A stretch of 64,000 bases of DNA from Escherichia phage UPEC06, in sequence record MW250786; one strand, 5' to 3'. The notes below the pieces were generated by a model that worked only from the letters and a program-made list of their open reading frames with translations, made no database searches and had not been told where the DNA came from. Shown here one piece after another: positions 1 through 64,000 of the stretch; positions within the stretch are counted from its first letter, which is position 1; the number at the start of each line of letters is the position of its first letter. The translations under genes were made by a program, and so were the position numbers.

Positions 1-1075
1 GACAAAACTCTCTTCTCTCTTCTCTCCCCAAATAAATTTTTTCTTGCTTTTATTGCCAGAGTATGGCGGGGCGCTCAGGCTATTGATGGCCCTGATGGAG
101 TCGCTCCTGCACAGTTGGGATAGTTCATCGTTGGATAGTCACAAGTTGGTATTATTCTTCCCACTAGTTGGAACAGGCCAGAACTGGCGGGGCTTGGAGT
201 CGCTCCACTTGTTGGGCGGAAGAAGGGCGCTTGCAGTGCGTATAAGTTGTATTATGTTAAATGCAGATCGAAATCGGTATTCTAAATCAGATTCAGAAGT
301 CAATAGAAATCTTTAACTTTATTGTTGGGGTAGCACAACATTTTTCTTGACAAGTCGAATCAAAGATGTATTGCGGATTGAAAATAAATGAAGATAATGC
401 TTGACTTCTTGGATATTTTGAAAACATCGGACCCCCTCTCCCTCCCCCACGGTCGCCGTGCCTGGCAGCAGTGCCAACGCACTAAACAAAAAAGATGCAA
501 ACATCCTTTGCTTTCTTGCTGACGAAGAACAAGGTCAACAGACAACAGACAAGGCTGGTTAGACTGGTTAGACTGGTTAGCCTCTTCAGGCCATCACCTT
601 TGGGCACAGATATATTTGGGCAGGATAAATAATGGACCCACCCCATAAGAGGTGACTCAAAATTTTGGCGGGAGGGTAAAATAACTAAAAAGATGGCCCT
701 TGTGCTGTGGGTCGTCCTCTACGGGATAGCCTCGATAGGCTCTCTGTGGTTTACATTGTGGGATATACTGACACCACAGGTGTTACTATAGGTGTTACTC
801 CGTGGCAAGAACTAATGTTACTCTGTGGACAATCGGAGTGCCTCGATAGGCAGAATTGACTTGACTCTGTGGGGCAAAGTGGGGGTGTCTCAGTAGGCCA
901 ACAGTGGTTACTCTTTAGGCAAACTACCTAATTTTGGGAGAAACTGATATTTGTGGGAATCGTTGTACGACATTTGGGCATTATTGTAGGTGGAGTACAA
1001 CAGTTTGGAAGGACGATATAGTTTGGTGGGCACAACATTTTGGGATGAGCAGAGGAGTTTGGTTGCAATCCAGAT
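1..1075. repeat. ORF-poor, repeat-rich non-coding region (polypyrimidine tract at 12-30, C-rich tract at 431-447, dispersed ctctgtgg / gttact / cctcgatagg / ttttggg motifs)
   Basis: Read directly: no long ORF with an RBS; composition differs from the coding block; several short motifs recur. Confidence 0.5.
536..581. repeat. Short tandem repeats: caacaga x2 followed by ctggttaga x3 (third copy ctggttagc)
   Basis: Exact tandem units read directly from the sequence. Confidence 0.8.
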
Positions 1076-1102
1076 GCAAAAAGCACCCACTTTTGGGGTG
1101 CT
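1076..1102 (-). terminator. Putative intrinsic terminator downstream of the minus-strand gene ending at 1118
   Basis: Hairpin agcaccc/ggggtgct with an A-run on the plus strand (U-run on the minus transcript). Confidence 0.4.
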
Positions 1103-1117
1103 CTCTGTAGTTCAGGA

Positions 1118-1516
1118 TCAGACAGCCAGTCGTCTGAGGGCATACGTTGGATTGTCAATGTCAAATAGATTGACAAGCTTAACAATTCTGTAGCTCTGGG
1201 CTTTTACTGACTTGTATTGAGATTTATCTTTGTCCTCTGAAAGAATAATAGACTCAATGCCATTGTCGTAGGCGTACTCAAGGTAGCTCTGAGTAAACCC
1301 AAGGGCATCTGCATCCTTCTTGGCTATTTCGTAGACAAATTGCGCCTCTGTTCCGTCATAAATTACCTTCTTGTCTTTCGGTTCTATATAGACTCTACGT
1401 ACAGAGCCAGAACCAATCTTCTGCTCTTGTTCTTTACGCCTTTCGGCCTCTTCTGCCAAAGATTTCCGTGTACCATTCCAACGATGTGCGATTTTACTTA
1501 CCATTCCGGCCTCCAA
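1118..1516 (-). CDS. hypothetical protein
   Basis: 132-aa ORF at the end of the co-directional minus-strand block; no recognisable motif. Confidence 0.5.
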   Translation of the reverse strand: MEAGMVSKIAHRWNGTRKSLAEEAERRKEQEQKIGSGSVRRVYIEPKDKKVIYDGTEAQFVYEIAKKDADALGFTQSYLEYAYDNGIESIILSEDKDKSQYKSVKAQSYRIVKLVNLFDIDNPTYALRRLAV

Positions 1517-1734
1517 GTGATATCAACTTTAATTTCTACCTGTGCCAGCACGAAAGGGCGGTCATCACCACTGAAGTTATGTCGCCAATCCGTCTCTCGA
1601 ATGTCCAGATAGTCTTTACTCTTAACGTCGTAGAACGTAAACGTGCCTGACTTCCTGTACACTTCGTCATTAGGGCCGTCCACATGACCAAAGTATGCAC
1701 CCCTTTTAATTTCTTGAAAGTTATAATTCGCCAT
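1498..1734 (-). CDS. hypothetical protein
   Basis: 78-aa ORF in the co-directional block. Confidence 0.45.
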   Translation of the reverse strand: MANYNFQEIKRGAYFGHVDGPNDEVYRKSGTFTFYDVKSKDYLDIRETDWRHNFSGDDRPFVLAQVEIKVDITWRPEW

Positions 1735-1745
1735 ATTAATCCTTA

Positions 1746-1940
1746 TCAGTAGTATTCATATTCATCACCCATGTACCAAGTGTCGTACCCTTGGTTGTAG
1801 GTATATGATTTAGTTGGTGTTTTCTTTGTCTGATCTTTAGAGAACAATGCCGTGCCGTCCTTAAGGAATCCAGTAGCTTCCTCTCCTTTCAGTACGACAC
1901 GACCTTTCTTTTTCCACTCTTCAAATGTACGGTATACCAT
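1746..1940 (-). CDS. hypothetical protein
   Basis: ATG at 1940 preceded by a GGGAGAG RBS; start adjusted from the ORF-track 1994. Confidence 0.5.
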   Translation of the reverse strand: MVYRTFEEWKKKGRVVLKGEEATGFLKDGTALFSKDQTKKTPTKSYTYNQGYDTWYMGDEYEYY

Positions 1941-1941
1941 A

Positions 1942-2151
1942 TCACTTCTCTCCCTTCTCCGCTTCGTCTGCTGCGGCGATAAGTGCTGCCGCAAGCTTAC
2001 GTGCTGCCTCGGGTGTGTAGTACATTAATGTATTTCCTTCTTCATATTCGTCTGGATTGAAGTCTACTGAGATGAGGTTGCCGATCCCAGACTTCTTGAT
2101 GCTAACCTCGGTTTCGTCGAAATCAACGTCTTCAATGCGTACAGTTTTCAT
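1942..2151 (-). CDS. hypothetical protein
   Basis: 69-aa ORF abutting the downstream gene. Confidence 0.45.
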   Translation of the reverse strand: MKTVRIEDVDFDETEVSIKKSGIGNLISVDFNPDEYEEGNTLMYYTPEAARKLAAALIAAADEAEKGEK

Positions 2152-2182
2152 AGTAATTTCCTCTTTATTGTCGATAGGGTAA

Positions 2183-2503
2183 TTATGATTTAAACCCTGA
2201 CGTTAAGTGTTCGCCAAGTGCCCCACTTACCCACAATCTGCAGATGTTGTGCTCTTTGCGTAGCTCTTTCCCGTAAACTACATCACCGTGATTGAACTCG
2301 GCGAAGGTGTAGTAATCCACATCCAGATACCAGATTCGGATAGTCATACCTTTCTCCCAAGCACGGTTCATCAGAGTCATCTGGTAAGTGTGTACATCAT
2401 CCAGACCTTCCTTAAAAATCAGGTAGTTAGAGTAACCGAACGACCCGTGGACGTTAAATCGCAGCGGTGCACAAGTAGGGTGAAAGTTTACAATTTTAGT
2501 CAT
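2183..2503 (-). CDS. hypothetical protein
   Basis: 106-aa ORF in the co-directional block. Confidence 0.5.
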   Translation of the reverse strand: MTKIVNFHPTCAPLRFNVHGSFGYSNYLIFKEGLDDVHTYQMTLMNRAWEKGMTIRIWYLDVDYYTFAEFNHGDVVYGKELRKEHNICRLWVSGALGEHLTSGFKS

Positions 2504-2697
2504 TATTTACTCCTTGGTAAGTCACAATCTAAAAGGTCAATCAAACCTACAGCGTCGAGGTGTCCGGTGATGATATGTTCCTCTTCCTTAAGGCACTTCC
2601 TGCAAACACGTATTGCACGGGTCTTCGGGACTGATCGCTCGCTGTACTGACTCCAATAGGTGAGTACCCAGTCCTTCTTTATGTCAGTGTGATTCAT
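2503..2697 (-). CDS. hypothetical protein
   Basis: 64-aa ORF in the co-directional block. Confidence 0.4.
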   Translation of the reverse strand: MNHTDIKKDWVLTYWSQYSERSVPKTRAIRVCRKCLKEEEHIITGHLDAVGLIDLLDCDLPRSK

Positions 2698-2779
2698 CGT
2701 CCTTTCTCCATAATGTCCACCATAATCATGGAGAACGCCAGTATCAGTAGTGGTAGCGCGATCACTACCCCTGCGGTCA

Positions 2780-2926
2780 TCATAATTGCTCCAGAGCCGA
2801 CAGTACGGCGACGAATGCGAGTAACACTAAGATAATGCCCCAGGTCAAGTAATAATACCAATTAGGCCATAAAAGGTAGTCACAATTCTCCCAAAGGGCG
2901 TTCGGGTTGTCTTTATTTCCAGTCAT
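2780..2926 (-). CDS. small membrane protein (single predicted TM helix)
   Basis: Internal ATG at 2926; hydrophobic segment ILVLLAFVAVLSAL. Confidence 0.3.
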   Translation of the reverse strand: MTGNKDNPNALWENCDYLLWPNWYYYLTWGIILVLLAFVAVLSALEQL

Positions 2927-3197
2927 AGAAGTCCACTGGCTTAGGATCACCGAGGTAATCTGTGCAATAAGTACGGAATGAGGTCTTTGCATCTTCCAGA
3001 GTAAACCCTGCTGGCATAGCGAGGCTTGCCTCATCCCAAAAGATGTACTCTACGTGACCATCACCGTAGATCACTTCTTCGATGGTTGCCAGATTAGTAG
3101 CCTTCATCTCAAATTCTCCTCGATTATACTCCGCATGGAACTTAGATGGACAGAAAAATTGATTATCTAACATACCCGCACGACGTTTCTTTTCCAT
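2913..3197 (-). CDS. hypothetical protein
   Basis: 94-aa ORF in the co-directional block. Confidence 0.5.
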   Translation of the reverse strand: MEKKRRAGMLDNQFFCPSKFHAEYNRGEFEMKATNLATIEEVIYGDGHVEYIFWDEASLAMPAGFTLEDAKTSFRTYCTDYLGDPKPVDFYDWK

Positions 3198-3206
3198 TAT
3201 AGCCCC

Positions 3207-3674
3207 TTACTTTTTACTAATGATTAATTTTTGAATGTTTTCAACGGCTTGGTCGAAAGGAATTTCATATTCTTCGATCAATGCCAGAAGTTTTGCTTTT
3301 GCTTCTTGATTGCGCTCTTCTTGCACTTCTTTAAGAAGCTCGCCATACTTATCTTTCAGCATTTGCTCCGAGATATCATAGGCTTCTGCCAGAATAGCAT
3401 CGATTTTGTCGTCGAGTTCTAAACATTCCGGCGTTGCAGTCTTTCCACTTGCCCAGCAAGCACCCATATAGCCATCAATACCGACGATGAAATCATTCCA
3501 GTTAGTGTAGTAACTTACCCCCTTAGAGATATCATAATCTTGAGCCAAGGCTTCTTTGAACATCTCATCTGCAAGCTTCTGGATCAGTTCTTTACGATCA
3601 GGGGTGCAGAAAGCAAAGAAATAGCTGGATGTATGTTCAGGAAATTCACGACGATAGACTGTTAAGCTGTACAT
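3207..3674 (-). CDS. hypothetical protein
   Basis: 155-aa ORF in the co-directional block. Confidence 0.55.
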   Translation of the reverse strand: MYSLTVYRREFPEHTSSYFFAFCTPDRKELIQKLADEMFKEALAQDYDISKGVSYYTNWNDFIVGIDGYMGACWASGKTATPECLELDDKIDAILAEAYDISEQMLKDKYGELLKEVQEERNQEAKAKLLALIEEYEIPFDQAVENIQKLIISKK

Positions 3675-3709
3675 TTTGTTCTCCTCTTTGATTTGATATG
3701 CTCAGTATA

Positions 3710-3874
3710 TTAGTTTCCGGTGTACTCTGCAACCTTTTCTTGCAATTCTGAGTGAATTTTTGCCAGTTTCTGCATTTTGTCCCTGTCCCAAGGCTTCTTC
3801 TCAAAGTCAGAAACAGTATTTGCGTAAGTCTCGATCATTGCCATCAGGTCGTAGTATTTTTCTTGTGGTGTCAT
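3710..3874 (-). CDS. hypothetical protein
   Basis: ATG at 3874 with an AGGAG RBS 6 nt upstream; start adjusted. Confidence 0.5.
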   Translation of the reverse strand: MTPQEKYYDLMAMIETYANTVSDFEKKPWDRDKMQKLAKIHSELQEKVAEYTGN

Positions 3875-4043
3875 GTTAGTCTCCTGTTTAGTTGATGAAC
3901 TTAATGTACAGGACAAAAGGGGAGAATGCAAGAACTTTTTAAAGCCTCTTAGAAGGCTTCTCACGAGGTTATTTAAGTAGGGTATACATTCGGGTAGGTT
4001 AGTCAGTTTAGGTCGTTACAGTGCACCCTGTGAAGCGGTAGGC

Positions 4044-4070
4044 AATAAAAAACCGCCCGAAGGCGGTTTG
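4044..4070 (-). terminator. Intrinsic terminator (aaccgcc-cgaa-ggcggtt hairpin plus U-run on the minus transcript)
   Basis: Perfect 7-bp stem with tetraloop and flanking A-run on the plus strand, directly downstream of the gene ending at 4085. Confidence 0.7.
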
Positions 4071-4084
4071 TATTTATCGAATTG

Positions 4085-5227
4085 TTATTCCGGCAATTCC
4101 AGAACAGAGAAAGTCAGAACCTGTGTCGTTCCGTAGCCAGGCAACAACTGTGTTGCCTGTGCACCCTGACCAACACCGTACAGAACCCCTCTGTCCAAGT
4201 AGTAGTTTATAGAATATTCAGACTTTATTGAAGAATACTCCCCACCGTAAGGTACAACAGGATCTAGGGCCGTAAACACCGCATAAGTAGGTTGGAAAGT
4301 AGTCCCTACACCTTGCAAGTTCCCTGTTCCTTGTCCTGTAAAATATATTCTGCCGTTAGGGTGTTCAACACGGGCAGAGTAATGGCTGATATATATCTTA
4401 GGTCTTGAAGGCATATTGGAGAGTACCAGTGTTGGTGAGAGAATTGACACGTTCGCGGTACTATTGGTCCCTAAACTTTTGTTAGTGTCCCTCCCCTGAG
4501 CATAGATATGATATGCCCCACTTGCCTCCACAATCCTGAAAAATCCATAGGTTGTTGCAACTATATCAACCACTGTTCCACTTACGTTACTCTGCCTCAT
4601 CCACGTTGTAGAGTTAGTCGTCGTTCCATTCTGACCGTAAGCAGACTCTCCTGCTACATAAACTTCCCCTGTTTTAGTCAGAAGGTAGGACGTATCATAA
4701 GTTGCCCAATCAAGATCTATTTTTTCAACATTCTTAAAATCCGTCCTCAATGTCAGAGTTCTCACAACAGCAGTAGTCCCAACACCTAATCCACCCCTGT
4801 TATTAGTCCCGCACATTGCATACTGCCCATCTTCGAATACAACGGCAACGTTACGATAACTCATGACCACTTGTTTAATAGAGAGTCCAGCAGGGATAGG
4901 CATATCCACTGTAACATCCGTCAGGGTATTTAGTGTTGTACCAAAGCCAGTGTTAAAATACTGGTTAAACCCCATAAACAACCACCTATCTGCGGTTGTC
5001 CTTGCAAGAACAGAAGCCGATGCAGTCCACACATCTGCAATATTTGTTGCCAAGTACCTCCAAGTGTTCACAGTGGAACTCGTACCACTGAAATATTGGC
5101 TACCACGACCATAAAGATTACCAGACTTCATAAGAACAACGATACCCGACTGTCCGGCAGCGAATTTCTTAACTTTACCCTCTACCTCGGGTAGTTCACC
5201 AATGCCTAAGTTCATCATTTCTAACAT
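4085..5227 (-). CDS. RCC1-like repeat (predicted beta-propeller) protein, paralog A
   Basis: Starts MLEMMNLG; recurring G-x-h-Y-x-x-G-x-x-x-G-x-G repeats; AAGGA RBS before the ATG at 5227. Confidence 0.65.
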   Translation of the reverse strand: MLEMMNLGIGELPEVEGKVKKFAAGQSGIVVLMKSGNLYGRGSQYFSGTSSTVNTWRYLATNIADVWTASASVLARTTADRWLFMGFNQYFNTGFGTTLNTLTDVTVDMPIPAGLSIKQVVMSYRNVAVVFEDGQYAMCGTNNRGGLGVGTTAVVRTLTLRTDFKNVEKIDLDWATYDTSYLLTKTGEVYVAGESAYGQNGTTTNSTTWMRQSNVSGTVVDIVATTYGFFRIVEASGAYHIYAQGRDTNKSLGTNSTANVSILSPTLVLSNMPSRPKIYISHYSARVEHPNGRIYFTGQGTGNLQGVGTTFQPTYAVFTALDPVVPYGGEYSSIKSEYSINYYLDRGVLYGVGQGAQATQLLPGYGTTQVLTFSVLELPE

Positions 5228-5236
5228 AATTTTTCC

Positions 5237-6370
5237 TTATTCAAGTCCAGTAAGGTCCAGTGGTACATAGGTTGTCTGGTCTGTTGTGTATCCAGGTAAT
5301 TTACCTGTAGAAGCGCCACCAGATCCATACAAAATTCCATCTTCTGCCAGAACGTAAGTGTTTGTATAATTACCTCTTTGAAATATTTGACCCCATAACG
5401 GACTTGCTGTAGTGGTTATTCTAGTAATACCGTAGTACGTCTGAGTTCCCAATCCCCAGCCTGTCCCCTCAGTCCTCCCCGTAATACCGATATTGTTATT
5501 TATTCTCCTCACAAGACCTTGGGCGAGAGGGTAAAACCCGTAAGCGGGTGAATAAACACTGCTTGTGACTACAGATATGTCAGTTACAGTTGCAACAGTA
5601 GATGCTGCACCTAATGACCCAGATGCGTTGCTACCTAAGCCAAGTATCAATTCATCCCTGTCTGTGCGTGAGCCTGAAATATACACGCACTCATATCCAG
5701 TCTTTAATGCAAGTGGTGCTGAGTTTATTGGGTTTGGTATTCTAACAAAAGAGGTCCTTTGGCCTGTCCCGTTGGAAGAAGAAAACTTAGAGTAAGCCCC
5801 GTTTCCACATCCGTATACATCACCCCCACTTATAATCCAGGTAGTAACTGAAGTATCCAATATTGCAACATCTTTAATACCCAACGAAGTATTGGGTGGT
5901 TCAACATAAGTTAAATTCGGGACTGAAGTATTGGAACCTAAGCCTAAATGGGGGCCTGATCCCGCAACTGCCAGAGTATTATCTGTATAAAGGAAAGCGA
6001 TCGCATTAGCACCCATTTCTATTTTTCTTATCGGCTTATTGATTGCCATTACCTTAGCCGTTACGTCAACGGGCGTATTCTCTACTCTAGGTACGAAGAA
6101 GTTATACCCTGTAATAAACCACGATCCCCCTTTTGTTTTGAACAAGAGCGAAGCTTGCCCAGCCCAGAAGTCATCTACACCAGATGAAACCAACGTCCAT
6201 TCTCTCGTAGTAGCACCTATGCCAGATAAGTTTGCATTTGTAGGTGATATCGAGTACAGATTCCCAGCTTCACTAAGCAAGTGAATACTTTCACTTGCTG
6301 TGATATCGAACTTTTTCAACTTAAATGGGACCTTACCTGCCGCGCCGGATAAATTTAACATCTCTAACAT
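5237..6370 (-). CDS. RCC1-like repeat (predicted beta-propeller) protein, paralog B
   Basis: Internal ATG at 6370 gives MLEMLNLSG; GGAGAA RBS; same repeat architecture as its neighbours. Confidence 0.65.
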   Translation of the reverse strand: MLEMLNLSGAAGKVPFKLKKFDITASESIHLLSEAGNLYSISPTNANLSGIGATTREWTLVSSGVDDFWAGQASLLFKTKGGSWFITGYNFFVPRVENTPVDVTAKVMAINKPIRKIEMGANAIAFLYTDNTLAVAGSGPHLGLGSNTSVPNLTYVEPPNTSLGIKDVAILDTSVTTWIISGGDVYGCGNGAYSKFSSSNGTGQRTSFVRIPNPINSAPLALKTGYECVYISGSRTDRDELILGLGSNASGSLGAASTVATVTDISVVTSSVYSPAYGFYPLAQGLVRRINNNIGITGRTEGTGWGLGTQTYYGITRITTTASPLWGQIFQRGNYTNTYVLAEDGILYGSGGASTGKLPGYTTDQTTYVPLDLTGLE

Positions 6371-6383
6371 TTTATTCTCCTTA

Positions 6384-7583
6384 TTAGTACCAAGGCATAC
6401 TAGCCATGAGGCGCATAGGTGTAACACTGGTCCCTCCATCAGGGAGTGTCCATCCACTTGCTGTTCTACCACCTGCGGCAAACAATTGATAATCTTCAGT
6501 TAAGATAAATGATCGTACATAATCTTTAGCCACCCCAATAACCTTTTTATCTCCGAAGGTTGCAGGTTTGTACATATCCACATAGTTATATACCGATGTA
6601 TAACTTACACCATCACCCACTTGACCTGATCCGTTTTCACCACCGTTTTTGATAGTGTTTCTCCCGAAACAAATGATCGGAGCACCCGTTGCATCACCTG
6701 TTTGGATACCTGATGGATATAATAAATCACCCTCCGGTAAGTTTCCACTCAAGGCATCGTTTTTTATAGGTCGCAGGACCGTTCCTGCGTTGTTAAATGA
6801 ACCCGTTCCCGCAGAACCTTGAGTATTCAAACCGCTCCAATACACGTCTCCATTTTGCATTATTCTCCAAGTACATACCGTAGCAACAATTATGTTTTTA
6901 ACACCCGAAGTAACCAATGTTGGAGTTTGTAAGTGACTGTTAAGAGCACCTAGACCACTTTCCCCGTAAGCATCGTACCCTGCAAAGAATTCCCTGCCAT
7001 CTTCAGTTAAGAAATGAGTACCGAAAGCCCTTGTAGCCAATTGAGATATAGGCCCCATACTGGTGATCTGGACAAAGTTTGCAATCATATTTCTTGTACC
7101 ATTCCCACACTCACCATTAGAGTTAAGACCACAGCAGAAAACACGACCATCTTTTGTCAGAAGCCTACAAGATCCGCTGCCGAGCGCCAGAGTTTTTATA
7201 TCATCAGGTGTCACACCAATATTGTTAAAATGTACTGTAACTTCAGTAAAGTAAGCAACGTTACCACCACCTGTCCCCAGTGGTGGAAATGCGTTCCTGA
7301 TCCCAGCATAATAGAATTTATCATCGTTTGTTGCAACAAGTGTACTAGCCTGACCTAACCAGAAATATTTACAGTTTGAATAGATAGGTTTAAAGCTCGG
7401 TACTTCTGTTGGAATACCGTCCCCGAATCGGTATACAGGTGCATTACCATACCCGTAAAGATTGCCAGTTGGCCTGTGAAGATACATAACCACAGATTGT
7501 TGCGCCTGAATAAATTCAGGTGAGATCTCACTATCAATTGGAGGCAAAGAGGCTACAGCTCCTAAGTTCAACATCTCTAACAT
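6384..7583 (-). CDS. RCC1-like repeat (predicted beta-propeller) protein, paralog C
   Basis: ATG at 7583 gives MLEMLNLGA; GGAGAA RBS; repeats such as GRVFCCGLNSNGECGNG. Confidence 0.65.
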   Translation of the reverse strand: MLEMLNLGAVASLPPIDSEISPEFIQAQQSVVMYLHRPTGNLYGYGNAPVYRFGDGIPTEVPSFKPIYSNCKYFWLGQASTLVATNDDKFYYAGIRNAFPPLGTGGGNVAYFTEVTVHFNNIGVTPDDIKTLALGSGSCRLLTKDGRVFCCGLNSNGECGNGTRNMIANFVQITSMGPISQLATRAFGTHFLTEDGREFFAGYDAYGESGLGALNSHLQTPTLVTSGVKNIIVATVCTWRIMQNGDVYWSGLNTQGSAGTGSFNNAGTVLRPIKNDALSGNLPEGDLLYPSGIQTGDATGAPIICFGRNTIKNGGENGSGQVGDGVSYTSVYNYVDMYKPATFGDKKVIGVAKDYVRSFILTEDYQLFAAGGRTASGWTLPDGGTSVTPMRLMASMPWY

Positions 7584-7660
7584 ACTTAATTCTCCTGTTG
7601 TTTTGGAATACCACAAAGAACCCCATAAAGAGGTTCCTTGATTTCATTATCTACTTTACT

Positions 7661-7666
7661 ATTATA
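7661..7666 (-). promoter_or_regulatory. Possible -10 element (TATAAT on the minus strand) upstream of the RCC1-like gene cluster
   Basis: Exact TATAAT hexamer on the minus strand in the 168-bp intergenic gap; no good -35 found. Confidence 0.25.
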
Positions 7667-7751
7667 CCTGTTTTTCCTTACAAAGTCCAAAAAGGAGCGA
7701 GACTTACTTTCAGGCGCTGTAGACACATACCCTTGTTTTTCTTCACTATTT

Positions 7752-7958
7752 TCAAATTTCAACGATACCCTCCGTGAAAAACAATTTCATAAAGTCCTCT
7801 TCCCAAAACACCATTGCTCCAGAGTGGGTATCAACAACGAAAGTTCTACGTGGGTCACGATAAGTGTTACCAAAGTGAAACTCAAATCGATCACCTTTCT
7901 TGTGCTGCCCGAAATCCTGTTTTAATTCACAAAATTGAACCTGCTCTGAAGAAATCAT
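7752..7958 (-). CDS. hypothetical protein
   Basis: 68-aa ORF. Confidence 0.45.
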   Translation of the reverse strand: MISSEQVQFCELKQDFGQHKKGDRFEFHFGNTYRDPRRTFVVDTHSGAMVFWEEDFMKLFFTEGIVEI

Positions 7959-7968
7959 GTTTTGCCCC

Positions 7969-8196
7969 TTATTCTCTGTAACCTAGGATCTTTACCAGTT
8001 TGTCGGATTTATCTTTTACCCTGCTGTAATAGTATTCAGTCTGAGATTTACTATCACACTTTGTCATTGTGTACCAAAAGAAAAAACCTATCCGTTTTTG
8101 CAAGGCATAAGTAACCTTTTTGCCTGCATGTGTATGATTATATTCAATTAGTACGATTCTGTATCTATTCACAAATCTATTCATGAACTTAAACAT
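7969..8196 (-). CDS. hypothetical protein
   Basis: 75-aa ORF. Confidence 0.45.
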   Translation of the reverse strand: MFKFMNRFVNRYRIVLIEYNHTHAGKKVTYALQKRIGFFFWYTMTKCDSKSQTEYYYSRVKDKSDKLVKILGYRE

Positions 8197-8203
8197 GACT
8201 GCA

Positions 8204-8311
8204 TCACAGCAAGACTAGGACGATGAATGTCGCAATAACCATCACAGCAATCTCAGTTTTGGTAAAGGTAACTTTGTTGGTTGCAGGTACGTTGTTTTTC
8301 CAAATGCTCAT
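8204..8311 (-). CDS. small membrane protein (35 aa), below the ORF-track length cutoff
   Basis: ATG at 8311 with a GAGGAGA RBS; hydrophobic C-terminus IAVMVIATFIVLVLL. Confidence 0.35.
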   Translation of the reverse strand: MSIWKNNVPATNKVTFTKTEIAVMVIATFIVLVLL

Positions 8312-8522
8312 AAATTTCTCCTCGTTTAGTAAATACCTAAGATGAACTCATCGCCACGAAAAACTCCCAGGCTACTTGATTCATTCCACACACCAAAATT
8401 ACCAGTCAGTTCAGAGTCTTCGTAGCTGTAAAGCATCTCGTCTTCTTGATCTTCATAATGCCCGTTACGAATGATGTTGTCAATTACTTTCGTTAAATTT
8501 TTAATTTTATTCTCCTTAGTTA

Positions 8523-8861
8523 TTATAATTCTTCAGCATTTTCCACAGCATGAGCCAGTTCACTCAAGAAATCTTTCAAGCCAATGGTGTACGATTCAAC
8601 AAGGGCCTCTGCAATTTGGCTCTTAAACTTCGAATCGGCTAACTCTTCCATCCGGCTATGTACGCTGATGTTCGTAATCAGAAACTTAACGATATAGCTC
8701 GCCTTGTAGAGCAAAGGGAAGTAATCTTCTACCATGTTTTCAATACGGAAGTATTTTTCTGCGTTGTATTCCCACATAAAAACAGTCGTCAGTTCTTTGG
8801 CAAGTTCATGGTCTTTTTTAGCCATTGCAATCAGATGTTCTATCTCTGCTTGTTCAACCAT
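8523..8861 (-). CDS. hypothetical protein
   Basis: 112-aa ORF. Confidence 0.5.
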   Translation of the reverse strand: MVEQAEIEHLIAMAKKDHELAKELTTVFMWEYNAEKYFRIENMVEDYFPLLYKASYIVKFLITNISVHSRMEELADSKFKSQIAEALVESYTIGLKDFLSELAHAVENAEEL

Positions 8862-9073
8862 TAAATGACCTCCTCTTTAAGAATCTCACGATGACCTGCG
8901 CCGTACCATCCTTTCATCGTATTAACTACACCAACAGCCTCGCCGTATGTTTCAAATTTCGATTCTTCATGTGGGCCAATACGGACAGTTACCCAAAACA
9001 AGTTAAATACTTTACGATGAACTTCATAATGCGTTGATTCACCTTTCCGAACTTTAACGATCCGAACTTTCAT
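8861..9073 (-). CDS. hypothetical protein
   Basis: ATG at 9073 with a GGAGGG RBS; start adjusted. Confidence 0.5.
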   Translation of the reverse strand: MKVRIVKVRKGESTHYEVHRKVFNLFWVTVRIGPHEESKFETYGEAVGVVNTMKGWYGAGHREILKEEVI

Positions 9074-9269
9074 TATACCACCCTCCAAAAGTCATAAATG
9101 CTTGATCAACCATATCTTTCCACTCAGGGTAGAGAGCACAAATCATGATGTAGACCTCTTCATCAATGTCTTCACACTCCTCCATTTCCAAATACTCTAC
9201 CACAGGTATGGGCAGAAGGCAATTTATTTCTTTACCCCTGAATTTCAGACCCTTAACTAATTTTAGCAT
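9054..9269 (-). CDS. hypothetical protein
   Basis: ATG at 9269 with an AAGGA RBS. Confidence 0.5.
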   Translation of the reverse strand: MLKLVKGLKFRGKEINCLLPIPVVEYLEMEECEDIDEEVYIMICALYPEWKDMVDQAFMTFGGWYNESSDR

Positions 9270-9270
9270 A

Positions 9271-9510
9271 TCAATCCTTAATCACGTAGAATCCTGATTC
9301 GTTCATCAGGACAAAGGACTTGCCGAAGAAATCCTTACGATTATCCAAAACAAGGTAGAATCTTCGCTCAGACGAGAGGTGATGTGGGTCAGCCATATAG
9401 CTTACCCTCGCCGTCATGCCCTTATTCTTTCCTCTTGTGATCCTTACCCTTGTACCATTCTCATATTTAATATCCACCGAACCTCCATCGCAACTCTTTA
9501 TGAATCTCAT
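9271..9510 (-). CDS. hypothetical protein
   Basis: 79-aa ORF. Confidence 0.45.
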   Translation of the reverse strand: MRFIKSCDGGSVDIKYENGTRVRITRGKNKGMTARVSYMADPHHLSSERRFYLVLDNRKDFFGKSFVLMNESGFYVIKD

Positions 9511-9970
9511 CCAACCCTGGTTTCAGTTTTGGAAGATCTCTTATAAACTCAGGATAGAGGACATTAACGAAGTCAATCTCATCATCTGTGGGTTTTTGAA
9601 TATCTTCGAAATACTCGTCAAGATTGAATATCTGCCAATCCTTACACCCTGCCTTTCGGACACCCATGAAGATTTCATTGTTACAGGTGGCCATCCAGGA
9701 GATCCTAGATCCTTTACCATTCGCATTCGGCAATGTTGAAACACAGAAGCGTGGTACTTCCCGAACCTTAAAATCCTTGTCATAGTATCCGCGACCACGT
9801 TGAAATTTAAACTTGGTCTTTCCCACTCTTTGACTAATCTTCATGTCACGGCGAAAGCTGTGGTCAGAGGTATAGATGAGTTGACGAAGATACTGAGTAT
9901 GTCTGATCTTTTTCCAATTCCAATCTCGAATGAGTATTTCATAGACTTCCTTAAATGCTTCATACGCCAT
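9467..9970 (-). CDS. hypothetical protein
   Basis: Internal ATG at 9970 avoids overlap with the upstream gene. Confidence 0.5.
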   Translation of the reverse strand: MAYEAFKEVYEILIRDWNWKKIRHTQYLRQLIYTSDHSFRRDMKISQRVGKTKFKFQRGRGYYDKDFKVREVPRFCVSTLPNANGKGSRISWMATCNNEIFMGVRKAGCKDWQIFNLDEYFEDIQKPTDDEIDFVNVLYPEFIRDLPKLKPGLDEIHKELRWRFGGY

Positions 9971-10199
9971 CGGGGGATTCCTTATCGAGAGCACCAACAA
10001 TCTCAAACTTTGCTACGCCAAGGACAACCACATGACCTAGGGATTGTACGCCTGTCCACGGAGTACCATTCTTCTTAGATCGCTTACCAACCACATCGCA
10101 GAAATCATTCCGAAGTTCTGTTGCATCAAACAATTCACCTTTTGGAAAAACTTCTTTAAAATCAGCAATCACGTTCAGACATTTCAGTTTCATATTCAA
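9960..10199 (-). CDS. hypothetical protein
   Basis: 79-aa ORF. Confidence 0.45.
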   Translation of the reverse strand: MNMKLKCLNVIADFKEVFPKGELFDATELRNDFCDVVGKRSKKNGTPWTGVQSLGHVVVLGVAKFEIVGALDKESPDGV

Positions 10200-10536
10200 A
10201 CACCCCTCTCTCTAATCTTTGTTTGGCAAGTAACTCCCTCTGTGCTCTAAGCGGCATCCTGAAAAATATTACAACATTCTCCAAATCCGCTGCCCGTTTT
10301 TTAAGCCCTTTGGTAAATTTACCTTCCCGCTTAATTGCATCGTAGATACCTCTGTACTCCTCTTCGACAGAGTTATCTTCAAATATCCGGTTAGCGATCA
10401 TACTGTCGATCTCCATCCCGAGAGCTTCAAAGCCGTACCAGTCTACATGTTCTTCTGTAACGGGACCTCTCTCCTTGTACACTTGTCCCGTAACTTCGTT
10501 AATTACAATCGTCGTCATTTTCGTACCTTCTTGCAT
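10162..10536 (-). CDS. hypothetical protein (paralog of the adjacent gene; shared FFRMP motif)
   Basis: C-terminal FFRMPLRAQ and an MEIDSM..FEDNSVEEE segment resemble the neighbour. Confidence 0.5.
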   Translation of the reverse strand: MQEGTKMTTIVINEVTGQVYKERGPVTEEHVDWYGFEALGMEIDSMIANRIFEDNSVEEEYRGIYDAIKREGKFTKGLKKRAADLENVVIFFRMPLRAQRELLAKQRLERGVFEYETEMSERDC

Positions 10537-10813
10537 TATACGGCATCCTGAAGAAGTTTAGAAGGTTGTAGATAGCAGCAACCCTCTCTTTTATCTTTTC
10601 GTCTAAGAAGATATCAGGTCCCTTGCTACAAAGTTCAAAATCTATATCTTCCCACTCATCAACCACAGATCCGTCTTCAAAAACTCCCTTTTCATACATC
10701 ATCCTGATCTCCATCTCCATCCCCTTGAATATTGAAAAAGTAACATCCTCAGGATGAAGGTACTGCACGTTATCTATAAACAATCCCCTACGTGGGTATA
10801 TGACCATGTGCAA
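10499..10813 (-). CDS. hypothetical protein (paralog of the adjacent gene; shared FFRMP motif)
   Basis: C-terminal FFRMPYNAR and an MEIRMM..FEDGSVVDE segment. Confidence 0.5.
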   Translation of the reverse strand: MHMVIYPRRGLFIDNVQYLHPEDVTFSIFKGMEMEIRMMYEKGVFEDGSVVDEWEDIDFELCSKGPDIFLDEKIKERVAAIYNLLNFFRMPYNARRYENDDDCN

Positions 10814-10931
10814 AATAATCCTCCTATGTTCAATATAAGCCCCACAGAAGCGATTTTGACGAGGTTTTCTTAAGAGAATGATAAATCACCTTACCTCGTC
10901 GTAGACCTCGTTAGAATCGTTCTGAGGGCGT

Positions 10932-11186
10932 TTAAATCATGCCTAGCAAATTCATCTCTTTTAACAACCCTTCTTTAGTAGAGTTGAACAGAACTGGCTT
11001 ACCTTCTTCTGGCTCATTGAAGAAGATTTCATGAGTCTCATTATCTATCTTCTCCATCTCTTTTACTACTTCCCCTGACAAAAAGATATCACTACCTTTT
11101 AAACCAGGAAACATCAAAAGAATTGCGGTTTTCGCATCTGTTGCCCAACCCTGACCACCATCTAGACTGAATATCTTAATCATCAT
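10932..11186 (-). CDS. hypothetical protein
   Basis: Internal ATG at 11186 with a GGAGG RBS. Confidence 0.45.
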   Translation of the reverse strand: MMIKIFSLDGGQGWATDAKTAILLMFPGLKGSDIFLSGEVVKEMEKIDNETHEIFFNEPEEGKPVLFNSTKEGLLKEMNLLGMI

Positions 11187-11484
11187 TTTCCTCCAAATTA
11201 GCCAGTGCAGTTCTGACTTCAAGAAGAGTTGCCGACCTTGACTCGTTTCTTTCTGAGAAATCACGAATCATCATCTTGTACTTCATTTCTTCTTCAGCAC
11301 GGAGAATCTTCTGTTCGATCAACTTGTAAACTTTGCCCGCTCTTTCTGGAAACAACGCTGCAAAGAGATTCCAGTCTTCCAATCGACCTTCGTAAGACTC
11401 TCCAGAGGTAAAGTACCGATCTCTTTCGATGCTGTCAACAAAATAATAACCGAATTCACCATAACGCCAAGTTTCATTTTTCAT
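11176..11484 (-). CDS. hypothetical protein (paralog of 11646-11885)
   Basis: Shared motif ERDRYFTSGESYEGRLEDW versus ERDREEYFTSQTTEGRAEDW. Confidence 0.5.
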   Translation of the reverse strand: MKNETWRYGEFGYYFVDSIERDRYFTSGESYEGRLEDWNLFAALFPERAGKVYKLIEQKILRAEEEMKYKMMIRDFSERNESRSATLLEVRTALANLEENDD

Positions 11485-11642
11485 TTGATGTACCGAGCAG
11501 CAGCCGTACCGATAAGGAAGCCAGCAGGAACTGCGACAATAATAGCTTCAATCATTTTGAGATCTGCTGCAACACATGCTGCACCAACAACAACAGAACC
11601 CGCCCAGATAGCAATTACACGTTTCAAAAATTTGGTATTCAT
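11481..11642 (-). CDS. small membrane protein (53 aa), below the ORF-track length cutoff
   Basis: ATG at 11642 with a GGAGA RBS; hydrophobic segments; ATGA overlap with the downstream start. Confidence 0.4.
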   Translation of the reverse strand: MNTKFLKRVIAIWAGSVVVGAACVAADLKMIEAIIVAVPAGFLIGTAAARYIK

Positions 11643-11645
11643 TCG

Positions 11646-11885
11646 TTAGTCTCCTGATTTTGTTAAGTTTTCTTTTATTTTTACGTATTCGATTAAAGAT
11701 TTTGCGAGATCACCATCGATTTTCTCACAAACCATGAGTATCTCTCTTACCTTTTCGGGATGAACAGATTCATAGAATTTCCAATCCTCTGCTCTCCCTT
11801 CTGTGGTTTGGGAAGTGAAGTATTCTTCTCTATCCCGCTCCGGTAAGAGATAATATACAAGACTCAGCTTCCTCTCGTCAACCAT
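11646..11885 (-). CDS. hypothetical protein (paralog of 11176-11484)
   Basis: Shared YFTS..EGR.EDW motif. Confidence 0.5.
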   Translation of the reverse strand: MVDERKLSLVYYLLPERDREEYFTSQTTEGRAEDWKFYESVHPEKVREILMVCEKIDGDLAKSLIEYVKIKENLTKSGD

Positions 11886-11894
11886 TTTATCACC

Positions 11895-12266
11895 TTATTC
11901 GTAAAAAAGTTTATCAGCTTGTTCATTCAACCAACCTTGTCGAAAAGCCCCCTTGAGGACCTCTGCCCACTTTGGATTTGCAGCCTCTAAGAGAAGTATC
12001 TCTTCTTTCTCTATGTTCATAGGATCAGCAAAGAAATCTAAGATTTGCTCGTTGAAGACACCCTCTATCAAAATCCCTTTATATTTCAACGTCAAACGTT
12101 TTACCATAAAACCTTGAGATATTGCTCCCTCCCTATCAATTGTCGTAGTTGGGGGATTTGGAATAGGAAAACCCGTCATAGGTAATGGCGATGCACCTGT
12201 CTTCACAAAGGTATTCCCTCCGGTATTATTGAAGAAACCTTTCACATTTTTATCGTACAATGACAT
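11895..12266 (-). CDS. hypothetical protein
   Basis: 123-aa ORF. Confidence 0.5.
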   Translation of the reverse strand: MSLYDKNVKGFFNNTGGNTFVKTGASPLPMTGFPIPNPPTTTIDREGAISQGFMVKRLTLKYKGILIEGVFNEQILDFFADPMNIEKEEILLLEAANPKWAEVLKGAFRQGWLNEQADKLFYE

Positions 12267-12705
12267 TTTCTACCCTCTCTTGAATTTTTATCTCTGCCTC
12301 ATCTAAAGCTTCCCCCATTGCAAGGATATACCTTGAAATTTCAGGGAACAACGCTTCAAACATCTCTATCTCCTCTTCAAGTATATCCGTTGGATCGAGG
12401 AAATACTCTTCAAGGACTATTCGCTTTGTCCCGCTTTTGTTGCCATAAGTAACAAAAACGAAACGATCCGGTTTTCCAATGGAATCTTTGGAGGTTCTCC
12501 ATTGAAAAAGATGCCTGTTTGAACTTATGTTTATTCTTTTGTCAGCCTTGTCCAACGGGATTCTGAAACTTACGGATGCTGACATTCCTTCAGATTGGGT
12601 CCACTTCTCACTCCTCTTAAAAATGTTGTTACGGTATCTGTTTTTACCCAAGGCATTAAAAGTCCACTGCCTGCTCAATCTCTCGATTATCTCTTTAGTT
12701 TTCAA
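12250..12705 (-). CDS. hypothetical protein
   Basis: 151-aa ORF. Confidence 0.5.
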   Translation of the reverse strand: MKTKEIIERLSRQWTFNALGKNRYRNNIFKRSEKWTQSEGMSASVSFRIPLDKADKRINISSNRHLFQWRTSKDSIGKPDRFVFVTYGNKSGTKRIVLEEYFLDPTDILEEEIEMFEALFPEISRYILAMGEALDEAEIKIQERVENVIVR

Positions 12706-13253
12706 AATGGTATGTCCTCGTCAACAATAAATTTTATAGCATTCTTTACAGCAGCTTTGTTCAGATGTTGAACACGCTGGAAGAACATTGGGTTCAAGTC
12801 AAGAAGAATATCATCATCCCCATACAACGCCGTGAAAAGATCGAGTTCTTCATCTGTCGGGTGGGACGGGTTTTCAAACAAGTCCTCAAACACAACCTGG
12901 GCCTCATTTCTTTTAGCTAATGTGGTTGAGTCACGATAGATATTTAATACCGTGTACACATCATCTACGCTCAGGATTTTGACACATTCCAGTTCTCCTG
13001 TGTTTCCATCAAGATACAAAGTTATTGCAGGAGTTGACCAATTTGATTCAGATATCGCATAAACGTAGATGCTTTTGCGATTACCAACTGCAACAGACTC
13101 TTCAATTTTCTTTTCTGCTGCCTTAAAGAAAGGCTGGTGCTTGATCCAATGATCCCAACCAATCCAACGAGCACCTTTACCATACGCATTCAGTACATGA
13201 TTTTCAATGTTACGTTTACTCATTAAAACCCCCAAAAAAGAAAAGCCAGCCAC
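12702..13253 (-). CDS. hypothetical protein
   Basis: 183-aa ORF. Confidence 0.5.
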   Translation of the reverse strand: MAGFSFLGVLMSKRNIENHVLNAYGKGARWIGWDHWIKHQPFFKAAEKKIEESVAVGNRKSIYVYAISESNWSTPAITLYLDGNTGELECVKILSVDDVYTVLNIYRDSTTLAKRNEAQVVFEDLFENPSHPTDEELDLFTALYGDDDILLDLNPMFFQRVQHLNKAAVKNAIKFIVDEDIPF

Positions 13254-13275
13254 CTTTCGGTGACTGGCCTGAAGT
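13243..13275 (-). terminator. Putative intrinsic terminator
   Basis: Hairpin gccagccacc-tttc-ggtgactggc (one G-U pair) followed by a U-run on the minus transcript. Confidence 0.5.
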
Positions 13276-13742
13276 TAGCTATTAATCACCACGAATGCAG
13301 TAACTATAGCATACAGAAATCCAATTGCAACAAAAATTATCATAATGGGGTCAGAGGTTACTCGCTTAAGTTTTCCTACGAAAGTTGATCTGTATTTGTG
13401 TTCCTTCTCCATCTTGTTTATCAAAATGATGAAAGAGTTGACATGAATATCTTCAGCGTTCTCTGCAAAGGGTGTGTACTTGAACGTACCTTCTGTGTTT
13501 GCAATAAAGCTGCGATGATACTTTTTACCGTCATAACTTTCTATAAGAAGACCATCCTTTGTCACCCGATAACTGACTGAACGGAACTTGTCATAAAAAA
13601 CGTATGCCCTGAATCCATCCTGATCGGGAACAGCCCTTCTGACGTAACCGTCAAAAAACTCCAATCTCTTTCCAGAATTCAGTTCCAAATTGTCAGCTAA
13701 CATAGGGAGTTGACTTACATATGTAAAGTACATAATGATCAC
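13275..13742 (-). CDS. hypothetical protein with a C-terminal TM segment
   Basis: 155-aa ORF; C-terminal IMIIFVAIGFLYAIVTAFVVI. Confidence 0.5.
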   Translation of the reverse strand: MIIMYFTYVSQLPMLADNLELNSGKRLEFFDGYVRRAVPDQDGFRAYVFYDKFRSVSYRVTKDGLLIESYDGKKYHRSFIANTEGTFKYTPFAENAEDIHVNSFIILINKMEKEHKYRSTFVGKLKRVTSDPIMIIFVAIGFLYAIVTAFVVINS

Positions 13743-13934
13743 CCTTCCACTAAGCTGAAATCATTTTATCATATTATGAAAAAATACAACAGCGAAGATC
13801 GGTCATGAACACTATGTTGTTAATTTTTACAACAAGACTTCAAAAAAGTATTTAAATCACTTAAATCGATTTTAATACATAGAAAATACCTATGGACCAG
13901 ATCTGACCCATAGGCTGTACCTTAATGTGAAATT

Positions 13935-14513
13935 TTATTCATTTCCCCGATATTTTTGAATCGCGATCGAAGTCCTTGGTTCAGCCAGGCCAGTTCCGTA
14001 TGCATACCATTTACCAGTGAGTGTTTTTCGAGCACCGTAGGACCCAATCTCCATATCGTCACAATAAACATCGTAACCGATCGGAGTCTTAACTAAAAAG
14101 AGTACGTCACGAGGAATCCCTAAGAGGGTAAACATCGATATGGCATCTTTTGCGATCTCGTGAGAAATCTTCTCTGCATTCTTTTTACTACTGGCACTTC
14201 TAAACAGTTCCATCTTTAAGAAGATATTGAAATGAATATCATCAAGAACCATCTCATCACGAAAGCATGGAGTCACAGCCATCCAACTGCCATCTTCCAA
14301 CTTCCCCTCTTTGTCGAGTTGAAGGAATGATTGCTCTGCGGAAGCCACTGCATATTTCCCGTTCTGGACAATGCGAAGATCAGTAACATCTTCAGGGCAT
14401 GTATGATCCATAGCATCATCATCCACATAGCTTGGGACAACCTTATCATTGAAACCTTTACATTTCCACCAACTATGGGCATCAATAAACAATGTGAAGT
14501 CAATGTTTGACAT
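13935..14513 (-). CDS. hypothetical protein with class II aaRS-like motifs (tentative)
   Basis: FRDE (motif-2-like) and GTGLAEPR (motif-3-like) about 100 aa apart; ATG at 14513. Confidence 0.45.
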   Translation of the reverse strand: MSNIDFTLFIDAHSWWKCKGFNDKVVPSYVDDDAMDHTCPEDVTDLRIVQNGKYAVASAEQSFLQLDKEGKLEDGSWMAVTPCFRDEMVLDDIHFNIFLKMELFRSASSKKNAEKISHEIAKDAISMFTLLGIPRDVLFLVKTPIGYDVYCDDMEIGSYGARKTLTGKWYAYGTGLAEPRTSIAIQKYRGNE

Positions 14514-14514
14514 T

Positions 14515-15018
14515 TTAGCCTCGCTTACCATTCTGGAATGCACGTTTAGTGATTTTTGACATAACCATCAGGTCTTCCAGTGAAGTGCTCGGATGATGCT
14601 TATTCAGGTAGGCTTCCATAGCACCGACCAGATCAGAAAGCTCTACCAACTCCATGATCTTGCATTTTTGTTTGGCTGCATCCTTAAGTTCATCAAGTTC
14701 TTCTTGAATCTTAGTGATCTCTCCAAGTTCTCCACGAGGGAAAGTATCCAGATGATAGCCAGGTTTTTGTTCTTCGATCTCTTCATGTCCGACAACACGA
14801 AATTTTCCAGCAGCTAAACGCCAAACACCTTCGAAATACACAATGTATTCTAAAGACTCCACAATAAAGATGGTATCGAAATTTTTAAATTTAAAAAATC
14901 CTTCGACAAGATTGTCCTCTGTACTGAAACTTCCGAAGAAGTTGAGTTCTTGCTCCGTATGAAATTCGATAACCTTATTTTCGTTATGGAGTTTCGTCAG
15001 TAATTTTAAAATTTTCAT
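14515..15018 (-). CDS. protein with a C-terminal MazG-like NTP pyrophosphohydrolase domain (tentative)
   Basis: EITKIQEELDELKDAAK...ELVELSDLVGAMEAYL pattern typical of all-alpha MazG/HisE; ATG at 15018 with an AGGAGAGGA RBS. Confidence 0.4.
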   Translation of the reverse strand: MKILKLLTKLHNENKVIEFHTEQELNFFGSFSTEDNLVEGFFKFKNFDTIFIVESLEYIVYFEGVWRLAAGKFRVVGHEEIEEQKPGYHLDTFPRGELGEITKIQEELDELKDAAKQKCKIMELVELSDLVGAMEAYLNKHHPSTSLEDLMVMSKITKRAFQNGKRG

Positions 15019-15031
15019 TTTTCCTCTCCTC

Positions 15032-15520
15032 TTATGGGCAACACCGTGGAGATCTCCCACAAAAGAATTGCCAATTGGTTTCTGAATCTTTGTAATTTAC
15101 AAATCCTATCCTTCCGCACCCTTGTCCACTACAAACAGCCTCACGAGGATGATAGTCTATGCTACAAGAGTGTGGATGGTCAAATGCTTCTCGTATTTCA
15201 ACACACAATCGGCTTAACCAATCGAACATTTTTGGCATAGAAGCCTCAAGAAGTTTAAGTTCATCGATCGTAGGTTTATCTTTCTCAAGGAAGAAGTCGT
15301 CTATCTCCGAAAACAAAATAACGTTTTGAACTATCCCGTCAGTTACCTTGTAAGAGAACTCATCAGTAAGTCTCACAGTAACTTCCTCTATCAGTTCTTT
15401 TTCATTATCCTGGTCTTTTGCCAACCTTTCTTCAATCCACCGGATAACGAAGAATCTTTCTCGCTGAACATCCATGTTCAGAGTATTAATTATTTTTTCA
15501 TAGATTAGGTTTCCTTCCAT
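15032..15520 (-). CDS. hypothetical protein (Cys-rich C-terminus)
   Basis: 162-aa ORF. Confidence 0.45.
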   Translation of the reverse strand: MEGNLIYEKIINTLNMDVQRERFFVIRWIEERLAKDQDNEKELIEEVTVRLTDEFSYKVTDGIVQNVILFSEIDDFFLEKDKPTIDELKLLEASMPKMFDWLSRLCVEIREAFDHPHSCSIDYHPREAVCSGQGCGRIGFVNYKDSETNWQFFCGRSPRCCP

Positions 15521-16632
15521 ACCTTGTCTTGTGCCTCCAGAATAAGTTTTTCAACAATCTTCAGGTCTGTCTTCTTAGGTAAGCCCGATTGCTTATAAAG
15601 AACACTTGTAATCATTTTATCCTTTTCTTCAGCCCATTCAACAATTTCTTCATAACGGTATTCACCATTTCGGATCGCAAGAAGTTCTTCAGCGTCTGGT
15701 CGATTCACTAAAACTTTACCTTCCATAAGGATTTCTTCACCCATGCGGAGAAGTCGAACCAAGTGCATAGCATGTTTAGTGTCGTATCCGAACTTCTCTT
15801 CCAGTTCATGACGCTTCTCGTTACGATTCTTAACCCACTCCCAATAATTGTGGTGGCGTTCCTTTGCCCATCTATGATCGTCAGCACAATACTTAACAAT
15901 CATCAGGGTCTTGCCCCTTTTAACTTCCTCGGGGATTTCTTCGTAATCTAACTTACGGATGGAACCATCTTTGTTAAACATAGGTTGAACATTTTCACTA
16001 CGATCCTCTACAACGCCGTAAATGTTACCACCATAAGGAACCAAAGTACAGAAGCCTTCCATGTTTTTAAGCTTACGAACAAAGTCCTCATACTTCAACT
16101 CACCTTCTCCGAGATAGCTCTGCACCAGACGGAAATAGTCAAATTGAGTTGGTGGCTCTTTTGGTTGCGGATTATTAATGTGTTTGTTGTGACCCTTGAT
16201 CCGCTTTAACTGAGACATTGCATAACCACTGAAGCGAAATGCAACTTCACGAGACAGTAAGGAGTAGAAATGTTCTTTCATCTCTTTCCAAGCTTCGTAC
16301 TCGTACAATGTGGCTTTCGGATCAGTAAAACCCAGTTCAATGATATTTGGGTTCATCTTCGAAAACAGTTGAAGGAAAGTTCCCAATTCGTAGATCTTGG
16401 CATCCTCTTCACCAGGGATGTTTAATTCAGTAACCTCTTTGAATGGGGTACGAACCACATTTGGGGTTGCAACAAAAACCCCACGGATATCAATATCACT
16501 ACCTTCGTTATTCGTACCATACGCATGAGATCCTGCCAGACTCAACATCAGTACCTTCGCTACGTCTGGATGCTTTTCCATCTTCTCTACGATACTTTTT
16601 ACCTTTCCAGCACTCACAACTGAATTTTCCAT
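15505..16632 (-). CDS. Pol-beta superfamily nucleotidyltransferase, substrate unknown
   Basis: N-terminal GSHAYGTNNEGSDIDIRGVF matches the GS-x(9-13)-DxD NTase signature. Confidence 0.6.
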   Translation of the reverse strand: MENSVVSAGKVKSIVEKMEKHPDVAKVLMLSLAGSHAYGTNNEGSDIDIRGVFVATPNVVRTPFKEVTELNIPGEEDAKIYELGTFLQLFSKMNPNIIELGFTDPKATLYEYEAWKEMKEHFYSLLSREVAFRFSGYAMSQLKRIKGHNKHINNPQPKEPPTQFDYFRLVQSYLGEGELKYEDFVRKLKNMEGFCTLVPYGGNIYGVVEDRSENVQPMFNKDGSIRKLDYEEIPEEVKRGKTLMIVKYCADDHRWAKERHHNYWEWVKNRNEKRHELEEKFGYDTKHAMHLVRLLRMGEEILMEGKVLVNRPDAEELLAIRNGEYRYEEIVEWAEEKDKMITSVLYKQSGLPKKTDLKIVEKLILEAQDKVWKET

Positions 16633-16722
16633 TTATCCTCCAATCATGTAAGTCACACAAGCCAACCCAGTTGGCCTGTTTAATCTTTATAAAGTTTACG
16701 CAGCTTGTGCAATCTTTTTTAT

Positions 16723-17118
16723 TTATAGGCATTTCACACCATAAATGATCATCAACACAACAAGTGTCAACGTATAAAAGAAGCTCCCGTAAAGTCCATA
16801 ACTGGTAATTTTAAGTTTTTTCTTAAAGCACATCATTGTACTATAAATTACACCAGTCCAGTGAATCACTAAAATCGCGGTGGCAATATCTGAAACATTA
16901 CCCGCCCAAAGCATCAGAGAGTATGAGAGGTACATTGCAAAACCTGATAGCAAGAATGTAAACAAATAACCAATTACACTTTTCTTTTTCTGATCTACGA
17001 TTTTATTTTTCATGGTATCGATGTTCAGATTGTAATAGGCAACTGCCACTATCTGGATAATCAGCCCCAAGATAAAGAAAGAGATCAGTGTAACGTATTC
17101 AAAAATTGGTGCAGTCAT
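16723..17118 (-). CDS. multi-pass membrane protein
   Basis: 131 aa with about 4 hydrophobic helices. Confidence 0.5.
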   Translation of the reverse strand: MTAPIFEYVTLISFFILGLIIQIVAVAYYNLNIDTMKNKIVDQKKKSVIGYLFTFLLSGFAMYLSYSLMLWAGNVSDIATAILVIHWTGVIYSTMMCFKKKLKITSYGLYGSFFYTLTLVVLMIIYGVKCL

Positions 17119-17516
17119 TATAATTTCTCCTCAATAATTTCAGAAATGAGATTCGAGATCTCGAAAGTTTCTAACTCTTCGACGTGTGACAAGCGCTGGA
17201 GGCGCTCGATAACAAAGTCTTTCTTCACAAACATATCCGACAGATGCTCAATGTCCTGCTTACCACGCATTCCGCTAACCAACTGCTTGTATCGGATGAG
17301 TTCAATATACTCTTCTTTGGGCATTACTGTCAAGCGTTCATCTGCACAAATATGCAAAAATACTTGCTTGCTGTCCCAGTCGAACCCATTGTGCACTGCT
17401 TCTACTTCACGGTGAGGTGTCCCGCCAATTGTTACATGACCAACCTCAACAGGGATAGATACCTGATCATCAGGTCGGCACTGCTGCAACTCCTCAATCA
17501 ATTCAGATACTTTCAT
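17118..17516 (-). CDS. hypothetical protein
   Basis: 132-aa ORF. Confidence 0.5.
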   Translation of the reverse strand: MKVSELIEELQQCRPDDQVSIPVEVGHVTIGGTPHREVEAVHNGFDWDSKQVFLHICADERLTVMPKEEYIELIRYKQLVSGMRGKQDIEHLSDMFVKKDFVIERLQRLSHVEELETFEISNLISEIIEEKL

Positions 17517-17518
17517 AG

Positions 17519-17974
17519 TTACCCCTGTTTAAGCTTAAAAGATTTAAAGGCTTCGATAAAGTCCATTTCTTTTTGCGTGTATTTGTGGTCAATTGTATCA
17601 GCGAAAAGAGGGCAACGACCATCAACCAACTTCACATCCCACAGATGTTGAGGGAGAATAAATGCAATGGCTGTAAGTGCACCATTCAAAGAATCATTCT
17701 CCTCGCAGAAAAATGCGTAAGGAATCTTCTCTATGTTTGGAGCTAAAAATCCTTCTGCAAAATTAAGCATCTTAGATTGATAGCCTCCGTTCAACAAGAT
17801 CATTGTTTGGTCTTTGCTTTGCCACTGATCTACAAGGTTGTATCTGTCATCATATCGATCGGCATAGGCAAAGCCATAATGACCTACAAGGTTTGCTGCT
17901 GCATGTGCTGCTTGGATACCTGCTTGGATTCCCATCATGTAGCTGTTTACCAATACGTACATCCGAGTTTTCAA
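17519..17974 (-). CDS. PTH2-like peptidyl-tRNA hydrolase fold protein (tentative)
   Basis: MGIQAGIQAAHAA resembles the PTH2 GK.AAQ..HA motif; NGALTAIAF resembles the second conserved segment. Confidence 0.4.
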   Translation of the reverse strand: MKTRMYVLVNSYMMGIQAGIQAAHAAANLVGHYGFAYADRYDDRYNLVDQWQSKDQTMILLNGGYQSKMLNFAEGFLAPNIEKIPYAFFCEENDSLNGALTAIAFILPQHLWDVKLVDGRCPLFADTIDHKYTQKEMDFIEAFKSFKLKQG

Positions 17975-18291
17975 TTCTTACCTCCGAAAATTCTTTTTGC
18001 AAATTTTTCATTACCTAACGTCATGTTGTAGAAAACTATAATTGAATAGACAATCCACGCAAGGACATAAAATAAAATCAAGAAAGGCCATCCCACAAAC
18101 CAAAACACTGTCATTATTAACCAGCCCGTCATAAGGAGTTTATAATTAACATTCCCGTGATTTAAAGGGTCAAGTAAGTTACTGTTCTCTGGCAGGGTGA
18201 TACGAAACCCACCTTGACGAAGCTTGATCAAAAAGAACCAAGCAGCAGAACTTATAATGCAACATAAAATATATATCAGTAATCCTGTCAT
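17971..18291 (-). CDS. membrane protein (tandem paralog 1; LIKLRQGGF motif)
   Basis: 106 aa, 3 hydrophobic helices; homologous to the adjacent gene. Confidence 0.55.
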   Translation of the reverse strand: MTGLLIYILCCIISSAAWFFLIKLRQGGFRITLPENSNLLDPLNHGNVNYKLLMTGWLIMTVFWFVGWPFLILFYVLAWIVYSIIVFYNMTLGNEKFAKRIFGGKN

Positions 18292-18617
18292 TTTTTAACT
18301 CCGAAGATCTTAGATAGTAATTTATCATTCCCGATAGTTACACCACAAAAACTTTTTACTCCGTATACTAGATACGACCCGATTGTAACACAGATAATGA
18401 TCGGATAAACAAGATACCAAAAGAATGTTGCAAGTATCCACCCTGCCATCACCATACGTAAATTTACATTTTCGTTATTCAGTGGTTCCAGGATATAAAT
18501 ATCCTCACAATCTTTTGGGAAGGGGATATTGAACCCCTTCTGCCGTAATTTAATCAATAAGAACCAAAGTGGACAACTGATCAAACAACCTATTAAATAA
18601 CCTTCAACCATTTTCAC
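18288..18617 (-). CDS. membrane protein (tandem paralog 2; LIKLRQKGF motif)
   Basis: 109 aa; homologous to the adjacent gene. Confidence 0.55.
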   Translation of the reverse strand: MKMVEGYLIGCLISCPLWFLLIKLRQKGFNIPFPKDCEDIYILEPLNNENVNLRMVMAGWILATFFWYLVYPIIICVTIGSYLVYGVKSFCGVTIGNDKLLSKIFGVKK

Positions 18618-19945
18618 TCTCCTTCAACTTGTCAAGGTATTGTGTAACGTATCTTACTTTTACATTTCTGATTCTGCTCTTGATCTCATCTGGACGTCCC
18701 GCAAATTTTTCAGAAATCTCTTTACTTTCTTTTGAGATTGCAACACTGTTCTGAATAATACCCGCCAGTGCTGAGAATAATACCAGTGGTTGACTGTAGT
18801 TGTCAAACATTTTTTCAGGTCCACGCCCACGAGCATCACAGATGCAAGCGTCCCGCCAGTGCTGAGAATAATACCAGTGGTTGACTGTAGTTGTCAAACA
18901 TTTTTTCAGGTCCACGCCCACGAGCATCACAGATGCAAGCGTCAATAAATTCAGAAAGGAATGCTTGGTCCTTTTCACCACGTAAGGCTACCAACAAGTC
19001 ATAAACTTTCTTCGGCTTCATCTCTTTAATACGGTGAAGTCGTGTATGGTGCTCGGTCACAGCTAAAGCTAACTTCTTCCAACTGTTGGGAACACCAAAC
19101 CGATCGCAAACTTGCTCAGTCAACTTGATACCATGTTCTTCATGCCCGTGTAACTTACCTGTAACCCAATAAATGCATTTCCCTAAGTCGTGACACAATA
19201 CTGCCCACTTTACAGCCTCACTTGCACGAATGGCTTGAGCATAATCCATACAAAGTAAAGTATGAACAAATGCGTCACCTTCTGGATGGTGTTCTTTAGG
19301 TTGAACAACATCATGCAAGTCAACAAGCTCAGGGAATTCACCAAGTTGAGTCAACATACGGATCATTACCGAAGGTTTATTCATCTCCGACTGATCACTG
19401 AAGCATTTCTTAATCTCTGCAAATTTACGCTCTTTTGGAAGTGCACTTAAATCTGCATTTTGGCACATTAACCAAGTTATAGAGTCAATTATAAACTCTC
19501 CACCATATCTGGCGTAAAGTCTTGCTAGTCGGTATACACGTAAGGGGTCTTCGATAAATGCCTTAATAGATACACAACGTAACCGACGATTTTCAATATC
19601 AAGTGCACCACCGCAAGGGTCAATAATTTCACCCGTAGAAAGATCCTTAGCAATAGCATTAATGGTCAAATCTCTTCGCATCAGATCTTGCTCGATTGTA
19701 ACGTCTGGAGAGAACACAACCTCAAAGTCGTGATAACCAGGTCCTGTTGACCTTTCTGTCCTAGCAAGAGCATACTCTTCCTTTGTCTCGGGGTGAAGGT
19801 ATACAGGAAAAGCTGCACCAACTTGAGTGAATCCCTTTTCAATCATTTCTTCATGGGTCGCCCCAACTACAACGTAGTCACGATCCTTGCTTTCAACACC
19901 CATTAGTTCATCCCTCACTTGCCCACCAACAGCATATATTTTCAT
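18604..19945 (-). pseudogene. cca: tRNA nucleotidyltransferase (CCA-adding enzyme, class II, HD domain), reading frame broken by the 91-bp duplication
   Basis: N-terminal GGQVRDELMG..DRD motif; the two ORF-track ORFs (18836-19975 and 18604-18981) share the peptide ACICDARGRGPEKMFDNYSQPLVLFSALAG; removing one repeat copy restores one ~426-aa ORF. Confidence 0.6.
18761..18942. repeat. Exact tandem direct duplication of a 91-bp unit (18761-18851 and 18852-18942) inside the CCA-adding enzyme gene
   Basis: Read directly: identical 91-nt strings back to back; 91 is not a multiple of 3. Confidence 0.9.
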
Positions 19946-20280
19946 ACTCTTTCCCCTCTTAAGTTTAAAGACCAATCTTTTATTTCTTCTTTCCAGTTTG
20001 TATTTCTCTTAATGTCTTGCTTTTGACCACGAAGATAGTTGATGATTTCAAGCGGGTCTTGCTTAACAAAAGAAATATTATCGATCGGACACTCAACTAA
20101 CTTAAGCATCCTTTCAAAACGATTATACTCATCTTCTGACTTCGGTGCAACAGGAATAATATCATAATCTTCAAGATTGTCGAGAGTTTCAAGAGTTTCA
20201 AGAGTAACCTTCATCTCATAGCCTTCTAATCTCTTTGTCTTGATACCAAACACTCTTCGAAAGTAAATGTAATATTTCAT
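19942..20280 (-). CDS. hypothetical protein
   Basis: ATG at 20280 with an AGGAGAA RBS; ATGA overlap with the cca start. Confidence 0.5.
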   Translation of the reverse strand: MKYYIYFRRVFGIKTKRLEGYEMKVTLETLETLDNLEDYDIIPVAPKSEDEYNRFERMLKLVECPIDNISFVKQDPLEIINYLRGQKQDIKRNTNWKEEIKDWSLNLRGERV

Positions 20281-20332
20281 TATGTTCTCCTAGTTGATGA
20301 CTATCATTATACACATCCCCATATCCAAGTCA

Positions 20333-20362
20333 ACAAAAAAGGCCACCCGAAGGTGACCTTTA
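20333..20362 (-). terminator. Intrinsic terminator (aggtcacc-ttcg-ggtggcct plus U-run); same sequence as the plus-strand terminator at 61192-61221 in reverse orientation
   Basis: Hairpin plus A-run on the plus strand; reverse complement of 61193-61221. Confidence 0.65.
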
Positions 20363-20365
20363 AAT

Positions 20366-20875
20366 TTAAGGGTGAATCCAGTAAAAAGGTTTTGTTAAAC
20401 CAAGCTTACCTTTTTTATCCCAAATAAAATAACCGTATGCTGCACCATCTGTTTTACCATCGTCAGTAAAAGAGGGTCGCTTAGATAAAGTAACCAAGTG
20501 ATCAACAGGATATTCCTTCCAGAACTCAACACGTTTGGTACTCTCAAGGAAACCTAAACGAAGAAGCATGATCACCACATCAGCGTCCTTGTGGGCCTTC
20601 TCCACAAACTCTTGAGCTAAATTGTAAGGTGGATTAGTTAACACACAATCTACCTTGTTGTATTCAGTCGCAAGATAATCAACACCTGCTTGAATCTCAG
20701 CCCAAGCTGAACCAATCGGCATTTCATTATAAAAACGCCCAGAGGCTCTGCAAGGTTCCAGATAAGTCCAATCCTGACGGATCGGAACTAAATTCAAGAA
20801 AGCATCCACTGCCCACTTCGGAGTTTCATAACGATCATTTTCACGGCGTTCTGCTTTAGGTTTCAGTGCAGCCAC
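20366..20875 (-). CDS. DNA N6-adenine methyltransferase (small phage Dam-like)
   Basis: YETPKWAV and TNPPY motifs; 169 aa. Confidence 0.65.
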   Translation of the reverse strand: MAALKPKAERRENDRYETPKWAVDAFLNLVPIRQDWTYLEPCRASGRFYNEMPIGSAWAEIQAGVDYLATEYNKVDCVLTNPPYNLAQEFVEKAHKDADVVIMLLRLGFLESTKRVEFWKEYPVDHLVTLSKRPSFTDDGKTDGAAYGYFIWDKKGKLGLTKPFYWIHP

Positions 20876-20877
20876 TA

Positions 20878-21723
20878 TTATTTTCCCCCTTCTTTCGCCG
20901 CAGTGATGATCTGTTCAATCAACTCGTCGCGATAATAAACGTACTGTTCAACACCAAAACATTCCGCAATCTCGTCTAGTTCGTCGAGGTTGTACTCGTC
21001 AAAGTCTCGTGGGTTAAGAGTAAAGATGTTGAATTTTTTGGCGTAGCCTTCGTCGAGGACGATTTCAAACTCTCCTTCTCCGATTTCTTTCGCATCATCA
21101 ACATCACCCGATTCGATTGCCCCTTCAACCTTAATCCCCCCTGTATTTTGTTGATCGGCTTCCATTTGCTTTTTAATTGCTTCATCTTCAGCGGTCAGAC
21201 GGGCTTGCATCTGAGAGGAAGTAAAGTAAATTTCGCCAGCACGATCAAACAGTTCAACGAGTTCATCTTCTGTCATAACACCCTTGTACAGATCGTAGTA
21301 TTTCTCTTTGAACAGGTCTTTGTAGAAATCGCTACGTTTAAATACCAGTGCCGAGTCACCGCCCATACTCATCTGAACGTTGTGGAACATGTAATGAGAA
21401 CCTGGACGACAAATTCGAACATGACCGGATAAGAAGATCATTGTTGCAGCACTTGCCACTTCACCAATACCGTGTGTTACAACAGTCGCCTTTGTTTCAG
21501 AGATCGCTGTCATGTACATATCGGCGATATCACAATAACCACCACAAGAAGTAATGTACAGATTTACAATATCACCTTCAGGTGCTGAACGAATCAGGTC
21601 AACAGCCTCGATATGTGCTTCAGGTGAATTGTGCAGATCCGTAACATAAATACGCCAATCGTTAGAAGTTACTGGAGACACCCAAATGTTTTTTGCCGGA
21701 CCATTCATTACGATTTCTTCCAT
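20878..21723 (-). CDS. ClpP-like serine protease (S14 fold) with an acidic C-terminal extension
   Basis: Colinear with ClpP: TSCGG (cf. NSPGG), GEVASAATMIFLSG (cf. GQAASMGAFLL), MFHNV (cf. MIHQP). Confidence 0.6.
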   Translation of the reverse strand: MEEIVMNGPAKNIWVSPVTSNDWRIYVTDLHNSPEAHIEAVDLIRSAPEGDIVNLYITSCGGYCDIADMYMTAISETKATVVTHGIGEVASAATMIFLSGHVRICRPGSHYMFHNVQMSMGGDSALVFKRSDFYKDLFKEKYYDLYKGVMTEDELVELFDRAGEIYFTSSQMQARLTAEDEAIKKQMEADQQNTGGIKVEGAIESGDVDDAKEIGEGEFEIVLDEGYAKKFNIFTLNPRDFDEYNLDELDEIAECFGVEQYVYYRDELIEQIITAAKEGGK

Positions 21724-21735
21724 ATTAATTCCCCC

Positions 21736-22206
21736 TTAGCTAATTAAAGTACGGATGCGGGTAGCGTTTTGCAGAACCCAGTCTACTACGACAGAATGAT
21801 CAGAATCAACAATTACTTCATGATGACGTTTGAACATATCAAGAATCTTTGCTGCTTCGGCAGTGTAAAGTGCCGCACGATCTAAAAAGATAATCTGCTC
21901 TTTAAGTTCTTCCGTGATTGGACATAACTTACTTGGGACCTCAATGGCTGATAAATGCTCTATCAACTCCGCTCTGGTAGAGAACATAATATCAACTTCC
22001 TGATCGATACTAAGAGAGCCTAAGAATAAGCGAGAAAACCATCCACGATACTCATCGTTGTTTTTACGCAAAGTCTTAATTCCAAATCTTAACTCTTCGA
22101 ACAGAGCTGTTGCAATTTCTTCAATACGATCAGGAACAATAGCCCCACAATTTTTCAATTCCATCAGTTTACGATGATCAACTGTTGCGTACATACCCTT
22201 ATCCAT
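21736..22206 (-). CDS. hypothetical protein
   Basis: 156-aa ORF. Confidence 0.5.
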   Translation of the reverse strand: MDKGMYATVDHRKLMELKNCGAIVPDRIEEIATALFEELRFGIKTLRKNNDEYRGWFSRLFLGSLSIDQEVDIMFSTRAELIEHLSAIEVPSKLCPITEELKEQIIFLDRAALYTAEAAKILDMFKRHHEVIVDSDHSVVVDWVLQNATRIRTLIS

Positions 22207-22214
22207 ATCACCCC

Positions 22215-22532
22215 TTAAATTCCGATTAAATATTTAAACTTCCCGTCGTTCTCTGCGATCTTGTGGATTACATAGAACCAATTTTCAATTCCATCTTCAT
22301 CTTCCTCTTTCACACGATCACCAGTTTTCAACTCAACCTCGGAAACGTACTCCTTACTTTCAAGAAAATACTTCCACTGAACCATGTCTTTAAAATTACA
22401 GATTAGTTTATTTTTGCCATCTGTCGTCCAAAGGTCCTGATTGACCCACATACCAACAACGAAATTCTTTTCTTTTTTAGGACGACCAAGTGCATAAGTG
22501 TTGTTTAACATCTTTGCTTTATCTAAGACCAC
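22215..22532 (-). CDS. hypothetical protein
   Basis: 105-aa ORF. Confidence 0.5.
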   Translation of the reverse strand: MVLDKAKMLNNTYALGRPKKEKNFVVGMWVNQDLWTTDGKNKLICNFKDMVQWKYFLESKEYVSEVELKTGDRVKEEDEDGIENWFYVIHKIAENDGKFKYLIGI

Positions 22533-23250
22533 GTTTTGACTCCAAGTTAACTAAGAAATTCTCAAGCACTGTGATGTTGTCTTCTTTCCAAAGATTAAGT
22601 GTTCTTACTCCACTCTTCTTTGCAAGATTGACTGCTGTAGCAGTGCCACCCTTGGGATTGCCCGTTCTTGTTTCCTTTGCGTAGTATATCACAAATTTAC
22701 TTTGCATCAAGTATGCATTTGAAAGATTTTTACCAAAAATCTGGTGTACGTTTCTTTCGTGCAACTTCCTTGCTCCCTGACTCAACTTATCCCAACCACC
22801 ATGAACTTCTTTCACCCAATCCCAACGCATCTCTTTATGCTGTGGGAAATCTTTGTCGATTTCATTCAGAGAGATATTATACAGGTCCTTAAGTCCCTGT
22901 CCACCTTTAAAGTTATTCCAAGGAACATATATCTCTGCAAGTCTACTCGGTGATTGGGTCATATTACAATCTTCATGAAACCTCTGCATACCCCTTTGGA
23001 ATGCTGCATCTGCGCCACCTGCACCACCAGATCGTAATGTGTACCCAACTCTTGCTAATCTCCAACCTGCATCTTCCATAATTTTTAATATTTCTTCAGG
23101 AGTCTCCCTTGAACCTATTCCTGTATAAGCTGGCACTTTAACCTCCTTCATCTTCAGTTGACCAGTACCCATTAACTTTTTTCCAAAGTCTTTGGTTATC
23201 TGATCCCCTGAATCTTTTAGTTGTAGGTTTGTTTTCATCATACTTGCCAT
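22519..23250 (-). CDS. DprA/Smf-like (SLOG-type Rossmann) domain protein; start uncertain
   Basis: GIGSRETP...LRSGGAGGADAAFQRG matches the DprA GSR...SGxAxGxDxxAxxG pattern. Confidence 0.4.
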   Translation of the reverse strand: MASMMKTNLQLKDSGDQITKDFGKKLMGTGQLKMKEVKVPAYTGIGSRETPEEILKIMEDAGWRLARVGYTLRSGGAGGADAAFQRGMQRFHEDCNMTQSPSRLAEIYVPWNNFKGGQGLKDLYNISLNEIDKDFPQHKEMRWDWVKEVHGGWDKLSQGARKLHERNVHQIFGKNLSNAYLMQSKFVIYYAKETRTGNPKGGTATAVNLAKKSGVRTLNLWKEDNITVLENFLVNLESKRGLR

Positions 23251-23620
23251 CCATGATTAAGTCAACGTGTTTCTTTATTTCCTCATCTAAGTCTTCAAAA
23301 AGATACCCTGTCCACACCATGATATCTTTACTCTCACCAAAGCACGACTTTACTTCCTTGATAATTCTTTTTACAACATCAATATTCTCAGGGTCAAGAG
23401 GTTCTCCACCCATAATTGACAATCCACTGATAAAATTTCGAGAAAGATCTTTTTTCAAACTCTCCATATCTTCATCTGTGAATTCTTTCCCATACCTGTA
23501 TGACCAAGCCTTTTGGTTAAAACAACCCTTACACTTATGACTGCATCCACTAACCCAGAGAGAGGTTCTTACCCCCTCTCCATTGATGAAGTCTGTGCTT
23601 TCATACCCACAAATATTCAA
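23138..23620 (-). CDS. nrdG: anaerobic ribonucleotide reductase activating protein (radical SAM)
   Basis: CSHKCKGC cluster near the N-terminus; immediately downstream of nrdD. Confidence 0.8.
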   Translation of the reverse strand: MNICGYESTDFINGEGVRTSLWVSGCSHKCKGCFNQKAWSYRYGKEFTDEDMESLKKDLSRNFISGLSIMGGEPLDPENIDVVKRIIKEVKSCFGESKDIMVWTGYLFEDLDEEIKKHVDLIMDGKYDENKPTTKRFRGSDNQRLWKKVNGYWSTEDEGG

Positions 23621-25695
23621 ACGTGTTTTTCCCTTTGTAAGACCTCCTGCATCTTACCTTTGTTATAAGGTCTTGCATTTGGTGCAGATAAATAACCAGA
23701 AACCCTTCGGATTACTGAAATTGTTCCCTCTTCTTTGTTACCGCAACAAGGGCATTCAAAACCTTTAGCCGTTGCATCGAACTCCCCGCTAAAGTTACAT
23801 TTAAAGCACTGGTCTACAGGTTGATTAACACCGAAGTAAGGTATGGTTTTATAACCGTAATCGATCAACGTTTCAAGTGCCTTCATATTATTTTTCAAGT
23901 TTGGCGTTTCAACATAACCAATATTACCGCCTGAACTTATTGTTGCGAAACCGGATTCATACTTCCACTTAGCGAAAGGATCTGAATGTTCCCAAACAGG
24001 TGCATGAAAAGAGTTTGTAAGATAGTCTCGCTTAATGGCTTCTGGATATTTTTCCTTAAGCTTGGTGGCGAAACGATAACATAAACTCTCAGCGGGTGTT
24101 CCGTAGAGGCTAAAGGAAATACGTGAACGCTCTTTAAATTCATCACATTTGATTTTCATGTGATTGAGGATCATTACCGCTAAAGCCTTATGCTTTTGCC
24201 CCACCATAATATCAACTGCTTCCGATAAGCCTACATATCCAATACTGATCGATGCGTACCCGTCATAGAATAACTTACTAATCTTTTCATCAGCACCCAA
24301 TCTTGCTAAAGCACCCTCCATAAACAGGGTTGGGTTTTGAGATGCTTTCACATTCTTGAGTCTATTGACACGAACCATATGCGATTCATATGCGTTTTCC
24401 ATGTGCTGGTCAAGAAGTGCATAAAAATTACCACCTTTGGCTTTATACTCTGCCGCAATCAATGGGAGGTTGATCGACACAACACCAAGGTTGAACCTTC
24501 CATCATACTTCTCTCCATGTTCTGTCGTAAATTTGGAAAGGAAGCTCCTACAACCCATACTTGTAACTTTCCCATCTGAAGATCCAGTAACCTCTTTATT
24601 TAATGGCACAGAGATGAAGTCAGGATAGATCCTTTCAACACAGCACTGCATTGCCATTTGTTTAAGGTCATAATTAACATCACCAGGTTTCAGGTTTACA
24701 CCATCTTGCAAAAAGAAGACAACCTTCGGAAAAACTGGAGTTACCTTATCCTTGCCAAGCCCCTCAGTATGGACCTTTAGATAGTTTTTGGTAATCATTC
24801 TACCAAACTCTGAAGTTTCAAGACCCATACTGATCGTAATGAAAGGCGATTGACCGTTAACACTCATTAAAGTATTAACCTGATAAACCAGAGTCTGCAT
24901 TGCATCATACACATCTCGGTCTGTCATCTCCATTGCTAAAGATTCATTAGGTTTTCCGATCTTTTCTAAAAACTCGATATTCTTTTTGTGACTCATCTCA
25001 ACATATGTTTTCAAACCCTCATCGATATGAGCACATGTTTGTCCTCCGTATTGACTGGATGCCACAGCCTGAATAATTTGAGTCAGAACTGTTGTTGCAA
25101 CACCAATCGACTTAGGTTTTTCGATCTTCGCATTTCCAATCTTAAAACCATTTTCAAGCATGTCCCGATAGTTAACAAGACAACAGTTAGTTAATGGACT
25201 AACCAAATAATCCAAGTCGTGAATGTGACCATAACCTTCATTGTGCCAAGCAGCGAGGTCTTTTGGCAAGATCTGATTAATACTGACATGCTTGCTTAAA
25301 ATACCTGCCAGCAAGTCCCGATGAGTATTTACCAAATTGCTAGGTTTGTTTGCATTCTCACGAGTAAATTCTTCAGCCGTTTGATCCAAAAATCCGCTAA
25401 TATCTGAATAAAGTTTACCTTTGCCTTCACGAACTGAATCCCGATCATGACGGTATTCAATATAGCATCTGGCAGCATCTTGAAGATTTTTCTGACTCAT
25501 TAAGGTATTCTCAACAACCTTATGAATCTCTTCTACAGATATACGATCTTTATCTTCAATCTGACTAACGACTTCAGTAATGAGTTTATCAACATCGGCT
25601 TTAGTGCCTGCGGATAAAAGAGCGCCCCGAAGGGCTGCTCCGATCTTATCCGTGCACAAGGTTTCTTCACGCCCGTCACGTTTTGCAATAATCAA
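23617..25695 (-). CDS. nrdD: anaerobic ribonucleoside-triphosphate reductase (class III)
   Basis: 692 aa; C-terminal Zn-ribbon CFKC..CPCC and glycyl-radical motif RRVSGYL. Confidence 0.85.
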   Translation of the reverse strand: MIIAKRDGREETLCTDKIGAALRGALLSAGTKADVDKLITEVVSQIEDKDRISVEEIHKVVENTLMSQKNLQDAARCYIEYRHDRDSVREGKGKLYSDISGFLDQTAEEFTRENANKPSNLVNTHRDLLAGILSKHVSINQILPKDLAAWHNEGYGHIHDLDYLVSPLTNCCLVNYRDMLENGFKIGNAKIEKPKSIGVATTVLTQIIQAVASSQYGGQTCAHIDEGLKTYVEMSHKKNIEFLEKIGKPNESLAMEMTDRDVYDAMQTLVYQVNTLMSVNGQSPFITISMGLETSEFGRMITKNYLKVHTEGLGKDKVTPVFPKVVFFLQDGVNLKPGDVNYDLKQMAMQCCVERIYPDFISVPLNKEVTGSSDGKVTSMGCRSFLSKFTTEHGEKYDGRFNLGVVSINLPLIAAEYKAKGGNFYALLDQHMENAYESHMVRVNRLKNVKASQNPTLFMEGALARLGADEKISKLFYDGYASISIGYVGLSEAVDIMVGQKHKALAVMILNHMKIKCDEFKERSRISFSLYGTPAESLCYRFATKLKEKYPEAIKRDYLTNSFHAPVWEHSDPFAKWKYESGFATISSGGNIGYVETPNLKNNMKALETLIDYGYKTIPYFGVNQPVDQCFKCNFSGEFDATAKGFECPCCGNKEEGTISVIRRVSGYLSAPNARPYNKGKMQEVLQREKHV

Positions 25696-25697
25696 CC

Positions 25698-26444
25698 TTA
25701 ATTACCTCCTTTAAGATCCTTTTCACGAGCCTTGACAACTGCCTTACAGAATGGACTACGAACGATTTCTTCACTAGTCGCTTCAACATAATCGGCAAAG
25801 TCGTAAAGTTCATGACGATCAATGAATTCGATTGCCCATTCTAATCCAGTTTCACGATTACGCATATCGTTCTGTGTGATATCGCCTAAGCAGAACAGCT
25901 TAGAACTTTCACCTTTACGAGTCATGATCGTGTAAGCCGTATCTTCATCTGTGTTCTGAAACTCATCGACAATAACAACCGCATTATCGAAAGAACGCCC
26001 ACGGATATATTCCAGAGGAACAAATTCAATGTTACCACAACCCAACTGAGTTTCAAAGAAACCGTGACCGTAGCGTTGATGAATAACCTGAATAAGTGCC
26101 TGAAGGAAAGGCTCGAATTTCTCACGGATAGTCCCAGGTAGTAACCCGAGACTGTTCCCCATTCCCAATGTTGGTCGAGTAAGGACGATCTTTTCAATCT
26201 TACCTTGCTTCAGCCAATCAATAACGGTACTCATAATGACAAATGTCTTACCTGTACCCGCCGGAGCGTTAACGAAAACAACTTCCTTCTCGTTAACCAG
26301 AGATAACAATTCCTTTTGGAATCGGTTCTTTGGAGTAATAGGTTTTTTCAACTCTTCATAGGCTTTAGGTGTTACCTGACGGCCTTTTGAACGCTTCTCT
26401 TCACGACGATCCTGACGAGATTTACGATTAGTATGACGTTGCAT
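25698..26444 (-). CDS. phoH: PhoH-like ATPase
   Basis: Walker A VNAPAGTGKTF; 248 aa. Confidence 0.75.
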   Translation of the reverse strand: MQRHTNRKSRQDRREEKRSKGRQVTPKAYEELKKPITPKNRFQKELLSLVNEKEVVFVNAPAGTGKTFVIMSTVIDWLKQGKIEKIVLTRPTLGMGNSLGLLPGTIREKFEPFLQALIQVIHQRYGHGFFETQLGCGNIEFVPLEYIRGRSFDNAVVIVDEFQNTDEDTAYTIMTRKGESSKLFCLGDITQNDMRNRETGLEWAIEFIDRHELYDFADYVEATSEEIVRSPFCKAVVKAREKDLKGGN

Positions 26445-26459
26445 AGAGTACCTCGCTTC

Positions 26460-26843
26460 TTAAGGGTAGAGTTTATGAGGGAGTTGGAAATGAGGACCAT
26501 CTTTAAATGAAGTCCAATCACCGCCCCACTCAATCGGGATGTTTAATTCTTTTGCTGCATCCTTAACAGCTTCTGCCATCGGGTAATAATATTTCCAGTC
26601 CCAAGTAACCGATCCGTTAACCAAAGGCCACAAATCTACAGCATGTCCGGTCAGATGACGACTATTCATCGTCTTACTCTTACCTTCTGCAACATACTTA
26701 CGTTGGGTTTCTATTGTACGTAGACCTTCACCAACAGTAAAGTCAATCGTACTCTTTTTGATTGCCAGTTTCACAACTTCAACCAAGTCGGGATGAACGC
26801 CCTTAAGACGTTCAATACTCCGTTTACCTAATACAAATCCCAT
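26460..26843 (-). CDS. endolysin, L-alanyl-D-glutamate peptidase (M15 / VanY-like)
   Basis: 127 aa; SRHLTGHAVDL and later His-containing motifs consistent with a zinc peptidase. Confidence 0.6.
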   Translation of the reverse strand: MGFVLGKRSIERLKGVHPDLVEVVKLAIKKSTIDFTVGEGLRTIETQRKYVAEGKSKTMNSRHLTGHAVDLWPLVNGSVTWDWKYYYPMAEAVKDAAKELNIPIEWGGDWTSFKDGPHFQLPHKLYP

Positions 26844-26851
26844 TAAGTCTC

Positions 26852-27262
26852 CTAGTGAGTAACTTCAGTTTTTACATACCCCAAGATCAAATCATCTTGG
26901 ATCTCTTTCATCGCCACAGACATTTTCAACTGAACTTCAGCGATAGCTTCTGAATATTCAATTTCGTCTACAAAGCGTTGAAGATGTTCAGTGGATAACG
27001 AATCCATATTTTCCACGATCGCATTCTGCATTACCTTTTCATAATTTTCAGAAGTCATTGCTTCAACGATCTTCTGTTGATTTCGGACCTTAATGATATC
27101 TTCTTCTGTCTTATCTTCAATACCTTTCAGGAAGTCCAGCGTCATCACTGCCACTTCAAGGTTTGCGTCAATTGCCTTACCAACAACGTACTTTGCAATT
27201 TTATGAAGCAGACGCTCACGATCAGTCAGTTCTTTTTCAATTTTATCAACGGTATTAGTCAT
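26852..27262 (-). CDS. hypothetical protein
   Basis: 136-aa ORF. Confidence 0.5.
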   Translation of the reverse strand: MTNTVDKIEKELTDRERLLHKIAKYVVGKAIDANLEVAVMTLDFLKGIEDKTEEDIIKVRNQQKIVEAMTSENYEKVMQNAIVENMDSLSTEHLQRFVDEIEYSEAIAEVQLKMSVAMKEIQDDLILGYVKTEVTH

Positions 27263-27555
27263 TACAGATCTCCCAGGTCATCGTTATTGAAGTCAAGTTC
27301 TACTTTGCTCGGCAAATTCTTTGCTACCAGTTCAGTGTAGCCACCAACGTACTCACTGTCAATAAAAATCTGAGGAACTGTACGTGGAACATAACCAACA
27401 GCATCGCTTACCTTTTTAACCATCTCTTGCAGGTTGACAGAGTTTGCACCTACGTCAATATACTCATACTCATAACCTTTCTGATCAAGGAGGGTTTTTG
27501 CATTGTCACAGAATGGGCAGTTTACTTTACCAAAAATCACATTACTCATTATCAA
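27262..27555 (-). CDS. glutaredoxin-like protein
   Basis: CPFC active-site motif near the N-terminus; within the RNR module. Confidence 0.75.
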   Translation of the reverse strand: MIMSNVIFGKVNCPFCDNAKTLLDQKGYEYEYIDVGANSVNLQEMVKKVSDAVGYVPRTVPQIFIDSEYVGGYTELVAKNLPSKVELDFNNDDLGDL

Positions 27556-27586
27556 TCTCCTCTATCCAGAAAACAAAACTATTTAA

Positions 27587-27781
27587 TCACACTTCTTTGA
27601 ACGTTGCAAGCACTGTTGATTCAATTTCGTAATAATTTTCACGAACTTTGATATCTTCATTCAATGCCCAAGGTACACCAAGGTCAGTGCTTACATATTG
27701 GAGATCATCTGATCCCTCATAAACAGAATTCTGTTCAAACACAAAACCTTCCACTGCAAAAGTACAAATAAGTTTTTTCAC
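27587..27781 (-). CDS. hypothetical protein (GTG start)
   Basis: GTG at 27781 with a GGAGA RBS 8 nt upstream; avoids overlap with nrdB. Confidence 0.35.
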   Translation of the reverse strand: MKKLICTFAVEGFVFEQNSVYEGSDDLQYVSTDLGVPWALNEDIKVRENYYEIESTVLATFKEV

Positions 27782-27821
27782 TTTTAGAATCTCCAGGTTA
27801 AGGGCCTTTCGGCCCAGCTTA

Positions 27822-28919
27822 TTAAAGTTCGAAATCGAAGTCAGATGCACTTACTGAAGAGTCAACCTGACCAGACAGATATTGACCATTTTCTAGTTCC
27901 TGTGGAGTCACCTGGACGTTTTTAGTATTCAGGTGGCTATTGATCCAAGGGATCGGGTTCTTCAGTGGCTTACCGATGAAACTATCTAAACCCACTGCTC
28001 GCATACGTTGGTCAGCCATATAATCTACGTATTGCCACAGGATCTCTTTATTCAGTCCAACCATCGAACCATCTTTGAACAGGTATTCTGCCCAATCACG
28101 TTCTTGCTGTCGTGCCTGTAAGAACAACTCACGGGCTTCATCTTTACAATCTTCTGCGACTCGTGCAATAAGGTCACCTTCACGACCACTCTGCATTTCG
28201 TTCAGAATATACTGAGTACCCGACAAATGCAATGCTTCATCACGAGCGATCAGTTCGATAATGTTGGTGTTGCCAGTCATGATACTACGCTCACCAAATG
28301 CAAACGAACATGCAAAACTCACATAGAAGCGGATTGCTTCCAAAGCATTAATACTGTGCATACACAGATACAGTGCTCGTGCATGTGCATAACGATCGAC
28401 TGGCAAGTTCAAAGCGTAACGACTGTTCAACTGGAATAAATCGTCATACAGCTTTGTAACTGCATCTGCACGTTCCAGAATTTCTGGAGTTTTCATGATC
28501 TCATCAAGAATTGCAGAAGGATCACTAAATACATTTCGAATAATGTGTGTATATGAACGGCTGTGGATTGTTTCACTGAAACCCCAAGTCTCAATCCAAG
28601 TTTCCAAAGCTGGGTCAGAAACAATTGGAAGTAATACTGCATTCGGGCCACGCCCTTGAACTGAATCAAGCAATGTTTGATACTTAAGGTTACTAATGAA
28701 AATATGTTTTTCATGATCAGGTAATCCCATAAAGTCAATTCGGTCACGGGTCACATCGATTTCTTCCGGTCGCCAGAAGAATGCCAACTGCTTTTCTGTC
28801 AGCTTTTCAAATTTGTTGTGTTTTTGCTTGTCATAACGAGAAACGTTAACAGACTCGCCAAAGAACATCGGTTGTTCCATAAAATCAAACTGGTTTTTGT
28901 TAAAAGTTGTGTAACTCAC
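27822..28919 (-). CDS. nrdB: ribonucleotide reductase class Ia small subunit
   Basis: 365 aa; ferritin-like E/H-rich pattern; adjacent to nrdA. Confidence 0.8.
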
Positions 28920-28974
28920 TTATTATCTCCTCTTCGCTAATCTGAAAACCATTATACCTAAACTTACCAGGAAA

Positions 28975-29316
28975 TCAATAGTTATTTCTTAAAATTTCAA
29001 TCCCATATCGCTTAAAGACTTCCTTTGCTGCCATAAACTTTTGTGCGGCACTCGGATTTGAAGTGTGAACAAACAGAACAGCAGGATACAGGATCGGTTT
29101 GCCAAACACAAGCTTTTCTTCTAACATTTCTAAGCAGCGGTAACCTTCTTTTGAATCTTCACCGAGGTCATTGTCGAAATGCCATTCTGTTACCCGACGA
29201 TACATTTTATTAGGGTCCTCAAGGAACTCGATAAACTGGTCAGAATTTTTAAACCAGGTGGCATCATCATGCCCGTAATCTTTCGGATCTCTCAAATCAT
29301 CAAGCCAAATCTTCAT
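28975..29316 (-). CDS. hypothetical protein
   Basis: 113-aa ORF. Confidence 0.5.
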   Translation of the reverse strand: MKIWLDDLRDPKDYGHDDATWFKNSDQFIEFLEDPNKMYRRVTEWHFDNDLGEDSKEGYRCLEMLEEKLVFGKPILYPAVLFVHTSNPSAAQKFMAAKEVFKRYGIEILRNNY

Positions 29317-29373
29317 CTTTTCCTCCTGTCTCGTTTATGTGGTTTATTATACGGATTACGTTATCAAAGTCAA

Positions 29374-29400
29374 TAAAAAACCGCCCCGAAGGGCGGTTAA
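29374..29400 (-). terminator. Intrinsic terminator (aaccgccc-cgaa-gggcggtt plus U-run); identical hairpin at 35432 and 42891
   Basis: Perfect 8-bp stem, tetraloop, A-run on the plus strand. Confidence 0.7.
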
Positions 29401-29402
29401 TT

Positions 29403-29591
29403 TCAATTGTACTTGTTGAGAATCTTAAACATATCTTTTGCAATATATTTATTGTCTCGACAACCAGCAAGATTGTTACGAAGTGCAGCCATATAGATCT
29501 CTGTGCCACAACCTGGATATTTCGTTCCGAATCTTTTTGCCTGCCTTTTAAATGTCCAACGATCAATAAAGAACCACGAGATAAACTTCAT
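29403..29591 (-). CDS. small basic protein (62 aa)
   Basis: ATG at 29591 with an AGGAGG RBS. Confidence 0.45.
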   Translation of the reverse strand: MKFISWFFIDRWTFKRQAKRFGTKYPGCGTEIYMAALRNNLAGCRDNKYIAKDMFKILNKYN

Positions 29592-29603
29592 ATTCCTCCT
29601 CAG

Positions 29604-29623
29604 AACCACCCCAAAGGGTGGTT
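29604..29623 (-). promoter_or_regulatory. Intergenic hairpin (aaccaccc-caaa-gggtggtt) between the nrdA stop and the next RBS
   Basis: Perfect 8-bp inverted repeat read directly; no U-run, so not a clear terminator. Confidence 0.4.
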
Positions 29624-29631
29624 ATTCATTG

Positions 29632-31890
29632 TCACAATTTACAAGCGCCTGATTCGCAACCATCATCCTCTTCATCTTCACCATCGCGAGTTTCTTGATA
29701 GTAAACAGTTTTCAAGCCAATCTTGTAAGCATACATCAGGTCACGCAGTACAATCTTAATTGGCAGTTTGCCACCTGGATAATCCCAAGGTTTGTAGAAG
29801 GTATTTGTCGAGATCGACTGGTCAATAAACTTCTGGATGATAGCCATCAGGTTAAGATAAGCTGTCGGTCCGTTCATATCCCATTTGTACTCGTACACCA
29901 CACCTTCCTCACCAACACCAGGAACCAGCGTCGGAAGCATACCCGCAGGTGACTTCTTAAACGTCACTGGACCACGAGGAGGTTCAATGCCGTTGGTAGA
30001 GTTAGTAATCTGGCTTGATGTTTCACAAGGCATCATTGTGGACAACGTTGAGTTACGTAATCCGTGCAATGCGATATCCAGACGCAAACTTTCCCAATCT
30101 TGTTGCAATTCTGCGGTATGCAACTGATCAACTTCTTTCTTGTAGCGATCGATAGGTAAGATGCCACGAGAATAAGATGTTTGATCGTACCACTCACAAG
30201 AACCACGCTCTTTCGCTAACTGAACAGAAGCTTTCAGCAGGTAGAACTGGAATGCTTCCGCAAGTTTATGAACTTCATTAGCAGCTTCCGGTGAACTATA
30301 TTTAAGTCCACGTTTAGCTAAGTAATACGCCAAGTTAGTCCAGCCAATACCCAAGGTACGACGCAGTAACGTTTTCTCTGCTGCAAGAACAGGGTAGTTC
30401 TGATAATCAAGCAGGTTATCAAGAGCACGTACCGTGATCATAACAGGTTCTTCTAAATCTTCAAGCTTCTCAATCTTCCCGAGGTTGATTGCTGATAAAG
30501 TACACAGTGCAACTTCACCAGAATCTTTCGGGTCCTTAATGTTATTGATCGGAGCCGTAGGTAATGCAATTTCCATACACAGGTTAGACTGCTTAATCGG
30601 AGCCACTTCAGGAAGGAACGGACTGTTGCTGTTGCAATGGTCAACGTTCTGAATATAAATACGACCTGTCTGGCTACGTTCTTGAGCTAAACGAGTGAAA
30701 GCATCAGTCGCTTCAAGCTCTTTGCGAGGAATGGAAGGGTCTGCTTCCAATTTCTCATACAGTTCTGCAAATGCTTCTTGATCCGAGAAGAAGTATTTAT
30801 ACAGATCACCGTTTGCTACGTTTGGATGGAAGAAACTGATCTTGCCACCTTTCTGTAAGCGAGTATAGAAGAACTTATTGATCTGAACACCATAATCAAC
30901 ATGTCGTGCACGGGTGCTTTCAGTACCACGGTTGTTCTTCATTACGATCAGGTTTTCAAAGTCCCAGTGCCAAATCGGGTAAAAGTAGTTAGCTGAAGCT
31001 TTACGCAGACCACCTTGAGATGCCCAACCTAAAGATTCTTGATACATTCGAACAATGCCAACCGTACCTGCATGTTTAACTTCCCCGCCGCGAATAGGAG
31101 CGTCCTGTCCACGAATAGCACCAAAGTTCAAACCGATACCTGCTCGCTGTGCTGCATACTTACCTTGTGCTTCAACTGCTGCAAAGATCTGGTTAATATC
31201 ATCACCGGACTCAATCAGTACACAAGAACTGAATTGTCGAGTCGGAGTTCGTACACCACCCATAATCGGAGTAGGCAGAGAAACCTTCATGGTAGAAACC
31301 ATATTGTACAGATCAATCACTTTTTGTAGACGCTTCTTAGGATCTTCTTTACTCATCAAGCACATTGCGATCAGCATCAGTGCTGTCTGAGGAGATTCAA
31401 AGATTTCACCTGTTACACGATCCTTGACTAGATATTTATCTTCGTACTGACGCATAGCTGCGTAAGTGTAATCAAAATCACGGTCATGATCGATAACTGT
31501 ATCTAAAAATTCAATCTCTTCTTTCGTGTAATCTGAAATAAGATGTTCATCGTATTTACCGCGAGCTACAGTCATAAGAATGTGAGCGTACAGTGGACGA
31601 GGTTCAAAACCACCATAAGCCTGCTTACGCAGTTTAAACAGAAGCAGACGTGCTGCTGGATACTGATAGTTTGGACTTTCTACACTAATTAGGTCCGCTG
31701 CGGACTTGATCAGGGTATCGTGAATCGCGTCGGTTTCTACACCATCATACATCTGAATCTGAGATTTCATCAGGATATCAGAAGGACTTACATCATTAAC
31801 CCCTTCACAAGACCAAACTACAACACGGTTGATCTTCTCAGCTTCGAATTTCTCTACAGAACCATTACGCTTACGAACAGTAATACCCAA
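29632..31890 (-). CDS. nrdA: ribonucleotide reductase class Ia large subunit
   Basis: 752 aa; N-terminal ATP-cone; active-site SNLCMEI; C-terminal Cys pair. Confidence 0.9.
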   Translation of the reverse strand: MGITVRKRNGSVEKFEAEKINRVVVWSCEGVNDVSPSDILMKSQIQMYDGVETDAIHDTLIKSAADLISVESPNYQYPAARLLLFKLRKQAYGGFEPRPLYAHILMTVARGKYDEHLISDYTKEEIEFLDTVIDHDRDFDYTYAAMRQYEDKYLVKDRVTGEIFESPQTALMLIAMCLMSKEDPKKRLQKVIDLYNMVSTMKVSLPTPIMGGVRTPTRQFSSCVLIESGDDINQIFAAVEAQGKYAAQRAGIGLNFGAIRGQDAPIRGGEVKHAGTVGIVRMYQESLGWASQGGLRKASANYFYPIWHWDFENLIVMKNNRGTESTRARHVDYGVQINKFFYTRLQKGGKISFFHPNVANGDLYKYFFSDQEAFAELYEKLEADPSIPRKELEATDAFTRLAQERSQTGRIYIQNVDHCNSNSPFLPEVAPIKQSNLCMEIALPTAPINNIKDPKDSGEVALCTLSAINLGKIEKLEDLEEPVMITVRALDNLLDYQNYPVLAAEKTLLRRTLGIGWTNLAYYLAKRGLKYSSPEAANEVHKLAEAFQFYLLKASVQLAKERGSCEWYDQTSYSRGILPIDRYKKEVDQLHTAELQQDWESLRLDIALHGLRNSTLSTMMPCETSSQITNSTNGIEPPRGPVTFKKSPAGMLPTLVPGVGEEGVVYEYKWDMNGPTAYLNLMAIIQKFIDQSISTNTFYKPWDYPGGKLPIKIVLRDLMYAYKIGLKTVYYQETRDGEDEEDDGCESGACKL

Positions 31891-31901
31891 TTTATTTCTC
31901 C

Positions 31902-32150
31902 TTATTTAGTTTCAGTTTTAGTTGCAGACTTGTTGATCAGGGTATCATATTTATCGACATTTTCAAGTGTCGGTTCACCTAATCGAACAGTCAATCCAGA
32001 ATACTGATCGTGGTAAGTATCGTCATAACCAAACGAATCATCAACCAGATCATTAAACTGCAACCAACCTAAGTATTCATGCTTACTTGCAAAACCACGC
32101 TGGAACCATTTAGTTTGCTCAACCGGAACTGTCAATTTAGCTTTACCCAT
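31902..32150 (-). CDS. hypothetical protein
   Basis: 82-aa ORF. Confidence 0.45.
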   Translation of the reverse strand: MGKAKLTVPVEQTKWFQRGFASKHEYLGWLQFNDLVDDSFGYDDTYHDQYSGLTVRLGEPTLENVDKYDTLINKSATKTETK

Positions 32151-32164
32151 AATATTTCTCCTTA

Positions 32165-32659
32165 TTATTTAATCAGTGCCTCAGAAAACTCAGGAAGATC
32201 CATAACGATTGTTTCGGAACGATCTTCTTTTCGTGTGTATTTACGGGTATTCACTTTTTCAACAACCGGAATATCAAAATCCAAAGAATTAACAAAAGCC
32301 GTCGCTTTAGAACTACTAACATCTAGGATATCCATCTTTTCGTAGATATCTACAAGTGGGAATTCTGATTTGTCACGTAGACGTCCAGAAAACACTGTTG
32401 TTTCACGACAAAGGTACGGCTTATCGATACAACGTACATTCACTCGGTTAATTCGGTCAATCTGGCAAGGTTTGTACTCACCTGTCTCTTCATTCAGGAT
32501 GGAGACTTGGAAACCGATCAGGTGAAGAACTTTACGAAGAGTCTTGTCATCCTTCGGGTCGAAGTTCATGATTTTTGCACATTCCAAAATGAAATCCAGA
32601 GTTACTGCACCGTATTTAACTTCTTTCTTAAAACCCATTTTAATCTCCTCGTACAACAT
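32165..32659 (-). CDS. hypothetical protein
   Basis: 164-aa ORF. Confidence 0.5.
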   Translation of the reverse strand: MLYEEIKMGFKKEVKYGAVTLDFILECAKIMNFDPKDDKTLRKVLHLIGFQVSILNEETGEYKPCQIDRINRVNVRCIDKPYLCRETTVFSGRLRDKSEFPLVDIYEKMDILDVSSSKATAFVNSLDFDIPVVEKVNTRKYTRKEDRSETIVMDLPEFSEALIK

Positions 32660-32726
32660 TTTAAAAAGAGGGGCAATATGCCCCAGCGCCGATAATAATA
32701 TAAAATTAACTAACCAATGTCAACAC

Positions 32727-33758
32727 TTATTTTGCAACATGACCAGGAATTAACTGGCGATGTTGAACAAACCCTTTCAGGTTTCCACTCCAGAAGTTAC
32801 CGTCACGATCTACGTGAGTAATACCTTCCTGCCAGGTACTGAATTGAGTTGGGTGGTTAATTGACCACAAGACTTCACCATACTCATTGGTGTGGTGGTA
32901 CTCTTGTTCAATCTCCTTCGCCTGATGCTCGAATGGAGAAGCGTGGACCTTTTTACCGGATACAAGTTTGGCATAAATATCCAAAGCTTTATCTTTTGTA
33001 TTGTTAAGACGACGATAACTTACCTGCCCACAACAAGAGGAAGAGATAGACAAAGCCTCTTCTTCAGATAGCATAATGTGATTTCCATCTTCATCCTGTA
33101 CACAATACCCTGCGAAAATATGTCCATCACCCAAAGGTCCAGAATCGAAGCAATGATCTACGTAAGGCGTATGCCACACCCCAGGCTGCAACAATTCTGG
33201 AGTAGAAGCTTTATAAGCTTCGTGCATTTTCTTAGCCAATACTTCGATCGTTGGGTCTGCATCTGCATCAACACGTAACCAGAAGAAGTTTTCAAATTCT
33301 GTTGCTGTAACGATAGTCTTCATCATCTGGAACGGCTCGATCAATCGGTTAGCAATCTGCTTATGGAACCCCGCTGCCTCGAAACGTTCTGCCCACTCGC
33401 AGGCATTTTCCGCAGCCTTGGCCCAAGCTTCTCGTCCGGTACAGTACAGTTCATGACACACGCCACTTGTATCTTCCACCCAATCATACCATACTTTACC
33501 ATCATGTTCTGTTCCTTTATCCTGCATACCAGGTTGGTTAGCACCAAATCGAACAGGCATTGCCATATTTTCACGGATCAGTTTAACCATTGTCTTGATC
33601 GGCACTGCACGAGAAGACATTGCATTTCGGCTAAACAGTCGGTGCGTCATAAGTTCTGAATGAATGAATCGAGGATAGGTCAATTCAAACGTGGTGATAC
33701 GAGCTTTACTACGGTAGCCAACAGAATCTGCAATAATACGGGCTTCAATCATGGACAT
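32727..33758 (-). CDS. thyX: flavin-dependent thymidylate synthase (ThyX-like)
   Basis: THRLFSRNAMSSRAV resembles the ThyX RHR...S signature; nucleotide-metabolism context. Confidence 0.6.
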   Translation of the reverse strand: MSMIEARIIADSVGYRSKARITTFELTYPRFIHSELMTHRLFSRNAMSSRAVPIKTMVKLIRENMAMPVRFGANQPGMQDKGTEHDGKVWYDWVEDTSGVCHELYCTGREAWAKAAENACEWAERFEAAGFHKQIANRLIEPFQMMKTIVTATEFENFFWLRVDADADPTIEVLAKKMHEAYKASTPELLQPGVWHTPYVDHCFDSGPLGDGHIFAGYCVQDEDGNHIMLSEEEALSISSSCCGQVSYRRLNNTKDKALDIYAKLVSGKKVHASPFEHQAKEIEQEYHHTNEYGEVLWSINHPTQFSTWQEGITHVDRDGNFWSGNLKGFVQHRQLIPGHVAK

Positions 33759-33774
33759 TCAAATCTCCTCTCTA

Positions 33775-33981
33775 TTAATTTAAATCTTCAACAAATTGTG
33801 GCAAGTAATCTTCAATTGGGCTAATCAAATCATTTTCTCTTACAATTTCCAAGTTAGCAAGTCTTTTCTTTGCCAAGTAAGAAATAAATTCCTTAGTATC
33901 TACCCTGTGTCCTTCTAGTGCCAACTTACCGTCAATATAAACACCTTCCCAATCTTCACCTTCGAAAAATACTATTTTCAT
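33775..33981 (-). CDS. hypothetical protein
   Basis: 68-aa ORF. Confidence 0.4.
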   Translation of the reverse strand: MKIVFFEGEDWEGVYIDGKLALEGHRVDTKEFISYLAKKRLANLEIVRENDLISPIEDYLPQFVEDLN

Positions 33982-34163
33982 TTTATTTTCCTGATTTTGT
34001 AATCAACACGAACATCATACATAACGTGAAGATACATGTCAAACATTTCTTTGCACATATCGCTTTTTACTTTGAAGGAAGCCAAAAGGCTTCCATTTTC
34101 TTTAGAAAGGATCTCTACATAATCCCCTTCCCTAACTACCCACCTTCCTTTACCACATCTCAA
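33978..34163 (-). CDS. hypothetical protein
   Basis: 61-aa ORF. Confidence 0.4.
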   Translation of the reverse strand: MRCGKGRWVVREGDYVEILSKENGSLLASFKVKSDMCKEMFDMYLHVMYDVRVDYKIRKIK

Positions 34164-34765
34164 GATTCTCTCTCCAAAATAAATTCAGCAATCGATGCCC
34201 AATCGCTAGTTACCAAGTCGTAACATCCGATCTCTTCTTCATCTTGACTGAAGGGCGTATCATACTTGATTTTTACTACCTTGTCACTAAATTGATTCAA
34301 AAATTTATTACGATCATCAATGATGTAATCACCCGAAACTCCAGCCTTGTACTTTGTAGCATAAAAACCACACCCGTCTGTTCCATTTTCAAGGTCCAGG
34401 TTAGGGAAGTGTCGCTTCAAGAAACGAACCTTACTGCTAAAATGACCTTTCTTGCAATAAGAAACAAACCGAATAGGGAATCCTGCGGCATGTAACTTGT
34501 TGATTGCATCTACCGCTCCCGCAATAGGGAACATCTTATCATACAAGAAAGGATCTTCCCAATAATCATAAGGAGGGATAGCCTTCTTACAGCGATCAGG
34601 GAAGTACCGAGAAAGATTGTAATCAAAATACCCATTCTCGCTAATGTCCTTGTCCATAAGGTCAGAATCAGCCTCCATATTATAGATGCTTTCCATCCAG
34701 TGCAACCAAGGCCATCCAGAATCAACGATAGTTAAGTCAACATCCACAATGATCGCTTTTTTCAT
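34160..34765 (-). CDS. HAD-superfamily phosphatase, putative 5'(3')-deoxyribonucleotidase
   Basis: N-terminal IVDVDLT (DxDxT) motif. Confidence 0.55.
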   Translation of the reverse strand: MKKAIIVDVDLTIVDSGWPWLHWMESIYNMEADSDLMDKDISENGYFDYNLSRYFPDRCKKAIPPYDYWEDPFLYDKMFPIAGAVDAINKLHAAGFPIRFVSYCKKGHFSSKVRFLKRHFPNLDLENGTDGCGFYATKYKAGVSGDYIIDDRNKFLNQFSDKVVKIKYDTPFSQDEEEIGCYDLVTSDWASIAEFILERES

Positions 34766-35404
34766 TTACTCTTTCCCCTCTGAGAGTTTGATAATTAATT
34801 TTGCAGTTTCAGTTAGCTTACCATTAACGTTTTCAACGTCGAAATCTCTAGGTCGTGCACTTTCAGGAAAATTCTCAGAGTAAATATAATTACGAGAATC
34901 GCCTTCAAAAGTTAATTTATTACCAGTTCGTGGATCGGTACGGTGAAGACGGATCAATGTGTAATCTCCATTTACCGCCTTCACTACCGGAACGCTTTCA
35001 TGAACAAATCCACCATCAGAGCTAATAAACGTACAGGTATAACCATTCATTTCCATACTTTTCGCAATATCTTTGACACGCTTGGCAAGAGCAACACCAA
35101 AGTATTCTTCTCCGAAGAGAGGCTTCGCAACATTCTCAGAGATATGGATCAGCCAGTTACGTGGAGACACTTGTTTACCTGCAACATTGAAATATGGTTG
35201 AGGCACTTCTTTATAATCACGGTGGTAAAGTGCATCCCACAGTTCACGATTAATACCTGCAATACGAATAGCTAGATCGATAAGGGAACCTTTAAACTCA
35301 ACATGAATACCTACGTTATTATCTACCGTAACTAACTCTGCAATCTCTTTAGCAAGAGCATCTTTACCAGAAAAAGCAGGACCATTCAAATTGATAAATT
35401 TCAT
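34766..35404 (-). CDS. P-loop kinase, putative deoxynucleoside monophosphate kinase
   Basis: N-terminal GPAFSGKD Walker A; size and context resemble phage dNMP kinases. Confidence 0.5.
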   Translation of the reverse strand: MKFINLNGPAFSGKDALAKEIAELVTVDNNVGIHVEFKGSLIDLAIRIAGINRELWDALYHRDYKEVPQPYFNVAGKQVSPRNWLIHISENVAKPLFGEEYFGVALAKRVKDIAKSMEMNGYTCTFISSDGGFVHESVPVVKAVNGDYTLIRLHRTDPRTGNKLTFEGDSRNYIYSENFPESARPRDFDVENVNGKLTETAKLIIKLSEGKE

Positions 35405-35426
35405 ATTAATCTCCTCTCAGTTTCAC

Positions 35427-35453
35427 AATAAAAAACCGCCCCGAAGGGCGGTT
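35427..35453 (-). terminator. Intrinsic terminator (aaccgccc-cgaa-gggcggtt plus U-run)
   Basis: Identical to the 29379 and 42891 hairpins; A-run on the plus strand. Confidence 0.7.
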
Positions 35454-35462
35454 AAATCAAAA

Positions 35463-36557
35463 TTACAGAATGTTTGCCAGCGTTTTCTTCATCGCTGCCT
35501 TCTCGCGAACATTCTGACGATCTCGTGCACAAGAACCACATTCCTGGCAACGATAAACCTTGAACTTAGACAAGAACGTTACTGCTTTTTTACCTTCTTC
35601 AACAACCAGGTCGTCACTACCACAACGAACACAACGCATAGTTGATTGATCTTTGTGGAACAATGCAACGTTTGGATGTTTACGCATGAAAGGTCGTACA
35701 GTCAGGTACAGTTCTTCCAGCGTTGGGATATCACCAATGTTATATTCTTCCATCTCATCAAATGCTGTCGGATCACCTTCAACACAACGTCGCCACAGAC
35801 TGAAACCTTCATGCGACAGCTTACGACTATCAAGTTCAAAATAGTTACATGCTGCTTCAAGTGCATTTGAAGGAAGAGAGAAAGCTTCTTTCAGCGCAGC
35901 CAATGTATCGATCGTAATGTAAGGACTTGGTGGTTGCATACCGTAGTATGCGAAACGCTGGTTTGCCCAACCACGGTCAAAGCGAGCATTATGTGCGATG
36001 AAGATATCACATTCATCCAGAACTTTCCACAGGTCTTCGATCAACTTACGATCTGACTGGTGATCTCGTGCAAACTCTTCTGGATAATCCGTCAGCTTAC
36101 GGCTGAAGATCGACGGGTTGTGCAACCACTTACCAGCAAATGTCAGCATGTACGGTTCCATAATTACCTGCTTCGGTGCAATGAACTGTTTAAATCGTCC
36201 AAACGAATATGCAACAGAAGGAGATGTTTCAACGTCACCAAGGAAAACTTTAGCACCTGGGTTCTGCTCTTTGATCTTTTCAATAAAATCTTTTTCAATC
36301 TTAGCAACAGGTTCACCACTCGACTCTTTCTGCTGCATATATTCTGCATAGTTTTCGTAATCTTCATACGCCGGAGTCATTTCAAGGAGTTCTTTAACAC
36401 TTGAAACATCATTCTTTTCAATTTCACGACGGATCATATTACGAACCGTGGATTCCTGAGACTCTTTACCCAATTGGCGAGCTACTTCGCGCTGAGACAT
36501 ACCGTGTTTCATCAGTTGCAGAACTTGTTCAACAGTAAAAGTTACTTTATTAGTCAC
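35463..36557 (-). CDS. DnaQ-like (DEDDh) 3'-5' exonuclease with an N-terminal HTH and C-terminal Zn-ribbon
   Basis: FLGDVETS (Exo I), IAHNARFD (Exo III), CVRCGSDD..CQECGSC. Confidence 0.55.
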   Translation of the reverse strand: MTNKVTFTVEQVLQLMKHGMSQREVARQLGKESQESTVRNMIRREIEKNDVSSVKELLEMTPAYEDYENYAEYMQQKESSGEPVAKIEKDFIEKIKEQNPGAKVFLGDVETSPSVAYSFGRFKQFIAPKQVIMEPYMLTFAGKWLHNPSIFSRKLTDYPEEFARDHQSDRKLIEDLWKVLDECDIFIAHNARFDRGWANQRFAYYGMQPPSPYITIDTLAALKEAFSLPSNALEAACNYFELDSRKLSHEGFSLWRRCVEGDPTAFDEMEEYNIGDIPTLEELYLTVRPFMRKHPNVALFHKDQSTMRCVRCGSDDLVVEEGKKAVTFLSKFKVYRCQECGSCARDRQNVREKAAMKKTLANIL

Positions 36558-36567
36558 TAAAAACTCC

Positions 36568-36813
36568 TTATTTAAAAAATTCGATTACATCGGCAACAGC
36601 AAAGTCACGGATATCTTGTTTATCTACATCATACGCTTTCATAAACCACTGTTCGCCACGATGATACGGCGATTCACCATACCACATTACTGGCGTACCA
36701 GTTACAGTACGATAACCACACTCACCTTTCCAATTGCGGTAATAAAACCGCAAGGTTGGTAAACCGTATGTGTTATGGTCAACTTCTTGACTCATACAAA
36801 TAACCCTCCTCAA
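36568..36813 (-). CDS. hypothetical protein
   Basis: 81-aa ORF. Confidence 0.45.
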   Translation of the reverse strand: MRRVICMSQEVDHNTYGLPTLRFYYRNWKGECGYRTVTGTPVMWYGESPYHRGEQWFMKAYDVDKQDIRDFAVADVIEFFK

Positions 36814-37357
36814 GTTTATCGATAAACGCTTTCACATAAAGAGTTATCATCTCTCCTTTATCCAAACCCTCATCGATAACTACATTGTACCTCAATAAAG
36901 CGTTCATTGCAATTGTTTCTTTCTTTAATCTCTTCAAATATTTTTTCAGGTCAGCAACAATCTCACCATGAAACTTTCTTGAAGAGTAATCCCTTTCGAG
37001 ATAGTCAGCCATTCTACGTAGAACTTCACTCATTGTCAAGTCTGTTTTATCTTCCATGTGTTTAGACCAAAGTTTTTGTACACCGCCTTCGAAAAGGTTC
37101 AGGGTGCTTCCAATAACACCCCTAACCTTTCCATCAAAGTGATCATGGTCTAAACAAGGCTTCTCCATAACTTCACCCAGTATAGCACAAACTCCCTGTT
37201 GGTCAAGCAATATTTCATCACGATATTTTGCTATTTCCTTCGACCCACTCACCCAAAGATCCTTATTCAATTTAACACGGATAGGTGTAGTTGCCTTATC
37301 CTTCGCTGTGAATAGTGGCCTCTTTGACCGCCGCTTCCTCACTCTCGGTACTCGCAT
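36779..37357 (-). CDS. endonuclease VII-like Holliday junction resolvase
   Basis: CLDHDHFDGKVRGVIG matches the T4 Endo VII HLDHDH..GKVRGLLC motif. Confidence 0.6.
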   Translation of the reverse strand: MRVPRVRKRRSKRPLFTAKDKATTPIRVKLNKDLWVSGSKEIAKYRDEILLDQQGVCAILGEVMEKPCLDHDHFDGKVRGVIGSTLNLFEGGVQKLWSKHMEDKTDLTMSEVLRRMADYLERDYSSRKFHGEIVADLKKYLKRLKKETIAMNALLRYNVVIDEGLDKGEMITLYVKAFIDKLEEGYLYESRS

Positions 37358-37964
37358 GTACTCCCTCCAAGGCCAAAGCCATTAAGAACTCACCGTGTGT
37401 AGGTGCAACAGGGTTTTCAAAATACTCTTCCATTCCGAAGCGATAAAGTGACATTGGAAAGTTTATATTACTAAACAGACTGTTGTCAACATTATTTTTA
37501 AACTCTAATGGAACGTTCGAATCAAAATCCTTAAAGAATTCAGATCGACTTGAGTTTATAAAAACCCTTAAAGCATTATCAAAAATCGGATTACCTTTTT
37601 GCTTCGTCAAATAAAGTAATTCTTTCAGTGAAGCTTTATCAGAAACAGATTTGAAAGAATACCCACTGATGATGATCTCGTCAAAACACATACCTCTGAC
37701 TTTTTGCCAAAAAGACCACTGTGCAGAACTGATCGTCTGAATGTGCATGTTCAGCTTAGATCGTTCATTAAACAGGTTTATATCGTAACCACTACGATCT
37801 TTCTGATAAGAACCAAACCCCAAGCTATTTGCAGTGTGCTTCAGTTTAGCAATGAAATCCCCCCTTTCGAGGGTATTCCAACAGATCACTAATTTCTTAC
37901 TCTGGTAAAACTCTTCAGATTCATAGCGTTCAATAACCGTTTCGTTCAAGGTAGCATCTCCCAA
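37296..37964 (-). CDS. hypothetical protein
   Basis: 222-aa ORF. Confidence 0.5.
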   Translation of the reverse strand: MGDATLNETVIERYESEEFYQSKKLVICWNTLERGDFIAKLKHTANSLGFGSYQKDRSGYDINLFNERSKLNMHIQTISSAQWSFWQKVRGMCFDEIIISGYSFKSVSDKASLKELLYLTKQKGNPIFDNALRVFINSSRSEFFKDFDSNVPLEFKNNVDNSLFSNINFPMSLYRFGMEEYFENPVAPTHGEFLMALALEGVHASTESEEAAVKEATIHSEG

Positions 37965-38508
37965 TTAAGTAGGCATCTGCAAGATCTGTAGACCCGCCGT
38001 TCTTACCTGTCTTTGAATATCCAGCTAAAAACCCAGGTTCCATCAACTCGCAAACCTTCATCATTTGATCTTTATCCATTTTAATTTTTTCCATCTTCGT
38101 ACCTTTTGCATTCATCACTTCTTGTTCTTCACCAGGTAACTTACCTCGTGCCCAAGATTTAACGGATGTTGGTGCAATTGTGTGTATGTTGTCCATACTA
38201 TACCCATCTCGAAGCAGTGTCAACTGAATACAGAAAAATAATCCTGCAAGATCCCTTGTCGCATTACCAGCAGAGCCGAAACTCAAAGACTCTAATACGA
38301 TCTTCTCAACCTTAAAAGATTCACAAATATCTGCAATGTGTCTAGAGATGTATGCCATCTGCTCGACAGGGTTGTCAAATCGAATCTGCCAGTCCTTGGC
38401 ATTTGCAGATCCGGTGGTTTTTAATACCTCTTTAAAGATCGGTTCATTACCGTCAAAAACTACACATGCACAAGAAGCCATACTCTGATCGATGGATAAA
38501 ATTTTCAC
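37930..38508 (-). CDS. RuvC-like (RNase H fold) resolvase/nuclease
   Basis: N-terminal ILSIDQSMASCACVVF, ESLSFG, DLADAYLIG. Confidence 0.5.
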   Translation of the reverse strand: MKILSIDQSMASCACVVFDGNEPIFKEVLKTTGSANAKDWQIRFDNPVEQMAYISRHIADICESFKVEKIVLESLSFGSAGNATRDLAGLFFCIQLTLLRDGYSMDNIHTIAPTSVKSWARGKLPGEEQEVMNAKGTKMEKIKMDKDQMMKVCELMEPGFLAGYSKTGKNGGSTDLADAYLIGRCYLERNGY

Positions 38509-38816
38509 GCTGATTCCCCTTCTTCGGTATTATCAAGATAATGATACTGGTCGATTAAGAACACATAGTTCTTTACTTCTCCGTCCATGTAAACCATAAA
38601 AGTTACATATTTCTCATCATAGAACGGATCACCAACAACATAGATCTGGCAGATAGAATCAACACGTTTGTCAAACCACTGGATTCGCCAAGGCTCCTCA
38701 AGCATAGTCCAAGGTTCTTCAATCTTGTAGACCTGGCGCTTTGCGCCAGGAACTAGTGCTGCACGAATTTCGTCAGCGATCATAACATCATCAAAACTCT
38801 CAGAAAAACCCGACAT
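38505..38816 (-). CDS. hypothetical protein
   Basis: 103-aa ORF. Confidence 0.5.
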   Translation of the reverse strand: MSGFSESFDDVMIADEIRAALVPGAKRQVYKIEEPWTMLEEPWRIQWFDKRVDSICQIYVVGDPFYDEKYVTFMVYMDGEVKNYVFLIDQYHYLDNTEEGESA

Positions 38817-39925
38817 TAAATACCTACCCGTTTTAAAGTTGAGGCTAATGTTGTCTTATCATTTTCTGTACGTTTCATATAAACGCATTGGAAAATAACA
38901 GATGCCCATTGACCAGCAGAAAACTTACGAAGATTACCCAAATGATCCGTATATTCAACACCTTCGGGGAACCAACTCTTATATTGTTCAATAATAGCCA
39001 ACCACATACTCTTCTCGTCTGCACAAGGGGAGATGACCTGGAAAGCCGATGTTTCACCAAAGCGAAGACCCTCGAAGGTTTGATATGGTTTAACGTTATC
39101 CGCTGCATCACCGAATAGCATTTGGTAACCGAAGAATTTCTTACCCCAACCTTTTACCTTACCAGACTCCATCCAGATCTCACCCATAGAATCATCGATC
39201 AACCAAAGTTCAGGATGTTTCCATGTACGCTCTGTTGAGTCACGCATTGTGTTAAACAACAAAGAAGGAACCTGAACCTGATCCTTATCGAATGATGCCA
39301 CAATATGACTAAACTTTCCAGTCTTCCGATAATTTAAATATCCTTTATATCCAAGGATCGATAAATAATCATCTGCCTCAATACCATCCACAATGATCGC
39401 ACCATACTTCTGCTGAACATATCGACGAGTCTCCCCAAGCAACAGAGGACGTAAAGTATCTTCACGGTTACCCTTATAGATCTCAGGGGTCGGGAGTGCA
39501 AGACGGAAGTTACCACCCCCACCTAAAACACCAAGCCCGTTTGCTGATCCTACGTGTTCAAGAATAGCATTGATCTTAATCTTCAATAAGTGAAGACAGT
39601 TCTCCACTGGTTCTGGAGTTTGCTTTTCAATGATCTCGAAATCATCACGTGTCCACGGAGTAAATTCTTTTCCGCGAGCAACCGCTTTTGCTTCCATATT
39701 AATGTTTTGGTCTTTTAACCATCCACCAACAACATTCTTTTGGCGACCCCAAAACTCTGTTTTATTCTTAAACTCTTTCTCTCGGCCTGTTTCTTTGTGT
39801 CGAGCGATGATCGTTCGTTTTTCTGCACCAGCCGCAGCAACATAGCAAGTTTGATCGAGATCAAGTGCAACAACCACGTTGTCTTCGACAATACCTGACC
39901 AATCTTCAATTACCGGATAACCCAT
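38816..39925 (-). CDS. 5'-3' exonuclease / flap endonuclease (FEN-like)
   Basis: VVALDLDQT N-terminal motif and IIVDGIEADDYLSILG (cf. G-x-EADD). Confidence 0.5.
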   Translation of the reverse strand: MGYPVIEDWSGIVEDNVVVALDLDQTCYVAAAGAEKRTIIARHKETGREKEFKNKTEFWGRQKNVVGGWLKDQNINMEAKAVARGKEFTPWTRDDFEIIEKQTPEPVENCLHLLKIKINAILEHVGSANGLGVLGGGGNFRLALPTPEIYKGNREDTLRPLLLGETRRYVQQKYGAIIVDGIEADDYLSILGYKGYLNYRKTGKFSHIVASFDKDQVQVPSLLFNTMRDSTERTWKHPELWLIDDSMGEIWMESGKVKGWGKKFFGYQMLFGDAADNVKPYQTFEGLRFGETSAFQVISPCADEKSMWLAIIEQYKSWFPEGVEYTDHLGNLRKFSAGQWASVIFQCVYMKRTENDKTTLASTLKRVGI

Positions 39926-39938
39926 AGACCTCTCCTTA

Positions 39939-40442
39939 TTAAAATGCTTCGCCGTAATCTTCGTCTTCTTTAACTTCTTTTACTGGTCGCTTAAATTTGA
40001 AATCTTTACCCATGTATTCATACAGGTAATCGATATTCAAAGACCATTCTTGCTTACTTCTTTGTCGCCATAATGCCGCAGCTTGCATAATGTATTCTTC
40101 GGCAGCTTTCTTGTCAACACCGTTAACTTTCATAAAGTGTTTAACTGCACGAGTCATGTTACCAGTCGCTTGAGCACGACCGATATGTTTTACTTCGTGG
40201 CAAGGAGGGCATAAAGCAATCACGCCTCGTAACACAACTTCACCATTAACAAAGTCCCAGATTTCGTGAGCTTCTACAGGATGCTTACGCCCATTCCCAC
40301 CTTTGCCCCCACAAACCTCGCAAGTGTAGTTAGCTTCTTGATAGCACTTTCGACGAACTTTGTCCCAACCAGCTTGGGTAAGGTAAGATCGGAGGTTATT
40401 GTCCCAAGCTGTGCTTGGAATTAATTCGATAGTCAATTTCAT
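39939..40442 (-). CDS. HNH/Zn-finger nuclease-like protein
   Basis: CEVCGG..HPVEAHEIW..CPPCHEVKH. Confidence 0.4.
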   Translation of the reverse strand: MKLTIELIPSTAWDNNLRSYLTQAGWDKVRRKCYQEANYTCEVCGGKGGNGRKHPVEAHEIWDFVNGEVVLRGVIALCPPCHEVKHIGRAQATGNMTRAVKHFMKVNGVDKKAAEEYIMQAAALWRQRSKQEWSLNIDYLYEYMGKDFKFKRPVKEVKEDEDYGEAF

Positions 40443-40994
40443 TTAATATGCCTCACATTTACCAATCATATTCATAGCTTCAGAAACATCGATAATCATA
40501 TCCGTTGCTTCGTCCCAAGCTTTCCCCAAAAGATTCTCTCCATACCAGAAACTTTCATCATCTACCATAGGGTGATTCTCATCCATACCGATCCCCCATA
40601 TACGATCTCTCGGGGAGGCTTCTACAAACTTCAAACCCTTTTTACGGTAACCCACCGCCAGTTCACGAAGATTACCATTGTCGCACATACGACTATACAC
40701 TAAACGAGTGACAATATTAAATTTATTTTCATCCCAAACCGCCTGATCAAAATTCTTTACCTTACGACCTAGCGTTTTAGCACCTTGCGGCGTTACGGCC
40801 TTGATGATCCTTTCCGCTGAATCTTTGTCACCGAAAAGCATAGCCTTTTCATACATCATGTAATGCTCACCAGTGTGGAAATAAATCCCCTTCATCTTCT
40901 GGTCGAAGTTTGAAAACGGAGAGATCTCCTGGTAATGATTACTAAAAACATCACGATAAGAATAAAAGAACACATGTTTATCAGTGACTCGCAT
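40443..40994 (-). CDS. NADAR (YbiA-like, DUF1768) domain protein
   Basis: FSNHYQ, GIYFHTGEHYMMYEKAMLFGD, VEASPRDRIWGIGMD; ATG at 40994 with a GGAG RBS. Confidence 0.6.
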   Translation of the reverse strand: MRVTDKHVFFYSYRDVFSNHYQEISPFSNFDQKMKGIYFHTGEHYMMYEKAMLFGDKDSAERIIKAVTPQGAKTLGRKVKNFDQAVWDENKFNIVTRLVYSRMCDNGNLRELAVGYRKKGLKFVEASPRDRIWGIGMDENHPMVDDESFWYGENLLGKAWDEATDMIIDVSEAMNMIGKCEAY

Positions 40995-41130
40995 AAAAAC
41001 TCCTATAGATCCAATGCAGATATTGAAATTAAGAATAGCACTACCGAAAGTAATCCATCCGGCGTACTGAAAAATCCAATCCAGCACGCTCTTGTGAACA
41101 GGTAGAATGCCAGTATTAAAACGATAACCC

Positions 41131-41367
41131 CTAAGAATGTTTCGATTTTTCTAACTCCCGAGCCATGATCTTAGTAATGTCAGCAAACGCCACGTAAGCA
41201 TGTTTGTAACAACCAACGTCAACCTTAAGGGATTTGATCTCTTCTTCCAGTACATTTATTGTATGGAGTGTTTGACGAATAAGATCAACATCCTTAGTTG
41301 TTATATTGGGTGAAGCTGTCATTAACTTAAGCCTTTCTTTAATCGTTTCGATATCTTGATTATACAT
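41131..41367 (-). CDS. hypothetical protein
   Basis: 78-aa ORF. Confidence 0.45.
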   Translation of the reverse strand: MYNQDIETIKERLKLMTASPNITTKDVDLIRQTLHTINVLEEEIKSLKVDVGCYKHAYVAFADITKIMARELEKSKHS

Positions 41368-41692
41368 TCACAATCTCCAGTAAAGATCCAGGAATTGAAA
41401 CAGAACAGTTTTCTGCCATTGGGAATTTAGCAATCCAATCTGAAAGGCTGCAATAGGCAGACCAATCAAAGTCTTCGTCGAAAACGACAATATTATTAAA
41501 TTCCACACCATCAAGATTAACAATCTTTTTAATAATCAGGTCTTCGATCTGACTTGCCTTAAAAAGACCACAGATTTTGGATGGCAAGTTAAGTCCCCAC
41601 CGTTCACGAAATTCAGAATCTTCAAACTTGAAGAAACCAACTGCCTTTGCCAAGTCTGCTGCACGGACCTCTAAAATAACCGATTTACTCAT
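41360..41692 (-). CDS. hypothetical protein
   Basis: 110-aa ORF. Confidence 0.5.
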   Translation of the reverse strand: MSKSVILEVRAADLAKAVGFFKFEDSEFRERWGLNLPSKICGLFKASQIEDLIIKKIVNLDGVEFNNIVVFDEDFDWSAYCSLSDWIAKFPMAENCSVSIPGSLLEIVNV

Positions 41693-41905
41693 TTAATTTC
41701 CTCCTCGATCTGTGTAGTGCTGTATAATCTCATTTAAACATTTGCCTGTCAACGAAAATTTCTTAGCTACATAGCACTCAGCAATGTGTTCTTTCAAATC
41801 TTTAGAGTCTGTGTAGCCCATTTCAACAATGAAGTGACGGATCTTCGTCTTGTCCTTATCATTTAAAGAATTGAAATAATCACTTTTAGAATCAATTATT
41901 CTCAT
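41693..41905 (-). CDS. hypothetical protein
   Basis: ATG at 41905 with an AGGAA RBS. Confidence 0.45.
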   Translation of the reverse strand: MRIIDSKSDYFNSLNDKDKTKIRHFIVEMGYTDSKDLKEHIAECYVAKKFSLTGKCLNEIIQHYTDRGGN

Positions 41906-42164
41906 TTTCAAGTTTCCTGATCTGATAGTAAAGAGAGTCAATGATCTCTTCGTTGGCCTTAATGTACATATCCCGTAAGAAAGGTTTCAACCCATCACGC
42001 AAAATATTTCCATCACAAGCATCGTTCAGGTATGGATGGCCTAGAGCCTCCCAGGCAGGTTGATTGGTATAAGTGCCCCAGCCTTGATTCATCATCTGGT
42101 TAAGGTGCTCGATTTGTTTTATCTTAAGCTGCAAAGCTTCAATAGTAATCTGTTTAATATCCAT
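41892..42164 (-). CDS. hypothetical protein
   Basis: 90-aa ORF. Confidence 0.45.
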   Translation of the reverse strand: MDIKQITIEALQLKIKQIEHLNQMMNQGWGTYTNQPAWEALGHPYLNDACDGNILRDGLKPFLRDMYIKANEEIIDSLYYQIRKLENENN

Positions 42165-42625
42165 CAGTAAAGGTCCTCAGAGTAAAGTTCTTTTTCATTA
42201 CCACCACGTTCAATACGTACTTGTCCAGCGTAAGTTGCAATAATCATTGCTTCTTCACGTGTCCAATAATTGCTATATTGGTCAATAAACCCTTGGTCAT
42301 CATCACAAACTTGTTGAGTAACTAATTGAGGTTTAACTACATCTAAAACTTCTGCCATATCTTTAGAATAATGACGAGCACCTGGAATAATAAGAGTTCG
42401 TCCATCTTTTAATTTAAAACGGTTGGCTGCGCAGACAATTCGTCGTTGATACTTTTGGTTTTCATCCCAATACAGAGTCTGCCAACAGATTTCAGGAACT
42501 TCATCTAAAACATTTTGTTCTGTATATTCACCACCGTAAGAAGCTAATTTAGCAGCCAGACTTTCCGGAGTCTCACGCGACAAAGCTTTATCTAACAGAG
42601 CTAAACGTTCTTTAAAAGTTTTCAA
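42164..42625 (-). CDS. hypothetical protein
   Basis: 153-aa ORF; TTG start with an AAAGGGG RBS. Confidence 0.5.
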
Positions 42626-42629
42626 TTGA

Positions 42630-42818
42630 TCACCCCTTTGTAGTAGAATCTTGCTTGGTCATTTCACGAAGAATAAGTGCTCCAATATTTTCAAGAAGTG
42701 TTACAAGAGAGTCAACCTCAGGTAACTTAATACTCTTGGCTTCTTTACTCATCCCATCACGAACTCCCGAAATTTGCATAAACACGGCAATCATTTCTTT
42801 TGTAAGTTTAATATTCAT
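42630..42818 (-). CDS. hypothetical protein
   Basis: 62-aa ORF. Confidence 0.4.
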
Positions 42819-42885
42819 TTTATCTCCTGTTGTTGGTTGATATGGGTATTATACAGAACTGGAGGCAGGTGTCAAGAGATATATA

Positions 42886-42912
42886 AAGAAAACCGCCCCG
42901 AAGGGCGGTTTA
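42886..42912 (-). terminator. Intrinsic terminator (aaccgccc-cgaa-gggcggtt); third copy of this hairpin
   Basis: Identical hairpin; A/T-rich flanks on both sides. Confidence 0.65.
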
Positions 42913-42919
42913 AAAATTT

Positions 42920-43162
42920 TTACCAATTTGCGTAACCATCTTGTTCATCGGTATCACGATCTATGATTCGTGGCTTTGGAGTTAGATCCATATGAGCAAG
43001 AGGCGTACCTTCTGGAATATCATTCAGTGAATATTCAACATTTACCAGTTGACCTGTAAGCTCATCCATCTTTTGGGAGATATACGCTGCAACTGATCGA
43101 CCCTCCAGAGTAGCCAGGTATTTCAGTTTTTCGTAAGTTGCGTCGTTAAAATTAATATTCAT
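42920..43162 (-). CDS. hypothetical protein
   Basis: 80-aa ORF. Confidence 0.45.
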   Translation of the reverse strand: MNINFNDATYEKLKYLATLEGRSVAAYISQKMDELTGQLVNVEYSLNDIPEGTPLAHMDLTPKPRIIDRDTDEQDGYANW

Positions 43163-43224
43163 ATTTGTATCTCCTTTTTGTATTTTTCATTACAAGGACC
43201 ACACTAACGTGGCCCGATCGTTAC

Positions 43225-43446
43225 TTAAGCTACCAGTTCTAAATCTTCAGCTTCTGCGTAGAAACCATCGACGATAACACCGTCCTGACGTGTGAATGCA
43301 ACAATAACATCTCCCCAATCTTCATCGACGAATTCAACAACGCCAATATCTCCAAATCGAACACCAGACAAACTGTAGCGGTCTTCATAATTACCTAACG
43401 GACTGAACTTAACTGTCTGACCTGGATTAACTTCTTTGATATTCAC
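43225..43446 (-). CDS. hypothetical protein
   Basis: 73-aa ORF. Confidence 0.45.
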   Translation of the reverse strand: MNIKEVNPGQTVKFSPLGNYEDRYSLSGVRFGDIGVVEFVDEDWGDVIVAFTRQDGVIVDGFYAEAEDLELVA

Positions 43447-43486
43447 AGAATTTCTCCTTATACAACTTTAAGATATTAACTTTATA

Positions 43487-43798
43487 TTATTCTTCATCAA
43501 CTTCACGACCCATCAAGATATCAAGTTCGTTCAGTTGTTCAATCTGGCTTTCAAGCGCTGCACGTTTCTTCTCTGCTGCATCTTGCTTATCGTATTCACC
43601 GTTGATCAGGGTACGTAGGAATTTAGGGTCGATGTTCAGGTCTTCTTTAGTGATCGCCAGGATGCTTTTCAGATCTTCAGCAGCATCTTTCTGACGACGA
43701 ACAGCTTCAACACCTTCCTGAACAATGTTAGCCAGACGCTTACGAACTTCCAGGTCAGAAGGCAGGGTATTGATCAGTTCGATTTTAGATTTAGCCAT
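43487..43798 (-). CDS. hypothetical protein
   Basis: 103-aa ORF. Confidence 0.5.
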   Translation of the reverse strand: MAKSKIELINTLPSDLEVRKRLANIVQEGVEAVRRQKDAAEDLKSILAITKEDLNIDPKFLRTLINGEYDKQDAAEKKRAALESQIEQLNELDILMGREVDEE

Positions 43799-43883
43799 TT
43801 GTATTTCTCCTCTTTAGTGTTTAAATAGTAAGTTAACTTCTTTGCTTCGATGGGGTAAATAATACCCCATTCAATATCTTCTG

Positions 43884-44231
43884 TCAAGCAGGATTTTTAA
43901 GTTCTTTAAAAACAACCTGGAAGACTGGAATTTCATCACTGATCTCTGACACAAGTAGAGCTACAGTTTCACAAGGTAAAGTACATGTTGCAAACGTCTC
44001 ATAGCCTGTATGGATCTTCAAGGTTAAATTACCTTTCAGTCCAATTTGGAACTGACGTACAAAAGAACTTAATGCACTAACATAAATCTCATGATATCCA
44101 TTTGGACGACGAACATATTTTTTACCACTTGCAAGACCCTGGATAACAAGACCATCAAAAGAGATTTTAGTCTGAGCACCATCATACAGTGGCAACGCAG
44201 TTTTTTCAACATCTTTTTCTTGATTCATCAT
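43884..44231 (-). CDS. hypothetical protein
   Basis: ATG at 44231 with an AAGGAGAA RBS. Confidence 0.5.
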   Translation of the reverse strand: MMNQEKDVEKTALPLYDGAQTKISFDGLVIQGLASGKKYVRRPNGYHEIYVSALSSFVRQFQIGLKGNLTLKIHTGYETFATCTLPCETVALLVSEISDEIPVFQVVFKELKNPA

Positions 44232-44237
44232 TTCTCC

Positions 44238-44414
44238 TTATCGTACAAACATTTTACCCTGGTCACAATAACCGTTTTTAATTCCTCGTGGAGCAGACAA
44301 ACATTTTACTGCAATCTCTCCACACTTGCAAGGAGCATTTTCACGTTCTGCAATCTTTCGGTTCTGATCGAAAACTTCACCACATTTTTCACATTTGTAA
44401 GAATACAACGGCAT
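44238..44414 (-). CDS. FmdB-like zinc-ribbon protein (58 aa), below the ORF-track length cutoff
   Basis: MPLYSYKCEKCG...CKCGE; ATG at 44414 with a GGAGGG RBS. Confidence 0.5.
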   Translation of the reverse strand: MPLYSYKCEKCGEVFDQNRKIAERENAPCKCGEIAVKCLSAPRGIKNGYCDQGKMFVR

Positions 44415-44417
44415 TAA

Positions 44418-45194
44418 TTACATACCCTCCAGGTTTGCTTCAAAATAAGTGATTGGCTTCATGATCTTGCCATTCTTATCTTTAAATACTACACGATCCA
44501 TACCATCACCACCTTTTACGATGCTTCCCTTTACACCTTGATAACGGTTACGGTTACGCAGTTCAATCTGTTCAGCTTCCAAACGCAACATGGCATCAAG
44601 ATCAAAATCAGCTTCTGCAAAAAAGTAATACGTCTTGTAGAAACATTCCGTAAATTCTTTCACGGTTGGGATCTTGGAATCATTTGAATCCAAAACCTCA
44701 TTTAAAGCACGACGAGCATTAAAGTTGGAGTTCTGCATGATTGCAACAACCGCCATAACGATCCCGTTTGTATTGTCACTCTCGATAAATTGATCAAGAG
44801 TTCGATAAAGCGAAGTCAGATTATACGTACCCATATTGTCAGCAGGACAGATGTTTTCAGAACCACCTTTTAGGAAGTTGTAATATGATCCAACTACAAA
44901 CAAGTCGCAAAGTGCATCTATGATTTCCTTACGATTCTTTTTAGTTAAACCAAGATCATAAAGTTCATTGTACTCTTCCATAACAAGAGTTTTTTGGAAT
45001 TTTGAAATATCTTCAGAGAAGTCATGAAAACCACGAGCAACAAAATTCCAATTTTTTACTCGCTCTGCTGCTTCCCGAAAGAAGCTATTGCCCTTAACAT
45101 CAATCATCTCGGAAATAAAGGTTTTCTGATCAGCACTCAATTCATTGTATTTCAATTTAATCTCCTTTCGTTTAACTTGGGGGCCATTATACAT
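44418..45194 (-). CDS. hypothetical protein
   Basis: 258-aa ORF. Confidence 0.55.
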   Translation of the reverse strand: MYNGPQVKRKEIKLKYNELSADQKTFISEMIDVKGNSFFREAAERVKNWNFVARGFHDFSEDISKFQKTLVMEEYNELYDLGLTKKNRKEIIDALCDLFVVGSYYNFLKGGSENICPADNMGTYNLTSLYRTLDQFIESDNTNGIVMAVVAIMQNSNFNARRALNEVLDSNDSKIPTVKEFTECFYKTYYFFAEADFDLDAMLRLEAEQIELRNRNRYQGVKGSIVKGGDGMDRVVFKDKNGKIMKPITYFEANLEGM

Positions 45195-45209
45195 GACCCC
45201 TTATCATTG

Positions 45210-45671
45210 TCAACAGTCTTTATAAGTTTCTAGTGCAACTTTACGGGCTTCATCCTTTTCAATCTCAAACTTAGATCGTTTGTCCTTTCTTGAAGCCTTG
45301 TTACGTCGCTTAACGATTCGACGACAGGTGTGGTAAAGTCGTGTACCTTCATAATCATTCATCCAGAACAGATCGCCATTCACGAAGAGAGTATCGGAGA
45401 TAATACCACAAGCCTTTTCAATGTAAGTAACCTTACCTGTGACCGTATCGACAATTGTATAGTCAACATACCAAAGACTATCGTTATCCTCGCACGGGTC
45501 TTGTTGGCCTTCAGGAACAAAAACTCCAGAATGTATCTCAAATCGAGGAGATCCTTTACGGATCAGCTTCAAGATTTTACCTGCTGGCTTACGAGTTAGC
45601 AGTACCGGAACACCTAAGACTACTGAAAGGTAAAGTGTAATCCCTACAAACCCAATAATTAAAGCTTCCAC
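45210..45671 (-). CDS. hypothetical protein with an N-terminal TM anchor
   Basis: IIGFVGITLYLSVVLGVPVLL near the N-terminus. Confidence 0.5.
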   Translation of the reverse strand: MEALIIGFVGITLYLSVVLGVPVLLTRKPAGKILKLIRKGSPRFEIHSGVFVPEGQQDPCEDNDSLWYVDYTIVDTVTGKVTYIEKACGIISDTLFVNGDLFWMNDYEGTRLYHTCRRIVKRRNKASRKDKRSKFEIEKDEARKVALETYKDC

Positions 45672-45673
45672 TA

Positions 45674-47041
45674 TTAAACCTCCTCTGCAATTTTACGAAG
45701 AAGATCCAGAAGAGAATTCGATGCCTCGATCACTTCTTCTAGACTGTTGGCTACACTCTTATCAAAACGAAGCTCAACAAACTTATAATTTAAACGTGGC
45801 AGAAATAGGGATTTCAGATCTTTATTTTCTGCGTCAGTAATGTCATTAGCTTTGATCGTAATAATCTGACCAATAAAATACTCACTTGGTTTTTTACGAA
45901 GTGCATCAGTAAGTCCAGAGCCAGCACCAACCTCAAGAAGTCCATCACGAGTACGGCAGATCAGAGATCCAATAAGCCCAGGTTTCTTTTTGTGAGGCGT
46001 TGTCGCCACAACTTCAAGATCAACATCGAACTCATTTTTAAGTTTGATCCCTTTCTTAGTTTTGTTATCTCCCCAAGGCATATTCGCTTCTTTAAGAACC
46101 GTACCCTCTTTCTTCTGCAAACGCATTTCGATAAAGTGGTCAATAGCCTCTTTAAGACTGCCAATCTGACGACCACGGATCATCTGGAAATGAGAAGACT
46201 CATCAACATAGTTGACAATATTTTCAACCTGCTTACGACGATCTTTATATTTTTTCTTGGATTTACGTGCGATATACTCGTCCATAGAAACAACATCCCA
46301 AACAACCAAACGTACCAGATTAGGATCAATGTTTTCAGGATCTTGGTTAAGATATCCGTTACCGATCTCTCGTGGTTGAACCCCGTGCGGGTATGACAGG
46401 TCAATAACTAAACCTTCCCCGTGCATAACAAAAGGACCATCAGAATTGGCTTTTTCTTTCAGGTTTTGCTCAAGTGAAGGAATACACCGGAAATTAAGCT
46501 CTTTCCCTGATCGTGAACGATAAATGATCTGCTCAGGCCAAACCATAATGTCTGCATAAAGTCCGTCCATCTTCTCGTCGGAGAAAGCACCCTCGTAGTT
46601 GAAATTACGAAGGAGATCCTCTTTGAAAAGGGTGTAGCTTTGGTAAGGAGGCTCTGTAATCAGATCCTTCCAAACCTTGTTGGTCAGGGTTGTCTGGATA
46701 CCACACTCAAGATCGCGGTTAATGATCTTCAGCAGTGTTTCTGGTTCTTCGCACAGTTGAACAGCATTCGTGAGAACATCACGGGCTTCATGCCCAGTAT
46801 ACATACGACTTGCAACATCGTTGACGATAAGATCAATACTCTCTTGCAGATTACGGCTTCCTTGGTGGAAAGTTGCAGGATCAACCTTAAAACTGCGAAC
46901 AAAAAAGTTTAACTCTTTGCTATATGCTACCCGAAATACTTCACGCAGGCCATCATTGTCCGCATGGCTACGTAAGATCGCTTCTTTTTCTTTTGTTGAT
47001 CCGGTTGCTGCAAGTTGTTCGATAATCTTAGTTACGCTCAT
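45674..47041 (-). CDS. ATP-dependent DNA ligase
   Basis: Motif I KMDG, motif III FVMHGEGLV, motif IV EGTVLK, motif V KGIKLK in the canonical order. Confidence 0.7.
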   Translation of the reverse strand: MSVTKIIEQLAATGSTKEKEAILRSHADNDGLREVFRVAYSKELNFFVRSFKVDPATFHQGSRNLQESIDLIVNDVASRMYTGHEARDVLTNAVQLCEEPETLLKIINRDLECGIQTTLTNKVWKDLITEPPYQSYTLFKEDLLRNFNYEGAFSDEKMDGLYADIMVWPEQIIYRSRSGKELNFRCIPSLEQNLKEKANSDGPFVMHGEGLVIDLSYPHGVQPREIGNGYLNQDPENIDPNLVRLVVWDVVSMDEYIARKSKKKYKDRRKQVENIVNYVDESSHFQMIRGRQIGSLKEAIDHFIEMRLQKKEGTVLKEANMPWGDNKTKKGIKLKNEFDVDLEVVATTPHKKKPGLIGSLICRTRDGLLEVGAGSGLTDALRKKPSEYFIGQIITIKANDITDAENKDLKSLFLPRLNYKFVELRFDKSVANSLEEVIEASNSLLDLLRKIAEEV

Positions 47042-47050
47042 AGTTTCTCC

Positions 47051-47386
47051 TTAGTTTGCTTTGATTTCTAATGTGTATTTTGCCAGACCAAAACCAATCT
47101 TGTCAAGATCTTCTAGGGATTTTTTAACCTCTTCAAAGACCTCTTTAGTTACATTATTTCCACTAACAATATACCGTATCTCAGGACTCCCATCCCCCAC
47201 AACTTCGAAATCATAGTCCTTAAAAAATACGATCACTCCGGCTGCACCATTCTCGTCACTACCGGATAGCATGATTCCCTCTTCATTAGCAACTTGAAAA
47301 ATTCGATCTTTGAAATCATATACCTTACCAACAACAAACTTAAGAGAGTTAAATTTAGTCTTGTAGCCTTTGAATCGGTATTTCAT
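47051..47386 (-). CDS. hypothetical protein
   Basis: 111-aa ORF. Confidence 0.5.
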   Translation of the reverse strand: MKYRFKGYKTKFNSLKFVVGKVYDFKDRIFQVANEEGIMLSGSDENGAAGVIVFFKDYDFEVVGDGSPEIRYIVSGNNVTKEVFEEVKKSLEDLDKIGFGLAKYTLEIKAN

Positions 47387-47604
47387 TTAGTCTCCTTTAG
47401 TTTTCCACAAAGAGCACCTTCAACATAGTCAGGGTTCTCTTTAAAGAACTGATCATTCTTTTTTATGATGACACCAATATTTCGACGGAGAAATGCGAAA
47501 GCTTTGATCCCACGATACCAAGCGTCAAAGCTGGACTTCTTCAGTTCTCCACCTGTATAGACATTGGTGAAATAAAACGGATGAGTCTTCTTACTTATCC
47601 TCAT
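47383..47604 (-). CDS. hypothetical protein
   Basis: 73-aa ORF. Confidence 0.45.
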   Translation of the reverse strand: MRISKKTHPFYFTNVYTGGELKKSSFDAWYRGIKAFAFLRRNIGVIIKKNDQFFKENPDYVEGALCGKLKETK

Positions 47605-47613
47605 TGTTCCCCC

Positions 47614-47967
47614 CTAAACAGAGAAAAGAACCTCTTCTTTCTCCACATGAAATTCAAAATCGTCCACAAGATTAGATTCCCAGTCCTTACTTTCATGGTA
47701 ACTACACGTCCAACGGTAAACACCAGGACCAGAATCTGAATCTGGGGGAAGACCAATATACTCCGCTTCAGGACCCTCGTCAAGCAATGCAGGGTGAATA
47801 TTTGGTGCTTTAAGGACGGTTACCCGTCCACTGTAATCGACAGCCACGATCCAAACACTACCGTTAGGAGATTCGAAAACTTCCTCTTCTGGATCTTCTT
47901 TGATAAGAGTTTTGTTTGGCTTTTTCAAGCAGGTTGCTAATCCAGAATCAATCCACTGGTTTGACAT
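47614..47967 (-). CDS. hypothetical protein
   Basis: Internal ATG at 47967 avoids overlap with the upstream gene. Confidence 0.45.
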   Translation of the reverse strand: MSNQWIDSGLATCLKKPNKTLIKEDPEEEVFESPNGSVWIVAVDYSGRVTVLKAPNIHPALLDEGPEAEYIGLPPDSDSGPGVYRWTCSYHESKDWESNLVDDFEFHVEKEEVLFSV

Positions 47968-47986
47968 TCCGTTACTAAGCCATTTT

Positions 47987-48358
47987 TCAGACAGACTTTT
48001 TCTTTTTTGTGACACGTTTCTTCTCCTTTTCCACTTTTGGTGGTGCTTTCTTTTTAGGTTTGGTCCAAGCCTTTTTAGGCTCATCTGGCTTCTCATACAG
48101 CCCAAGCACGACTCTTTCTATCGCACTCATAGGAACGATTGTCATCTTCCGTCTCTTAGCGTCAGGAAGCTGTAACTCCCAAATACCCAACCAATAAGAG
48201 AGATCATCAATGCGATCCTGTACCCAAGGGTCCGGCTTCGGAATAGTTAGTAGTCTACTCAACTCTTCATTGCATGTCAACAAACATTCTTCAAGTTTTT
48301 CAACTGGCGTATTAAAAACAAAGGCCGTCTTGTCAAAAGGCTTCTTCTCTGTCGTCAT
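47987..48358 (-). CDS. hypothetical protein with a lysine-rich C-terminal tail
   Basis: C-terminal KKKAPPKVEKEKKRVTKKKK. Confidence 0.5.
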   Translation of the reverse strand: MTTEKKPFDKTAFVFNTPVEKLEECLLTCNEELSRLLTIPKPDPWVQDRIDDLSYWLGIWELQLPDAKRRKMTIVPMSAIERVVLGLYEKPDEPKKAWTKPKKKAPPKVEKEKKRVTKKKKSV

Positions 48359-48362
48359 AGCG

Positions 48363-48557
48363 TCACTCTTCAGTATCGTAGGTGTTATTCTTGATTGCTT
48401 CCAGTAATACGTCCAAAGGTACAGTGAAAGACTCTACAGTGTCCATACCACCAACCTTATAGCCGTGAACAATCTCACCACCTTCGCGATTACACACCAG
48501 AAGAGAATATCCACCAGCAATGTTTTCACTGATCTCGATATCAACAACTTTCATCAT
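48363..48557 (-). CDS. hypothetical protein
   Basis: 64-aa ORF. Confidence 0.4.
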   Translation of the reverse strand: MMKVVDIEISENIAGGYSLLVCNREGGEIVHGYKVGGMDTVESFTVPLDVLLEAIKNNTYDTEE

Positions 48558-48780
48558 CAGTCTCCTTTTTGTCCTCTACCCAACCATAAGCCTTCATACA
48601 CCCCTGGTAATTAGGCCACCTTTTATTTACAACGTTCTCAAGCCACTCAAGATCTGTGCTTACATGGATGTATTCGCTGTACAGTTCATCAAGAGTGTCA
48701 ATAAGATCAGGACGCTCTTTCAAATACTCTCGAACGTCCCCGATCCTTTTTCCAAGTTCACAATTTTCACATTTACACAC
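48541..48780 (-). CDS. hypothetical Cys-containing protein (GTG start)
   Basis: GTG at 48780 preceded by a GGAGGAGG RBS; VCKCENC. Confidence 0.4.
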   Translation of the reverse strand: MCKCENCELGKRIGDVREYLKERPDLIDTLDELYSEYIHVSTDLEWLENVVNKRWPNYQGCMKAYGWVEDKKETDDESC

Positions 48781-49111
48781 TGCTAGATACCTCCTCCAGA
48801 ACGCGTAATCTTTCTGCCAATACCCAAGTCCCACCTTGAGACTCAGGTCTTTGAAAATTAACAATGCCTTGAACTTCAACCTTGAACCACTTACGGATCT
48901 CTCCCGATTTAAGGTTTGTCTTGAGATGAGGTGCTTCAGGTTTAAGTGTACAATGCCAACCTGGTCGTACCGAAAATCCACGAGTGGGGTGATTTTCAGC
49001 TTCCATCCACTTATTCTTTTCTACGACTAAAGATCTATTGATAAATAGGGGACCTATTGTACCGTCTTTCCTGACTCTAAACAACTTGTACGCCACAATA
49101 GACTTTTTCAT
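48773..49111 (-). CDS. hypothetical protein
   Basis: 112-aa ORF. Confidence 0.5.
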   Translation of the reverse strand: MKKSIVAYKLFRVRKDGTIGPLFINRSLVVEKNKWMEAENHPTRGFSVRPGWHCTLKPEAPHLKTNLKSGEIRKWFKVEVQGIVNFQRPESQGGTWVLAERLRVLEEVSSSV

Positions 49112-49407
49112 CCCATATGCTCCAAAACAAGAAGGTGCTTATAACGATGATTATGTGAATAGACCAATAGAGCCATATCCATCCAAGCAACCTCGTCAGC
49201 GTCACCAATCACAGAGAGGCATAAGTTGTCACAGTTCTGTCTTACTTTCGCCACAGTGAGTTCTACACCCCTTCCTTCGAGGATTTCTTCGAGGTATTTA
49301 AACTGGTCATTCAGTTCTGTACACCACAAGTAGAACCGAGGCTTTTCCTGTGCACGAAAGATATTTTCCAACTGTTCACTTAATTCATCACTAAAGATCA
49401 ATTTCAT
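49108..49407 (-). CDS. hypothetical protein
   Basis: 99-aa ORF. Confidence 0.5.
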   Translation of the reverse strand: MKLIFSDELSEQLENIFRAQEKPRFYLWCTELNDQFKYLEEILEGRGVELTVAKVRQNCDNLCLSVIGDADEVAWMDMALLVYSHNHRYKHLLVLEHMG

Positions 49408-49547
49408 GATTTATTTTTCCTCTCTCCGATACCTTTGTTGAGATACTTAACCAAACTAATACCAAATGCTATCAGCATCATAAACCACACTGTTCCAAAC
49501 TCAACAATGTTCAACCCAAAAGCTACAACATCGTTACACTCTTTCAT
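49404..49547 (-). CDS. small membrane protein (47 aa), below the ORF-track length cutoff
   Basis: ATG at 49547 with a GGAGATGA RBS; hydrophobic core FGTVWFMMLIAFGISLV. Confidence 0.35.
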   Translation of the reverse strand: MKECNDVVAFGLNIVEFGTVWFMMLIAFGISLVKYLNKGIGERKNKS

Positions 49548-49828
49548 CAGATCATCTCCAAAGTTATTAGTACATTATCCAAATCTTCAGCCACAAGCTG
49601 TAAGTCAGGCTTCATACTATCTTCCACACGATGATAAATCAAGCCTTTTTCCACATACTGATTCATTACTCCGTAATAGTTCCCCAAAATGGTGTACCAG
49701 TCACATTCGTAAACAGTCACAACACATACTTTCAGTCCAGCTTTTGCTGAATGCCAAGCTTCTCTCATAGCTTGAAGATGACTTAATTCATTTTCTGATA
49801 ACTTTTTACATTTATTATTCAAAATCAT
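49547..49828 (-). CDS. hypothetical protein (first gene of the minus-strand block)
   Basis: 93-aa ORF immediately downstream of the minus-strand promoter. Confidence 0.5.
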   Translation of the reverse strand: MILNNKCKKLSENELSHLQAMREAWHSAKAGLKVCVVTVYECDWYTILGNYYGVMNQYVEKGLIYHRVEDSMKPDLQLVAEDLDNVLITLEMI

Positions 49829-49863
49829 TATAAAGATAACCTGTTGTTTGTTAAAGTAGAGTC

Positions 49864-49892
49864 ACTATACCTATGTAAAAACTCCATGTCAA
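49864..49892 (-). promoter_or_regulatory. Sigma70-type promoter on the minus strand: -35 TTGACA, 17-bp spacer, -10 TATAGT
   Basis: Plus-strand tgtcaa at 49887-49892 and actata at 49864-49869, exactly 17 bp apart. Confidence 0.6.
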
Positions 49893-49924
49893 GACTTTAA
49901 ATTTAAAAAATTTAGTATAAAATC

Positions 49925-50066
49925 TATAAAAGATCCTTTAAGATCTGTAGATCTATAGATCATATATATAAAAAGATCTTATAAAAGATCTTGTTTTTAT
50001 TGTTTTTAATAATAATTATGAATGAAATGAATAATTATTATATAATTTATGAATGAAATGAATAAA
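49925..50066. repeat. Iteron-like region: six GATC sites in 59 bp (49932-49990), three copies of tataaaagatc, and two copies of tatgaatgaaatgaataa about 30 bp apart
   Basis: Read directly from the sequence; AT-rich divergent intergenic region. Confidence 0.7.
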
Positions 50067-50147
50067 TTATAATGATAAAGGGTTTGGCGAGAGGCTTCGA
50101 GCCAGGGAAATCTAATATAGTATTGTATGCCTAAACGGGCATAAAGG

Positions 50148-50182
50148 GTTTGACATGTTGGGATAGTCATGTAAGATAGCGA
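50148..50182 (+). promoter_or_regulatory. Possible plus-strand promoter (-35 TTGACA, about 16 bp spacer, -10 TAAGAT)
   Basis: TTGACA at 50148-50153; imperfect -10. Confidence 0.3.
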
Positions 50183-50205
50183 AGGTAAGATTAAGAGGAG
50201 GGTCT

Positions 50206-50592
50206 ATGTTTGAGATAAACACCTCTGTTGGGAAGAAGACTTTTGAAGACGATGCGTTCGCCATGCTTCCTCTTCGTTGGGTTACTGAAATGTCCGGCGA
50301 GGATTTAAAGAGGATGATACTTTTGAGGTGGAGATTTTCATTCTTTGCGGAGTTTGCTTCTCGACAGGGCGAATCAGTGGAAACGTGTTTCTATGAATCA
50401 CAGGTGGCATTGTGTGAGTTGTTTCAAATGTCACCGACCAGTCAAGCCAAGGTAAGTGCATTCCTTAAGAAGATGGAGACTGGCGGTTACATCAGGATTT
50501 ACAGAGATAAGGTGATAATCAACGGAAAGTCGAAACCACGTCATTACATTGTGGTTAACGACCCAATACTTAAAGAGAAGTACGGATATTGA
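50206..50592 (+). CDS. hypothetical protein, possible winged-helix DNA-binding protein
   Basis: GAGGAGGG RBS before the ATG; FLKKMETGGYIRIYRDK is winged-helix-like; first plus-strand gene after the iteron region. Confidence 0.5.
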   Translation: MFEINTSVGKKTFEDDAFAMLPLRWVTEMSGEDLKRMILLRWRFSFFAEFASRQGESVETCFYESQVALCELFQMSPTSQAKVSAFLKKMETGGYIRIYRDKVIINGKSKPRHYIVVNDPILKEKYGY

Positions 50593-50834
50593 TGGAGGTA
50601 ATCGTGAATCAGGTTTCAGAATGCCGTTTAAACGCAATAGGAAGCTCTCTCATGAAAGAAACAGATGAAGTCATGTCTTTTCTTGACTGGAGTGCAATGA
50701 ACGCTAAAATCGTTTCTGAGAGAGTTTATGCCGATATGGCATCTCAGTTTATGATACCTTGTAAGGAGATTCAGGTTGAATCTAAGCTTGAAGAAGAAAT
50801 ATCTGGACTTCTTCAATCGTTTGAGTTACATTGA
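50589..50834 (+). CDS. hypothetical protein (start uncertain; GTG at 50604 has a GGAGG RBS)
   Basis: 81-aa ORF. Confidence 0.45.
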   Translation: MMEVIVNQVSECRLNAIGSSLMKETDEVMSFLDWSAMNAKIVSERVYADMASQFMIPCKEIQVESKLEEEISGLLQSFELH

Positions 50835-50846
50835 CTATCATTGGTT

Positions 50847-51140
50847 ATGCCAGTAAAATGGAAGTATACTTTTATTAACTGGTTAACTAATATGAAAAAC
50901 TTTAAACTTGCACTGGAATACGGTGCTGCTGGATACGTAACGGAAGAGTATATCGATATCTTTGACAGCTATGACGAAGCCTTTGATGAAGGTAACGACA
51001 TTGCTTTTGAGAGTACAGGCTTTTCTCTGGAGTGCTGGAAAAAGATTGACTTTGGGAAAGGAAATCGAATATACTTCTTCTACCCCAACGAGGGTGACTT
51101 AACTTCTCGTTATAAGATGACTTTTATGGAGGCAAAATGA
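50847..51140 (+). CDS. hypothetical protein
   Basis: ORF with its first ATG at 50847. Confidence 0.45.
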   Translation: MPVKWKYTFINWLTNMKNFKLALEYGAAGYVTEEYIDIFDSYDEAFDEGNDIAFESTGFSLECWKKIDFGKGNRIYFFYPNEGDLTSRYKMTFMEAK

Positions 51141-51361
51141 AATTTAGCATTACACTGAACTTTACCGTAGACAAGTCTAATGAAACTCTTGCTAAAGAGA
51201 TGAAAGAAGCTGCTGAACGTCAAGGTAGTACAGTTGAAGAACTCTACAAGACATTTCCACAGCAATTCCTTCATGGTTTTGTAGAACAGTTCCCTAATGA
51301 CGATTCTGAGTTTCCTGGGTTAACTACCGAAGTTACTGTTTCGGAGATCACCAATGACTAA
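51137..51361 (+). CDS. hypothetical protein
   Basis: 74-aa ORF with an ATGA overlap to the upstream gene. Confidence 0.45.
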   Translation: MKFSITLNFTVDKSNETLAKEMKEAAERQGSTVEELYKTFPQQFLHGFVEQFPNDDSEFPGLTTEVTVSEITND

Positions 51362-51572
51362 GCAAGTTGTAGAACTTAAGGTAACTTATGAGATTGACTA
51401 CACCAACGAAGATATGGCAGAGATGTTAAAAGCTAAGATGGAAAAATCCGGCTTGAGCATCGAAGAAATTTTCGAAGCTGTAGAAAAAGAACTCATCGAA
51501 GGAACTCTCGAATCGATGGAGTTGGAGTGCAAAACTCTACCTGGTTTCAGTGTCGGCGTTGTTAAACTGTAA
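51354..51572 (+). CDS. hypothetical protein
   Basis: 72-aa ORF. Confidence 0.45.
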   Translation: MTKQVVELKVTYEIDYTNEDMAEMLKAKMEKSGLSIEEIFEAVEKELIEGTLESMELECKTLPGFSVGVVKL

Positions 51573-51693
51573 TAGGAGCAAGATATATGATCGGATACAC
51601 TGGCGGTTGATGAAAGATGAAAGATGAATTCGACGGTTTCGTAGGATGGGGAGAAGGTTAATGGGAGAAGAAAATTGGGACGTTTAGAAAAAA

Positions 51694-51906
51694 TTGAAGA
51701 TTGGTTCTACGGCGGGATCTCTGGATGCTTTGAAGATGAACACCCAGACTTCTAATTATTTTCCTCTGGAGGATAATCCTCGTAATCATGATTGTAAAGA
51801 TTATGATTGTCTATGTTATTGCTGCGGTCATCGATTTGCAGGGCCAAAGAGAAGCATAATGTGTAATCTTTGTCTTAACAAGAAGAAACCTGTTGACAAT
51901 AACTGA
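51694..51906 (+). CDS. hypothetical Cys-rich small protein
   Basis: CKDYDCLCYCCGH...CNLC cluster. Confidence 0.35.
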   Translation: MKIGSTAGSLDALKMNTQTSNYFPLEDNPRNHDCKDYDCLCYCCGHRFAGPKRSIMCNLCLNKKKPVDNN

Positions 51907-52219
51907 TTAAATATGTAAGATTATTTTGTTGCCTGAGAGATTAGTCATCTTGAAGGCTGGGTGGGCAAATATATGTTGGAACCAATATACCACCGACGCG
52001 ATTTACGCTTTTGGTTGACTGCGACTAAATGGGATGCCCAGTCCATCCCTGTGTATATCGGGGAGCCGTCGAAGATCGTCTGATTAGTGATTTACGGATC
52101 ACTATAGTTTTACTACCACGACAATCTTTTACGGTGTACCCCTTGTCATGATGACGAGGTTTAAGGTTATCCTGTCGTTAAATATCCAAAACCTGTCACC
52201 ACCCACAAGAGAATTTAGC

Positions 52220-52300
52220 GCGGGTGTATCTCAACGGTCTTCTAAACCGTCGTTAATCGAGTAATTGGAGTATGAAGGTTCGAGTCCTTCCTCCCGCGCT
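52220..52300 (+). tRNA. tRNA-like element: acceptor stem and T-arm present, core non-canonical, anticodon unresolved
   Basis: T-arm gaagg-ttcgagt-ccttc; 9-bp terminal inverted repeat tagcgcggg/cccgcgcta; internal hairpin acggt-cttctaa-accgt. Confidence 0.3.
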
Positions 52301-52317
52301 AAGTTCTTTTGAATATA

Positions 52318-52392
52318 GGCCCTGTAGCTGGACGGTTCAAGCAAGCGACTCATAATCGCCAGACGGTGGTTCGATTCCACCCAGGGCCACCA
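52318..52392 (+). tRNA. tRNA-Met (anticodon CAT; could be initiator, elongator or Ile-lysidine type)
   Basis: Acceptor ggccctg/cagggcc, anticodon loop ctCATaa, T-arm ggtgg-ttcgatt-ccacc, discriminator A, encoded CCA. Confidence 0.7.
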
Positions 52393-52525
52393 TATGAAGT
52401 CGGGTCGCTCCCGATAAGTCGTCGGACTGATGTTCCCTGACTACGAGTTCCCTCAACGATAACGACGTAGATCACAGCAGAAACGGCGCACCCTATTTCA
52501 TTTCTTAATACATTTCAATAAGTTC

Positions 52526-52554
52526 TTGACATAATCCTATTATACTGCTAATAT
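52526..52554 (+). promoter_or_regulatory. Sigma70-type promoter: -35 TTGACA, 17-bp spacer, -10 TAATAT
   Basis: TTGACA at 52526-52531 and TAATAT at 52549-52554. Confidence 0.6.
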
Positions 52555-52581
52555 AGTTATATCTACTGAATTGAGGTGTTT

Positions 52582-52956
52582 ATGGCTAAAGCTGAAATCG
52601 TTACTCGAAAACGCGGTCGGCCTACTACAGAGGAAAGCATTGCAATCAATACTGAGAGAGCAATTCTTCATGCTCGTTCCGAGTTTGCAAGACTTACTCC
52701 TCAAGCAATTAAAACTCTGGAAGGTCTACTGACTTCCGGTACAGAGAAAGTTAAAGAAACTACTGCGAAGTATATTCTTGAGCAAGCTGAAAAGGCAAAC
52801 AATCTGTACACGATGGAAGATAATGAAGAGGATCTGGCAGGAGGAACTACTTCTGCAAATTCAGAAACTCATCAAGGCCCTTCTGACGCATTTAAGGATG
52901 CTATTCCATTAACTACTCAGATTCGTGAGTATAAAATGGCAGAAGGTGAAGATTAA
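52582..52956 (+). CDS. small basic-N-terminus, acidic-C-terminus protein; possible DNA-binding protein or terminase small subunit
   Basis: ATG at 52582 with a GAGG RBS; KRGRPT motif; function not established. Confidence 0.5.
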   Translation: MAKAEIVTRKRGRPTTEESIAINTERAILHARSEFARLTPQAIKTLEGLLTSGTEKVKETTAKYILEQAEKANNLYTMEDNEEDLAGGTTSANSETHQGPSDAFKDAIPLTTQIREYKMAEGED

Positions 52957-52976
52957 GGCTCGCAAGGGCCTTTATT
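52955..52976 (+). terminator. Possible terminator hairpin (GCAA tetraloop) after the 52582-52956 gene
   Basis: Stem aaggctc/gggcctt with gcaa loop followed by tttatt. Confidence 0.35.
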
Positions 52977-53210
52977 AAGAAGTTTTCTTTAAGGTAGTTC
53001 TTACTTTAGCAGAGTAAATCTTCGGCAAGTGGCGGTAACCACTTTACCGATACCTCATAGTTAGTGTTGCGAACACTGGCTACCTTAAAGAGAATTTAAC
53101 TCGTCGAATAAGGAAGATGCTGATCTCAAAGTGAGGTTACTTACCGCAAGGGGTGTGCATAGACTCCCGCTTCCGAATAGACTATGTGGCGAGATGTATT
53201 TGGGGACGTA

Positions 53211-53561
53211 ATGAATAATAAAGACCAAGGTAATGCAGGAGAGGCGTTTGCCATCTATCATTACACCTCATCAGGCCACAAGGTGTCAAAGCCGTTGTTT
53301 GAAAACTGCCCATACGACCTTATCGTTGATAAAGACGGTTGTTTGTTAAGGGTACAAGTTAAAACATCGCGTGTCAAAGCGCCAAGTGGAAGGTATGAGG
53401 TTTCTTTGAGGACCAACGGTGGTAACCGAAGTGGTATAGGAAAGAGCAAAAATATCTCAAGCTCGGAAGTAGACCTACTTTTCGTTCTTATTGAAGACGG
53501 GAGGTATTTTGAAATCCCTTGCTCAGAGGTAGATGGTCAGACTTGCGTGACCGTAGGATAA
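53211..53561 (+). CDS. restriction-endonuclease-like (PD-(D/E)XK-type) nuclease, possible homing endonuclease inside the tRNA island
   Basis: GEAF..YDLIVDKDG..RVQVKTS resembles E...PD...(E/Q)VK; ATG at 53211 with a GGGGA RBS. Confidence 0.35.
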   Translation: MNNKDQGNAGEAFAIYHYTSSGHKVSKPLFENCPYDLIVDKDGCLLRVQVKTSRVKAPSGRYEVSLRTNGGNRSGIGKSKNISSSEVDLLFVLIEDGRYFEIPCSEVDGQTCVTVG

Positions 53562-53562
53562 G

Positions 53563-53649
53563 GCATTGTTAGACCGTAGGGGTAGCGGGGCAGACTGTAA
53601 ATCTGCTGTTCATAGAACTCGGGTGGTTCGACTCCATCACAATGCACCA
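53563..53649 (+). tRNA. tRNA-Tyr (anticodon GTA), type II with a long variable arm
   Basis: Acceptor gcattgt/acaatgc, anticodon arm gcaga-ctGTAaa-tctgc, 15-nt variable arm, T-arm ggtgg-ttcgact-ccatc, discriminator A, CCA. Confidence 0.65.
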
Positions 53650-53652
53650 AAT

Positions 53653-53727
53653 TTTCCGTTAGGCTTATAGGATAAGATTCCCGCAACGTCTCGTTGTGAT
53701 ACTGGTTCGAATCCAGTACGGAAACCA
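53653..53727 (+). tRNA. tRNA-like element: perfect acceptor stem and T-arm, no canonical anticodon arm
   Basis: tttccgt/acggaaa acceptor and actgg-ttcgaat-ccagt T-arm; the middle does not fold into a standard D/anticodon arm by eye. Confidence 0.3.
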
Positions 53728-53733
53728 AATTAA

Positions 53734-53815
53734 TGTGCGGGTAACATAATTGTCACGGTGGCAAGCTGGCCTCCAAAACCAGTCGTAAGGAGTTCGACTC
53801 TTCACCTTCACGCCA
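53734..53815 (+). tRNA. tRNA-like element, possibly tRNA-Trp (CCA anticodon loop ctCCAaa) with an over-long D region
   Basis: Acceptor gtgcggg/ccttcac (1 mismatch), anticodon-like loop ctccaaa, T-loop ttcgact, discriminator G, CCA; 82 nt. Confidence 0.35.
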
Positions 53816-53819
53816 AATA

Positions 53820-53896
53820 CGGTGTATAGCGCAACTTGGTAGCGCGAATGCTTTGGGAGCATTAGGTTCGAGGTTCAAATCCTCGTACACCGACCA
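53820..53896 (+). tRNA. tRNA-Pro (anticodon TGG)
   Basis: Cloverleaf folded by eye: C1-G72, D-arm gcgc/gcgc, anticodon arm aatgc-ttTGGga-gcatt, T-arm cgagg-ttcaaat-cctcg, discriminator A, CCA. Confidence 0.75.
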
Positions 53897-53901
53897 AATA
53901 T

Positions 53902-53977
53902 GCGGGTATAGCTCAGTTGGTAGAGCTTCTGATTTCCAATCAGAATGTCACGAGTTCGAGTCTCGTTATCCGCTCCA
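53902..53977 (+). tRNA. tRNA-Gly (anticodon TCC)
   Basis: gcgggta acceptor, D-arm gctc-agttggta-gagc, anticodon arm tctga-ttTCCaa-tcaga, T-arm acgag-ttcgagt-ctcgt, discriminator U, CCA. Confidence 0.8.
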
Positions 53978-53985
53978 AACAAAAA

Positions 53986-54060
53986 TGGGGATTAGCCAAG
54001 CGGTAAGGCATTGGATTTTGATTCCAACATTCACTGGTTCGAGTCCAGTATCCCCAGCCA
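53986..54060 (+). tRNA. tRNA-Gln (anticodon TTG)
   Basis: U1-A72 acceptor tggggat/atcccca, anticodon arm ttgga-ttTTGat-tccaa, T-arm actgg-ttcgagt-ccagt, discriminator G, CCA. Confidence 0.75.
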
Positions 54061-54107
54061 ATTTACCCTCATATAATAACAATAATATAATCTCCTCTCC
54101 TTCGCCT

Positions 54108-54137
54108 CAGCCTCCCTCATTTGGGAGGCTTTTTTAT
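54108..54137 (+). terminator. Intrinsic terminator after the tRNA island
   Basis: Hairpin cagcctccc-tcattt-gggaggct followed by ttttttattt. Confidence 0.7.
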
Positions 54138-54177
54138 TTGTGATTTCGGTGATAAAATATCCAAAAGGAGGATTTAT

Positions 54178-54537
54178 ATGTTACCCGCTAAAAAATATTT
54201 CATTTACGCAATGATCGGTGTTGCGTTATTTACGTCTGGAAAACTGTATCTCGGACACGTCGAGTCTGTTGGATATGACAAAGGCTACGATGTTGCAAAC
54301 ACGGCTTGGATAAAGAAAGCTACTGAGTACAAAGGAAAGCTTGACTCTACATTGGAAGAGAATAAGAGATTGAATGAAGAACTTTCTTATGCAAATGCAA
54401 AACGGATCATCGCTGAGGAAAAATTACGTGATGAAGTAGAGGCAATGAGAATCGACTATGCAAAATCTAAAAAGGGGCAAGAAATCTTTATGGATGATGA
54501 GATAGTTGATATCTATAACAAATCCCTGGGGGAATGA
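54178..54537 (+). CDS. i-spanin (Rz-like): N-terminal TM helix plus periplasmic coiled coil
   Basis: ATG at 54178 with an AAGGAGG RBS; IYAMIGVALFTSG TM; charged helical remainder; overlaps the next gene. Confidence 0.55.
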   Translation: MLPAKKYFIYAMIGVALFTSGKLYLGHVESVGYDKGYDVANTAWIKKATEYKGKLDSTLEENKRLNEELSYANAKRIIAEEKLRDEVEAMRIDYAKSKKGQEIFMDDEIVDIYNKSLGE

Positions 54538-54836
54538 TGAAGAAGATTATCGCCGGAATTATTCTTTGCTTTTCTCTTGTTGGTTGCCAAAGTAAAGAAA
54601 TTTGTGGGCCTACTGAAGAAGTTAAGATAGAAAAGCTGATCGAAAAGCCGGATCTTGAACTTATGAAGAAAGAAGAACCTAAAATGACTCTGGAAAAACG
54701 CTCTGCAAAGACAACTGTTGCTGACGTTCTTAGTCATAACAATCTTCGTGCTGCAAGAATAGAAAGACGTGTTGAAGGATTACAGACCTACGTTTGTAAT
54801 ATTTTTAAAGAAAATCCACCAGAGTTCTGCAAATAA
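54534..54836 (+). CDS. o-spanin (Rz1-like) outer-membrane lipoprotein
   Basis: Signal peptide with lipobox LVGC; ATGA overlap with the i-spanin. Confidence 0.55.
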   Translation: MMKKIIAGIILCFSLVGCQSKEICGPTEEVKIEKLIEKPDLELMKKEEPKMTLEKRSAKTTVADVLSHNNLRAARIERRVEGLQTYVCNIFKENPPEFCK

Positions 54837-54936
54837 TGTTGACAAGGTCAGTGCTTTTATGCATTGGCCTTTATTTTTTATCCTTTTTATGGTAATATAC
54901 CTTTTATCAGTTCAAGTCAAGAACTAAAGGAGAATT

Positions 54937-56424
54937 ATGTCTGCTACATTCGCACCAGCGAGTCGAAAGCAACAAATGGTTCTCGAATCTGACGCACAAA
55001 TAATGGTTATCGGTGGTGCAGCGGGATCAGGTAAGTCCTACCTTCTCCAGTTGATGCCTTTGTTGATTGTAAACGACCCTAGAACAGCGTGTATCATGTT
55101 CCGTCGTACCGTCCCTCAGATTCGTGGACAAGGTGGTTTGTTCGACAAAGCTAAGGATATTTACAACCAACTACCTCCGGTAGTTAAGCCTAAGTTTAAA
55201 GAAAATGAAATGACTGCAACATTTCCTAACGGAGCTACCGTTAAATGGCAGTCTATGCAACACGTAAGCGATAAATTCGATATTCAGGGATTGGAGTTTA
55301 CCTTTATCGGGGTTGACGAAGGAACACAGTTCGAATGGGAACAGTTGGAATATATGATGTCCCGTTTGCGTTCAAACTCAAAATATCCTTCCCGTATGGT
55401 AATAAGTTGTAACCCCGATCCTGATCATTATCTTCGTAAGATGGTTGACTGGTATCTCGATAAGGATGGATATCCTAATCCTGAAAAAGACGGTGTTATT
55501 CGTTATTTCGTCCGTGTGGATGACCAATACATGTGGGGAGACTCAGTAGAGGAGTTGAAGAAACGTTATGGTAAGAAATGTAAGCCCGTATCGTTCACAT
55601 TCATATCTTCCACTATTTATGACAACCCGCCAATGCTTATCAACAACCCCGAATACCTTGCTCAGTTGGAAGGTCTTAACGAGGTTGACCGTGCACGACT
55701 TCTTCATGGTAACTGGGATGCTCGTCCGCAGGGTGCAAACTATTTTAAACGTTCTTTCCTCAAAAATGTAGATCATCTCCCGCTTAATTGCGACAAGGTT
55801 AGATCTTACGATAAAGCAGGTACAGAGCGTTCCACAGGTAACAAAACACCTGACTTCACGGCAGGTATAGGTGTAGCGCGAGATCAGGATGGGTTCTACT
55901 ACCTGTTCGGTGATTATTGTGATGAATTCGTTGATACTGGCGATTGGTCCACTGGACAAGCCGGACGCTTCTGCAAAAAAGCAGGTGAGCGTGACAAGAT
56001 TATTCTTAAACAGGCAATACATGACGGAGATGACGTTAGGATCATCTTCCCTGTTGACCCTGGTCAAGCAGGTCTATCCGAATTTACTACATCTTCTCGT
56101 GAGTTATTGAATCAAGGGTTCATGGTTGAGAAAGACCCAACACCAGGTAACAAGAAGAAGCTTGTACGCTTCTCTCCGTTCGCTAACTTAGCACAGAACG
56201 GATTTGTACGGATTGTTGAGAAATCTTTTCCTATGGACACATTAGAAGCTTTATTGAAGGAACTTGAATCTTTCGACGGTGAGAGGTCAACTGGATCACG
56301 TAAGGACGACTGGGTGGATGCCATCTCTTCGGGTATTAACTATCTGGAGAAAACAGAAATTGTCCGTGCTGTTCCAATACCACGACCTCACGCCCCTACG
56401 ATGTATTCCAGGTATAGACGATAA
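54937..56424 (+). CDS. terminase large subunit
   Basis: Walker A GGAAGSGKS near the N-terminus; 495 aa; AAGGAG RBS; immediately upstream of the portal gene. Confidence 0.85.
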   Translation: MSATFAPASRKQQMVLESDAQIMVIGGAAGSGKSYLLQLMPLLIVNDPRTACIMFRRTVPQIRGQGGLFDKAKDIYNQLPPVVKPKFKENEMTATFPNGATVKWQSMQHVSDKFDIQGLEFTFIGVDEGTQFEWEQLEYMMSRLRSNSKYPSRMVISCNPDPDHYLRKMVDWYLDKDGYPNPEKDGVIRYFVRVDDQYMWGDSVEELKKRYGKKCKPVSFTFISSTIYDNPPMLINNPEYLAQLEGLNEVDRARLLHGNWDARPQGANYFKRSFLKNVDHLPLNCDKVRSYDKAGTERSTGNKTPDFTAGIGVARDQDGFYYLFGDYCDEFVDTGDWSTGQAGRFCKKAGERDKIILKQAIHDGDDVRIIFPVDPGQAGLSEFTTSSRELLNQGFMVEKDPTPGNKKKLVRFSPFANLAQNGFVRIVEKSFPMDTLEALLKELESFDGERSTGSRKDDWVDAISSGINYLEKTEIVRAVPIPRPHAPTMYSRYRR

Positions 56425-56439
56425 CTGAGGGGAATTATT

Positions 56440-57972
56440 TTGAAGAAGAAGAATAAAGGTCGCAACACACAGGTTCGTAAAGCGACGAGCGAAGAATTAA
56501 ACGTTGCTCGTTTACGAATGAGTGAGCAAGGTACTTTTGCTTTAGCTAAGGTTCAGGTAGAAACTGAACGCATGAAAGCTGAAGAAATTAAATGGCCTCA
56601 ATTGATCGGTACAGTTGAAGCTATGAAACAAGATGCTACGGTAGCGACTGGTCTTGATATGCTTTACACTTTCGTAGAGAAAGCATTCAAGGACTTCAAA
56701 GTAATCCCTGGCAAATCTAAAGAGTCTCAAGACGCAGCAGAGTTCATTACCTTCTGCCTTCGTAACATGGAAGGTCAAACCCTGCGTCAATTTGCCCGTG
56801 ACGCTGCCACATTTAACGAATACGGCATCTCTGTAGTTGAGAAGGTATATACTCAGATCCAGACTGGTGAATATGCAGGACGATTTAAGATTAAAAACCT
56901 TGCATTCCGTCCACAGGCTTCTCTGAGTCGTAAAAACCCTCTCGTGTACAGCGATGATGGTTCTCGTGTTATCGGTGTTAAACAGTCACTTGATTCTTTC
57001 AAGAACTACACAGATAGTCCACTTGGTGCTTCTATGAGTGGCCTGACTGGTTCTCGTAGAGGGAATGATGTTGTTATTCCAGCAAACAAGCTGATGATCA
57101 TGACGACTGGCGGTTCTTCTTCTCAAGCGCTCGGCGTTTCTCCGCTGGTTGCTTGTTACCGACCTTGGCGTGAAAAAGTTCTTATCGAGAACCTTGAAGT
57201 TGTTGGTGCTACGAAAGACATGGGTGGTGTTATCGAACTGAAGATTCCTTCTGCTATTCTTAACAAAGCAGCTATCGACCCTTCCAGTTACGAAGCTGAG
57301 ATGGTTCAAGGTCTAATGATGGATGCCGCAAACGCCCACTCAGGCGAGCAATCTTTCTTTATGTTACCGTCTGACGTTAAAGATAACTCACCCCTGTATT
57401 CAATGTCTCTGAAGGGCATTGACGGTATGGGTAAACAGTACAGTACTCGTGACCTGATCAGTGATCGTAAAAAATCAATCCTTGATCGTCTGGGCGCGGG
57501 ATTCCTGAACGTAGGTAATGATGCCTCTGGTTCATACAACCTGTCGGAATCAAAACAAACTATCCATACTCAATTTGTACAACGTGTTAATGAAATTATC
57601 GCTGAAGCACTGAATGAAAACCTGCTCCCTCAGCTTCTGGCTCTGAACGGTATTCGTCTGGCAGAAAAAGAAATGCCATTCGTTAAATTTGGTCAGATCG
57701 TTGATACAGACATGGAAGGTTTCTCTAAAGCGGTTCAGCGTATGGGTGCTGTCGGCTACTTGCCTAAGACACCGGAAGTTATTAATCGCATTCTTGATGT
57801 TCTTGGAATCGATTATCAAGTTGGTGAAGATATTTCGCAAGAAGAACTTATGCTTCTCCTTGGAGATAATACCAGTCGTTCTGGCGATGGCTTTGCACAG
57901 GGGACTTCTGGAAACGGGACTGCAAAGATTAGCGGAACAAGAGATAATTCAGTTTCTAATTTAGAAAATTGA
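56440..57972 (+). CDS. portal protein
   Basis: 510 aa; TTG start with a GAGGGG RBS; position between terminase and head genes. Confidence 0.7.
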   Translation: MKKKNKGRNTQVRKATSEELNVARLRMSEQGTFALAKVQVETERMKAEEIKWPQLIGTVEAMKQDATVATGLDMLYTFVEKAFKDFKVIPGKSKESQDAAEFITFCLRNMEGQTLRQFARDAATFNEYGISVVEKVYTQIQTGEYAGRFKIKNLAFRPQASLSRKNPLVYSDDGSRVIGVKQSLDSFKNYTDSPLGASMSGLTGSRRGNDVVIPANKLMIMTTGGSSSQALGVSPLVACYRPWREKVLIENLEVVGATKDMGGVIELKIPSAILNKAAIDPSSYEAEMVQGLMMDAANAHSGEQSFFMLPSDVKDNSPLYSMSLKGIDGMGKQYSTRDLISDRKKSILDRLGAGFLNVGNDASGSYNLSESKQTIHTQFVQRVNEIIAEALNENLLPQLLALNGIRLAEKEMPFVKFGQIVDTDMEGFSKAVQRMGAVGYLPKTPEVINRILDVLGIDYQVGEDISQEELMLLLGDNTSRSGDGFAQGTSGNGTAKISGTRDNSVSNLEN

Positions 57973-58038
57973 TCTTTGATTTAAATCAGACTCTTGCAAA
58001 ACGAATCGTTCAGTGTTAAAATAAATATCACGGGAGCA

Positions 58039-58611
58039 ATGATGGAAAACATTACTATCTCCGACCTTCCTTCACAAACCTATCTGTCCCGAATCCAAAA
58101 GGGACGGGCTGTGAAAAAGGCCAATGAGCTACTTAAACAGGGCTTCAATAAAGAGGCTTCTATTTCTGGAGCCATTGGCTCCGTTCTTGTCCAAAAAGCT
58201 GCACAGAAAGAAGAGATGATTTCTTACGAGATCATTTACGAACCTGATACGCCGGATGCTCATGGACAATGGATGAGCAAAGAGACACTAGTTAAAGCAC
58301 AGCAAGATTTCAAGAAAGCTCAAGAAATCGGTGCGGTAACTGAGAACTTGTACCACTTGGTTGATACCGAAGCATTCAAGATCGTAGATCATTGGATTCA
58401 GCCAGAAATTGATGTAACTGTCACACAAACAGGAGAAATCATAAAAGCAGGGTCATGGGTAGCAAAGGTTCAATATTCACCTGAAGCATGGGAGTTAAAG
58501 AAAGCTGGCATCGTCGGTGGATTATCTCTTCAGTGCGGTGGTATGTTGAATGAGGAAACAAATGAGCTATCCGATCTTGATTTCAGTATCGAATTGGAAG
58601 AGGAAGAATAA
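58039..58611 (+). CDS. head morphogenesis protein, putative XkdF-like prohead protease
   Basis: YEPDTPDAHGQWMSKETLVKAQQDF resembles the XkdF-family EPD..D..G motif; sits between portal and scaffold. Confidence 0.4.
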   Translation: MMENITISDLPSQTYLSRIQKGRAVKKANELLKQGFNKEASISGAIGSVLVQKAAQKEEMISYEIIYEPDTPDAHGQWMSKETLVKAQQDFKKAQEIGAVTENLYHLVDTEAFKIVDHWIQPEIDVTVTQTGEIIKAGSWVAKVQYSPEAWELKKAGIVGGLSLQCGGMLNEETNELSDLDFSIELEEEE

Positions 58612-59705
58612 TGATTAAGACCCTTATAGAGAAAGGTCGCCAGATTAAATCTCGCGGAATTGCTCTAACTCACCGAGATCAAGGCTACAGTGCGAACAAT
58701 CGACACGTAAGCCTCCTCACTAAATCTGACATTGACCCAAGCAAACTGACGGTTGATGTTATCAAAGCTCTTGAGCAAGTTCAAGTAACTATCAGTATGG
58801 AAGAGTTCTTACGTCGCTTCTTCCACATGTATTACGATGATGCAGAGTTACTTACTAAGCTGATGGGCTTCACAACTACCTTTGAAGACGAATACGCGGA
58901 TAAAGACCCTGAAGACTTGGATTCTTATACTGCTGATTACGTTAAACGTCATCAAGAATATCTCGATGAAAAACTCGAAACTATCTCCATTATCAAAAAA
59001 GCAAAAGAAGGTGAAGATCTTTCCCTGATCGAACGCTTTGAGTTAATTAAGACTCGTAAGCAATTCGAAGACGGTTGTAAAGAATTAGCTTTGGATTTTG
59101 GTGATGAATCTGAATTACGCAAACCAGAAACTGGTGAAGTAGTTAAATCAGCTACTAAGCCTGAACCTGTAAGCTCCGCTGGAGCGACCACAACCATCAA
59201 GGAGACTCCTGTGGAAAAAGAAGTAGATGTAACCAAGTCCCAACAATTCATTGATCTGATGAAAGCTAATGAAGCGTTGATGGCTCAGGTTGAAGGTATG
59301 AAAGAAACCTTCACCGCTGCTCAAGAAATCGTTAAAGCTCAGGCTGTTGCAAAACGTGAAGTTGCCTTGAACAAAGCTGCAAGTTTTGGTTTTGTTGCTG
59401 ATGACCAACGTGAAGCTGTTGCTGACCTGATCGAAGACCCAGCTAAAGCATCTGTTGTTGCTGTGCTGGAAAAAGCTGCTGCTGCTCTTAAAGAGAAAGA
59501 CGAAGCTCTCGTCGCTAAAGATGCAGAAATCGAAGAGATCAAAAAATCCTTCGCTGACGGCAAAGAAGTAGGTGCTGATGGTCAACTGACTGAAGTTGCT
59601 AAAGGCTCTGAAGACGCTCAGGCTCGTTTGAACCGAGTAATCGCAGAACGTGCAGCAGAGATCGCTAAGGCTGCTAACGGCAATGCTGAATTTATTAACG
59701 CCTAA
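58611..59705 (+). CDS. scaffolding protein
   Basis: 364 aa; Ala/Glu/Lys-rich predicted coiled coil; upstream of decoration and capsid genes. Confidence 0.65.
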   Translation: MIKTLIEKGRQIKSRGIALTHRDQGYSANNRHVSLLTKSDIDPSKLTVDVIKALEQVQVTISMEEFLRRFFHMYYDDAELLTKLMGFTTTFEDEYADKDPEDLDSYTADYVKRHQEYLDEKLETISIIKKAKEGEDLSLIERFELIKTRKQFEDGCKELALDFGDESELRKPETGEVVKSATKPEPVSSAGATTTIKETPVEKEVDVTKSQQFIDLMKANEALMAQVEGMKETFTAAQEIVKAQAVAKREVALNKAASFGFVADDQREAVADLIEDPAKASVVAVLEKAAAALKEKDEALVAKDAEIEEIKKSFADGKEVGADGQLTEVAKGSEDAQARLNRVIAERAAEIAKAANGNAEFINA

Positions 59706-59725
59706 TTATTGAGGAAACGAATAGA

Positions 59726-60157
59726 ATGGCTAAAGCACATGTTGTAACTCTCGAAGGTAACTACTCTGATATCGTACTGGGCCGTGTTGTTGCATTTGGT
59801 GACACTGGTTGGAACTTTGAAGAAGTAGAAATGGATTATACTGCTGATCTGGTCGCAGGTCTGCTGGTTAAAGCTGATGGTACTCCGGCTGCTGTTGCAG
59901 ACGCTGCTGACGTTTACGGTGTTCTGGTTGACCGTAAAGTTCTGCCTGGTGTTACCAAGCATGACGGCGCTACCCCGATGGCTGGTGAGAAGCTTCCTAT
60001 GACTATCGCTGTTCGTGGTCTGACCCTGAACGCAACCAAACTGGTCTACGCTGACGGTACTGCAATTGACGATGCTGGTCGCCTGGCTCTGTCTAAAGCT
60101 GGTAACCAAGTAACTGATCGTGTAGTAGCTACCGAATTCCTCGGCGCTGTCCTGTAA
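59726..60157 (+). CDS. head decoration protein
   Basis: 143 aa, immediately upstream of the major capsid gene (lambda D/E-like order); strong codon bias. Confidence 0.5.
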   Translation: MAKAHVVTLEGNYSDIVLGRVVAFGDTGWNFEEVEMDYTADLVAGLLVKADGTPAAVADAADVYGVLVDRKVLPGVTKHDGATPMAGEKLPMTIAVRGLTLNATKLVYADGTAIDDAGRLALSKAGNQVTDRVVATEFLGAVL

Positions 60158-60180
60158 CTTTTTCGAAGGAGAATATTTAA

Positions 60181-61176
60181 ATGCAAAATGGTGATTTTCA
60201 AATCCTGGATTACACTGGCCTGATCTCTACTCTGCCGCGTGTTGATACCCTGCTTCAAAGCATGAACCTGTTCACTGAGAACTTTGGTCGTACTACTATC
60301 GCTAAAATCGAACGTCGTGATGACGGTGCTGGTCAGATCAATGCTGTACAGCGTGGTAGCGTTCGTCAGCACCTGGGTAATGATCGTAAAAAGATCGTCA
60401 ACCTGAATATCCCGTTCTTCCCTCTGGACCGTTCTATCGACCGTGCAGACATTCAGAACTTCCGTGAATTCGGTACTGACAACGCTCCGGCAACTGTTGA
60501 AGCTGAAGTGGCTCGTCACCTTGCTAGAATTCGTCGCAGTCATGCAGTTCTGAAGTCTAAAGCAATGTACGCTGCTCTGAAAGGTACTTCCTGGTCGCCA
60601 AATGATCCGGTTTGTGATTACGACTACTACGATGTTTGGGGTGTAACCCAGCAGACTGCTGACGTTGACTTCACCGCTCTGGCTATTGACCCGATTGAAG
60701 TGCTGGAAGCTGAAGCTCGTGCACACATCATCGATTACGCTGGTGACCAAGGTGACAACTACGAGATCGTCGTTATGGCATCCCGTCAGTGGTTCTCTGC
60801 TCTGATCGCTCACCCGCAGGTAACTGGTGCATATTCTCAGTACCCTTCTACTCAGGAAGTCCTGCGTCGTCGTCTGGGCGGTAATGCCAACAACCGTATC
60901 TTCGAACACAAGAACATCCTGTTCATCGAAGACATTTCCGGTAACATCCCTGCTGGTGAAGCATACATCTTCCCTCGTGGTATCGATCGTATGTTCGAAA
61001 TCTATTACGCGCCGAGCGACACTCTGGAAGGTGCTAACCAAGTAGCTCAGGAACTGTATGTATTCTTCAAAGAATCTCAGTACCTGCGTGAAGCGAAGAT
61101 CGAATCTGAAACTTCCTTCCTGACTGTTAACAACCGTCCTGAACTGGTAGTTAAGTCTGTTGGTAAGTTTGAATAA
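60181..61176 (+). CDS. major capsid protein (lambda gpE-like)
   Basis: 331 aa; strong codon bias; GAAGGAG RBS; strong terminator directly after; head-module position. Confidence 0.75.
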   Translation: MQNGDFQILDYTGLISTLPRVDTLLQSMNLFTENFGRTTIAKIERRDDGAGQINAVQRGSVRQHLGNDRKKIVNLNIPFFPLDRSIDRADIQNFREFGTDNAPATVEAEVARHLARIRRSHAVLKSKAMYAALKGTSWSPNDPVCDYDYYDVWGVTQQTADVDFTALAIDPIEVLEAEARAHIIDYAGDQGDNYEIVVMASRQWFSALIAHPQVTGAYSQYPSTQEVLRRRLGGNANNRIFEHKNILFIEDISGNIPAGEAYIFPRGIDRMFEIYYAPSDTLEGANQVAQELYVFFKESQYLREAKIESETSFLTVNNRPELVVKSVGKFE

Positions 61177-61191
61177 TCTTAATAACTGATT

Positions 61192-61221
61192 AAAGGTCAC
61201 CTTCGGGTGGCCTTTTTTATT
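61192..61221 (+). terminator. Intrinsic terminator after the major capsid gene
   Basis: Hairpin aaaggtcacc-ttcg-ggtggccttt followed by ttttttatt. Confidence 0.8.
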
Positions 61222-61300
61222 ATGCCTGTACAATTTAGGCAAAATAGTGTACCATTATAAGATAGGCTATTAATCTAATCAATGACGAAGGAGTAATTTA

Positions 61301-61894
61301 ATGTCTAAGCAAACTCACTTGGAAATTTTTAAAAGTGAATATCACATGCTCAAGTTCTTCGGTGAATATCTAGAAAAGCTTGATGTAAACACCTCTGCAC
61401 GTTTAGGTGCATTCCTTTACAGCTACGACGGAAAACTAGTCCTTGCCCGTGGCCTTTATGATTTTCTAACTCAAATGGAAAAGATGACCGCTCTCGGTAT
61501 CGACACCCTTGCTTCTGTGCAAAAAGGTACAAGTTTCCTAGTATTCTTTAAAGAGAAGCCTAAAGATCCTTTAAAATTCCGTTTGGATGTTAAGAAAATT
61601 GAGGCTGTCAAAGAAGCCATTGTTACTGATACTCCAACTAAGGTAATGGAAGAGTCTGTACTTGTCAACACTAAAGTTGAAGAAGTTAAAGAAGTTGAAG
61701 TAAAGGAAGAATTAACTGCTCGTACTGAAGAAGAAAAATCTCAGATCTTAGCCAAGGCTGAAGAACTGCGTGACGACAGCAAAAAGTCTGCATCTAAGGC
61801 GGCATTGGAAGCTTTCGCTGTGGAATACGGCATTTCACTGAGCAAAGGTAAAACCTTTGATGGGATGCTTGAAGATTTAGCTGCTGCACTTTAA
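61301..61894 (+). CDS. hypothetical protein (Lys/Glu-rich middle region)
   Basis: 197 aa; GAAGGAG RBS. Confidence 0.55.
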   Translation: MSKQTHLEIFKSEYHMLKFFGEYLEKLDVNTSARLGAFLYSYDGKLVLARGLYDFLTQMEKMTALGIDTLASVQKGTSFLVFFKEKPKDPLKFRLDVKKIEAVKEAIVTDTPTKVMEESVLVNTKVEEVKEVEVKEELTARTEEEKSQILAKAEELRDDSKKSASKAALEAFAVEYGISLSKGKTFDGMLEDLAAAL

Positions 61895-61905
61895 TCTCAC
61901 CTCAT

Positions 61906-61921
61906 GCCCCTGTTCAGGGGC
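61906..61921 (+). terminator. Weak hairpin (gcccc-tgttca-ggggc) after the 61301-61894 gene
   Basis: Stem-loop without a strong U-run. Confidence 0.25.
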
Positions 61922-61946
61922 TTAAATCCCTAGGAGAATTTTATAA

Positions 61947-64000
61947 ATGGCTGAATATAATGATAAGGTCGTGGAAGCATTCGTTACTGCTCCTGATCCT
62001 GTCGTAACTACCACTGGTGGTGGAGTTATTTTTAACGGTATTGAAACGGAAGATACTGTATCTACCCTGTTAGTTGGTAATGGTACTGCCTCTTCCCCTC
62101 TGCAAGCTCAAGTTAAGCTATCTCGCCGTGCAGGTAACGCCCTGACTCTGGTTCAGACTGATAACGAGGAAGGCTTGTTTGCTTCCGCTGGAGATGCTAA
62201 AGTATCTACCTCTCAGGCGAACGTTGCAAAATACGTCACTGCGGAAGAAGCTGCTGCTCAAGGTGATGCCAGTTTGGAAGGTGTTCTGGTTGAGCCAGTT
62301 CATGCTACCACTACCGCTGTTGGTGACGCACTGGAAATTACCGCAGATCCTCTGGTTGCTAAAAACTCCCGTATATCCCTGAAAGTTTCCACCTCTTCAA
62401 CTAACGCTTTGTCTGTAGACCCTGATGGTTTGGCAGTTAAAGTTTCCCCCGCTATCGACAACAGCTTGCAAGTTCGTGAAGGTGCACTGTATGTAGCTCC
62501 AGTTGGTGCTGACATTTCTCAAGATGCAGGTAACAAACTGGAACAACGTTCAGATGGTCTGTTTGTAGAAACCATCAAAGGTGACAAAGGCGATCAGGGT
62601 GAACAAGGACCAGCAGGTCCACAAGGCCCAGCCGGAGAAACTGGACCTGCTGGCCCGCAGGGTGAAAAAGGGGATAAAGGGGATACTGGAGAAGTCGGTC
62701 CTGCTGGCGCAACTGGACCTATCGGTCTGACTGGCGCAACTGGCCCTCGTGGTGTAGAAGGTCCTCGTGGCCCTGCTGGTATTGGTATCAACATCCTCGA
62801 CACCTTGGCATCTGAAGATCAATTGCCTTCTGTTGTTGATCTTGCGAATGGTGATACATACGTAATCGGACAGAGTTTCTTTACCGTTATCACTGAAGGT
62901 GGTATCAAACAATGGAGAAACGTAGGTAACTTCGCTGGACCTGAAGGTCTTTCTGCATTTGAAGTTGCTGAAACCGCAGGCTTTGTTGGAACAGTCGATG
63001 ACTGGTTGGCTACCCTTCGTGGTGCTGACGGTATAGGTCTGCAACTCCTTGGTTCTTTCCAGCGTATCGAAGATCTTCCTCAAGAAGAGAACAAACCTGG
63101 TGATGCCTACATCATTCAAGAAAAGATGTATGTTTGGACTGGTGATACAGATGGCTGGCAACCTGTAGGACAGATCGGTCCTGAAGGTCGTTCTGCTTAT
63201 CAGGTCTGGCTGGCTAACGGGAACGTAGGTTCTCAGCGTGAATTCCTTGAATCACTGAAAGGTGAGAAAGGTGATACTGGCGATCAGGGTCCTCAGGGTA
63301 TCCCAGGTGCAGATGGTAAAAATGCTAACGCCATTAATATCTTAGGTTCCGTTGCAGATCAGGCGAGTTTGCCAGAAGGTGCAGATGCAGGTGATGCTTA
63401 CCTGATCGGTACTAACGTATTCGTTTCTGATGGTGCTGGCAACTGGCAAGACTTGGGATCTTTCCAAGGTCCGCAAGGTCCTACTGGTGCTAAAGGCGAC
63501 AAGGGTGACAAAGGGGACAAAGGGGACAAAGGCGATAAAGGTGATGACAACTATGCCATCGCAGTTGCTAACGGTTTCCAAGGATCAGTAAATGAATACC
63601 TTGCATCTATCAAGGGTGAGAAAGGTGACGTTGGTGCAACTGGCCCTCGTGGATTGGCTGGTCCACAAGGTGAACAAGGTCCTGTTGGTGCGGGTCTGAA
63701 TATCCTTGGCTCAGTAGCTTCCGAAGATCAATTACCTCAGACTGGTATTAGTGAAGGTGACGCTTATCTGATTGAAGCTGATCTTTATATCTTCACTGGC
63801 GGTCAGTGGACTAACGTTGGTAACATCAAAGGTCCTCAGGGTGATATTGGTCCTGTAGGTCCACAAGGTCCTATCGGCTTGACTGGTGCACAGGGACCGC
63901 AGGGTGCAACAGGAGCACAAGGCCCTGCTGGCCCACAAGGTGAGACGGGTCCACAAGGTGGTATCGGTCCACAGGGAGAAACTGGAGAGAAAGGCGATAA
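61947..64000 (+). CDS. collagen-like repeat fiber protein (partial; continues past the window end)
   Basis: ATG at 61947 with an AGGAG RBS; open frame to position 64000; G-X-Y tracts (GDKGDQGEQGPAGPQGPAGETGPAGPQGEKGDKGD; GDKGDKGDKGDKGDKGD) alternate with four copies of a ~45-aa NILGSVA..EDQLP..GDAYLI module. Confidence 0.75.
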   Translation, partial: MAEYNDKVVEAFVTAPDPVVTTTGGGVIFNGIETEDTVSTLLVGNGTASSPLQAQVKLSRRAGNALTLVQTDNEEGLFASAGDAKVSTSQANVAKYVTAEEAAAQGDASLEGVLVEPVHATTTAVGDALEITADPLVAKNSRISLKVSTSSTNALSVDPDGLAVKVSPAIDNSLQVREGALYVAPVGADISQDAGNKLEQRSDGLFVETIKGDKGDQGEQGPAGPQGPAGETGPAGPQGEKGDKGDTGEVGPAGATGPIGLTGATGPRGVEGPRGPAGIGINILDTLASEDQLPSVVDLANGDTYVIGQSFFTVITEGGIKQWRNVGNFAGPEGLSAFEVAETAGFVGTVDDWLATLRGADGIGLQLLGSFQRIEDLPQEENKPGDAYIIQEKMYVWTGDTDGWQPVGQIGPEGRSAYQVWLANGNVGSQREFLESLKGEKGDTGDQGPQGIPGADGKNANAINILGSVADQASLPEGADAGDAYLIGTNVFVSDGAGNWQDLGSFQGPQGPTGAKGDKGDKGDKGDKGDKGDDNYAIAVANGFQGSVNEYLASIKGEKGDVGATGPRGLAGPQGEQGPVGAGLNILGSVASEDQLPQTGISEGDAYLIEADLYIFTGGQWTNVGNIKGPQGDIGPVGPQGPIGLTGAQGPQGATGAQGPAGPQGETGPQGGIGPQGETGEKGD

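Follow-up and report, generated by a model that had tools for sequence, protein, structure and literature searches.

The literature on DNA packaging in the Vequintavirinae, the subfamily of rV5-like phages, is in conflict, with direct terminal repeats (DTRs) documented in the genus Mydovirus and headful or permuted packaging described in other members. The Klebsiella phage KPP-1 (MT438396), a Mydovirus, has a 514-bp DTR at 116,316-116,829, identified from twofold read coverage and PhageTerm analysis (PMC9862379). We find that this repeat sits inside an ORF-poor zone of KPP-1 between converging genes. The record of the Klebsiella Mydovirus DP (OP296941) carries repeat_region features at 1-514 and 145,135-145,648, and the record of a third, KP12 (OM835951), begins at the same base as DP. 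PhiTE and PVP-SE1, on the other hand, were described as terminally redundant and circularly permuted, with PhiTE being a generalised transducer (PMC3475682), and headful packaging was suggested by PhageTerm for the Vequintavirus BpE1AUH (PMC13211470). In rV5 itself (NC_011041), a box labelled “non-coding” at 104,014-106,617 was drawn but left unexplained by Kropinski et al. in 2013 (PMC3606486). Phage BME3 (PP239276), a phi92-like member of the Stephanstirmvirinae, has a 342-bp DTR within an ORF-free zone of ~3 kb.

Here, we investigated the first kilobase of a 64,000-nucleotide stretch of Escherichia phage UPEC06 (MW250786), referred to as the window, whose start we assumed to be the first base of the source record. 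The phage is a Septuagintavirus (Vequintavirinae), and its closest relatives are five Septuagintavirus genomes. Window bases 1-1117 have no conserved reading frame, a composition unlike that of the coding block, and an excess of strand-biased short repeats. The original prediction had placed an ORF-poor zone at 1-1075, just past the last minus-strand gene and its terminator. The zone, its placement, and its distinct composition were all borne out: the gene is at 1118..1504, the hairpin lies within 1077-1107, and GC content is 0.452 with a GC skew of +0.106, compared with a negative skew over the minus-strand block. Its right edge, however, belongs at 1117, and in the relatives the zone is ~1.75 kb long, with ~620 bp of that left of window base 1. 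In all five genomes the gene-free zone is internal and syntenic, lying between converging plus-strand and minus-strand blocks, with terminators at both of its edges. The terminator at 1077-1107 has a sliding-window z score down to -4.0, and its stem is identical in 9/9 sequences. The 128-aa product of 1118..1504 has no Pfam or PHROG match, and the flank protein has no match in IMG/VR. The features of the region are listed below, with a slash marking each boundary.

1..470, unstranded: predicted left DTR copy, with its left boundary at base 1 and its right boundary somewhere in 450-485.
8..29, plus strand: pure pyrimidine run of 22 nt just inside the predicted terminus (terminus context in relatives, GCTA/GACAAAACTCTCTTCTC).
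52..75, plus strand: motif ATTGCCAGAGTATGGCGGGGCGC, found in alignments; in relatives a second direct copy lies ~430 bp leftward, outside the window.
113..215, plus strand: five GTTGG-type repeats inside the predicted DTR, with a sixth at 324 (from counts).
235..263, plus strand: AGTGCGTATAAGTTGTATTATGTTAAATG, a short stretch conserved in three genera by sequence comparison; candidate cis recognition element.
240..430, unstranded: AT-rich core, conserved in relatives.
411..430, plus strand: GGATATTTTGAAAACATCGG, also present close to the far boundary of the Mydovirus DTR, and containing the first of three GATAT(A)TTT motifs (412-428 matches KPP-1 at 15/17 bases, E 0.89, weak alone).
432..448, plus strand: C-rich tract C5TCTC3TC5 (C5TC5TC5 in relatives); a similar run is found in the rV5 zone.
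480..491, plus strand: CACTA/AACAAAA, a direct repeat of the left-boundary GCTA/GACAAAA, in the same context in all relatives; putative alternative right DTR boundary.
485..905, unstranded: variable stretch adjoining the DTR, with pairwise identity of 0.28-0.78 and many indels.
536-552: tandem CAACAGA x2.4 (Tandem Repeats Finder).
555-580: tandem CTGGTTAGA x2.9 (Tandem Repeats Finder).
724-925: repeats of 16-18 nt, nnACTCnnTRGGCAA, spaced 21-24 bp (repeat listing and alignments).
~730 and 841: CCTCGATAGG, two copies (repeat listing).
742, 821, and 865: CTCTGTGG, three copies (repeat listing).
781, 794, 817, and 907: GTTACT, four copies (repeat listing).
908..1062, plus strand: conserved array of about seven TTTGG/TTTGTGG repeats with 17-31 bp spacing (counts and alignments).
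1077..1107, minus strand: intrinsic terminator of the last minus-strand gene, stem AGCACCC/GGGTGCT (here the slash separates the two arms) followed by a T run; RNA fold of -20.2 kcal/mol, z -3.5.
1118..1504, minus strand: last gene of the minus-strand block (ORF of 128 aa), bounding the zone, with a third-codon-position excess of variable sites (0.34 vs 0.09-0.13).

Non-phage flanking DNA had been one of the options offered for this region. A blastn comparison with 5,426 complete E. coli genomes gave no match, and the region is syntenic in the five Septuagintavirus genomes. This refutes the non-phage option; the zone belongs to the phage. In A73 and A5-4, indels of 1 nt interrupt the longest ORF within it, 44..316 with a TTG start. 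Variable sites number 64 in 1-480 (13% of sites) and are split 20/23/21 over the three codon phases, whereas in the neighbouring genes, which served as a positive control, variation at third positions is 0.29-0.65 vs 0.05-0.33 elsewhere in the codon. Looking for a conserved frame and an excess of third-position substitutions, we found no protein-coding gene in the zone, but frameshifting indels instead. The missing frame and missing codon-phase signal rule out a hidden gene, and the earlier view that the first ~1.1 kb lacks a convincing gene stands, as neither a conserved protein-coding gene nor a host chromosome match was found. Bases 1-473 and 908-1062 are as conserved as first and second codon positions. 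We interpret this as constraint without coding, since only 13% of sites vary, and without phase, compared with 29-65% of third positions in the neighbours.

This constraint bears on one alternative explanation, in which the zone buffers two converging transcription units and has little sequence-specific function, its repeats are slippage debris, and the incoming RNA is unstructured and resembles Rho loading sites. The terminators on both sides would fit such a buffer, as would the strand composition, which gives C/A-rich incoming RNA from either side, the unremarkable RNA-folding z scores, and the record of indels, repeat copy-number shifts, and a homing-endonuclease insertion. A buffer would not be expected to keep 1-473 and 908-1062 at the conservation of first and second codon positions, nor to hold a 14-mer invariant in two genera whose zones are otherwise unalignable. 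It also leaves unexplained the match to a documented DTR and the sharp edges of the conserved block, both described below. We give this explanation only a slim chance.

The alignment places base 1 of the window exactly on base 1 of the DP record, the start of DP's annotated repeat_region 1-514. It also aligns with the boundary of the KPP-1 DTR, where GCTA/GACAAAACTCTC corresponds to GCTA/AACACAATTCTC of KPP-1; the predicted left terminus is GCTA/GACAAAAC. A CT-rich stretch after the boundary is also present in KPP-1 and DP (GCTA/AACAC(A/G)ATTCTCTCTCC) and in Vequintavirus (GTCA/GACAAGTTTTTCCCCTC). At the far side, DP base 514 aligns near window 450. Among six relatives, identity is 0.86-0.97 over 25-473, vs 0.64 over 474-523 and 0.65-0.70 over the ~170 nt left of base 1; block 25-473 is conserved as a discrete unit with sharp edges and variable DNA on both sides. 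Within this block, the 235-263 stretch matches 26/29 bases inside the KPP-1 DTR (E 4.5e-5), and an nhmmer search against the rV5 zone gave an E value of 0.0017. The 14-mer at 249-262 is identical in all Septuagintavirus and Vequintavirus loci and occurs once in the window. The AT-rich core includes a promoter-like site of sigma-70 type at 347-374 (TTGACA-16-TATTGC here; TATTGT and a 10/12 match in relatives), and a 9-bp inverted repeat, TTGACTTCT, is found at 295-303 / 401-409. A weak similarity (62% over 109 nt, E 0.004) links window 312-418 with the interior of the BME3 DTR. Over its full length of 485 aa, the large terminase subunit (TerL) shares 68% identity and 81% similarity with its DP counterpart. 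Furthermore, the original contig junction of A73, with a duplication, falls at window ~17-70.

We read window 1 to ~470 as a DTR copy based on the base-1 match, the collinear short stretches, the same gene layout, and the related TerL. Window 1-1117, which is non-coding and not a gene, probably acts in cis as the left terminus of the linear virion DNA, and bases 1 to ~450-485 probably form one DTR copy. We infer that the repeat is present at both ends of this phage's DNA, and we likewise infer its exact right boundary and the elements that the terminase would read. A packaging site or terminal repeat had been among the options of the original prediction, and this one gains support by homology, as 1 to ~470 is collinear with the 514-bp Mydovirus DTR. 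Among its other options, non-phage flanking DNA is contradicted, and the zone may or may not take part in replication. The homology to the Mydovirus DTR is limited to the boundary match and a few short stretches, with the remainder unalignable.

Only one end lies in the window, and the DTR-like copy is the single one within its 64 kb. A comparison in the spirit of the suggested dot-plot found no internal duplicate of the region, with no k-mer of 13 or more shared with the remaining window. The region is also single-copy and internal in all five GenBank relatives and in one 12.7-kb contig from Logan, a set of assemblies of public sequencing runs. A single internal copy is expected for collapsed circular assemblies and lends no positive support to a DTR. 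Another Logan contig (run SRR16019202) is 100% identical to window 116-11504. Its left end is at base 116, not at 1 or ~470, and the DTR model does not account for this contig end.

The published headful reports in related phages are the main rival to the DTR reading. In this case, the zone would be the pac site of a headful phage whose DNA is terminally redundant and partly circularly permuted with no fixed short repeat, and the conserved block would serve for terminase recognition and the first cut. The permuted genomes of PhiTE and PVP-SE1 (PMC3475682) and the headful call for BpE1AUH (PMC13211470) favor this possibility. The assemblies of W70, A5-4, and A7_1 start at other positions, and conserved stretches with repeat arrays would suit a pac site equally well. 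A headful mechanism is harder to reconcile with the agreement of three Mydovirus records on a discrete repeat of 514 bp and on its boundaries, with window base 1 falling exactly on the Mydovirus boundary, and with a TerL so close to DP's. Known pac sites are usually in or beside the small terminase gene. The zone is not so placed, lying ~54 kb from TerL. Overall, we regard a pac site here as unlikely.

We then return to the predicted left chromosome end and its repeats. All of the repeat features noted in the original prediction were found, with the copy numbers given above, except that the TTTGG type is present in 10 copies rather than five. Gauged against k-mer frequencies of the remaining window, the observed/expected counts are 6/0.28 for TTTGGG, 4/0.25 for CTGTGG, 4/0.37 for GTTACT, and 10/1.65 for TTTGG, while GTTGG has 6 plus-strand and 2 minus-strand copies vs 1.2 expected. 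The repeats are strongly strand-biased (TTTGG, for example, at 10:1), and their polarity reverses near base 30-80. The GATAT(A)TTT motifs at 412, 609, and 946 (3 plus-strand and 0 minus-strand in the zone vs 10 in 125.8 kb of remaining window) have counterparts of matching relative orientation in the zones of KPP-1 and rV5, and the 13-mer TGATATTTGTGGG (945-957) recurs in the rV5 zone, again in the same relative orientation. The core 14-mer of ATTGCCAGAGTATGGCGGGGCGC at 52-75 has a single occurrence in the window. Copy numbers differ between phages: CTGGTTAGA is found three times in the window, twice in A73, A5-4, and SRR13235684, and in none of the other relatives, and the TTTGG array has one additional ~20-nt unit in four relatives. 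The variable stretch of W70 carries an inserted HNH endonuclease gene, and the replacement segment starts at ~472. The conserved 22-23-mers have no match in IMG/VR or metagenome contigs.

Several further candidates were rejected. A class promoter was dropped, as no second copy of either motif, TTGCCAGAGTATGG or GTATTATGTTAAAT, is present in the 64 kb. Resemblances to Tus/Ter, DnaA, IHF, sigma-54, and T4 MotA-box sites were poor matches by eye. In phages pangalan and nomo, the repeat_region features are 34 bp long and do not represent terminal repeats.

The arrays also bear on the possibility that the zone is mainly a replication origin, in which iterons bind a phage initiator and the AT-rich 240-430 with its host-type promoter primes synthesis, comparable to T7 primary or T4 R-loop origins. 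The zone has an AT-rich core and repeats spaced 17-24 bp apart, including the 16-18-nt repeats at 21-24 bp spacing and the ~20-bp TTTGG repeats. The core is conserved, with TTGACA-16-TATTGT in all relatives, and the polarity flip near base 30-80 and the ~10 ACTGTTYAC copies with ~15-bp period in the rV5 zone are consistent with an origin, as are the T7-like polymerase and gp4-like primase-helicase of rV5-like phages (PMC3606486). However, neither an initiator gene nor an identifiable DNA-binding protein adjoins the zone, there are no good DnaA boxes by eye and only two GATC sites, and conservation is lowest in the repeat arrays. In the window itself the final T of the promoter's -10 element is missing, and the rV5 authors failed to place an origin by skew (PMC3606486). 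An origin as the main role is improbable. An origin role would be compatible with a chromosome-end role.

Alternatively, the conserved blocks could encode one or more non-coding RNAs, such as an anti-defence RNA like the pseudo-ToxI of PhiTE. PhiTE, which is in the same subfamily, encodes, between genes, an antitoxin mimic built of repeats (PMC3475682), and our zone has the promoter-like site at 347-374 and tandem repeats of varying copy number. A known RNA was ruled out, as Rfam 15 gave no covariance-model match at E up to 1 (window 1-1500 and the complete zone in two relatives), no tRNA was predicted in the zone by ARAGORN, and folding z scores are flat over 1-1000 on either strand. The tandem units measure 7 and 9 nt, not the 34-36 nt of pseudo-ToxI, and the PhiTE locus adjoins tRNAs and the terminase at another genome position, so this link was dropped. 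Left of the window, an element with a 16-bp inverted repeat shows compensatory changes in one hairpin by eye, but RNAalifold detected no covariation and its z score is -1.08; we therefore do not propose an RNA there. An RNA product of the conserved blocks is thus very improbable.

Under the DTR reading, the layout from the left end would be the repeat, then the variable arrays at 485-905, the conserved ~20-bp TTTGG repeats at 908-1062, and finally the last gene's terminator. A second copy of the DTR sequence would be expected where the virion DNA ends on the right, and replicating concatemers would carry the sequence once, between two repeat-rich arms. By analogy with T7-type packaging, the terminase would recognise conserved elements in and around the repeat, with the 235-263 stretch, the GATATTT/TTTGG arrays, and the boundaries GCTA/GACAAAA and CACTA/AACAAAA as candidates. 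It would cut at both boundaries, and DNA synthesis would duplicate the repeat, leaving a copy at both ends of each packaged genome. The remaining zone may be tolerated or accessory DNA beside the repeat, with 485-905 evolving fast as repeat units expand and contract and, in one relative, as the landing place of a homing endonuclease. We tentatively raise a wider possibility, doubtful as it is, that the whole rV5-like group (Vequintavirinae), including rV5 and the phages reported as circularly permuted, packages from fixed ends in the “non-coding” box. The 235-263 stretch, which includes the invariant 14-mer GTATTATGTTAAAT, and the arrays of opposite orientation flanking a ~0.5-kb repeat would then be a shared, undescribed terminase recognition module, and perhaps also a replication start. 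In rV5, the boundary would be predicted at CTTGTC/TGAC, at ~105,431-105,432 of NC_011041.

Most likely, the first kilobase is an ordinary though little-described feature of rV5-like phages. Our reading offers a concrete, testable account of a box left unexplained since the rV5 genome paper, and it indicates where the real chromosome ends of Septuagintavirus genomes may lie; the five relatives were opened elsewhere, according to their paper at the large terminase gene. Ends and packaging mode matter for genome orientation and comparison, and for phage engineering. They also matter for transduction risk in therapeutic phages, as fixed ends with a terminal repeat would imply little generalised transduction.

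Known systems that can be compared with the zone include those of BME3 and T7. BME3 likewise has a terminal repeat embedded in an ORF-free zone, with weak similarity to window 312-418, but it belongs to another subfamily, its boundaries are unalignable with ours, and its flanking genes all share one strand. The work of Dunn and Studier in 1983 and later studies of T7 and T3 reportedly describe a terminal repeat flanked by short-repeat arrays, with terminase processing duplicating the repeat. The T7 concatemer junction resembles our locus in having a short terminal repeat with short-repeat families on both sides. Unlike T7, the predicted repeat is ~3x longer, and transcription of the flanking genes runs towards the ends; T7 early genes are transcribed inward from the left end. 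There is no sequence or terminase similarity beyond the general class.

Judged by its neighbours and shared motifs, the zone is the positional counterpart of the rV5 “non-coding” box. The rV5 box is 2.6 kb rather than 1.75 kb, its main array consists of the ACTGTTYAC repeats, it is otherwise unalignable, and no termini were reported for rV5. A gp159 homologue, 83-88% identical in nucleotide sequence between genera, and the end of the block for nucleotide metabolism flank both zones, and both contain the invariant 14-mer, the 13-mer, and a C5TC5-type run in the same relative orientation, together with short-repeat arrays.

The Mydovirus DTR is a further close counterpart. Most of the sequence between the conserved stretches is unalignable, the non-coding stretch from repeat to first gene is ~380 bp there vs ~630 bp here, other repeat families are found here, and the repeat is documented at both ends there but predicted here. 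In both, an ORF-free zone lies at converging blocks, the first base of the repeat is the same (GCTA/RAC...CTCTC), and the order of the conserved stretches at window 235-263 and 412-428 is preserved. The lengths are also alike, at 514 bp vs 450-485 bp predicted here. As in DP, the left repeat is followed by minus-strand genes, and in DP plus-strand genes stand ahead of the right repeat.

The first 1,117 nucleotides of the window hold only short, overlapping ORFs, the longest of 90 amino acids with a TTG start, which bears out the original prediction that this stretch lacks a convincing gene. Its composition is also unlike that of the coding block, as had been claimed, with a GC content of 0.452 and a GC skew of +0.106, whereas the minus-strand genes that fill the next 49 kb show negative skew. 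All of the repeats listed in that prediction are present in the first kilobase. Short motifs in 1–1117 are over-represented 6- to 28-fold relative to the rest of the window and show strong strand bias (TTTGG 10:1 and TTGGG 9:1, for example). The stretch lies, as described, just past the last minus-strand gene and its terminator:

1118–1504, minus strand: last minus-strand gene, the right edge of the non-coding stretch
Within 1077–1107, minus strand: hairpin of this gene's terminator (fold −20.2 kcal/mol, z −3.5), followed on the minus strand by a T run

The proposed size of ~1.1 kb fits the ORF-poor interval 1–1117 but is too small for the gene-free stretch as a whole (hereafter, the zone), which is ~1.75 kb in all relatives, with ~620 bp of it left of window base 1. 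In relatives, a block of small plus-strand genes ends in a terminator at the zone's left limit, and the terminator at 1077–1107 forms its right limit. Therefore, two transcription units converge on the zone.

Searches of a phage collection with megablast and sensitive blastn both matched this region to the same five records only, A73, W70, A5-4, A7_1, and vB_EcoM-LTH01, at ~87–95% identity, and the neighboring 8 kb behaved the same way. Together, these phages make up Septuagintavirus, a Vequintavirinae genus (PMC11370258). Complete E. coli genomes, 5,426 in all, gave no match; together with the syntenic copies in the five phages, this refutes the earlier option of non-phage flanking DNA. The window's minus strand carries nucleotide-metabolism genes, and its plus strand carries tRNAs, the large terminase, and the portal from about 50 kb. 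Window 2226–2670 (~445 bp) is missing from all five GenBank relatives, with the DNA on either side aligning at 95–100%; it has the look of a short insertion of accessory genes peculiar to UPEC06 and includes most of two small ORFs:

2183–2503, minus strand: small ORF, phrog_18542
2503–2697, minus strand: small ORF, phrog_13426

Three tandem paralogous genes for RCC1/WD40-like repeat proteins lie at 4085–7616, and the best matches of these proteins outside Septuagintavirus (~35% identity) are in PBECO4/121Q-type jumbo phages, not in other Vequintavirinae.

Pairwise identities among six complete relatives divide the zone into blocks:

~170 nt left of base 1: 0.65–0.70
Window 25–473: 0.86–0.97
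Window 474–523: 0.64
Window 524 to about 857: 0.28–0.74
Window 908–1007: 0.90–0.94

The tandem repeats sit in the variable middle of the zone, and their copy number differs among phages. The orientation of the G/T-rich motifs switches at about window 30–80, with reverse complements (e.g., CCCACAAAG) prevailing leftward and forward forms rightward. Over seven sequences, 64 of the 480 sites in window 1–480 are variable, with no codon-phase signal (20/23/21 over the three phases), and the alignment contains indels of 1, 11, and 104 nt. For the four neighboring genes, the fraction of variable sites is 0.29–0.65 at third codon positions and 0.05–0.33 at the others. An Rfam search with E up to 1 returned no match, and fold z scores over 1–1000 were unremarkable on both strands. 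Therefore, the conserved parts of the zone are constrained at the DNA level and are neither protein-coding nor obviously structured RNA. In the zone's left arm, about 230–330 bp left of window base 1 (A73, L001 5671–5775), a perfect 16-bp inverted repeat, GACACTATAAAACGAG...CTCGTTTTATAGTGTC, surrounds two or three small hairpins at 97–100% conservation. One inner hairpin differs between A5-4, LTH01, and the other phages with its pairing kept, as judged by eye, but RNAalifold detected no covariation in this element, and its fold z was only −1.08. A replication-origin role, which could coexist with a chromosome end, would suit the phased repeats in the zone and an AT-rich core with a promoter-like site (10/12 in relatives, weakened in UPEC06). 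However, nothing specific supports this role, and a search for an initiator-like gene nearby found none.

For KPP-1, a Mydovirus phage of the same subfamily, a 514-bp direct terminal repeat (DTR) was located at 116,316–116,829 from twofold coverage and PhageTerm (PMC9862379). We found that this interval falls within the ORF-poor convergent zone of KPP-1; the record of phage DP marks the same 514 bp as a repeat_region at each terminus, and the KP12 record starts with it. The KPP-1/DP repeat contains AGTGCGTATAACGTGTTTTATGTTAAATG, matching window 235–263 at 26 of 29 bases (E 4.5e-5), and GATATTTTGTAAAGATC, matching window 412–428 at 15 of 17 (E 0.89), both in the same relative orientation as their counterparts and with similar spacing. 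Boundary sequences also agree, GCTA/AACACAATTCTCTCTCC in KPP-1/DP and GCTA/GACAAAACTCTCTTCTC in the Septuagintavirus relatives (slash, boundary). When the window and DP are aligned directly, base 1 of the former is opposite base 1 of the DP record, and DP base 514 falls near window 450, close to the conservation drop (474) and the start of a foreign segment in W70 (472). The sequence CACTA/AACAAAA at 480–491 directly repeats that of the left boundary. Over their full length, the large terminase subunits encoded by the window and DP share 68% identity.

On the best-supported reading, the window, whose base 1 we assume to be the first base of the source record, starts at the chromosome's left physical end, with 1 to about 450–485 as one copy of a predicted short DTR. 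The rest of the first 1,117 bases would be non-coding DNA beside it, comprising fast-evolving slipping repeats, a conserved ~20-bp TTTGG-type array, and the terminator. A terminal-repeat boundary or packaging site had been among the original proposals, and homology to the Mydovirus DTR favors it, but beyond the boundary this likeness takes in only a few short stretches. The main rival to a DTR is that the zone holds the pac site of a headful phage, because PhiTE and PVP-SE1 were called terminally redundant and circularly permuted in older restriction-based work (PMC3475682) and PhageTerm on one Vequintavirus suggested headful packaging (PMC13211470). These accounts conflict with the fixed 514-bp repeat of KPP-1 (PMC9862379), with which the DP and KP12 GenBank records agree.

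If the predicted DTR is used as in T7-type packaging, as generally understood, a single copy would lie between two arms in the concatemer. The terminase would recognize conserved elements in or around the DTR and cut both boundaries, and the DTR would be copied to give two copies per packaged genome. We speculate that the cuts are on opposite strands, which would suit the opposed orientation of the repeat families on the two sides, as well as the GCTA...TAGC arrangement on either side of the KPP-1 repeat.

W70 (L002, OP778610) has a 483-nt ORF (6573–7055) inserted at about window 472–690 in place of variable DNA. Its translation has an HNH-endonuclease-like signature (...IDHINGDRLDNSPPNLREV..., by eye from the alignment), and the ORF seems to encode a free-standing homing endonuclease lodged in non-coding DNA immediately beyond the predicted DTR. 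A73 (OP778609) has a 104-nt insertion (6072–6175; window ~17–70) made of 50 nt absent from all other sequences compared and then a second copy of the preceding ~54 nt. It coincides exactly with the wrap of gene numbering (A73_1/A73_264), at most 70 nt from the predicted chromosome end, and is therefore probably a contig-end overlap that assembly left untrimmed. The 20,158-nt Logan contig SRR16019202_2 (L006) is 100% identical to window 116–11504 and stops at base 116. The break is explained neither by any repeat within the window nor by the DTR model; homopolymer-run heterogeneity or a chromosome-end effect is possible.

In phage rV5, plus-strand gp158 and minus-strand gp159 are separated by 2.6 kb without annotated features, drawn as a "non-coding" box and left unexplained in its genome paper (PMC3606486). 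A gp159 homolog is the gene left of the zone in Septuagintavirus relatives (83–88% nucleotide identity across genera). Because this gene flanks both, the zone and the rV5 box are, by gene order, positional homologs, although they show no overall alignment. The 14-mer GTATTATGTTAAAT, which occurs once in the window (249–262), is invariant in 13 of 13 Septuagintavirus and Vequintavirus loci compared and falls within a ~35-nt conserved stretch (nhmmer E 0.0017). The rV5 box also holds an array of ~10 ACTGTTYAC copies with a period of ~15 bp (L011 10485–10640), just outside the DTR boundary predicted by homology. The heptamer of this array resembles the TGTTCACC sites bound by the P4 alpha protein.

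The gp159 counterpart in A73 (A73_3, L001 4664–5083) encodes 139 amino acids of unknown function and adjoins the zone. Its 83–88% nucleotide identity extends among Septuagintavirus, Vequintavirus, and a third lineage, while the zones beside it in the three do not align with one another; such conservation beside a predicted chromosome end is unusual. In a third-lineage contig (L013, Logan SRR29952123, 4421–6027), after the gp159-like gene come a zone of 1.6 kb of ORF-free, unrelated sequence rich in CCAAC repeats and then plus-strand genes, so this zone is not flanked by converging gene blocks. Two further contigs of the lineage (L014 and L015) end within the zone, about 635–672 nt past the gp159-like gene.

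The subfamily already has documented cases of a terminal repeat lying in an ORF-free zone (KPP-1, DP), and the rV5 box had been drawn. The new elements are modest: the Septuagintavirus zone, and with it the rV5 box by extension, is assigned to a chromosome end; a conserved stretch common to three genera may be the recognition element; and attention is drawn to the disagreement on Vequintavirinae DNA packaging. The window shares its layout with DP, in which minus-strand genes follow the left repeat and plus-strand genes precede the right repeat. The 342-bp terminal repeat of the phi92-like phage BME3 also lies inside an ORF-free zone, of ~3 kb, and has weak similarity to window 312–418.

Follow-up and report, generated by a model that had tools for sequence, protein, structure and literature searches.

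The stretch of DNA analyzed here (the window) comprises 64,000 nt of Escherichia phage UPEC06 (sequence record MW250786), which is assigned to the genus Septuagintavirus within the Vequintavirinae. It carries, as a preliminary description based on the letters of the sequence had claimed, three neighboring open reading frames of 377-399 codons on the minus strand, which we refer to as C, B and A from upstream to downstream. Gene C (6384..7583, minus strand) encodes an RCC1-like propeller protein of 399 amino acids (42.6 kDa, pI 5.4), gene B (5237..6370, minus strand) one of 377 amino acids (39.7 kDa, pI 6.2) and gene A (4085..5227, minus strand) one of 380 amino acids (41.2 kDa, pI 6.3) that is predicted to have seven blades; their orthologs in phage W70 are W70_237, W70_238 and W70_239, respectively. 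These coordinates use the MLEM start, the longer TTG-started reading frames listed for B and C being upstream extensions. Each gene has its own ribosome binding site, as had been noted before: a Shine-Dalgarno sequence is located 6-8 nt 5' of every MLEM ATG, namely AGGAG for C (7592..7596, minus strand; ATG 8 nt downstream), AGGAG for B (6377..6381, minus strand; ATG 6 nt downstream) and AAGGA for A (5234..5238, minus strand), the last of which overlaps the stop codon of B. The genes are separated by gaps of 13 and 9 nt, and 15 nt beyond the stop codon of A the unit ends in an intrinsic terminator (4044..4069, minus strand; AAACCGCC-TTCG-GGCGGTTT, then TTTTATT). The strength ascribed to this terminator is real, as its stem (4050-4069) comprises 8 bp with 5 GC pairs and is followed by a T-run.

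A candidate sigma-70-type promoter (7661..7689, minus strand; TGGACT-N17-TATAAT) lies about 75 nt upstream of C and agrees with the consensus at 10 of 12 positions, which makes it a consensus match only. It is one mismatch off the TTGAC-N17-20-TATAAT class, which is over-represented in the leftward block (four occurrences on the minus strand versus 0.25 expected); in the local region around the cluster, promoter-like sites show no excess over chance. The best explanation of this layout is that A, B and C form one transcription unit. Its assignment to an "early block" was only roughly right, in that the cluster is the final unit of a leftward nucleotide-metabolism block of about 49 kb with a candidate sigma-70-type promoter, and it is indeed far from the head genes on the map, which occupy 55-61 kb of the window. 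The tail genes lie mostly outside the 64-kb window.

The RCC1-type seven-bladed propeller fold proposed for these proteins is confidently predicted for A. The G-x-h-Y-x-x-G units on which the proposal was based are found in the translations, and the RCC1 likeness is backed by Pfam as well as by an AF2 model of A (pLDDT 89.8, pTM 0.88), which shows 28 strands arranged as seven blades of four. The best Foldseek matches of this model in the PDB are UVR8 (E = 7e-22, TM 0.76-0.79) and RPGR, HERC2 and RCC1 (TM from 0.62-0.70 to about 0.76). The structure model covers A, and the seven-bladed fold of B and C is assigned by homology. In Pfam, A scores 34.8 bits with RCC1_2 (cut-off 22) and C scores 25.8 bits with RCC1 (cut-off 21.7), 23.3 bits with RCC1_2 (cut-off 22) and E = 7e-23 with WD40_RLD, while B stays under the cut-off with the RCC1 repeat models (13 bits) and matches WD40_RLD with E = 1.4e-9. 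Each of the three also gives a match to PHROG 4219 ("regulator of chromosome condensation"; E = 1.5e-43, 6.1e-28 and 1.1e-50 for A, B and C, respectively), with residues 4-398 or thereabouts, and residues 15-370 in the case of B, aligning to profile positions 425-804 of 867. Pairwise alignments from which the first 25 residues were removed confirm that A, B and C are paralogs well past the first 8 residues: the bodies of A and B are 27% identical over 364 amino acids (E = 6e-16), with B aligning along the full length of A, and those of A and C are 26% identical over 272 amino acids (E = 3e-14), the direct match between B and C being weak (E = 0.009). The seven-bladed propeller and the RCC1 repeat signature are shared with the eukaryotic RLDs (RCC1, UVR8, RPGR, HERC2) and with bacterial BLIP-II. 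Different from the eukaryotic RLDs however, to which they are only 13-19% identical (13-18% for RCC1), the phage proteins are propellers without further domains, to which an N-terminal tag is added, and since Ran and a chromatin context are absent from bacteria, the RCC1 name does not transfer function.

The tag is the near-identical N-terminal peptide pointed out in the preliminary description. It reads MLEMMNLG in A (5204..5227, minus strand), where a variable linker formed by residues 9-18 follows, MLEMLNLS in B (6347..6370, minus strand) and MLEMLNLG in C (7560..7583, minus strand). In the first 8 columns of the alignment the three proteins agree at six positions, and no other 8-column window has more than four such columns (permutation p = 4e-5 when the first window is tested, p = 0.006 for any window). 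Across 21 family members entropy is lowest in the tag block (0.59 bits) and second highest in the block that follows (2.24 bits). The pattern M-phi-E-phi-phi is kept in homologs from Septuaginta-, Certre- and Seunavirus and in three uncultured viral contigs, whose bodies are 27-49% identical. Within UPEC06 the tag is confined to A, B and C and is absent from the head proteins of the window; the argument across protein families thus rests on relatives of the phage.

Could such a peptide be conserved without having any addressing role, owing to a translational or mRNA constraint, to concerted evolution of the tandem paralogs or to a function in propeller folding and closure? Three tandem genes could exchange their 5' ends, B and C have the RBS-plus-start sequence AGGAGAAT..ATGTTAGAGATGTT in common, and propellers are often closed by an N-terminal strand. 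However, the tag codons differ synonymously among A, B and C (GAA/GAG, TTA/TTG, AAC/AAT, GGC/GGA), which argues for conservation at the peptide level and not for recent gene conversion, and the tag is kept in single-copy homologs of other genera. Moreover, residues 1-13 have a pLDDT below 50 in the model of A, whose first strand begins at residue 19, so that the disordered tag is not a propeller closure strand. Two further observations speak against this explanation, namely the presence of the tag on an unrelated glycine-rich family and its correlation with virion detection in phage CBB, both described below, and we consider it improbable.

Tag and body have different histories. When its tag is trimmed, C scores 213-216 bits against the gp002-type proteins of Asteriusvirus, which carry the tag MLPFGRMIKYGN, versus 64 bits against A. 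The Asteriusvirus tag has the form MLPF(A/G)RM(V/I)KYGN, as opposed to MLEM(M/L)NLG in Septuagintavirus, and C of UPEC06 is a Septuagintavirus-type tag on an Asteriusvirus-like body. In these comparisons the tag is seen to track the lineage of the phage rather than the ancestry of the propeller body. The members of a glycine-rich family that is unrelated to RCC1 (PHROG 4474; distantly Pfam Gly_rich_2) also start with the tag of their own lineage: MFEMML... in PVP-SE1 gp19, MLEILTIG... in an unannotated ORF of EspYZU08, MLPFGRMVKYGN... in the phAPEC6 ORF at 7325-8059, the counterpart of 121Q gp243, and MLPFSPLIVYGN... in CBB_144. PVP-SE1 gp19 is counted as a virion protein because it is listed in a comparative table of structural proteins, the text version of which has lost the bold marking. 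A model of this family (pLDDT 81.7) best matches the cyanophage Pam3 fiber gp24, Bxb1 tail-tip chains and the glycine-rich domain of ALK, the Foldseek probability for the fibers being high and the TM low (0.26-0.38; 0.35-0.38 for Pam3 gp24). In CBB the jumbo-type tag is found also on the Kelch propellers CBB_550, CBB_552 and CBB_554, on the ConA-like lectin domains CBB_548 and CBB_551 and on unassigned proteins, and eight of 10 tag-bearing proteins were detected in virions by mass spectrometry as compared to four of the 74 remaining CDS from the same stretches (Fisher p = 5e-7). The notion that diverged bodies share an N-terminal anchor has therefore held up, as the tag is disordered, is the least variable block, is specific to the lineage and is borne in relatives by unrelated virion proteins.

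The three genes differ in how fast they diverge. C is 93-99% identical to its orthologs in A73, W70 and LTH01 and B is 97-98% identical to those in LTH01 and A73, whereas A is only 65-76% identical to its orthologs, even though the flanking genes reach 94-100%, and is duplicated in LTH01. Judged by these identities, A would be the hypervariable slot of the cluster. The variable loops do not cluster on a single face of the propeller (p = 0.54), a point against the adhesin role favored below. Copy number varies too, as had been proposed for checking: within the Vequintavirinae there is anything between a truncated remnant and 4 copies, and in Asteriusvirus there are at least 10; phages of the genus Vequintavirus such as rV5 gave no match, and the copy of PVP-SE1 is truncated. 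RCC1-like propellers also occur inside annotated tail fiber proteins, namely in PollyC, in Littlefix and in PVP-SE1 gp40, which is paired with rV5 gp28 (Table S6). With the Asteriusvirus/Rak2-like jumbo phages (phAPEC6 gp001-010, 549 and 551; 121Q gp234-248; GAP32 gp001) UPEC06 shares the same single-domain propeller family, with homology over the full length (C is 36-37% identical to the gp002 type), a tandem arrangement, virion detection by mass spectrometry and an N-terminal peptide conserved among paralogs. These phages differ in that they have arrays of at least 10 copies and another tag, belong to an unrelated lineage and, according to the virion protein list of phAPEC6, have a T4-like head. 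In Septuagintavirus phage W70, the direct orthologs W70_237, W70_238 and W70_239 are alike in order, size and PHROG 4219 assignment and have likewise been detected in virions (PMC11370258). C and A are 93% and 65% identical to their W70 counterparts, the UPEC06 A allele being a divergent variant, and the 98% figure for B comes from A73, a phage that equals W70 in its C and A identities.

Virion proteomics, suggested earlier as a check, has thus already been published, with W70 and not UPEC06 as the source of the evidence. W70_237, W70_238 and W70_239 (43, 40 and 41 kDa, in agreement with the masses of C, B and A) were found in purified virions by ESI-MS/MS with 233, 196 and 141 spectra, at a detection threshold of 25 spectra (PMC11370258, Table 2), and their spectra per kDa lie between baseplate and portal levels. 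By this crude spectral-count estimate A, B and C would be minor virion components present in very roughly six copies each. Eight RCC1-like paralogs are among the virion proteins of phAPEC6 (PMC7247149, Table 1), and the homolog GAP32 gp001 is a virion protein as well (PMC5259590). Abundant soluble phage proteins may stick to particles and co-purify, since sucrose-gradient preparations may retain them, and the phAPEC6 list does include the non-structural thymidylate synthase, RecA-like protein and SSB. But contamination appears very unlikely given the independent detection in three or four phages by different laboratories, the W70 cut-off, above which the three proteins even exceed several baseplate proteins, and the strong enrichment of tagged proteins among the CBB hits. 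While the genes and their virion association were already known from the W70 orthologs, the tag appears to be the new element of this system; term searches of the W70 paper gave no mention of the shared N-terminal peptide (PMC11370258).

What would such proteins do in the particle? The W70 paper names them "regulator of chromosome condensation 1" and suspects a role in DNA encapsidation (PMC11370258), and the authors of the phAPEC6 paper likewise suggest DNA condensation or packaging helpers in the capsid. Virion association and the inner body present in phAPEC6 would suit this suggestion, which is drawn from the family name only. Yet the three proteins are near neutral (net charges of -1, -1 and -5; pI 5.4-6.3) and do not have the basic excess expected of DNA binders, and lectin-like, Kelch and adhesin-like proteins bear the same tags. 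Moreover, low copy number together with a patchy presence, including absence from rV5-like Vequintavirus-genus phages and decay in PVP-SE1, argues against a core packaging mechanism. The "DNA condensation" or "chromosome condensation" label is thus poorly supported, and such a function is extremely unlikely.

We favor, at a probability of about 0.5, a modular N-terminal virion-docking tag that bears exchangeable modules for binding, which are probably accessory adhesins on the outside. Each of these three-part proteins would start with the 8-residue peptide M-L-E-M-M/L-N-L-G/S, continue with a short variable linker and end in the propeller. The peptide would be a modular address tag by which the protein is docked onto a virion component particular to the phage lineage, and the propeller would be a swappable ligand-binding payload, most likely in the role of an accessory host-surface adhesin outside the particle, on the tail or fibers or possibly on the head. 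A, B and C would then offer three alternative specificities, with A as the fast-evolving slot. That the tag mediates incorporation is what we infer from its distribution; an external location and an adhesin function are suggested more tentatively, by the divergence of A and its duplication in LTH01, by the RCC1-like propellers within annotated tail fiber proteins and by the fiber- and adhesin-like folds of co-tagged proteins. The preliminary description as a whole is in this way partly supported, namely in fold, paralogy, shared anchor on diverged bodies and copy-number variation. Against placement on the tail stands the location of the genes outside the tail module, amid nucleotide-metabolism and small genes and behind a sigma-70-like promoter, which would fit T4-type internal proteins equally.

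The tag might accordingly be a T4-like capsid-targeting sequence and the propellers effectors that are packed in the head, injected with the DNA and directed at host proteins, for instance defense enzymes, which they would bind or inhibit. RCC1-like propellers such as BLIP-II can act as tight protein inhibitors (InterPro IPR009091). The position of the genes outside the structural module and behind a candidate early/middle-type promoter, the patchy and dispensable distribution described above, the low virion abundance and the inner body of phAPEC6 are consistent with such effectors. In T4, IPI, IPII, IPIII and Alt have in common an N-terminal peptide of about 10 amino acids, the CTS, on diverse, dispensable and fast-evolving virion proteins that are encoded away from the head genes as A, B and C are, and this peptide sends them into the prohead core, where it is cut by the gp21 protease (PMC3012670). 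T4 internal proteins are thus built alike, with a short conserved N-terminus over diverse bodies. UPEC06 differs from T4, however, in that its head protease is XkdF-like S78_2 and not gp21-like, and a conserved cleavage motif after the tag, comparable to the (L/I)-x-E of T4, is not apparent. The Vequintavirinae tags seen do keep E3, where a cut would take off only 3 residues, and only about half of the jumbo-phage tags have an E at position 9, so that E is not conserved at the relevant position in the latter. In addition, the tag is absent from the head proteins of the window, a rigid 40-kDa propeller would presumably have to unfold to pass the tail tube, and the co-tagged lectin-like, Kelch and fiber/adhesin-like families look extracellular and are typical external binding modules. 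On balance we regard ejected effectors as rather unlikely.

The docking of external binding modules has known counterparts. Pam3 gp24 consists of an N-terminal attachment element, a TNF-like domain and a Gly-rich domain and has been likened to the S16 gp38 fiber-tip adhesin (PMC9942802). Its beta-sandwich plus Gly-rich layout recurs in the glycine-rich tagged family, and Pam3 gp24 as well as S16/T2 gp38, both fiber adhesins with polyglycine domains, attach by their N-terminal part; the likeness concerns this sister family (TM 0.35-0.38) and not the RCC1 propellers, and Pam3 gp24 attaches by a long helical bundle and disulfides. Like the MLEM tag, the N-terminal peptide of KP32 gp38 and KP34 gp57, secondary receptor-binding proteins of Klebsiella podophages, is conserved on diverse bodies (PMC6872550, PMC13352976). 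Their peptide is 29 amino acids long, as opposed to 8 in UPEC06, which is short for a stable anchor; it has no sequence similarity to the UPEC06 tag, its partner is the T4gp10-like branching domain of RBP1, and it carries trimeric depolymerase tailspikes instead of probably monomeric propellers. Then again, the short N-terminal docking peptide of KP32 RBP2 is both necessary for incorporation and transferable to foreign payloads (PMC13352976), and a short N-terminal peptide conserved over divergent or unrelated payloads, as in this class of docking peptides, is what we find in A, B, C and their relatives. If our reading of the tag is correct, these phages load exchangeable binding modules onto the virion through a short address peptide.

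The three tandem genes with a shared N-terminus singled out in the preliminary description are real. They lie on the minus strand as gene C (6384-7583, 399 aa), gene B (5237-6370, 377 aa) and gene A (4085-5227, 380 aa), separated by gaps of 13 nt (C-B) and 9 nt (B-A), each with a Shine-Dalgarno sequence 6-8 nt 5' of its ATG, and a strong intrinsic terminator follows A (4069-4044, minus). About 75 nt upstream of C, the sequence TGGACT-N17-TATAAT (7689-7661, minus) differs at one position from a sigma-70-like class found in excess on the minus strand; because promoter-like sites were no more frequent than chance in the local scan, it stays a candidate promoter only. Exact TTGAC-N17-20-TATAAT sites occur four times in the window and on the minus strand only (20306-20333, 29346-29373, 42848-42875 and 45186-45213; 0.25 expected by chance), with a G preceding TATAAT in every case, and appear to be a promoter class of the phage, similar to the sigma-70-like early promoter described in Certrevirus. 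In the related phage LTH01 a 58-aa TTG-started ORF is annotated directly upstream of gene C (10756-10932, corresponding to window ~7584-7760); it would span the candidate promoter and the 5' UTR and is probably spurious. Two small ORFs of 106 and 64 aa at 2183-2697 (minus) have no counterpart in LTH01; their neighbours are 91-99% identical, and the two closely related phages differ here by a small indel.

Beyond the shared peptide (the tag, MLEM(M/L)NL) the proteins are genuine, though old, paralogs. After removal of 25 residues, A and B are 27% identical (E = 6e-16) and A and C 26% (E = 3e-14), and the direct similarity of B and C is weak. PHROG 4219 covers nearly the whole length of all three, each of which also has an RCC1-like-domain match, and Pfam RCC1/RCC1_2 scores above threshold in A and C. 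An AlphaFold2 model of A built from a 26-sequence family alignment (pLDDT 89.8, pTM 0.88) has 28 strands forming seven four-stranded blades, and among solved structures it is matched best by UVR8, RPGR, HERC2 and RCC1 (E down to 7e-22, TM ~0.76); judging by their sequences, B and C would share this propeller fold. A ligand-face test on 17 A-type sequences found no difference in variability between the alternating loop sets (means 1.50 vs 1.60 bits, p = 0.54). On a 45-kb viral contig (IMGVR_UViG_3300017919_000002, 5290-11912) RCC1-like domains lie inside proteins of 739 and 1467 aa that bear neither of the tags considered here, a fused, fibre-like architecture unlike the tagged single-domain form.

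The tag reads MLEMMNLG in A, MLEMLNLS in B and MLEMLNLG in C. The three proteins agree in six of the first eight columns of their alignment and in no more than four columns of any other window, and a permutation test gives p = 4e-5 for the first window and 0.006 for any position. Since the tag codons of the three genes differ synonymously, conservation is at the level of the peptide. Within the family the tag is the least variable eight-column block (0.59 bits), the next block being among the most variable (2.24 bits), and an M-(L/I/F)-E-(M/L)-(M/L) start is kept in homologs with a body identity as low as ~27%. A role of the tag as the strand that closes the propeller ("velcro") can be dismissed, as residues 1-13 of the A model have a pLDDT below 50 and lie outside the fold, whose first strand begins at residue 19. 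For C, tag and body have separate histories: tag-trimmed C aligns over its full length with Asteriusvirus gp002-type proteins (213-216 bits, 36-37% identity) and scores 64 bits with A, so that the gp002-type is far closer to it than A or B. C carries the Septuagintavirus tag and its jumbo-phage relatives MLPFGRMIKYGN, and the replaced segment comprises the first 8-12 residues only. A scan of the window and of essentially the whole LTH01 genome found the tag on RCC1 genes only.

A-type homologs in other Vequintavirinae occupy the same map position, the end of a long block before a convergent junction. A search for related loci with the A-type alignment yielded four only. Two copies are present in Certrevirus F1M1E and one each in Seunavirus EspYZU15 and three uncultured viral contigs. 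LTH01 has four RCC1-like copies, A being duplicated, and Asteriusviruses have 10 or more in 12.8 kb, while Vequintavirus-genus phages such as rV5 gave no homolog match. In PVP-SE1 (region 5001-7545) the RCC1-like gene survives as a truncated remnant of 100 aa, gp179; in the ~2.2 kb that follow, no gene is annotated and the forward frames hold no long ORF, so that the locus looks decayed. Among Septuagintaviruses the flanking proteins are 94-100%, B 97-98% and C 93-99% identical, but A only 65-76%, with differences spread along its full length. Given the patchy presence, the copy number and the divergence of A, the three are dispensable accessory genes that include one hypervariable slot. In A7_1 (OP795442, 93367-94561) the A-type match is split in two pieces without an annotated CDS and may represent a disrupted allele; this is consistent with the W70 paper, in which W70_239, the ortholog of A, is not common to A7-1.

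Matches to the window DNA were limited to five phages, LTH01, A73, W70, A5-4 and A7_1, all of the genus Septuagintavirus, Vequintavirinae (PMC11370258). The virion proteomics that had been proposed as a check is available for W70, where ESI-MS/MS of purified particles places the orthologs of C, B and A among the virion proteins (PMC11370258), and the masses reported agree with those of C, B and A. The genes and their virion association are thus already published. Spectral counts per kDa of the three orthologs lie between those of baseplate proteins and portal, which by a crude estimate suggests about six copies of each protein per virion. The W70 authors proposed a role in DNA encapsidation (PMC11370258), as was done for phAPEC6, whose virion contains 8 of the 11 RCC1-like paralogs (PMC7247149); RCC1 is absent from the text of the CB7 paper, to which the W70 authors refer for 'similar proteins'. 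We consider DNA condensation a weak explanation, as it derives from the family name whereas the A, B and C proteins are near neutral and dispensable, and our results correct the label "DNA condensation protein" that is spreading by name through phage genome records. The RCC1-like protein gp001 of GAP32 is also structural (PMC5259590). That such proteins form whiskers or hair-like fibres can be rejected: CBB has tail whiskers and no RCC1 homolog, and for GAP32, whose virion does include an RCC1 protein, hairs have not been reported. The literature searched yielded no cryo-EM study that locates RCC1-like proteins.

Tags also head proteins unrelated to RCC1. Within the RCC1 array of the Rak2-like jumbo phage phAPEC6, an unannotated ORF (7325-8059, 244 aa; 121Q gp243) starts with MLPFGRMVKYGN and continues into a glycine-rich non-RCC1 body (PHROG 4474, E = 9e-69). 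GenBank gp004 (MK817115, 7716-8018) overlies this ORF and looks like a wrong-frame call; three RCC1-like ORFs (3-1145, 2434-3543 and 6063-7253) are likewise unannotated, and 11 ORFs in the 12.8-kb stretch are headed MLPF(A/G)RM..YGN. Glycine-rich homologs bear the tag of their own lineage, namely MLPFSPLIVYGN in CBB_144, MFEMML in PVP-SE1 gp19 and MLEILTIG in an EspYZU08 ORF, and 120 database relatives of the family include 26 with Vequintavirinae-type and 6 with jumbo-type starts. The EspYZU08 ORF (MW882934, 4453-5190, 245 aa) is unannotated in a sparsely annotated record and lies ~2 kb downstream of an RCC1-like gene (1440-2603). In CBB the jumbo-type tag is found on three Kelch propellers, two proteins of ConA-like lectin fold and several unassigned ones; the stretch 26369-37465 (KU574722) and a second locus (4001-4765) together encode ten proteins that fall into four or more unrelated groups (Kelch, ConA-like Laminin_G_3, glycine-rich, unassigned) with an MLPFxR..Y(G/A)N start. 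Mass spectrometry detected 8 of these 10 tagged proteins in virions versus 4 of the 74 other CDS in the same stretches, which were not chosen blind (Fisher p = 5e-7). Other Vequintavirinae loci, ~110 kb in all, had the motif at ORFs of at least 100 aa only at Shine-Dalgarno-preceded starts of RCC1-like or glycine-rich genes.

We therefore propose, with moderate confidence, that the tag mediates virion incorporation: it would attach the protein that carries it to a component of the virion peculiar to the lineage, and the body would act as an interchangeable binding module. With lower confidence we suggest that the proteins are external and function as adhesins. This is favoured because the folds that share the tags are typical of extracellular binding modules, because of the fold matches of the glycine-rich family given next, because RCC1-like propellers occur inside annotated tail-fibre proteins, and because the evolution of A resembles that of a specificity determinant. 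For the glycine-rich family, sequence searches of the PDB gave nothing significant and only the comparison of folds was informative: its model (pLDDT 81.7) is best matched by gp24, the tail fibre of Pam3, by chains of the Bxb1 tail tip and by the glycine-rich domain of ALK. Pam3 gp24 consists of an N-terminal attachment element followed by TNF-like and Gly-rich domains and has been likened to the S16 gp38 fibre-tip adhesin (PMC9942802). A viable alternative is that A, B and C are internal effectors, since they lie among early/middle genes with a candidate sigma-70-like promoter ahead, and T4 internal-protein genes behave alike. The search for T4-like processing, by a T4-type protease or cleavage motif, found an XkdF-like protease, a lambda-E-like major capsid protein and no consistent motif. 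The head module (54937-61894, plus), which is lambda-like rather than T4-like, encodes a large terminase and a portal, the XkdF-like protease (S78_2), a scaffold-like acidic protein of 364 aa (phrog_2970) and a major capsid protein of the lambda gpE type. A further protein of 143 aa (14.8 kDa) corresponds in position and size to the head decoration protein of W70. The earlier suggestion of receptor-binding or host-interaction proteins on a common N-terminal anchor is partly supported, more firmly for the anchor than for receptor binding.

More tentatively, at roughly one chance in three, Vequintavirinae and Rak2-like jumbo phages, two groups of enterobacterial myoviruses unrelated to each other, may each possess a universal short address tag that plugs a pool of modules (RCC1, Kelch, ConA-like lectin, polyglycine adhesin) into a common virion docking site, with payload genes crossing lineages and being re-tagged on arrival, as C appears to have been. 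Virions would then carry a mixed, evolvable adhesin panel, a natural plug-and-play host-range system and a display handle for engineering. Docking by the tag would explain how large myoviruses recruit many small accessory proteins encoded far from the structural genes, and why fast-evolving arrays vary in copy number; in addition, M-phi-E-phi-phi or MLPFxR..YGN at a gene start would predict virion proteins among "hypothetical" genes. A description of such tags was not found in the literature searched, and the tag-and-payload principle, spread over several folds and two phage lineages, appears to be new. Precedents for its elements exist in the capsid-targeting sequence of T4 internal proteins (PMC3012670) and in the KP32-like secondary receptor-binding proteins, whose conserved N-terminal docking peptide is both necessary and transferable (PMC13352976); the tag would, in parallel to the latter, offer a handle of 8-18 residues by which foreign proteins could be loaded on Vequintavirinae or jumbo-phage particles, be it to engineer host range or for display.

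Follow-up and report, generated by a model that had tools for sequence, protein, structure and literature searches.

The window, the whole stretch of 64,000 nucleotides analysed here, comes from a phage of the genus Septuagintavirus (Vequintavirinae) and has ~94% identity with phages A73 and A5-4. The sister genus Certrevirus (CR9, CR3 and phiTE) was used for comparison. Six small open reading frames, all on the minus strand and confirmed at their coordinates, form three pairs. The downstream and upstream copies of pair 1 (10162..10536 and 10499..10813) both contain GMEI..FED.SV and FFRMP; pair 2 (2a, 11176..11484; 2b, 11646..11885) is marked by ERDR(0-2 aa)YFTS...EGR.EDW, and pair 3 (3a, 17971..18291; 3b, 18288..18617) by LIKLRQ(G/K)GF. 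A preliminary description had proposed from such motifs that adjacent small genes were duplicated locally and then diverged. All the motifs it quoted occur in both members of each pair, and the genes of pairs 1 and 3 are adjacent; those of pair 2 are not, as a gene at 11481..11642 lies between them. The genus paper discusses none of the six genes, nor the related module genes described below.

Pairwise alignment gives significant similarity reaching well past the motifs. BLASTP aligns the members of pair 1 with 32% identity over 92 aa (E=3e-10), of pair 2 with 35% over 46 aa (E=6e-10) and of pair 3 with 41% over 103 aa (E=2e-30), and an all-against-all search of the window's 431 ORFs also recovers the three pairs. 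Compared with composition-preserving shuffles, the Smith-Waterman scores of pairs 1, 2 and 3 are higher by 14.6, 13.0 and 39.6 sd respectively, with none of 2000 shuffles attaining the observed score in any of the three. The paralogy proposed earlier is thus borne out, for what are three mutually unrelated proteins. No DNA-level repeat was found between the copies of a pair, indicating that the duplications are old. In comparisons with A73 and A5-4, where all six frames are uninterrupted, there are many synonymous changes and dN/dS is 0.04-0.30 across the six genes, which are therefore real and under purifying selection. That the motifs reflect chance or compositional likeness between spurious reading frames could be argued from their small size and from the lack of annotation of 10162-10536 in A73 and A5-4, and from nothing further; the BLASTP values, shuffles and dN/dS rule this out, and we give it practically no credence.

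The upstream copy of pair 1 is the equivalent of A73_242 (dN/dS 0.14). It has a probable start at 10807 and encodes an acidic protein of 102 aa with a pI of 4.4. The downstream copy, with a probable start at 10518, encodes an acidic soluble protein of 118 aa and pI 4.9 (dN/dS 0.06-0.11). The pair 1 protein, small, acidic and soluble, is limited to this clade; it has no PHROG family, and a search with 10499-10813 found only two clusters among 5.8e9 proteins. An HMM of the pair matches one ORF in each of CR9, CR3 and phiTE. The matches in CR9 and CR3 outscore all decoys, and that in phiTE (E=0.08) falls just under the best decoy (E=0.076). These ORFs, CR9 gp193, CR3 gp175 and phiTE_115, occupy the pair 1 slot just upstream of the ortholog of 9960-10199. 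Profile comparison with CR9 gp193 gives E=3.3e-5 at a probability of 72% (hhalign), a match that is weak by sequence and leans on synteny. We take them as the single counterpart of pair 1.

For pair 2 the comparison is stronger, with a probability of 94% (hhalign, E=1.4e-7) against the group of CR9 gp200 and CR3 gp183. The order of a family gene, a small transmembrane gene, gp200 and gp198 is kept, and by sequence and position 11176-11484, encoding an acidic, all-helical protein of 102 aa, is the positional ortholog of CR9 gp200 and CR3 gp183. The 79 aa protein of 11646-11885 is then the extra copy, upstream of the small transmembrane gene. The latter encodes a two-TM protein of 53 aa with a dN/dS of about 0.02, and its positional counterpart is the similar small-TM ORF CR9_21888_22061, a resemblance judged from location and by eye.

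Pair 3 comprises three-TM proteins of phrog_17692. The 106 aa protein 3a is a basic inner-membrane protein that matches this family at E=1.5e-32, its residues 4-106 aligning with profile positions 3-107 of 107, and 3b (107-109 aa, with a likely start at 18611) matches at E=3.6e-21. Their counterpart is well supported by sequence as CR9 gp216, to which 3a is 55% and 3b 39% identical, and 3b has 34% identity with the CR3 counterpart; by these values 3a is the conservative and 3b the divergent copy. The gene lies in a fixed setting. Within the window the order is CCA-adding enzyme (18604-19975), 3b, 3a and a PTH2-like hydrolase (17519-17974), with 3b sharing 4 nt with 3a and also overlapping the gene for the CCA enzyme at its 3' end. 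The same order is seen in CR9 and CR3, and in every Certrevirus record having the membrane gene it lies between, and overlaps with, those of the CCA-adding enzyme and the hydrolase. In phiTE it is lost or a remnant. The gene occurs in two places in the five Septuagintavirus records only, and in one place in 23 of the 23 other holders.

With a single Certrevirus counterpart for each pair and both copies under purifying selection, comparison of the two genera shows the three pairs to be duplications, in the Septuagintavirus lineage, of accessory genes that are single-copy in Certrevirus, in agreement with the local duplication and divergence first suggested. The sequences further show that duplication was followed by deep divergence, faster for one copy of pair 3, with both copies then under purifying selection. 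Duplication would allow one copy to stay with the original partner and the other to follow a variant partner or a second one.

A different origin would be capture of an allele, where recombination with a diverged relative brought in the second copy of at least one pair and the pairs are xenologs lying side by side. Since 3a resembles CR9 gp216 more than it does 3b (41%), pair 3 may go back to an earlier duplication of which Certrevirus lost one copy, or to a second allele gained by recombination. Capture could also account for the position of 2b, separated from 2a by another gene, and for dS between Septuagintavirus genomes, which differs widely among genes (0.0-0.9) and points to a mosaic history. 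However, no donor lineage is seen, and pairs 1 and 2 had no further relatives among the 5.8e9 and 1.84e9 proteins searched. Moreover 3b is no closer to CR3 or CR9 than it is to 3a, and 3a and 3b both have NVN and GF states that are absent from Certrevirus. We therefore consider capture improbable for any of the pairs, and retain duplication within the lineage. Lineage-specific duplicates of which both copies are under selection mark genes where the phage actively innovates, and these are thus sensible first targets for knock-out and defence-inhibition screens in a genus considered for therapy. The pattern is one of ordinary accessory-gene evolution in large virulent phages, and current concepts are unchanged.

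Searches of Pfam, PADLOC and the PDB gave no match for the pair proteins. There was no convincing fold match, the polo-box domain fold (PLK4 PB3, PLK1 PBD) being listed among the nearest systems. PADLOC-DB returned no hit at E<=0.1 for the six pair proteins together with four members of the module family described below, and every PHROGs family that was matched is labelled 'unknown function'. These results lend no direct support to host takeover or anti-defence, with which the preliminary description had associated such duplicates. The distribution is narrow, with 10 clusters among 1.84e9 representatives. No enzymatic signature was found in the pair or module proteins, and so we infer that they most likely act by binding. 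Taken as a whole, the account of duplication history together with a binding mechanism is the best explanation, and one we think rather more probable than not.

Pair 2 sits inside the gene run of a larger family that the preliminary description had overlooked. At least five further genes of the window encode proteins with unrelated N-terminal parts and a common C-terminal module of ~60 aa, consisting of a beta strand, the consensus [YF]F.D..(P)T.EE[IL].[LF][FL]E.LYPE and then a long helix. All are on the minus strand. They are 9467..10006 (start 9970, 167 aa, phrog_12307, ortholog of CR9 gp192); 11895..12266 (123 aa, its N-terminal part rich in Gly and Pro); 12250..12705 (151 aa, phrog_12686, ortholog of CR9 gp203); 12702..13253 (start 13223, 173 aa, phrog_12009, ortholog of CR9 gp204, ending ...VDEDIPF); and 15032..15520 (162 aa, phrog_12113, ortholog of CR9 gp210, with an added Cys/His-rich tail). 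A possible further member, 9054..9269 on the same strand (71 aa, ...DEEVYIMICALYPEW), was recognised by eye and in alignments only.

An iterative HMM search with shuffled decoys collected no decoys and 21 proteins, every one of them encoded within the syntenic block on its coding strand; 15032 was included at E=0.0012. An HMM of the module built from Certrevirus alone, without window sequences, matched 11895 (2e-6), 9467 (4e-6), 12250 (9e-6), 12702 (1e-5) and 15032 (4e-3), with the best decoy at E=3, and gave no match to 9054-9269. PHROGs keeps the module proteins in separate families, which 9467, 12250, 12702 and 15032 match at E=1e-20 to 1e-40, and the shared C-terminal module is unrecorded there; it brings together, as a single group, several PHROGs of 'unknown function'. 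There are about eight members in CR9 and one family-like protein in PVP-SE1, and the family is limited to Certrevirus- and Septuagintavirus-like phages. It is a previously undescribed multigene family of the birth-and-death kind, to which pair 2 probably belongs.

The sequence comparisons suggest that pair 2 is probably a minimal member of this family, though the assignment is not robust. The gp200 group matches the family profile with a probability of 80% (hhalign, E=1.4e-5). Direct comparison of the pair 2 profile with the family gives E=0.03, and a merged pair 2 and gp200 profile E=9e-4, yet with a probability of only 22%. A pair 2 and gp200 HMM next picks out 12250 (E=0.003) and 9467 (E=0.095), both ahead of every decoy. 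Against the module HMM made from Certrevirus alone, 11646 is at decoy level (E=3.2) and 11176 is unreported, and the match of pair 2 to phrog_15823 is weak. Pair 1 was considered as a divergent member and rejected (hhalign against the family, probability 0.1%, E=0.66).

AF2 models, computed for monomers and of moderate confidence (pLDDT 72-77), show the long C-terminal helix; that of 12250-12705 has three helices, a six-stranded sheet and the helical module. In CR9 gp202 and gp194 collagen-like GXY runs immediately precede the module, and collagen triple helices require an adjoining trimerising domain. The protein of 12702-13223 ends in a free C-terminus, …DEDIPF, that is kept within the genus in A73 and A5-4, is unique among the ORFs examined and is absent from the Certrevirus orthologs. 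In Escherichia coli the C-terminal tip of SSB (…DDDIPF) recruits ExoI, RecQ, PriA, the chi subunit and other clients. The two proteins are alike in this tip, whereas the remainder of the phage protein is not an OB-fold SSB. As a mimic of the SSB tail it would dock onto host SSB-client proteins. The absence of enzymatic domains, the long helix, the GXY runs and the conserved DEDIPF tail lead us to a reading in which the module would serve as a scaffold for self-association or docking and show variable heads to different partners. The conserved ~60-aa module and the one member with the tail mimic provide an experimental handle.

A more elaborate version would make these proteins a modular effector set, a self-associating or docking domain with interchangeable heads each acting on a different host factor, and pair 2, as the bare module, a regulator or competitor. 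The SSB-tip mimic would then hijack or block SSB-client enzymes, others would carry collagen-like or zinc-binding parts, and the set would grow and shrink by birth-and-death in both genera. We put this forward tentatively, as a rather unlikely elaboration.

The internal proteins IPI, IPII and IPIII of phage T4 are variable proteins with one common 10-aa N-terminal capsid-targeting peptide. The module family resembles them in joining otherwise unrelated small proteins by one conserved terminal segment, and in the turnover of members between related phages. It differs in that the shared part is C-terminal, ~60 aa long and helical, and we found no sign of virion packaging or proteolytic processing. 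Module proteins, pair 2 included, might nonetheless be minor virion or assembly proteins, the module serving as a trimerisation or incorporation signal. This would suit the collagen-like runs of gp202 and gp194 and the annotation of the neighbouring CR3 gp194 and PVP-SE1 gp170 as 'virion structural protein'; there are also matches to chains or models of that name, but they are below significance (E=0.3-0.5 and E=0.19). The genes lie among those for nucleotide metabolism and RNA repair, on the opposite strand to, and far from, the plus-strand block beyond 50 kb that we assume to be the structural module, and the structural survey of phiTE does not mention gp113, gp123-125 or gp129. A virion role is thus very doubtful, and we keep to the scaffold reading.

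In pair 3, conservation is found in the loop that follows TM1 and in the C-terminal tail, which is basic. Both segments are predicted to face the cytoplasm, a topology that comes from hydropathy and the positive-inside rule only. Conservation on the cytoplasmic side, together with close linkage to the genes of the CCA enzyme and PTH2-like hydrolase, suggests that pair 3 could be a membrane-associated partner or regulator of the module formed by the two enzymes. Its genes are translationally coupled to that of the CCA-adding enzyme, within a tRNA and RNA-repair gene cluster.

The membrane pair might instead act in superinfection exclusion, as the preliminary description suggested, made early and blocking the entry of competitors' DNA at the inner membrane in the manner of T4 Imm, each of the two diverged copies dealing with different competitors. 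Like T4 Imm, Sp and others, the pair 3 proteins are small, basic and multi-TM and are encoded outside the structural module, among non-structural genes. Their duplication, divergence and retention fit such a role, and the loss or remnant in phiTE is as expected of an accessory gene that can be dispensed with. Unlike those systems, the best-conserved segments are predicted to be cytoplasmic, and the gene is fixed, with overlaps, beside tRNA-repair genes, a linkage that exclusion genes do not need; both features are slightly less in keeping with an injection blocker that acts in the periplasm. No sequence relationship is detected, as neither protein matches any Pfam family at E<=0.1, the Imm model included, and phrog_17692 is without an assigned function. 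Exclusion is thus an unlikely, if still credible, role for pair 3, and a partner or regulator of the neighbouring enzymes is the reading we prefer.

As a separate observation, the gene for the CCA-adding enzyme is broken in the window by a 91-nt tandem duplication.

Three pairs of small paralogous genes lie in a putatively early region of this phage, where all six ORFs are present along with the motifs quoted for them in the preliminary description. By BLASTP, the first pair (10162-10536 and 10499-10813) is related with E=3e-10 and 32% identity over 92 aa, the second (11176-11484 and 11646-11885) with E=6e-10 and 35% identity over 46 aa, and the membrane protein pair (17971-18291 and 18288-18617) with E=2e-30 and 41% identity over 103 aa. 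All three re-emerge in an all-against-all comparison of the 431 window ORFs of at least 40 aa. Smith-Waterman scores lie 13-40 standard deviations over composition-preserving shuffles, with the observed score reached in none of 2000. The second pair is paralogous but not strictly tandem as had been described, as a 53-aa gene with two transmembrane (TM) segments (11481-11642) intervenes. Likely starts are corrected to 10518, 10807 and 18611.

The phage belongs to the genus Septuagintavirus (Vequintavirinae) and is a large, virulent myophage of E. coli, with its genes from about 1 to 50 kb on the minus strand. Between 10000 and 19000 it is 93-95% identical to A73, W70, A7_1, A5-4 and LTH01, and one of its proteins matches a protein from Escherichia phage UPEC06 with 100% identity. 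Nearly all genes of the region are annotated 'hypothetical protein' in A73 and A5-4; the description of the genus (PMC11370258) mentions neither these genes nor paralogs, and a structural survey of phiTE (PMC11972413) does not mention these genes. Measured against A73 and A5-4, the six ORFs have dN/dS values of 0.04-0.30, with many synonymous and few non-synonymous changes, and are thus real genes, with both copies of each pair under purifying selection. ORF 10162-10536 is intact with dN/dS of 0.06-0.11, yet neither the A73 nor the A5-4 GenBank record annotates it as a CDS; its counterparts in Septuagintavirus relatives lie at 3175-3537 (locus L001) and about 11169-11519 (locus L008). No nucleotide-level repeats were found between paralog copies, and the duplications are therefore old, with no recent gene conversion.

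We compared the syntenic blocks of the Certrevirus phages CR9, CR3 and phiTE, and of the Seunavirus PVP-SE1, with the window. An HMM of the first pair finds exactly one ORF in each of CR9 (gp193, E=0.003), CR3 (gp175) and phiTE (phiTE_115). These matches outscore all but one decoy, that of phiTE lying just under the best decoy, and all three ORFs occupy the identical slot directly upstream of the ortholog of 9960-10199. Profile comparison of the pair with these counterparts using hhalign gives a probability of 72% and E=3.3e-5. The second pair aligns with CR9 gp200 and CR3 gp183 with a probability of 94% and E=1.4e-7. Here the gene order is conserved, running from a gene of the module family discussed below through a small TM gene and gp200 (the equivalent of 11176) to the ortholog of gp198, and 11646 is therefore the extra copy, lying across the small TM gene from 11176. 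Each of these two pairs thus corresponds to a single Certrevirus gene.

The same is true of the membrane protein pair, with asymmetric divergence. CR9 gp216 is 55% identical to the copy at 17971 and 39% to that at 18288, the two copies being 41% identical to each other, and both share NVN and GF states that are absent in Certrevirus. By tblastn the gene is found in 28 phage records, at two places in each of the five Septuagintavirus records and at one in every other. Local duplication followed by divergence, as originally proposed, is therefore supported, each pair representing one Certrevirus gene with its copies under purifying selection. Where single, the membrane gene has the CCA tRNA nucleotidyltransferase on one side and a PTH2-like hydrolase on the other. 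In phiTE (locus L006, 19775-19927) it is reduced to an unannotated 50-aa remnant with no hydrolase beside it, and in PVP-SE1 (locus L009, 10386-10604) the same slot, flanked by the CCA enzyme and hydrolase, contains an unrelated 72-aa two-TM protein. From the remnant and the unrelated protein, the slot at the CCA enzyme seems to require a small membrane protein irrespective of its sequence. CR9 gp214 ('membrane protein') and PVP-SE1 gp161 were considered as hidden paralogs, and neither was detected by the membrane HMM.

The proteins of the membrane pair are basic, and each has a single TM helix at the N-terminus and a hydrophobic hairpin of 39 residues. Conservation lies in the loop after the first TM helix, LIKLRQ.GF…L[DE]PLN..NV, and in a basic tail, T[IL]GN[ED]K…[RK]IFG.K, and by the positive-inside rule both should be cytoplasmic. 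This placement of the conserved parts, together with the fixed linkage to tRNA-repair genes, argues mildly against an Imm-like action of the pair.

Reading of the translations revealed a C-terminal pattern common to several neighboring proteins, approximately [YF]F.D..(P)T.EE[IL].[LF][FL]E.LYPE, with a strand 'L.Y.GI' before it and a helix after it. Starting from 12250, an iterative HMM search against every ORF in the window and in CR9, CR3 and phiTE, with a five-fold set of shuffled decoys added, collected 21 proteins and no decoys. Each of the 21 is encoded within the syntenic block on its coding strand. A 63-column HMM of the module built only with Certrevirus sequences finds the window genes 11895 (E=2e-6), 9467 (E=4e-6), 12250 (E=9e-6), 12702 (E=1e-5) and 15032 (E=4e-3), the best decoy having E=3. 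These matches demonstrate a wider module family, which the preliminary description had overlooked. PHROGs places its proteins in separate 'unknown' families, with cross-matching limited to phrog_12307 and phrog_12686. Copy content varies by genus, with gp201, gp202, gp205 and gp206 in CR9 versus 11895 alone in the window, and PVP-SE1 has one candidate member, gp172 (E=1.7e-4). The family profile recovers 8 clusters by word-index search and 10 by exhaustive search of 1.84e9 representatives. It is a narrow birth-and-death family.

The second pair probably belongs to this family as well, judging from profile similarity and position. Both genes lie within the array of module-family genes. The Certrevirus-only module HMM misses both 11176 and 11646, and direct profile comparison with the family is weak (E=0.03); the gp200 group of orthologs matches the family with E=1.4e-5, and the merged subfamily of the pair and gp200 with E=9e-4. 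An HMM of this merged subfamily places 12250 and 9467 over all decoys. The first pair was also tried as a divergent member and was ruled out (hhalign probability 0.1%).

The AF2 model of 12250 comprises three helices and a six-stranded sheet followed by the helical module (pLDDT 72, pTM 0.70), which terminates in a long amphipathic helix. That of 11176 is all-helical, with a single long helix spanning residues 46-100 (pLDDT 77). Alignments for AF2 were shallow. Collagen-like GXY runs of 6-11 triplets are found directly upstream of the module in CR9 gp202 and gp194 (locus L002, 20951-21391 and 23843-24349). Collagen helices require an adjoining trimerizing domain. The runs before the module and its long amphipathic end helix hint at its function, the favored candidate being a scaffold for self-association or docking. 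One member, 12702-13223 on the minus strand, ends with the sequence …VDEDIPF (last codons near 12705), nearly the C-terminal tip of E. coli SSB (DDDIPF). This tail is kept in A73 and A5-4 and is missing from the Certrevirus orthologs, and no other ORF of the window or of the compared loci has it. Host enzymes that are clients of SSB may be engaged through such mimicry of the SSB tail.

Searches of these proteins against Pfam, PADLOC and PDB sequence profiles gave no meaningful match. The sole PDB hit at E<0.001, a designed 'Bagel' repeat protein, had no stretch that passed alone and was disregarded. Foldseek found no fold match in the PDB, and the significant matches in BFVD were members of the family from phiTE and CR9 only. 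Broad homolog searches returned few clusters, only one for 11176 and only two for 10499 among 5.8e9 database proteins, both Septuagintavirus, so that distant homologs are of no help. The proteins of the first two pairs are acidic and hydrophilic (pI 4.4-4.9). We infer that the pair and family proteins would be non-enzymatic binding proteins in an accessory, fast-turnover part of the genome, with duplication allowing diversification of partners. 'Host takeover', 'anti-defence' and 'superinfection exclusion', suggested previously, are plausible candidate roles, as priors for such genes. The duplications are an ordinary case for accessory genes in a large phage; the shared-module family, not described before, and the putative SSB-tail mimic that one of its members carries add some interest.

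A cluster of tRNA/RNA-repair-type genes spans 13935-19975 on the minus strand, and may serve to counter host defenses that target tRNAs. It includes the CCA-adding enzyme (18604-19975, with PolyA_pol head and HD domain), the PTH2-like hydrolase (phrog_3668), an RlaP-type RNA-repair nucleotidyltransferase (PF10127), an aaRS-like protein (phrog_4806) and a protein matching phrog_6408 in its C-terminal half, all on that strand. The CCA tRNA nucleotidyltransferase gene is split by frameshift into two ORFs, owing to a perfect tandem duplication of 91 nt (18761-18851 and 18852-18942). Removal of one copy gives a 426-aa ORF, which is collinear with the intact A73 enzyme of 430 aa and shares 94% identity with it. 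The duplication may be a genuine inactivating mutation or may have arisen in assembly.

Consensus scans of the coding strand place terminators at 13915-13888 and 13270-13243, and a strong terminator-promoter pair at 20361-20306, the frequency of promoter-like sites being not above that in shuffles. Three further tandem paralogs of about 380-414 aa lie on the minus strand at 4085-5227, 5237-6481 and 6384-7616, with mutual E down to 5e-19, all matching phrog_4219 'regulator of chromosome condensation' (RCC1-like repeats). Small tandem paralogs are also present on the plus strand at 51137-51361 and 51354-51572 (E=5e-7), the latter matching phrog_28002, labeled 'unknown function' in PHROGs.
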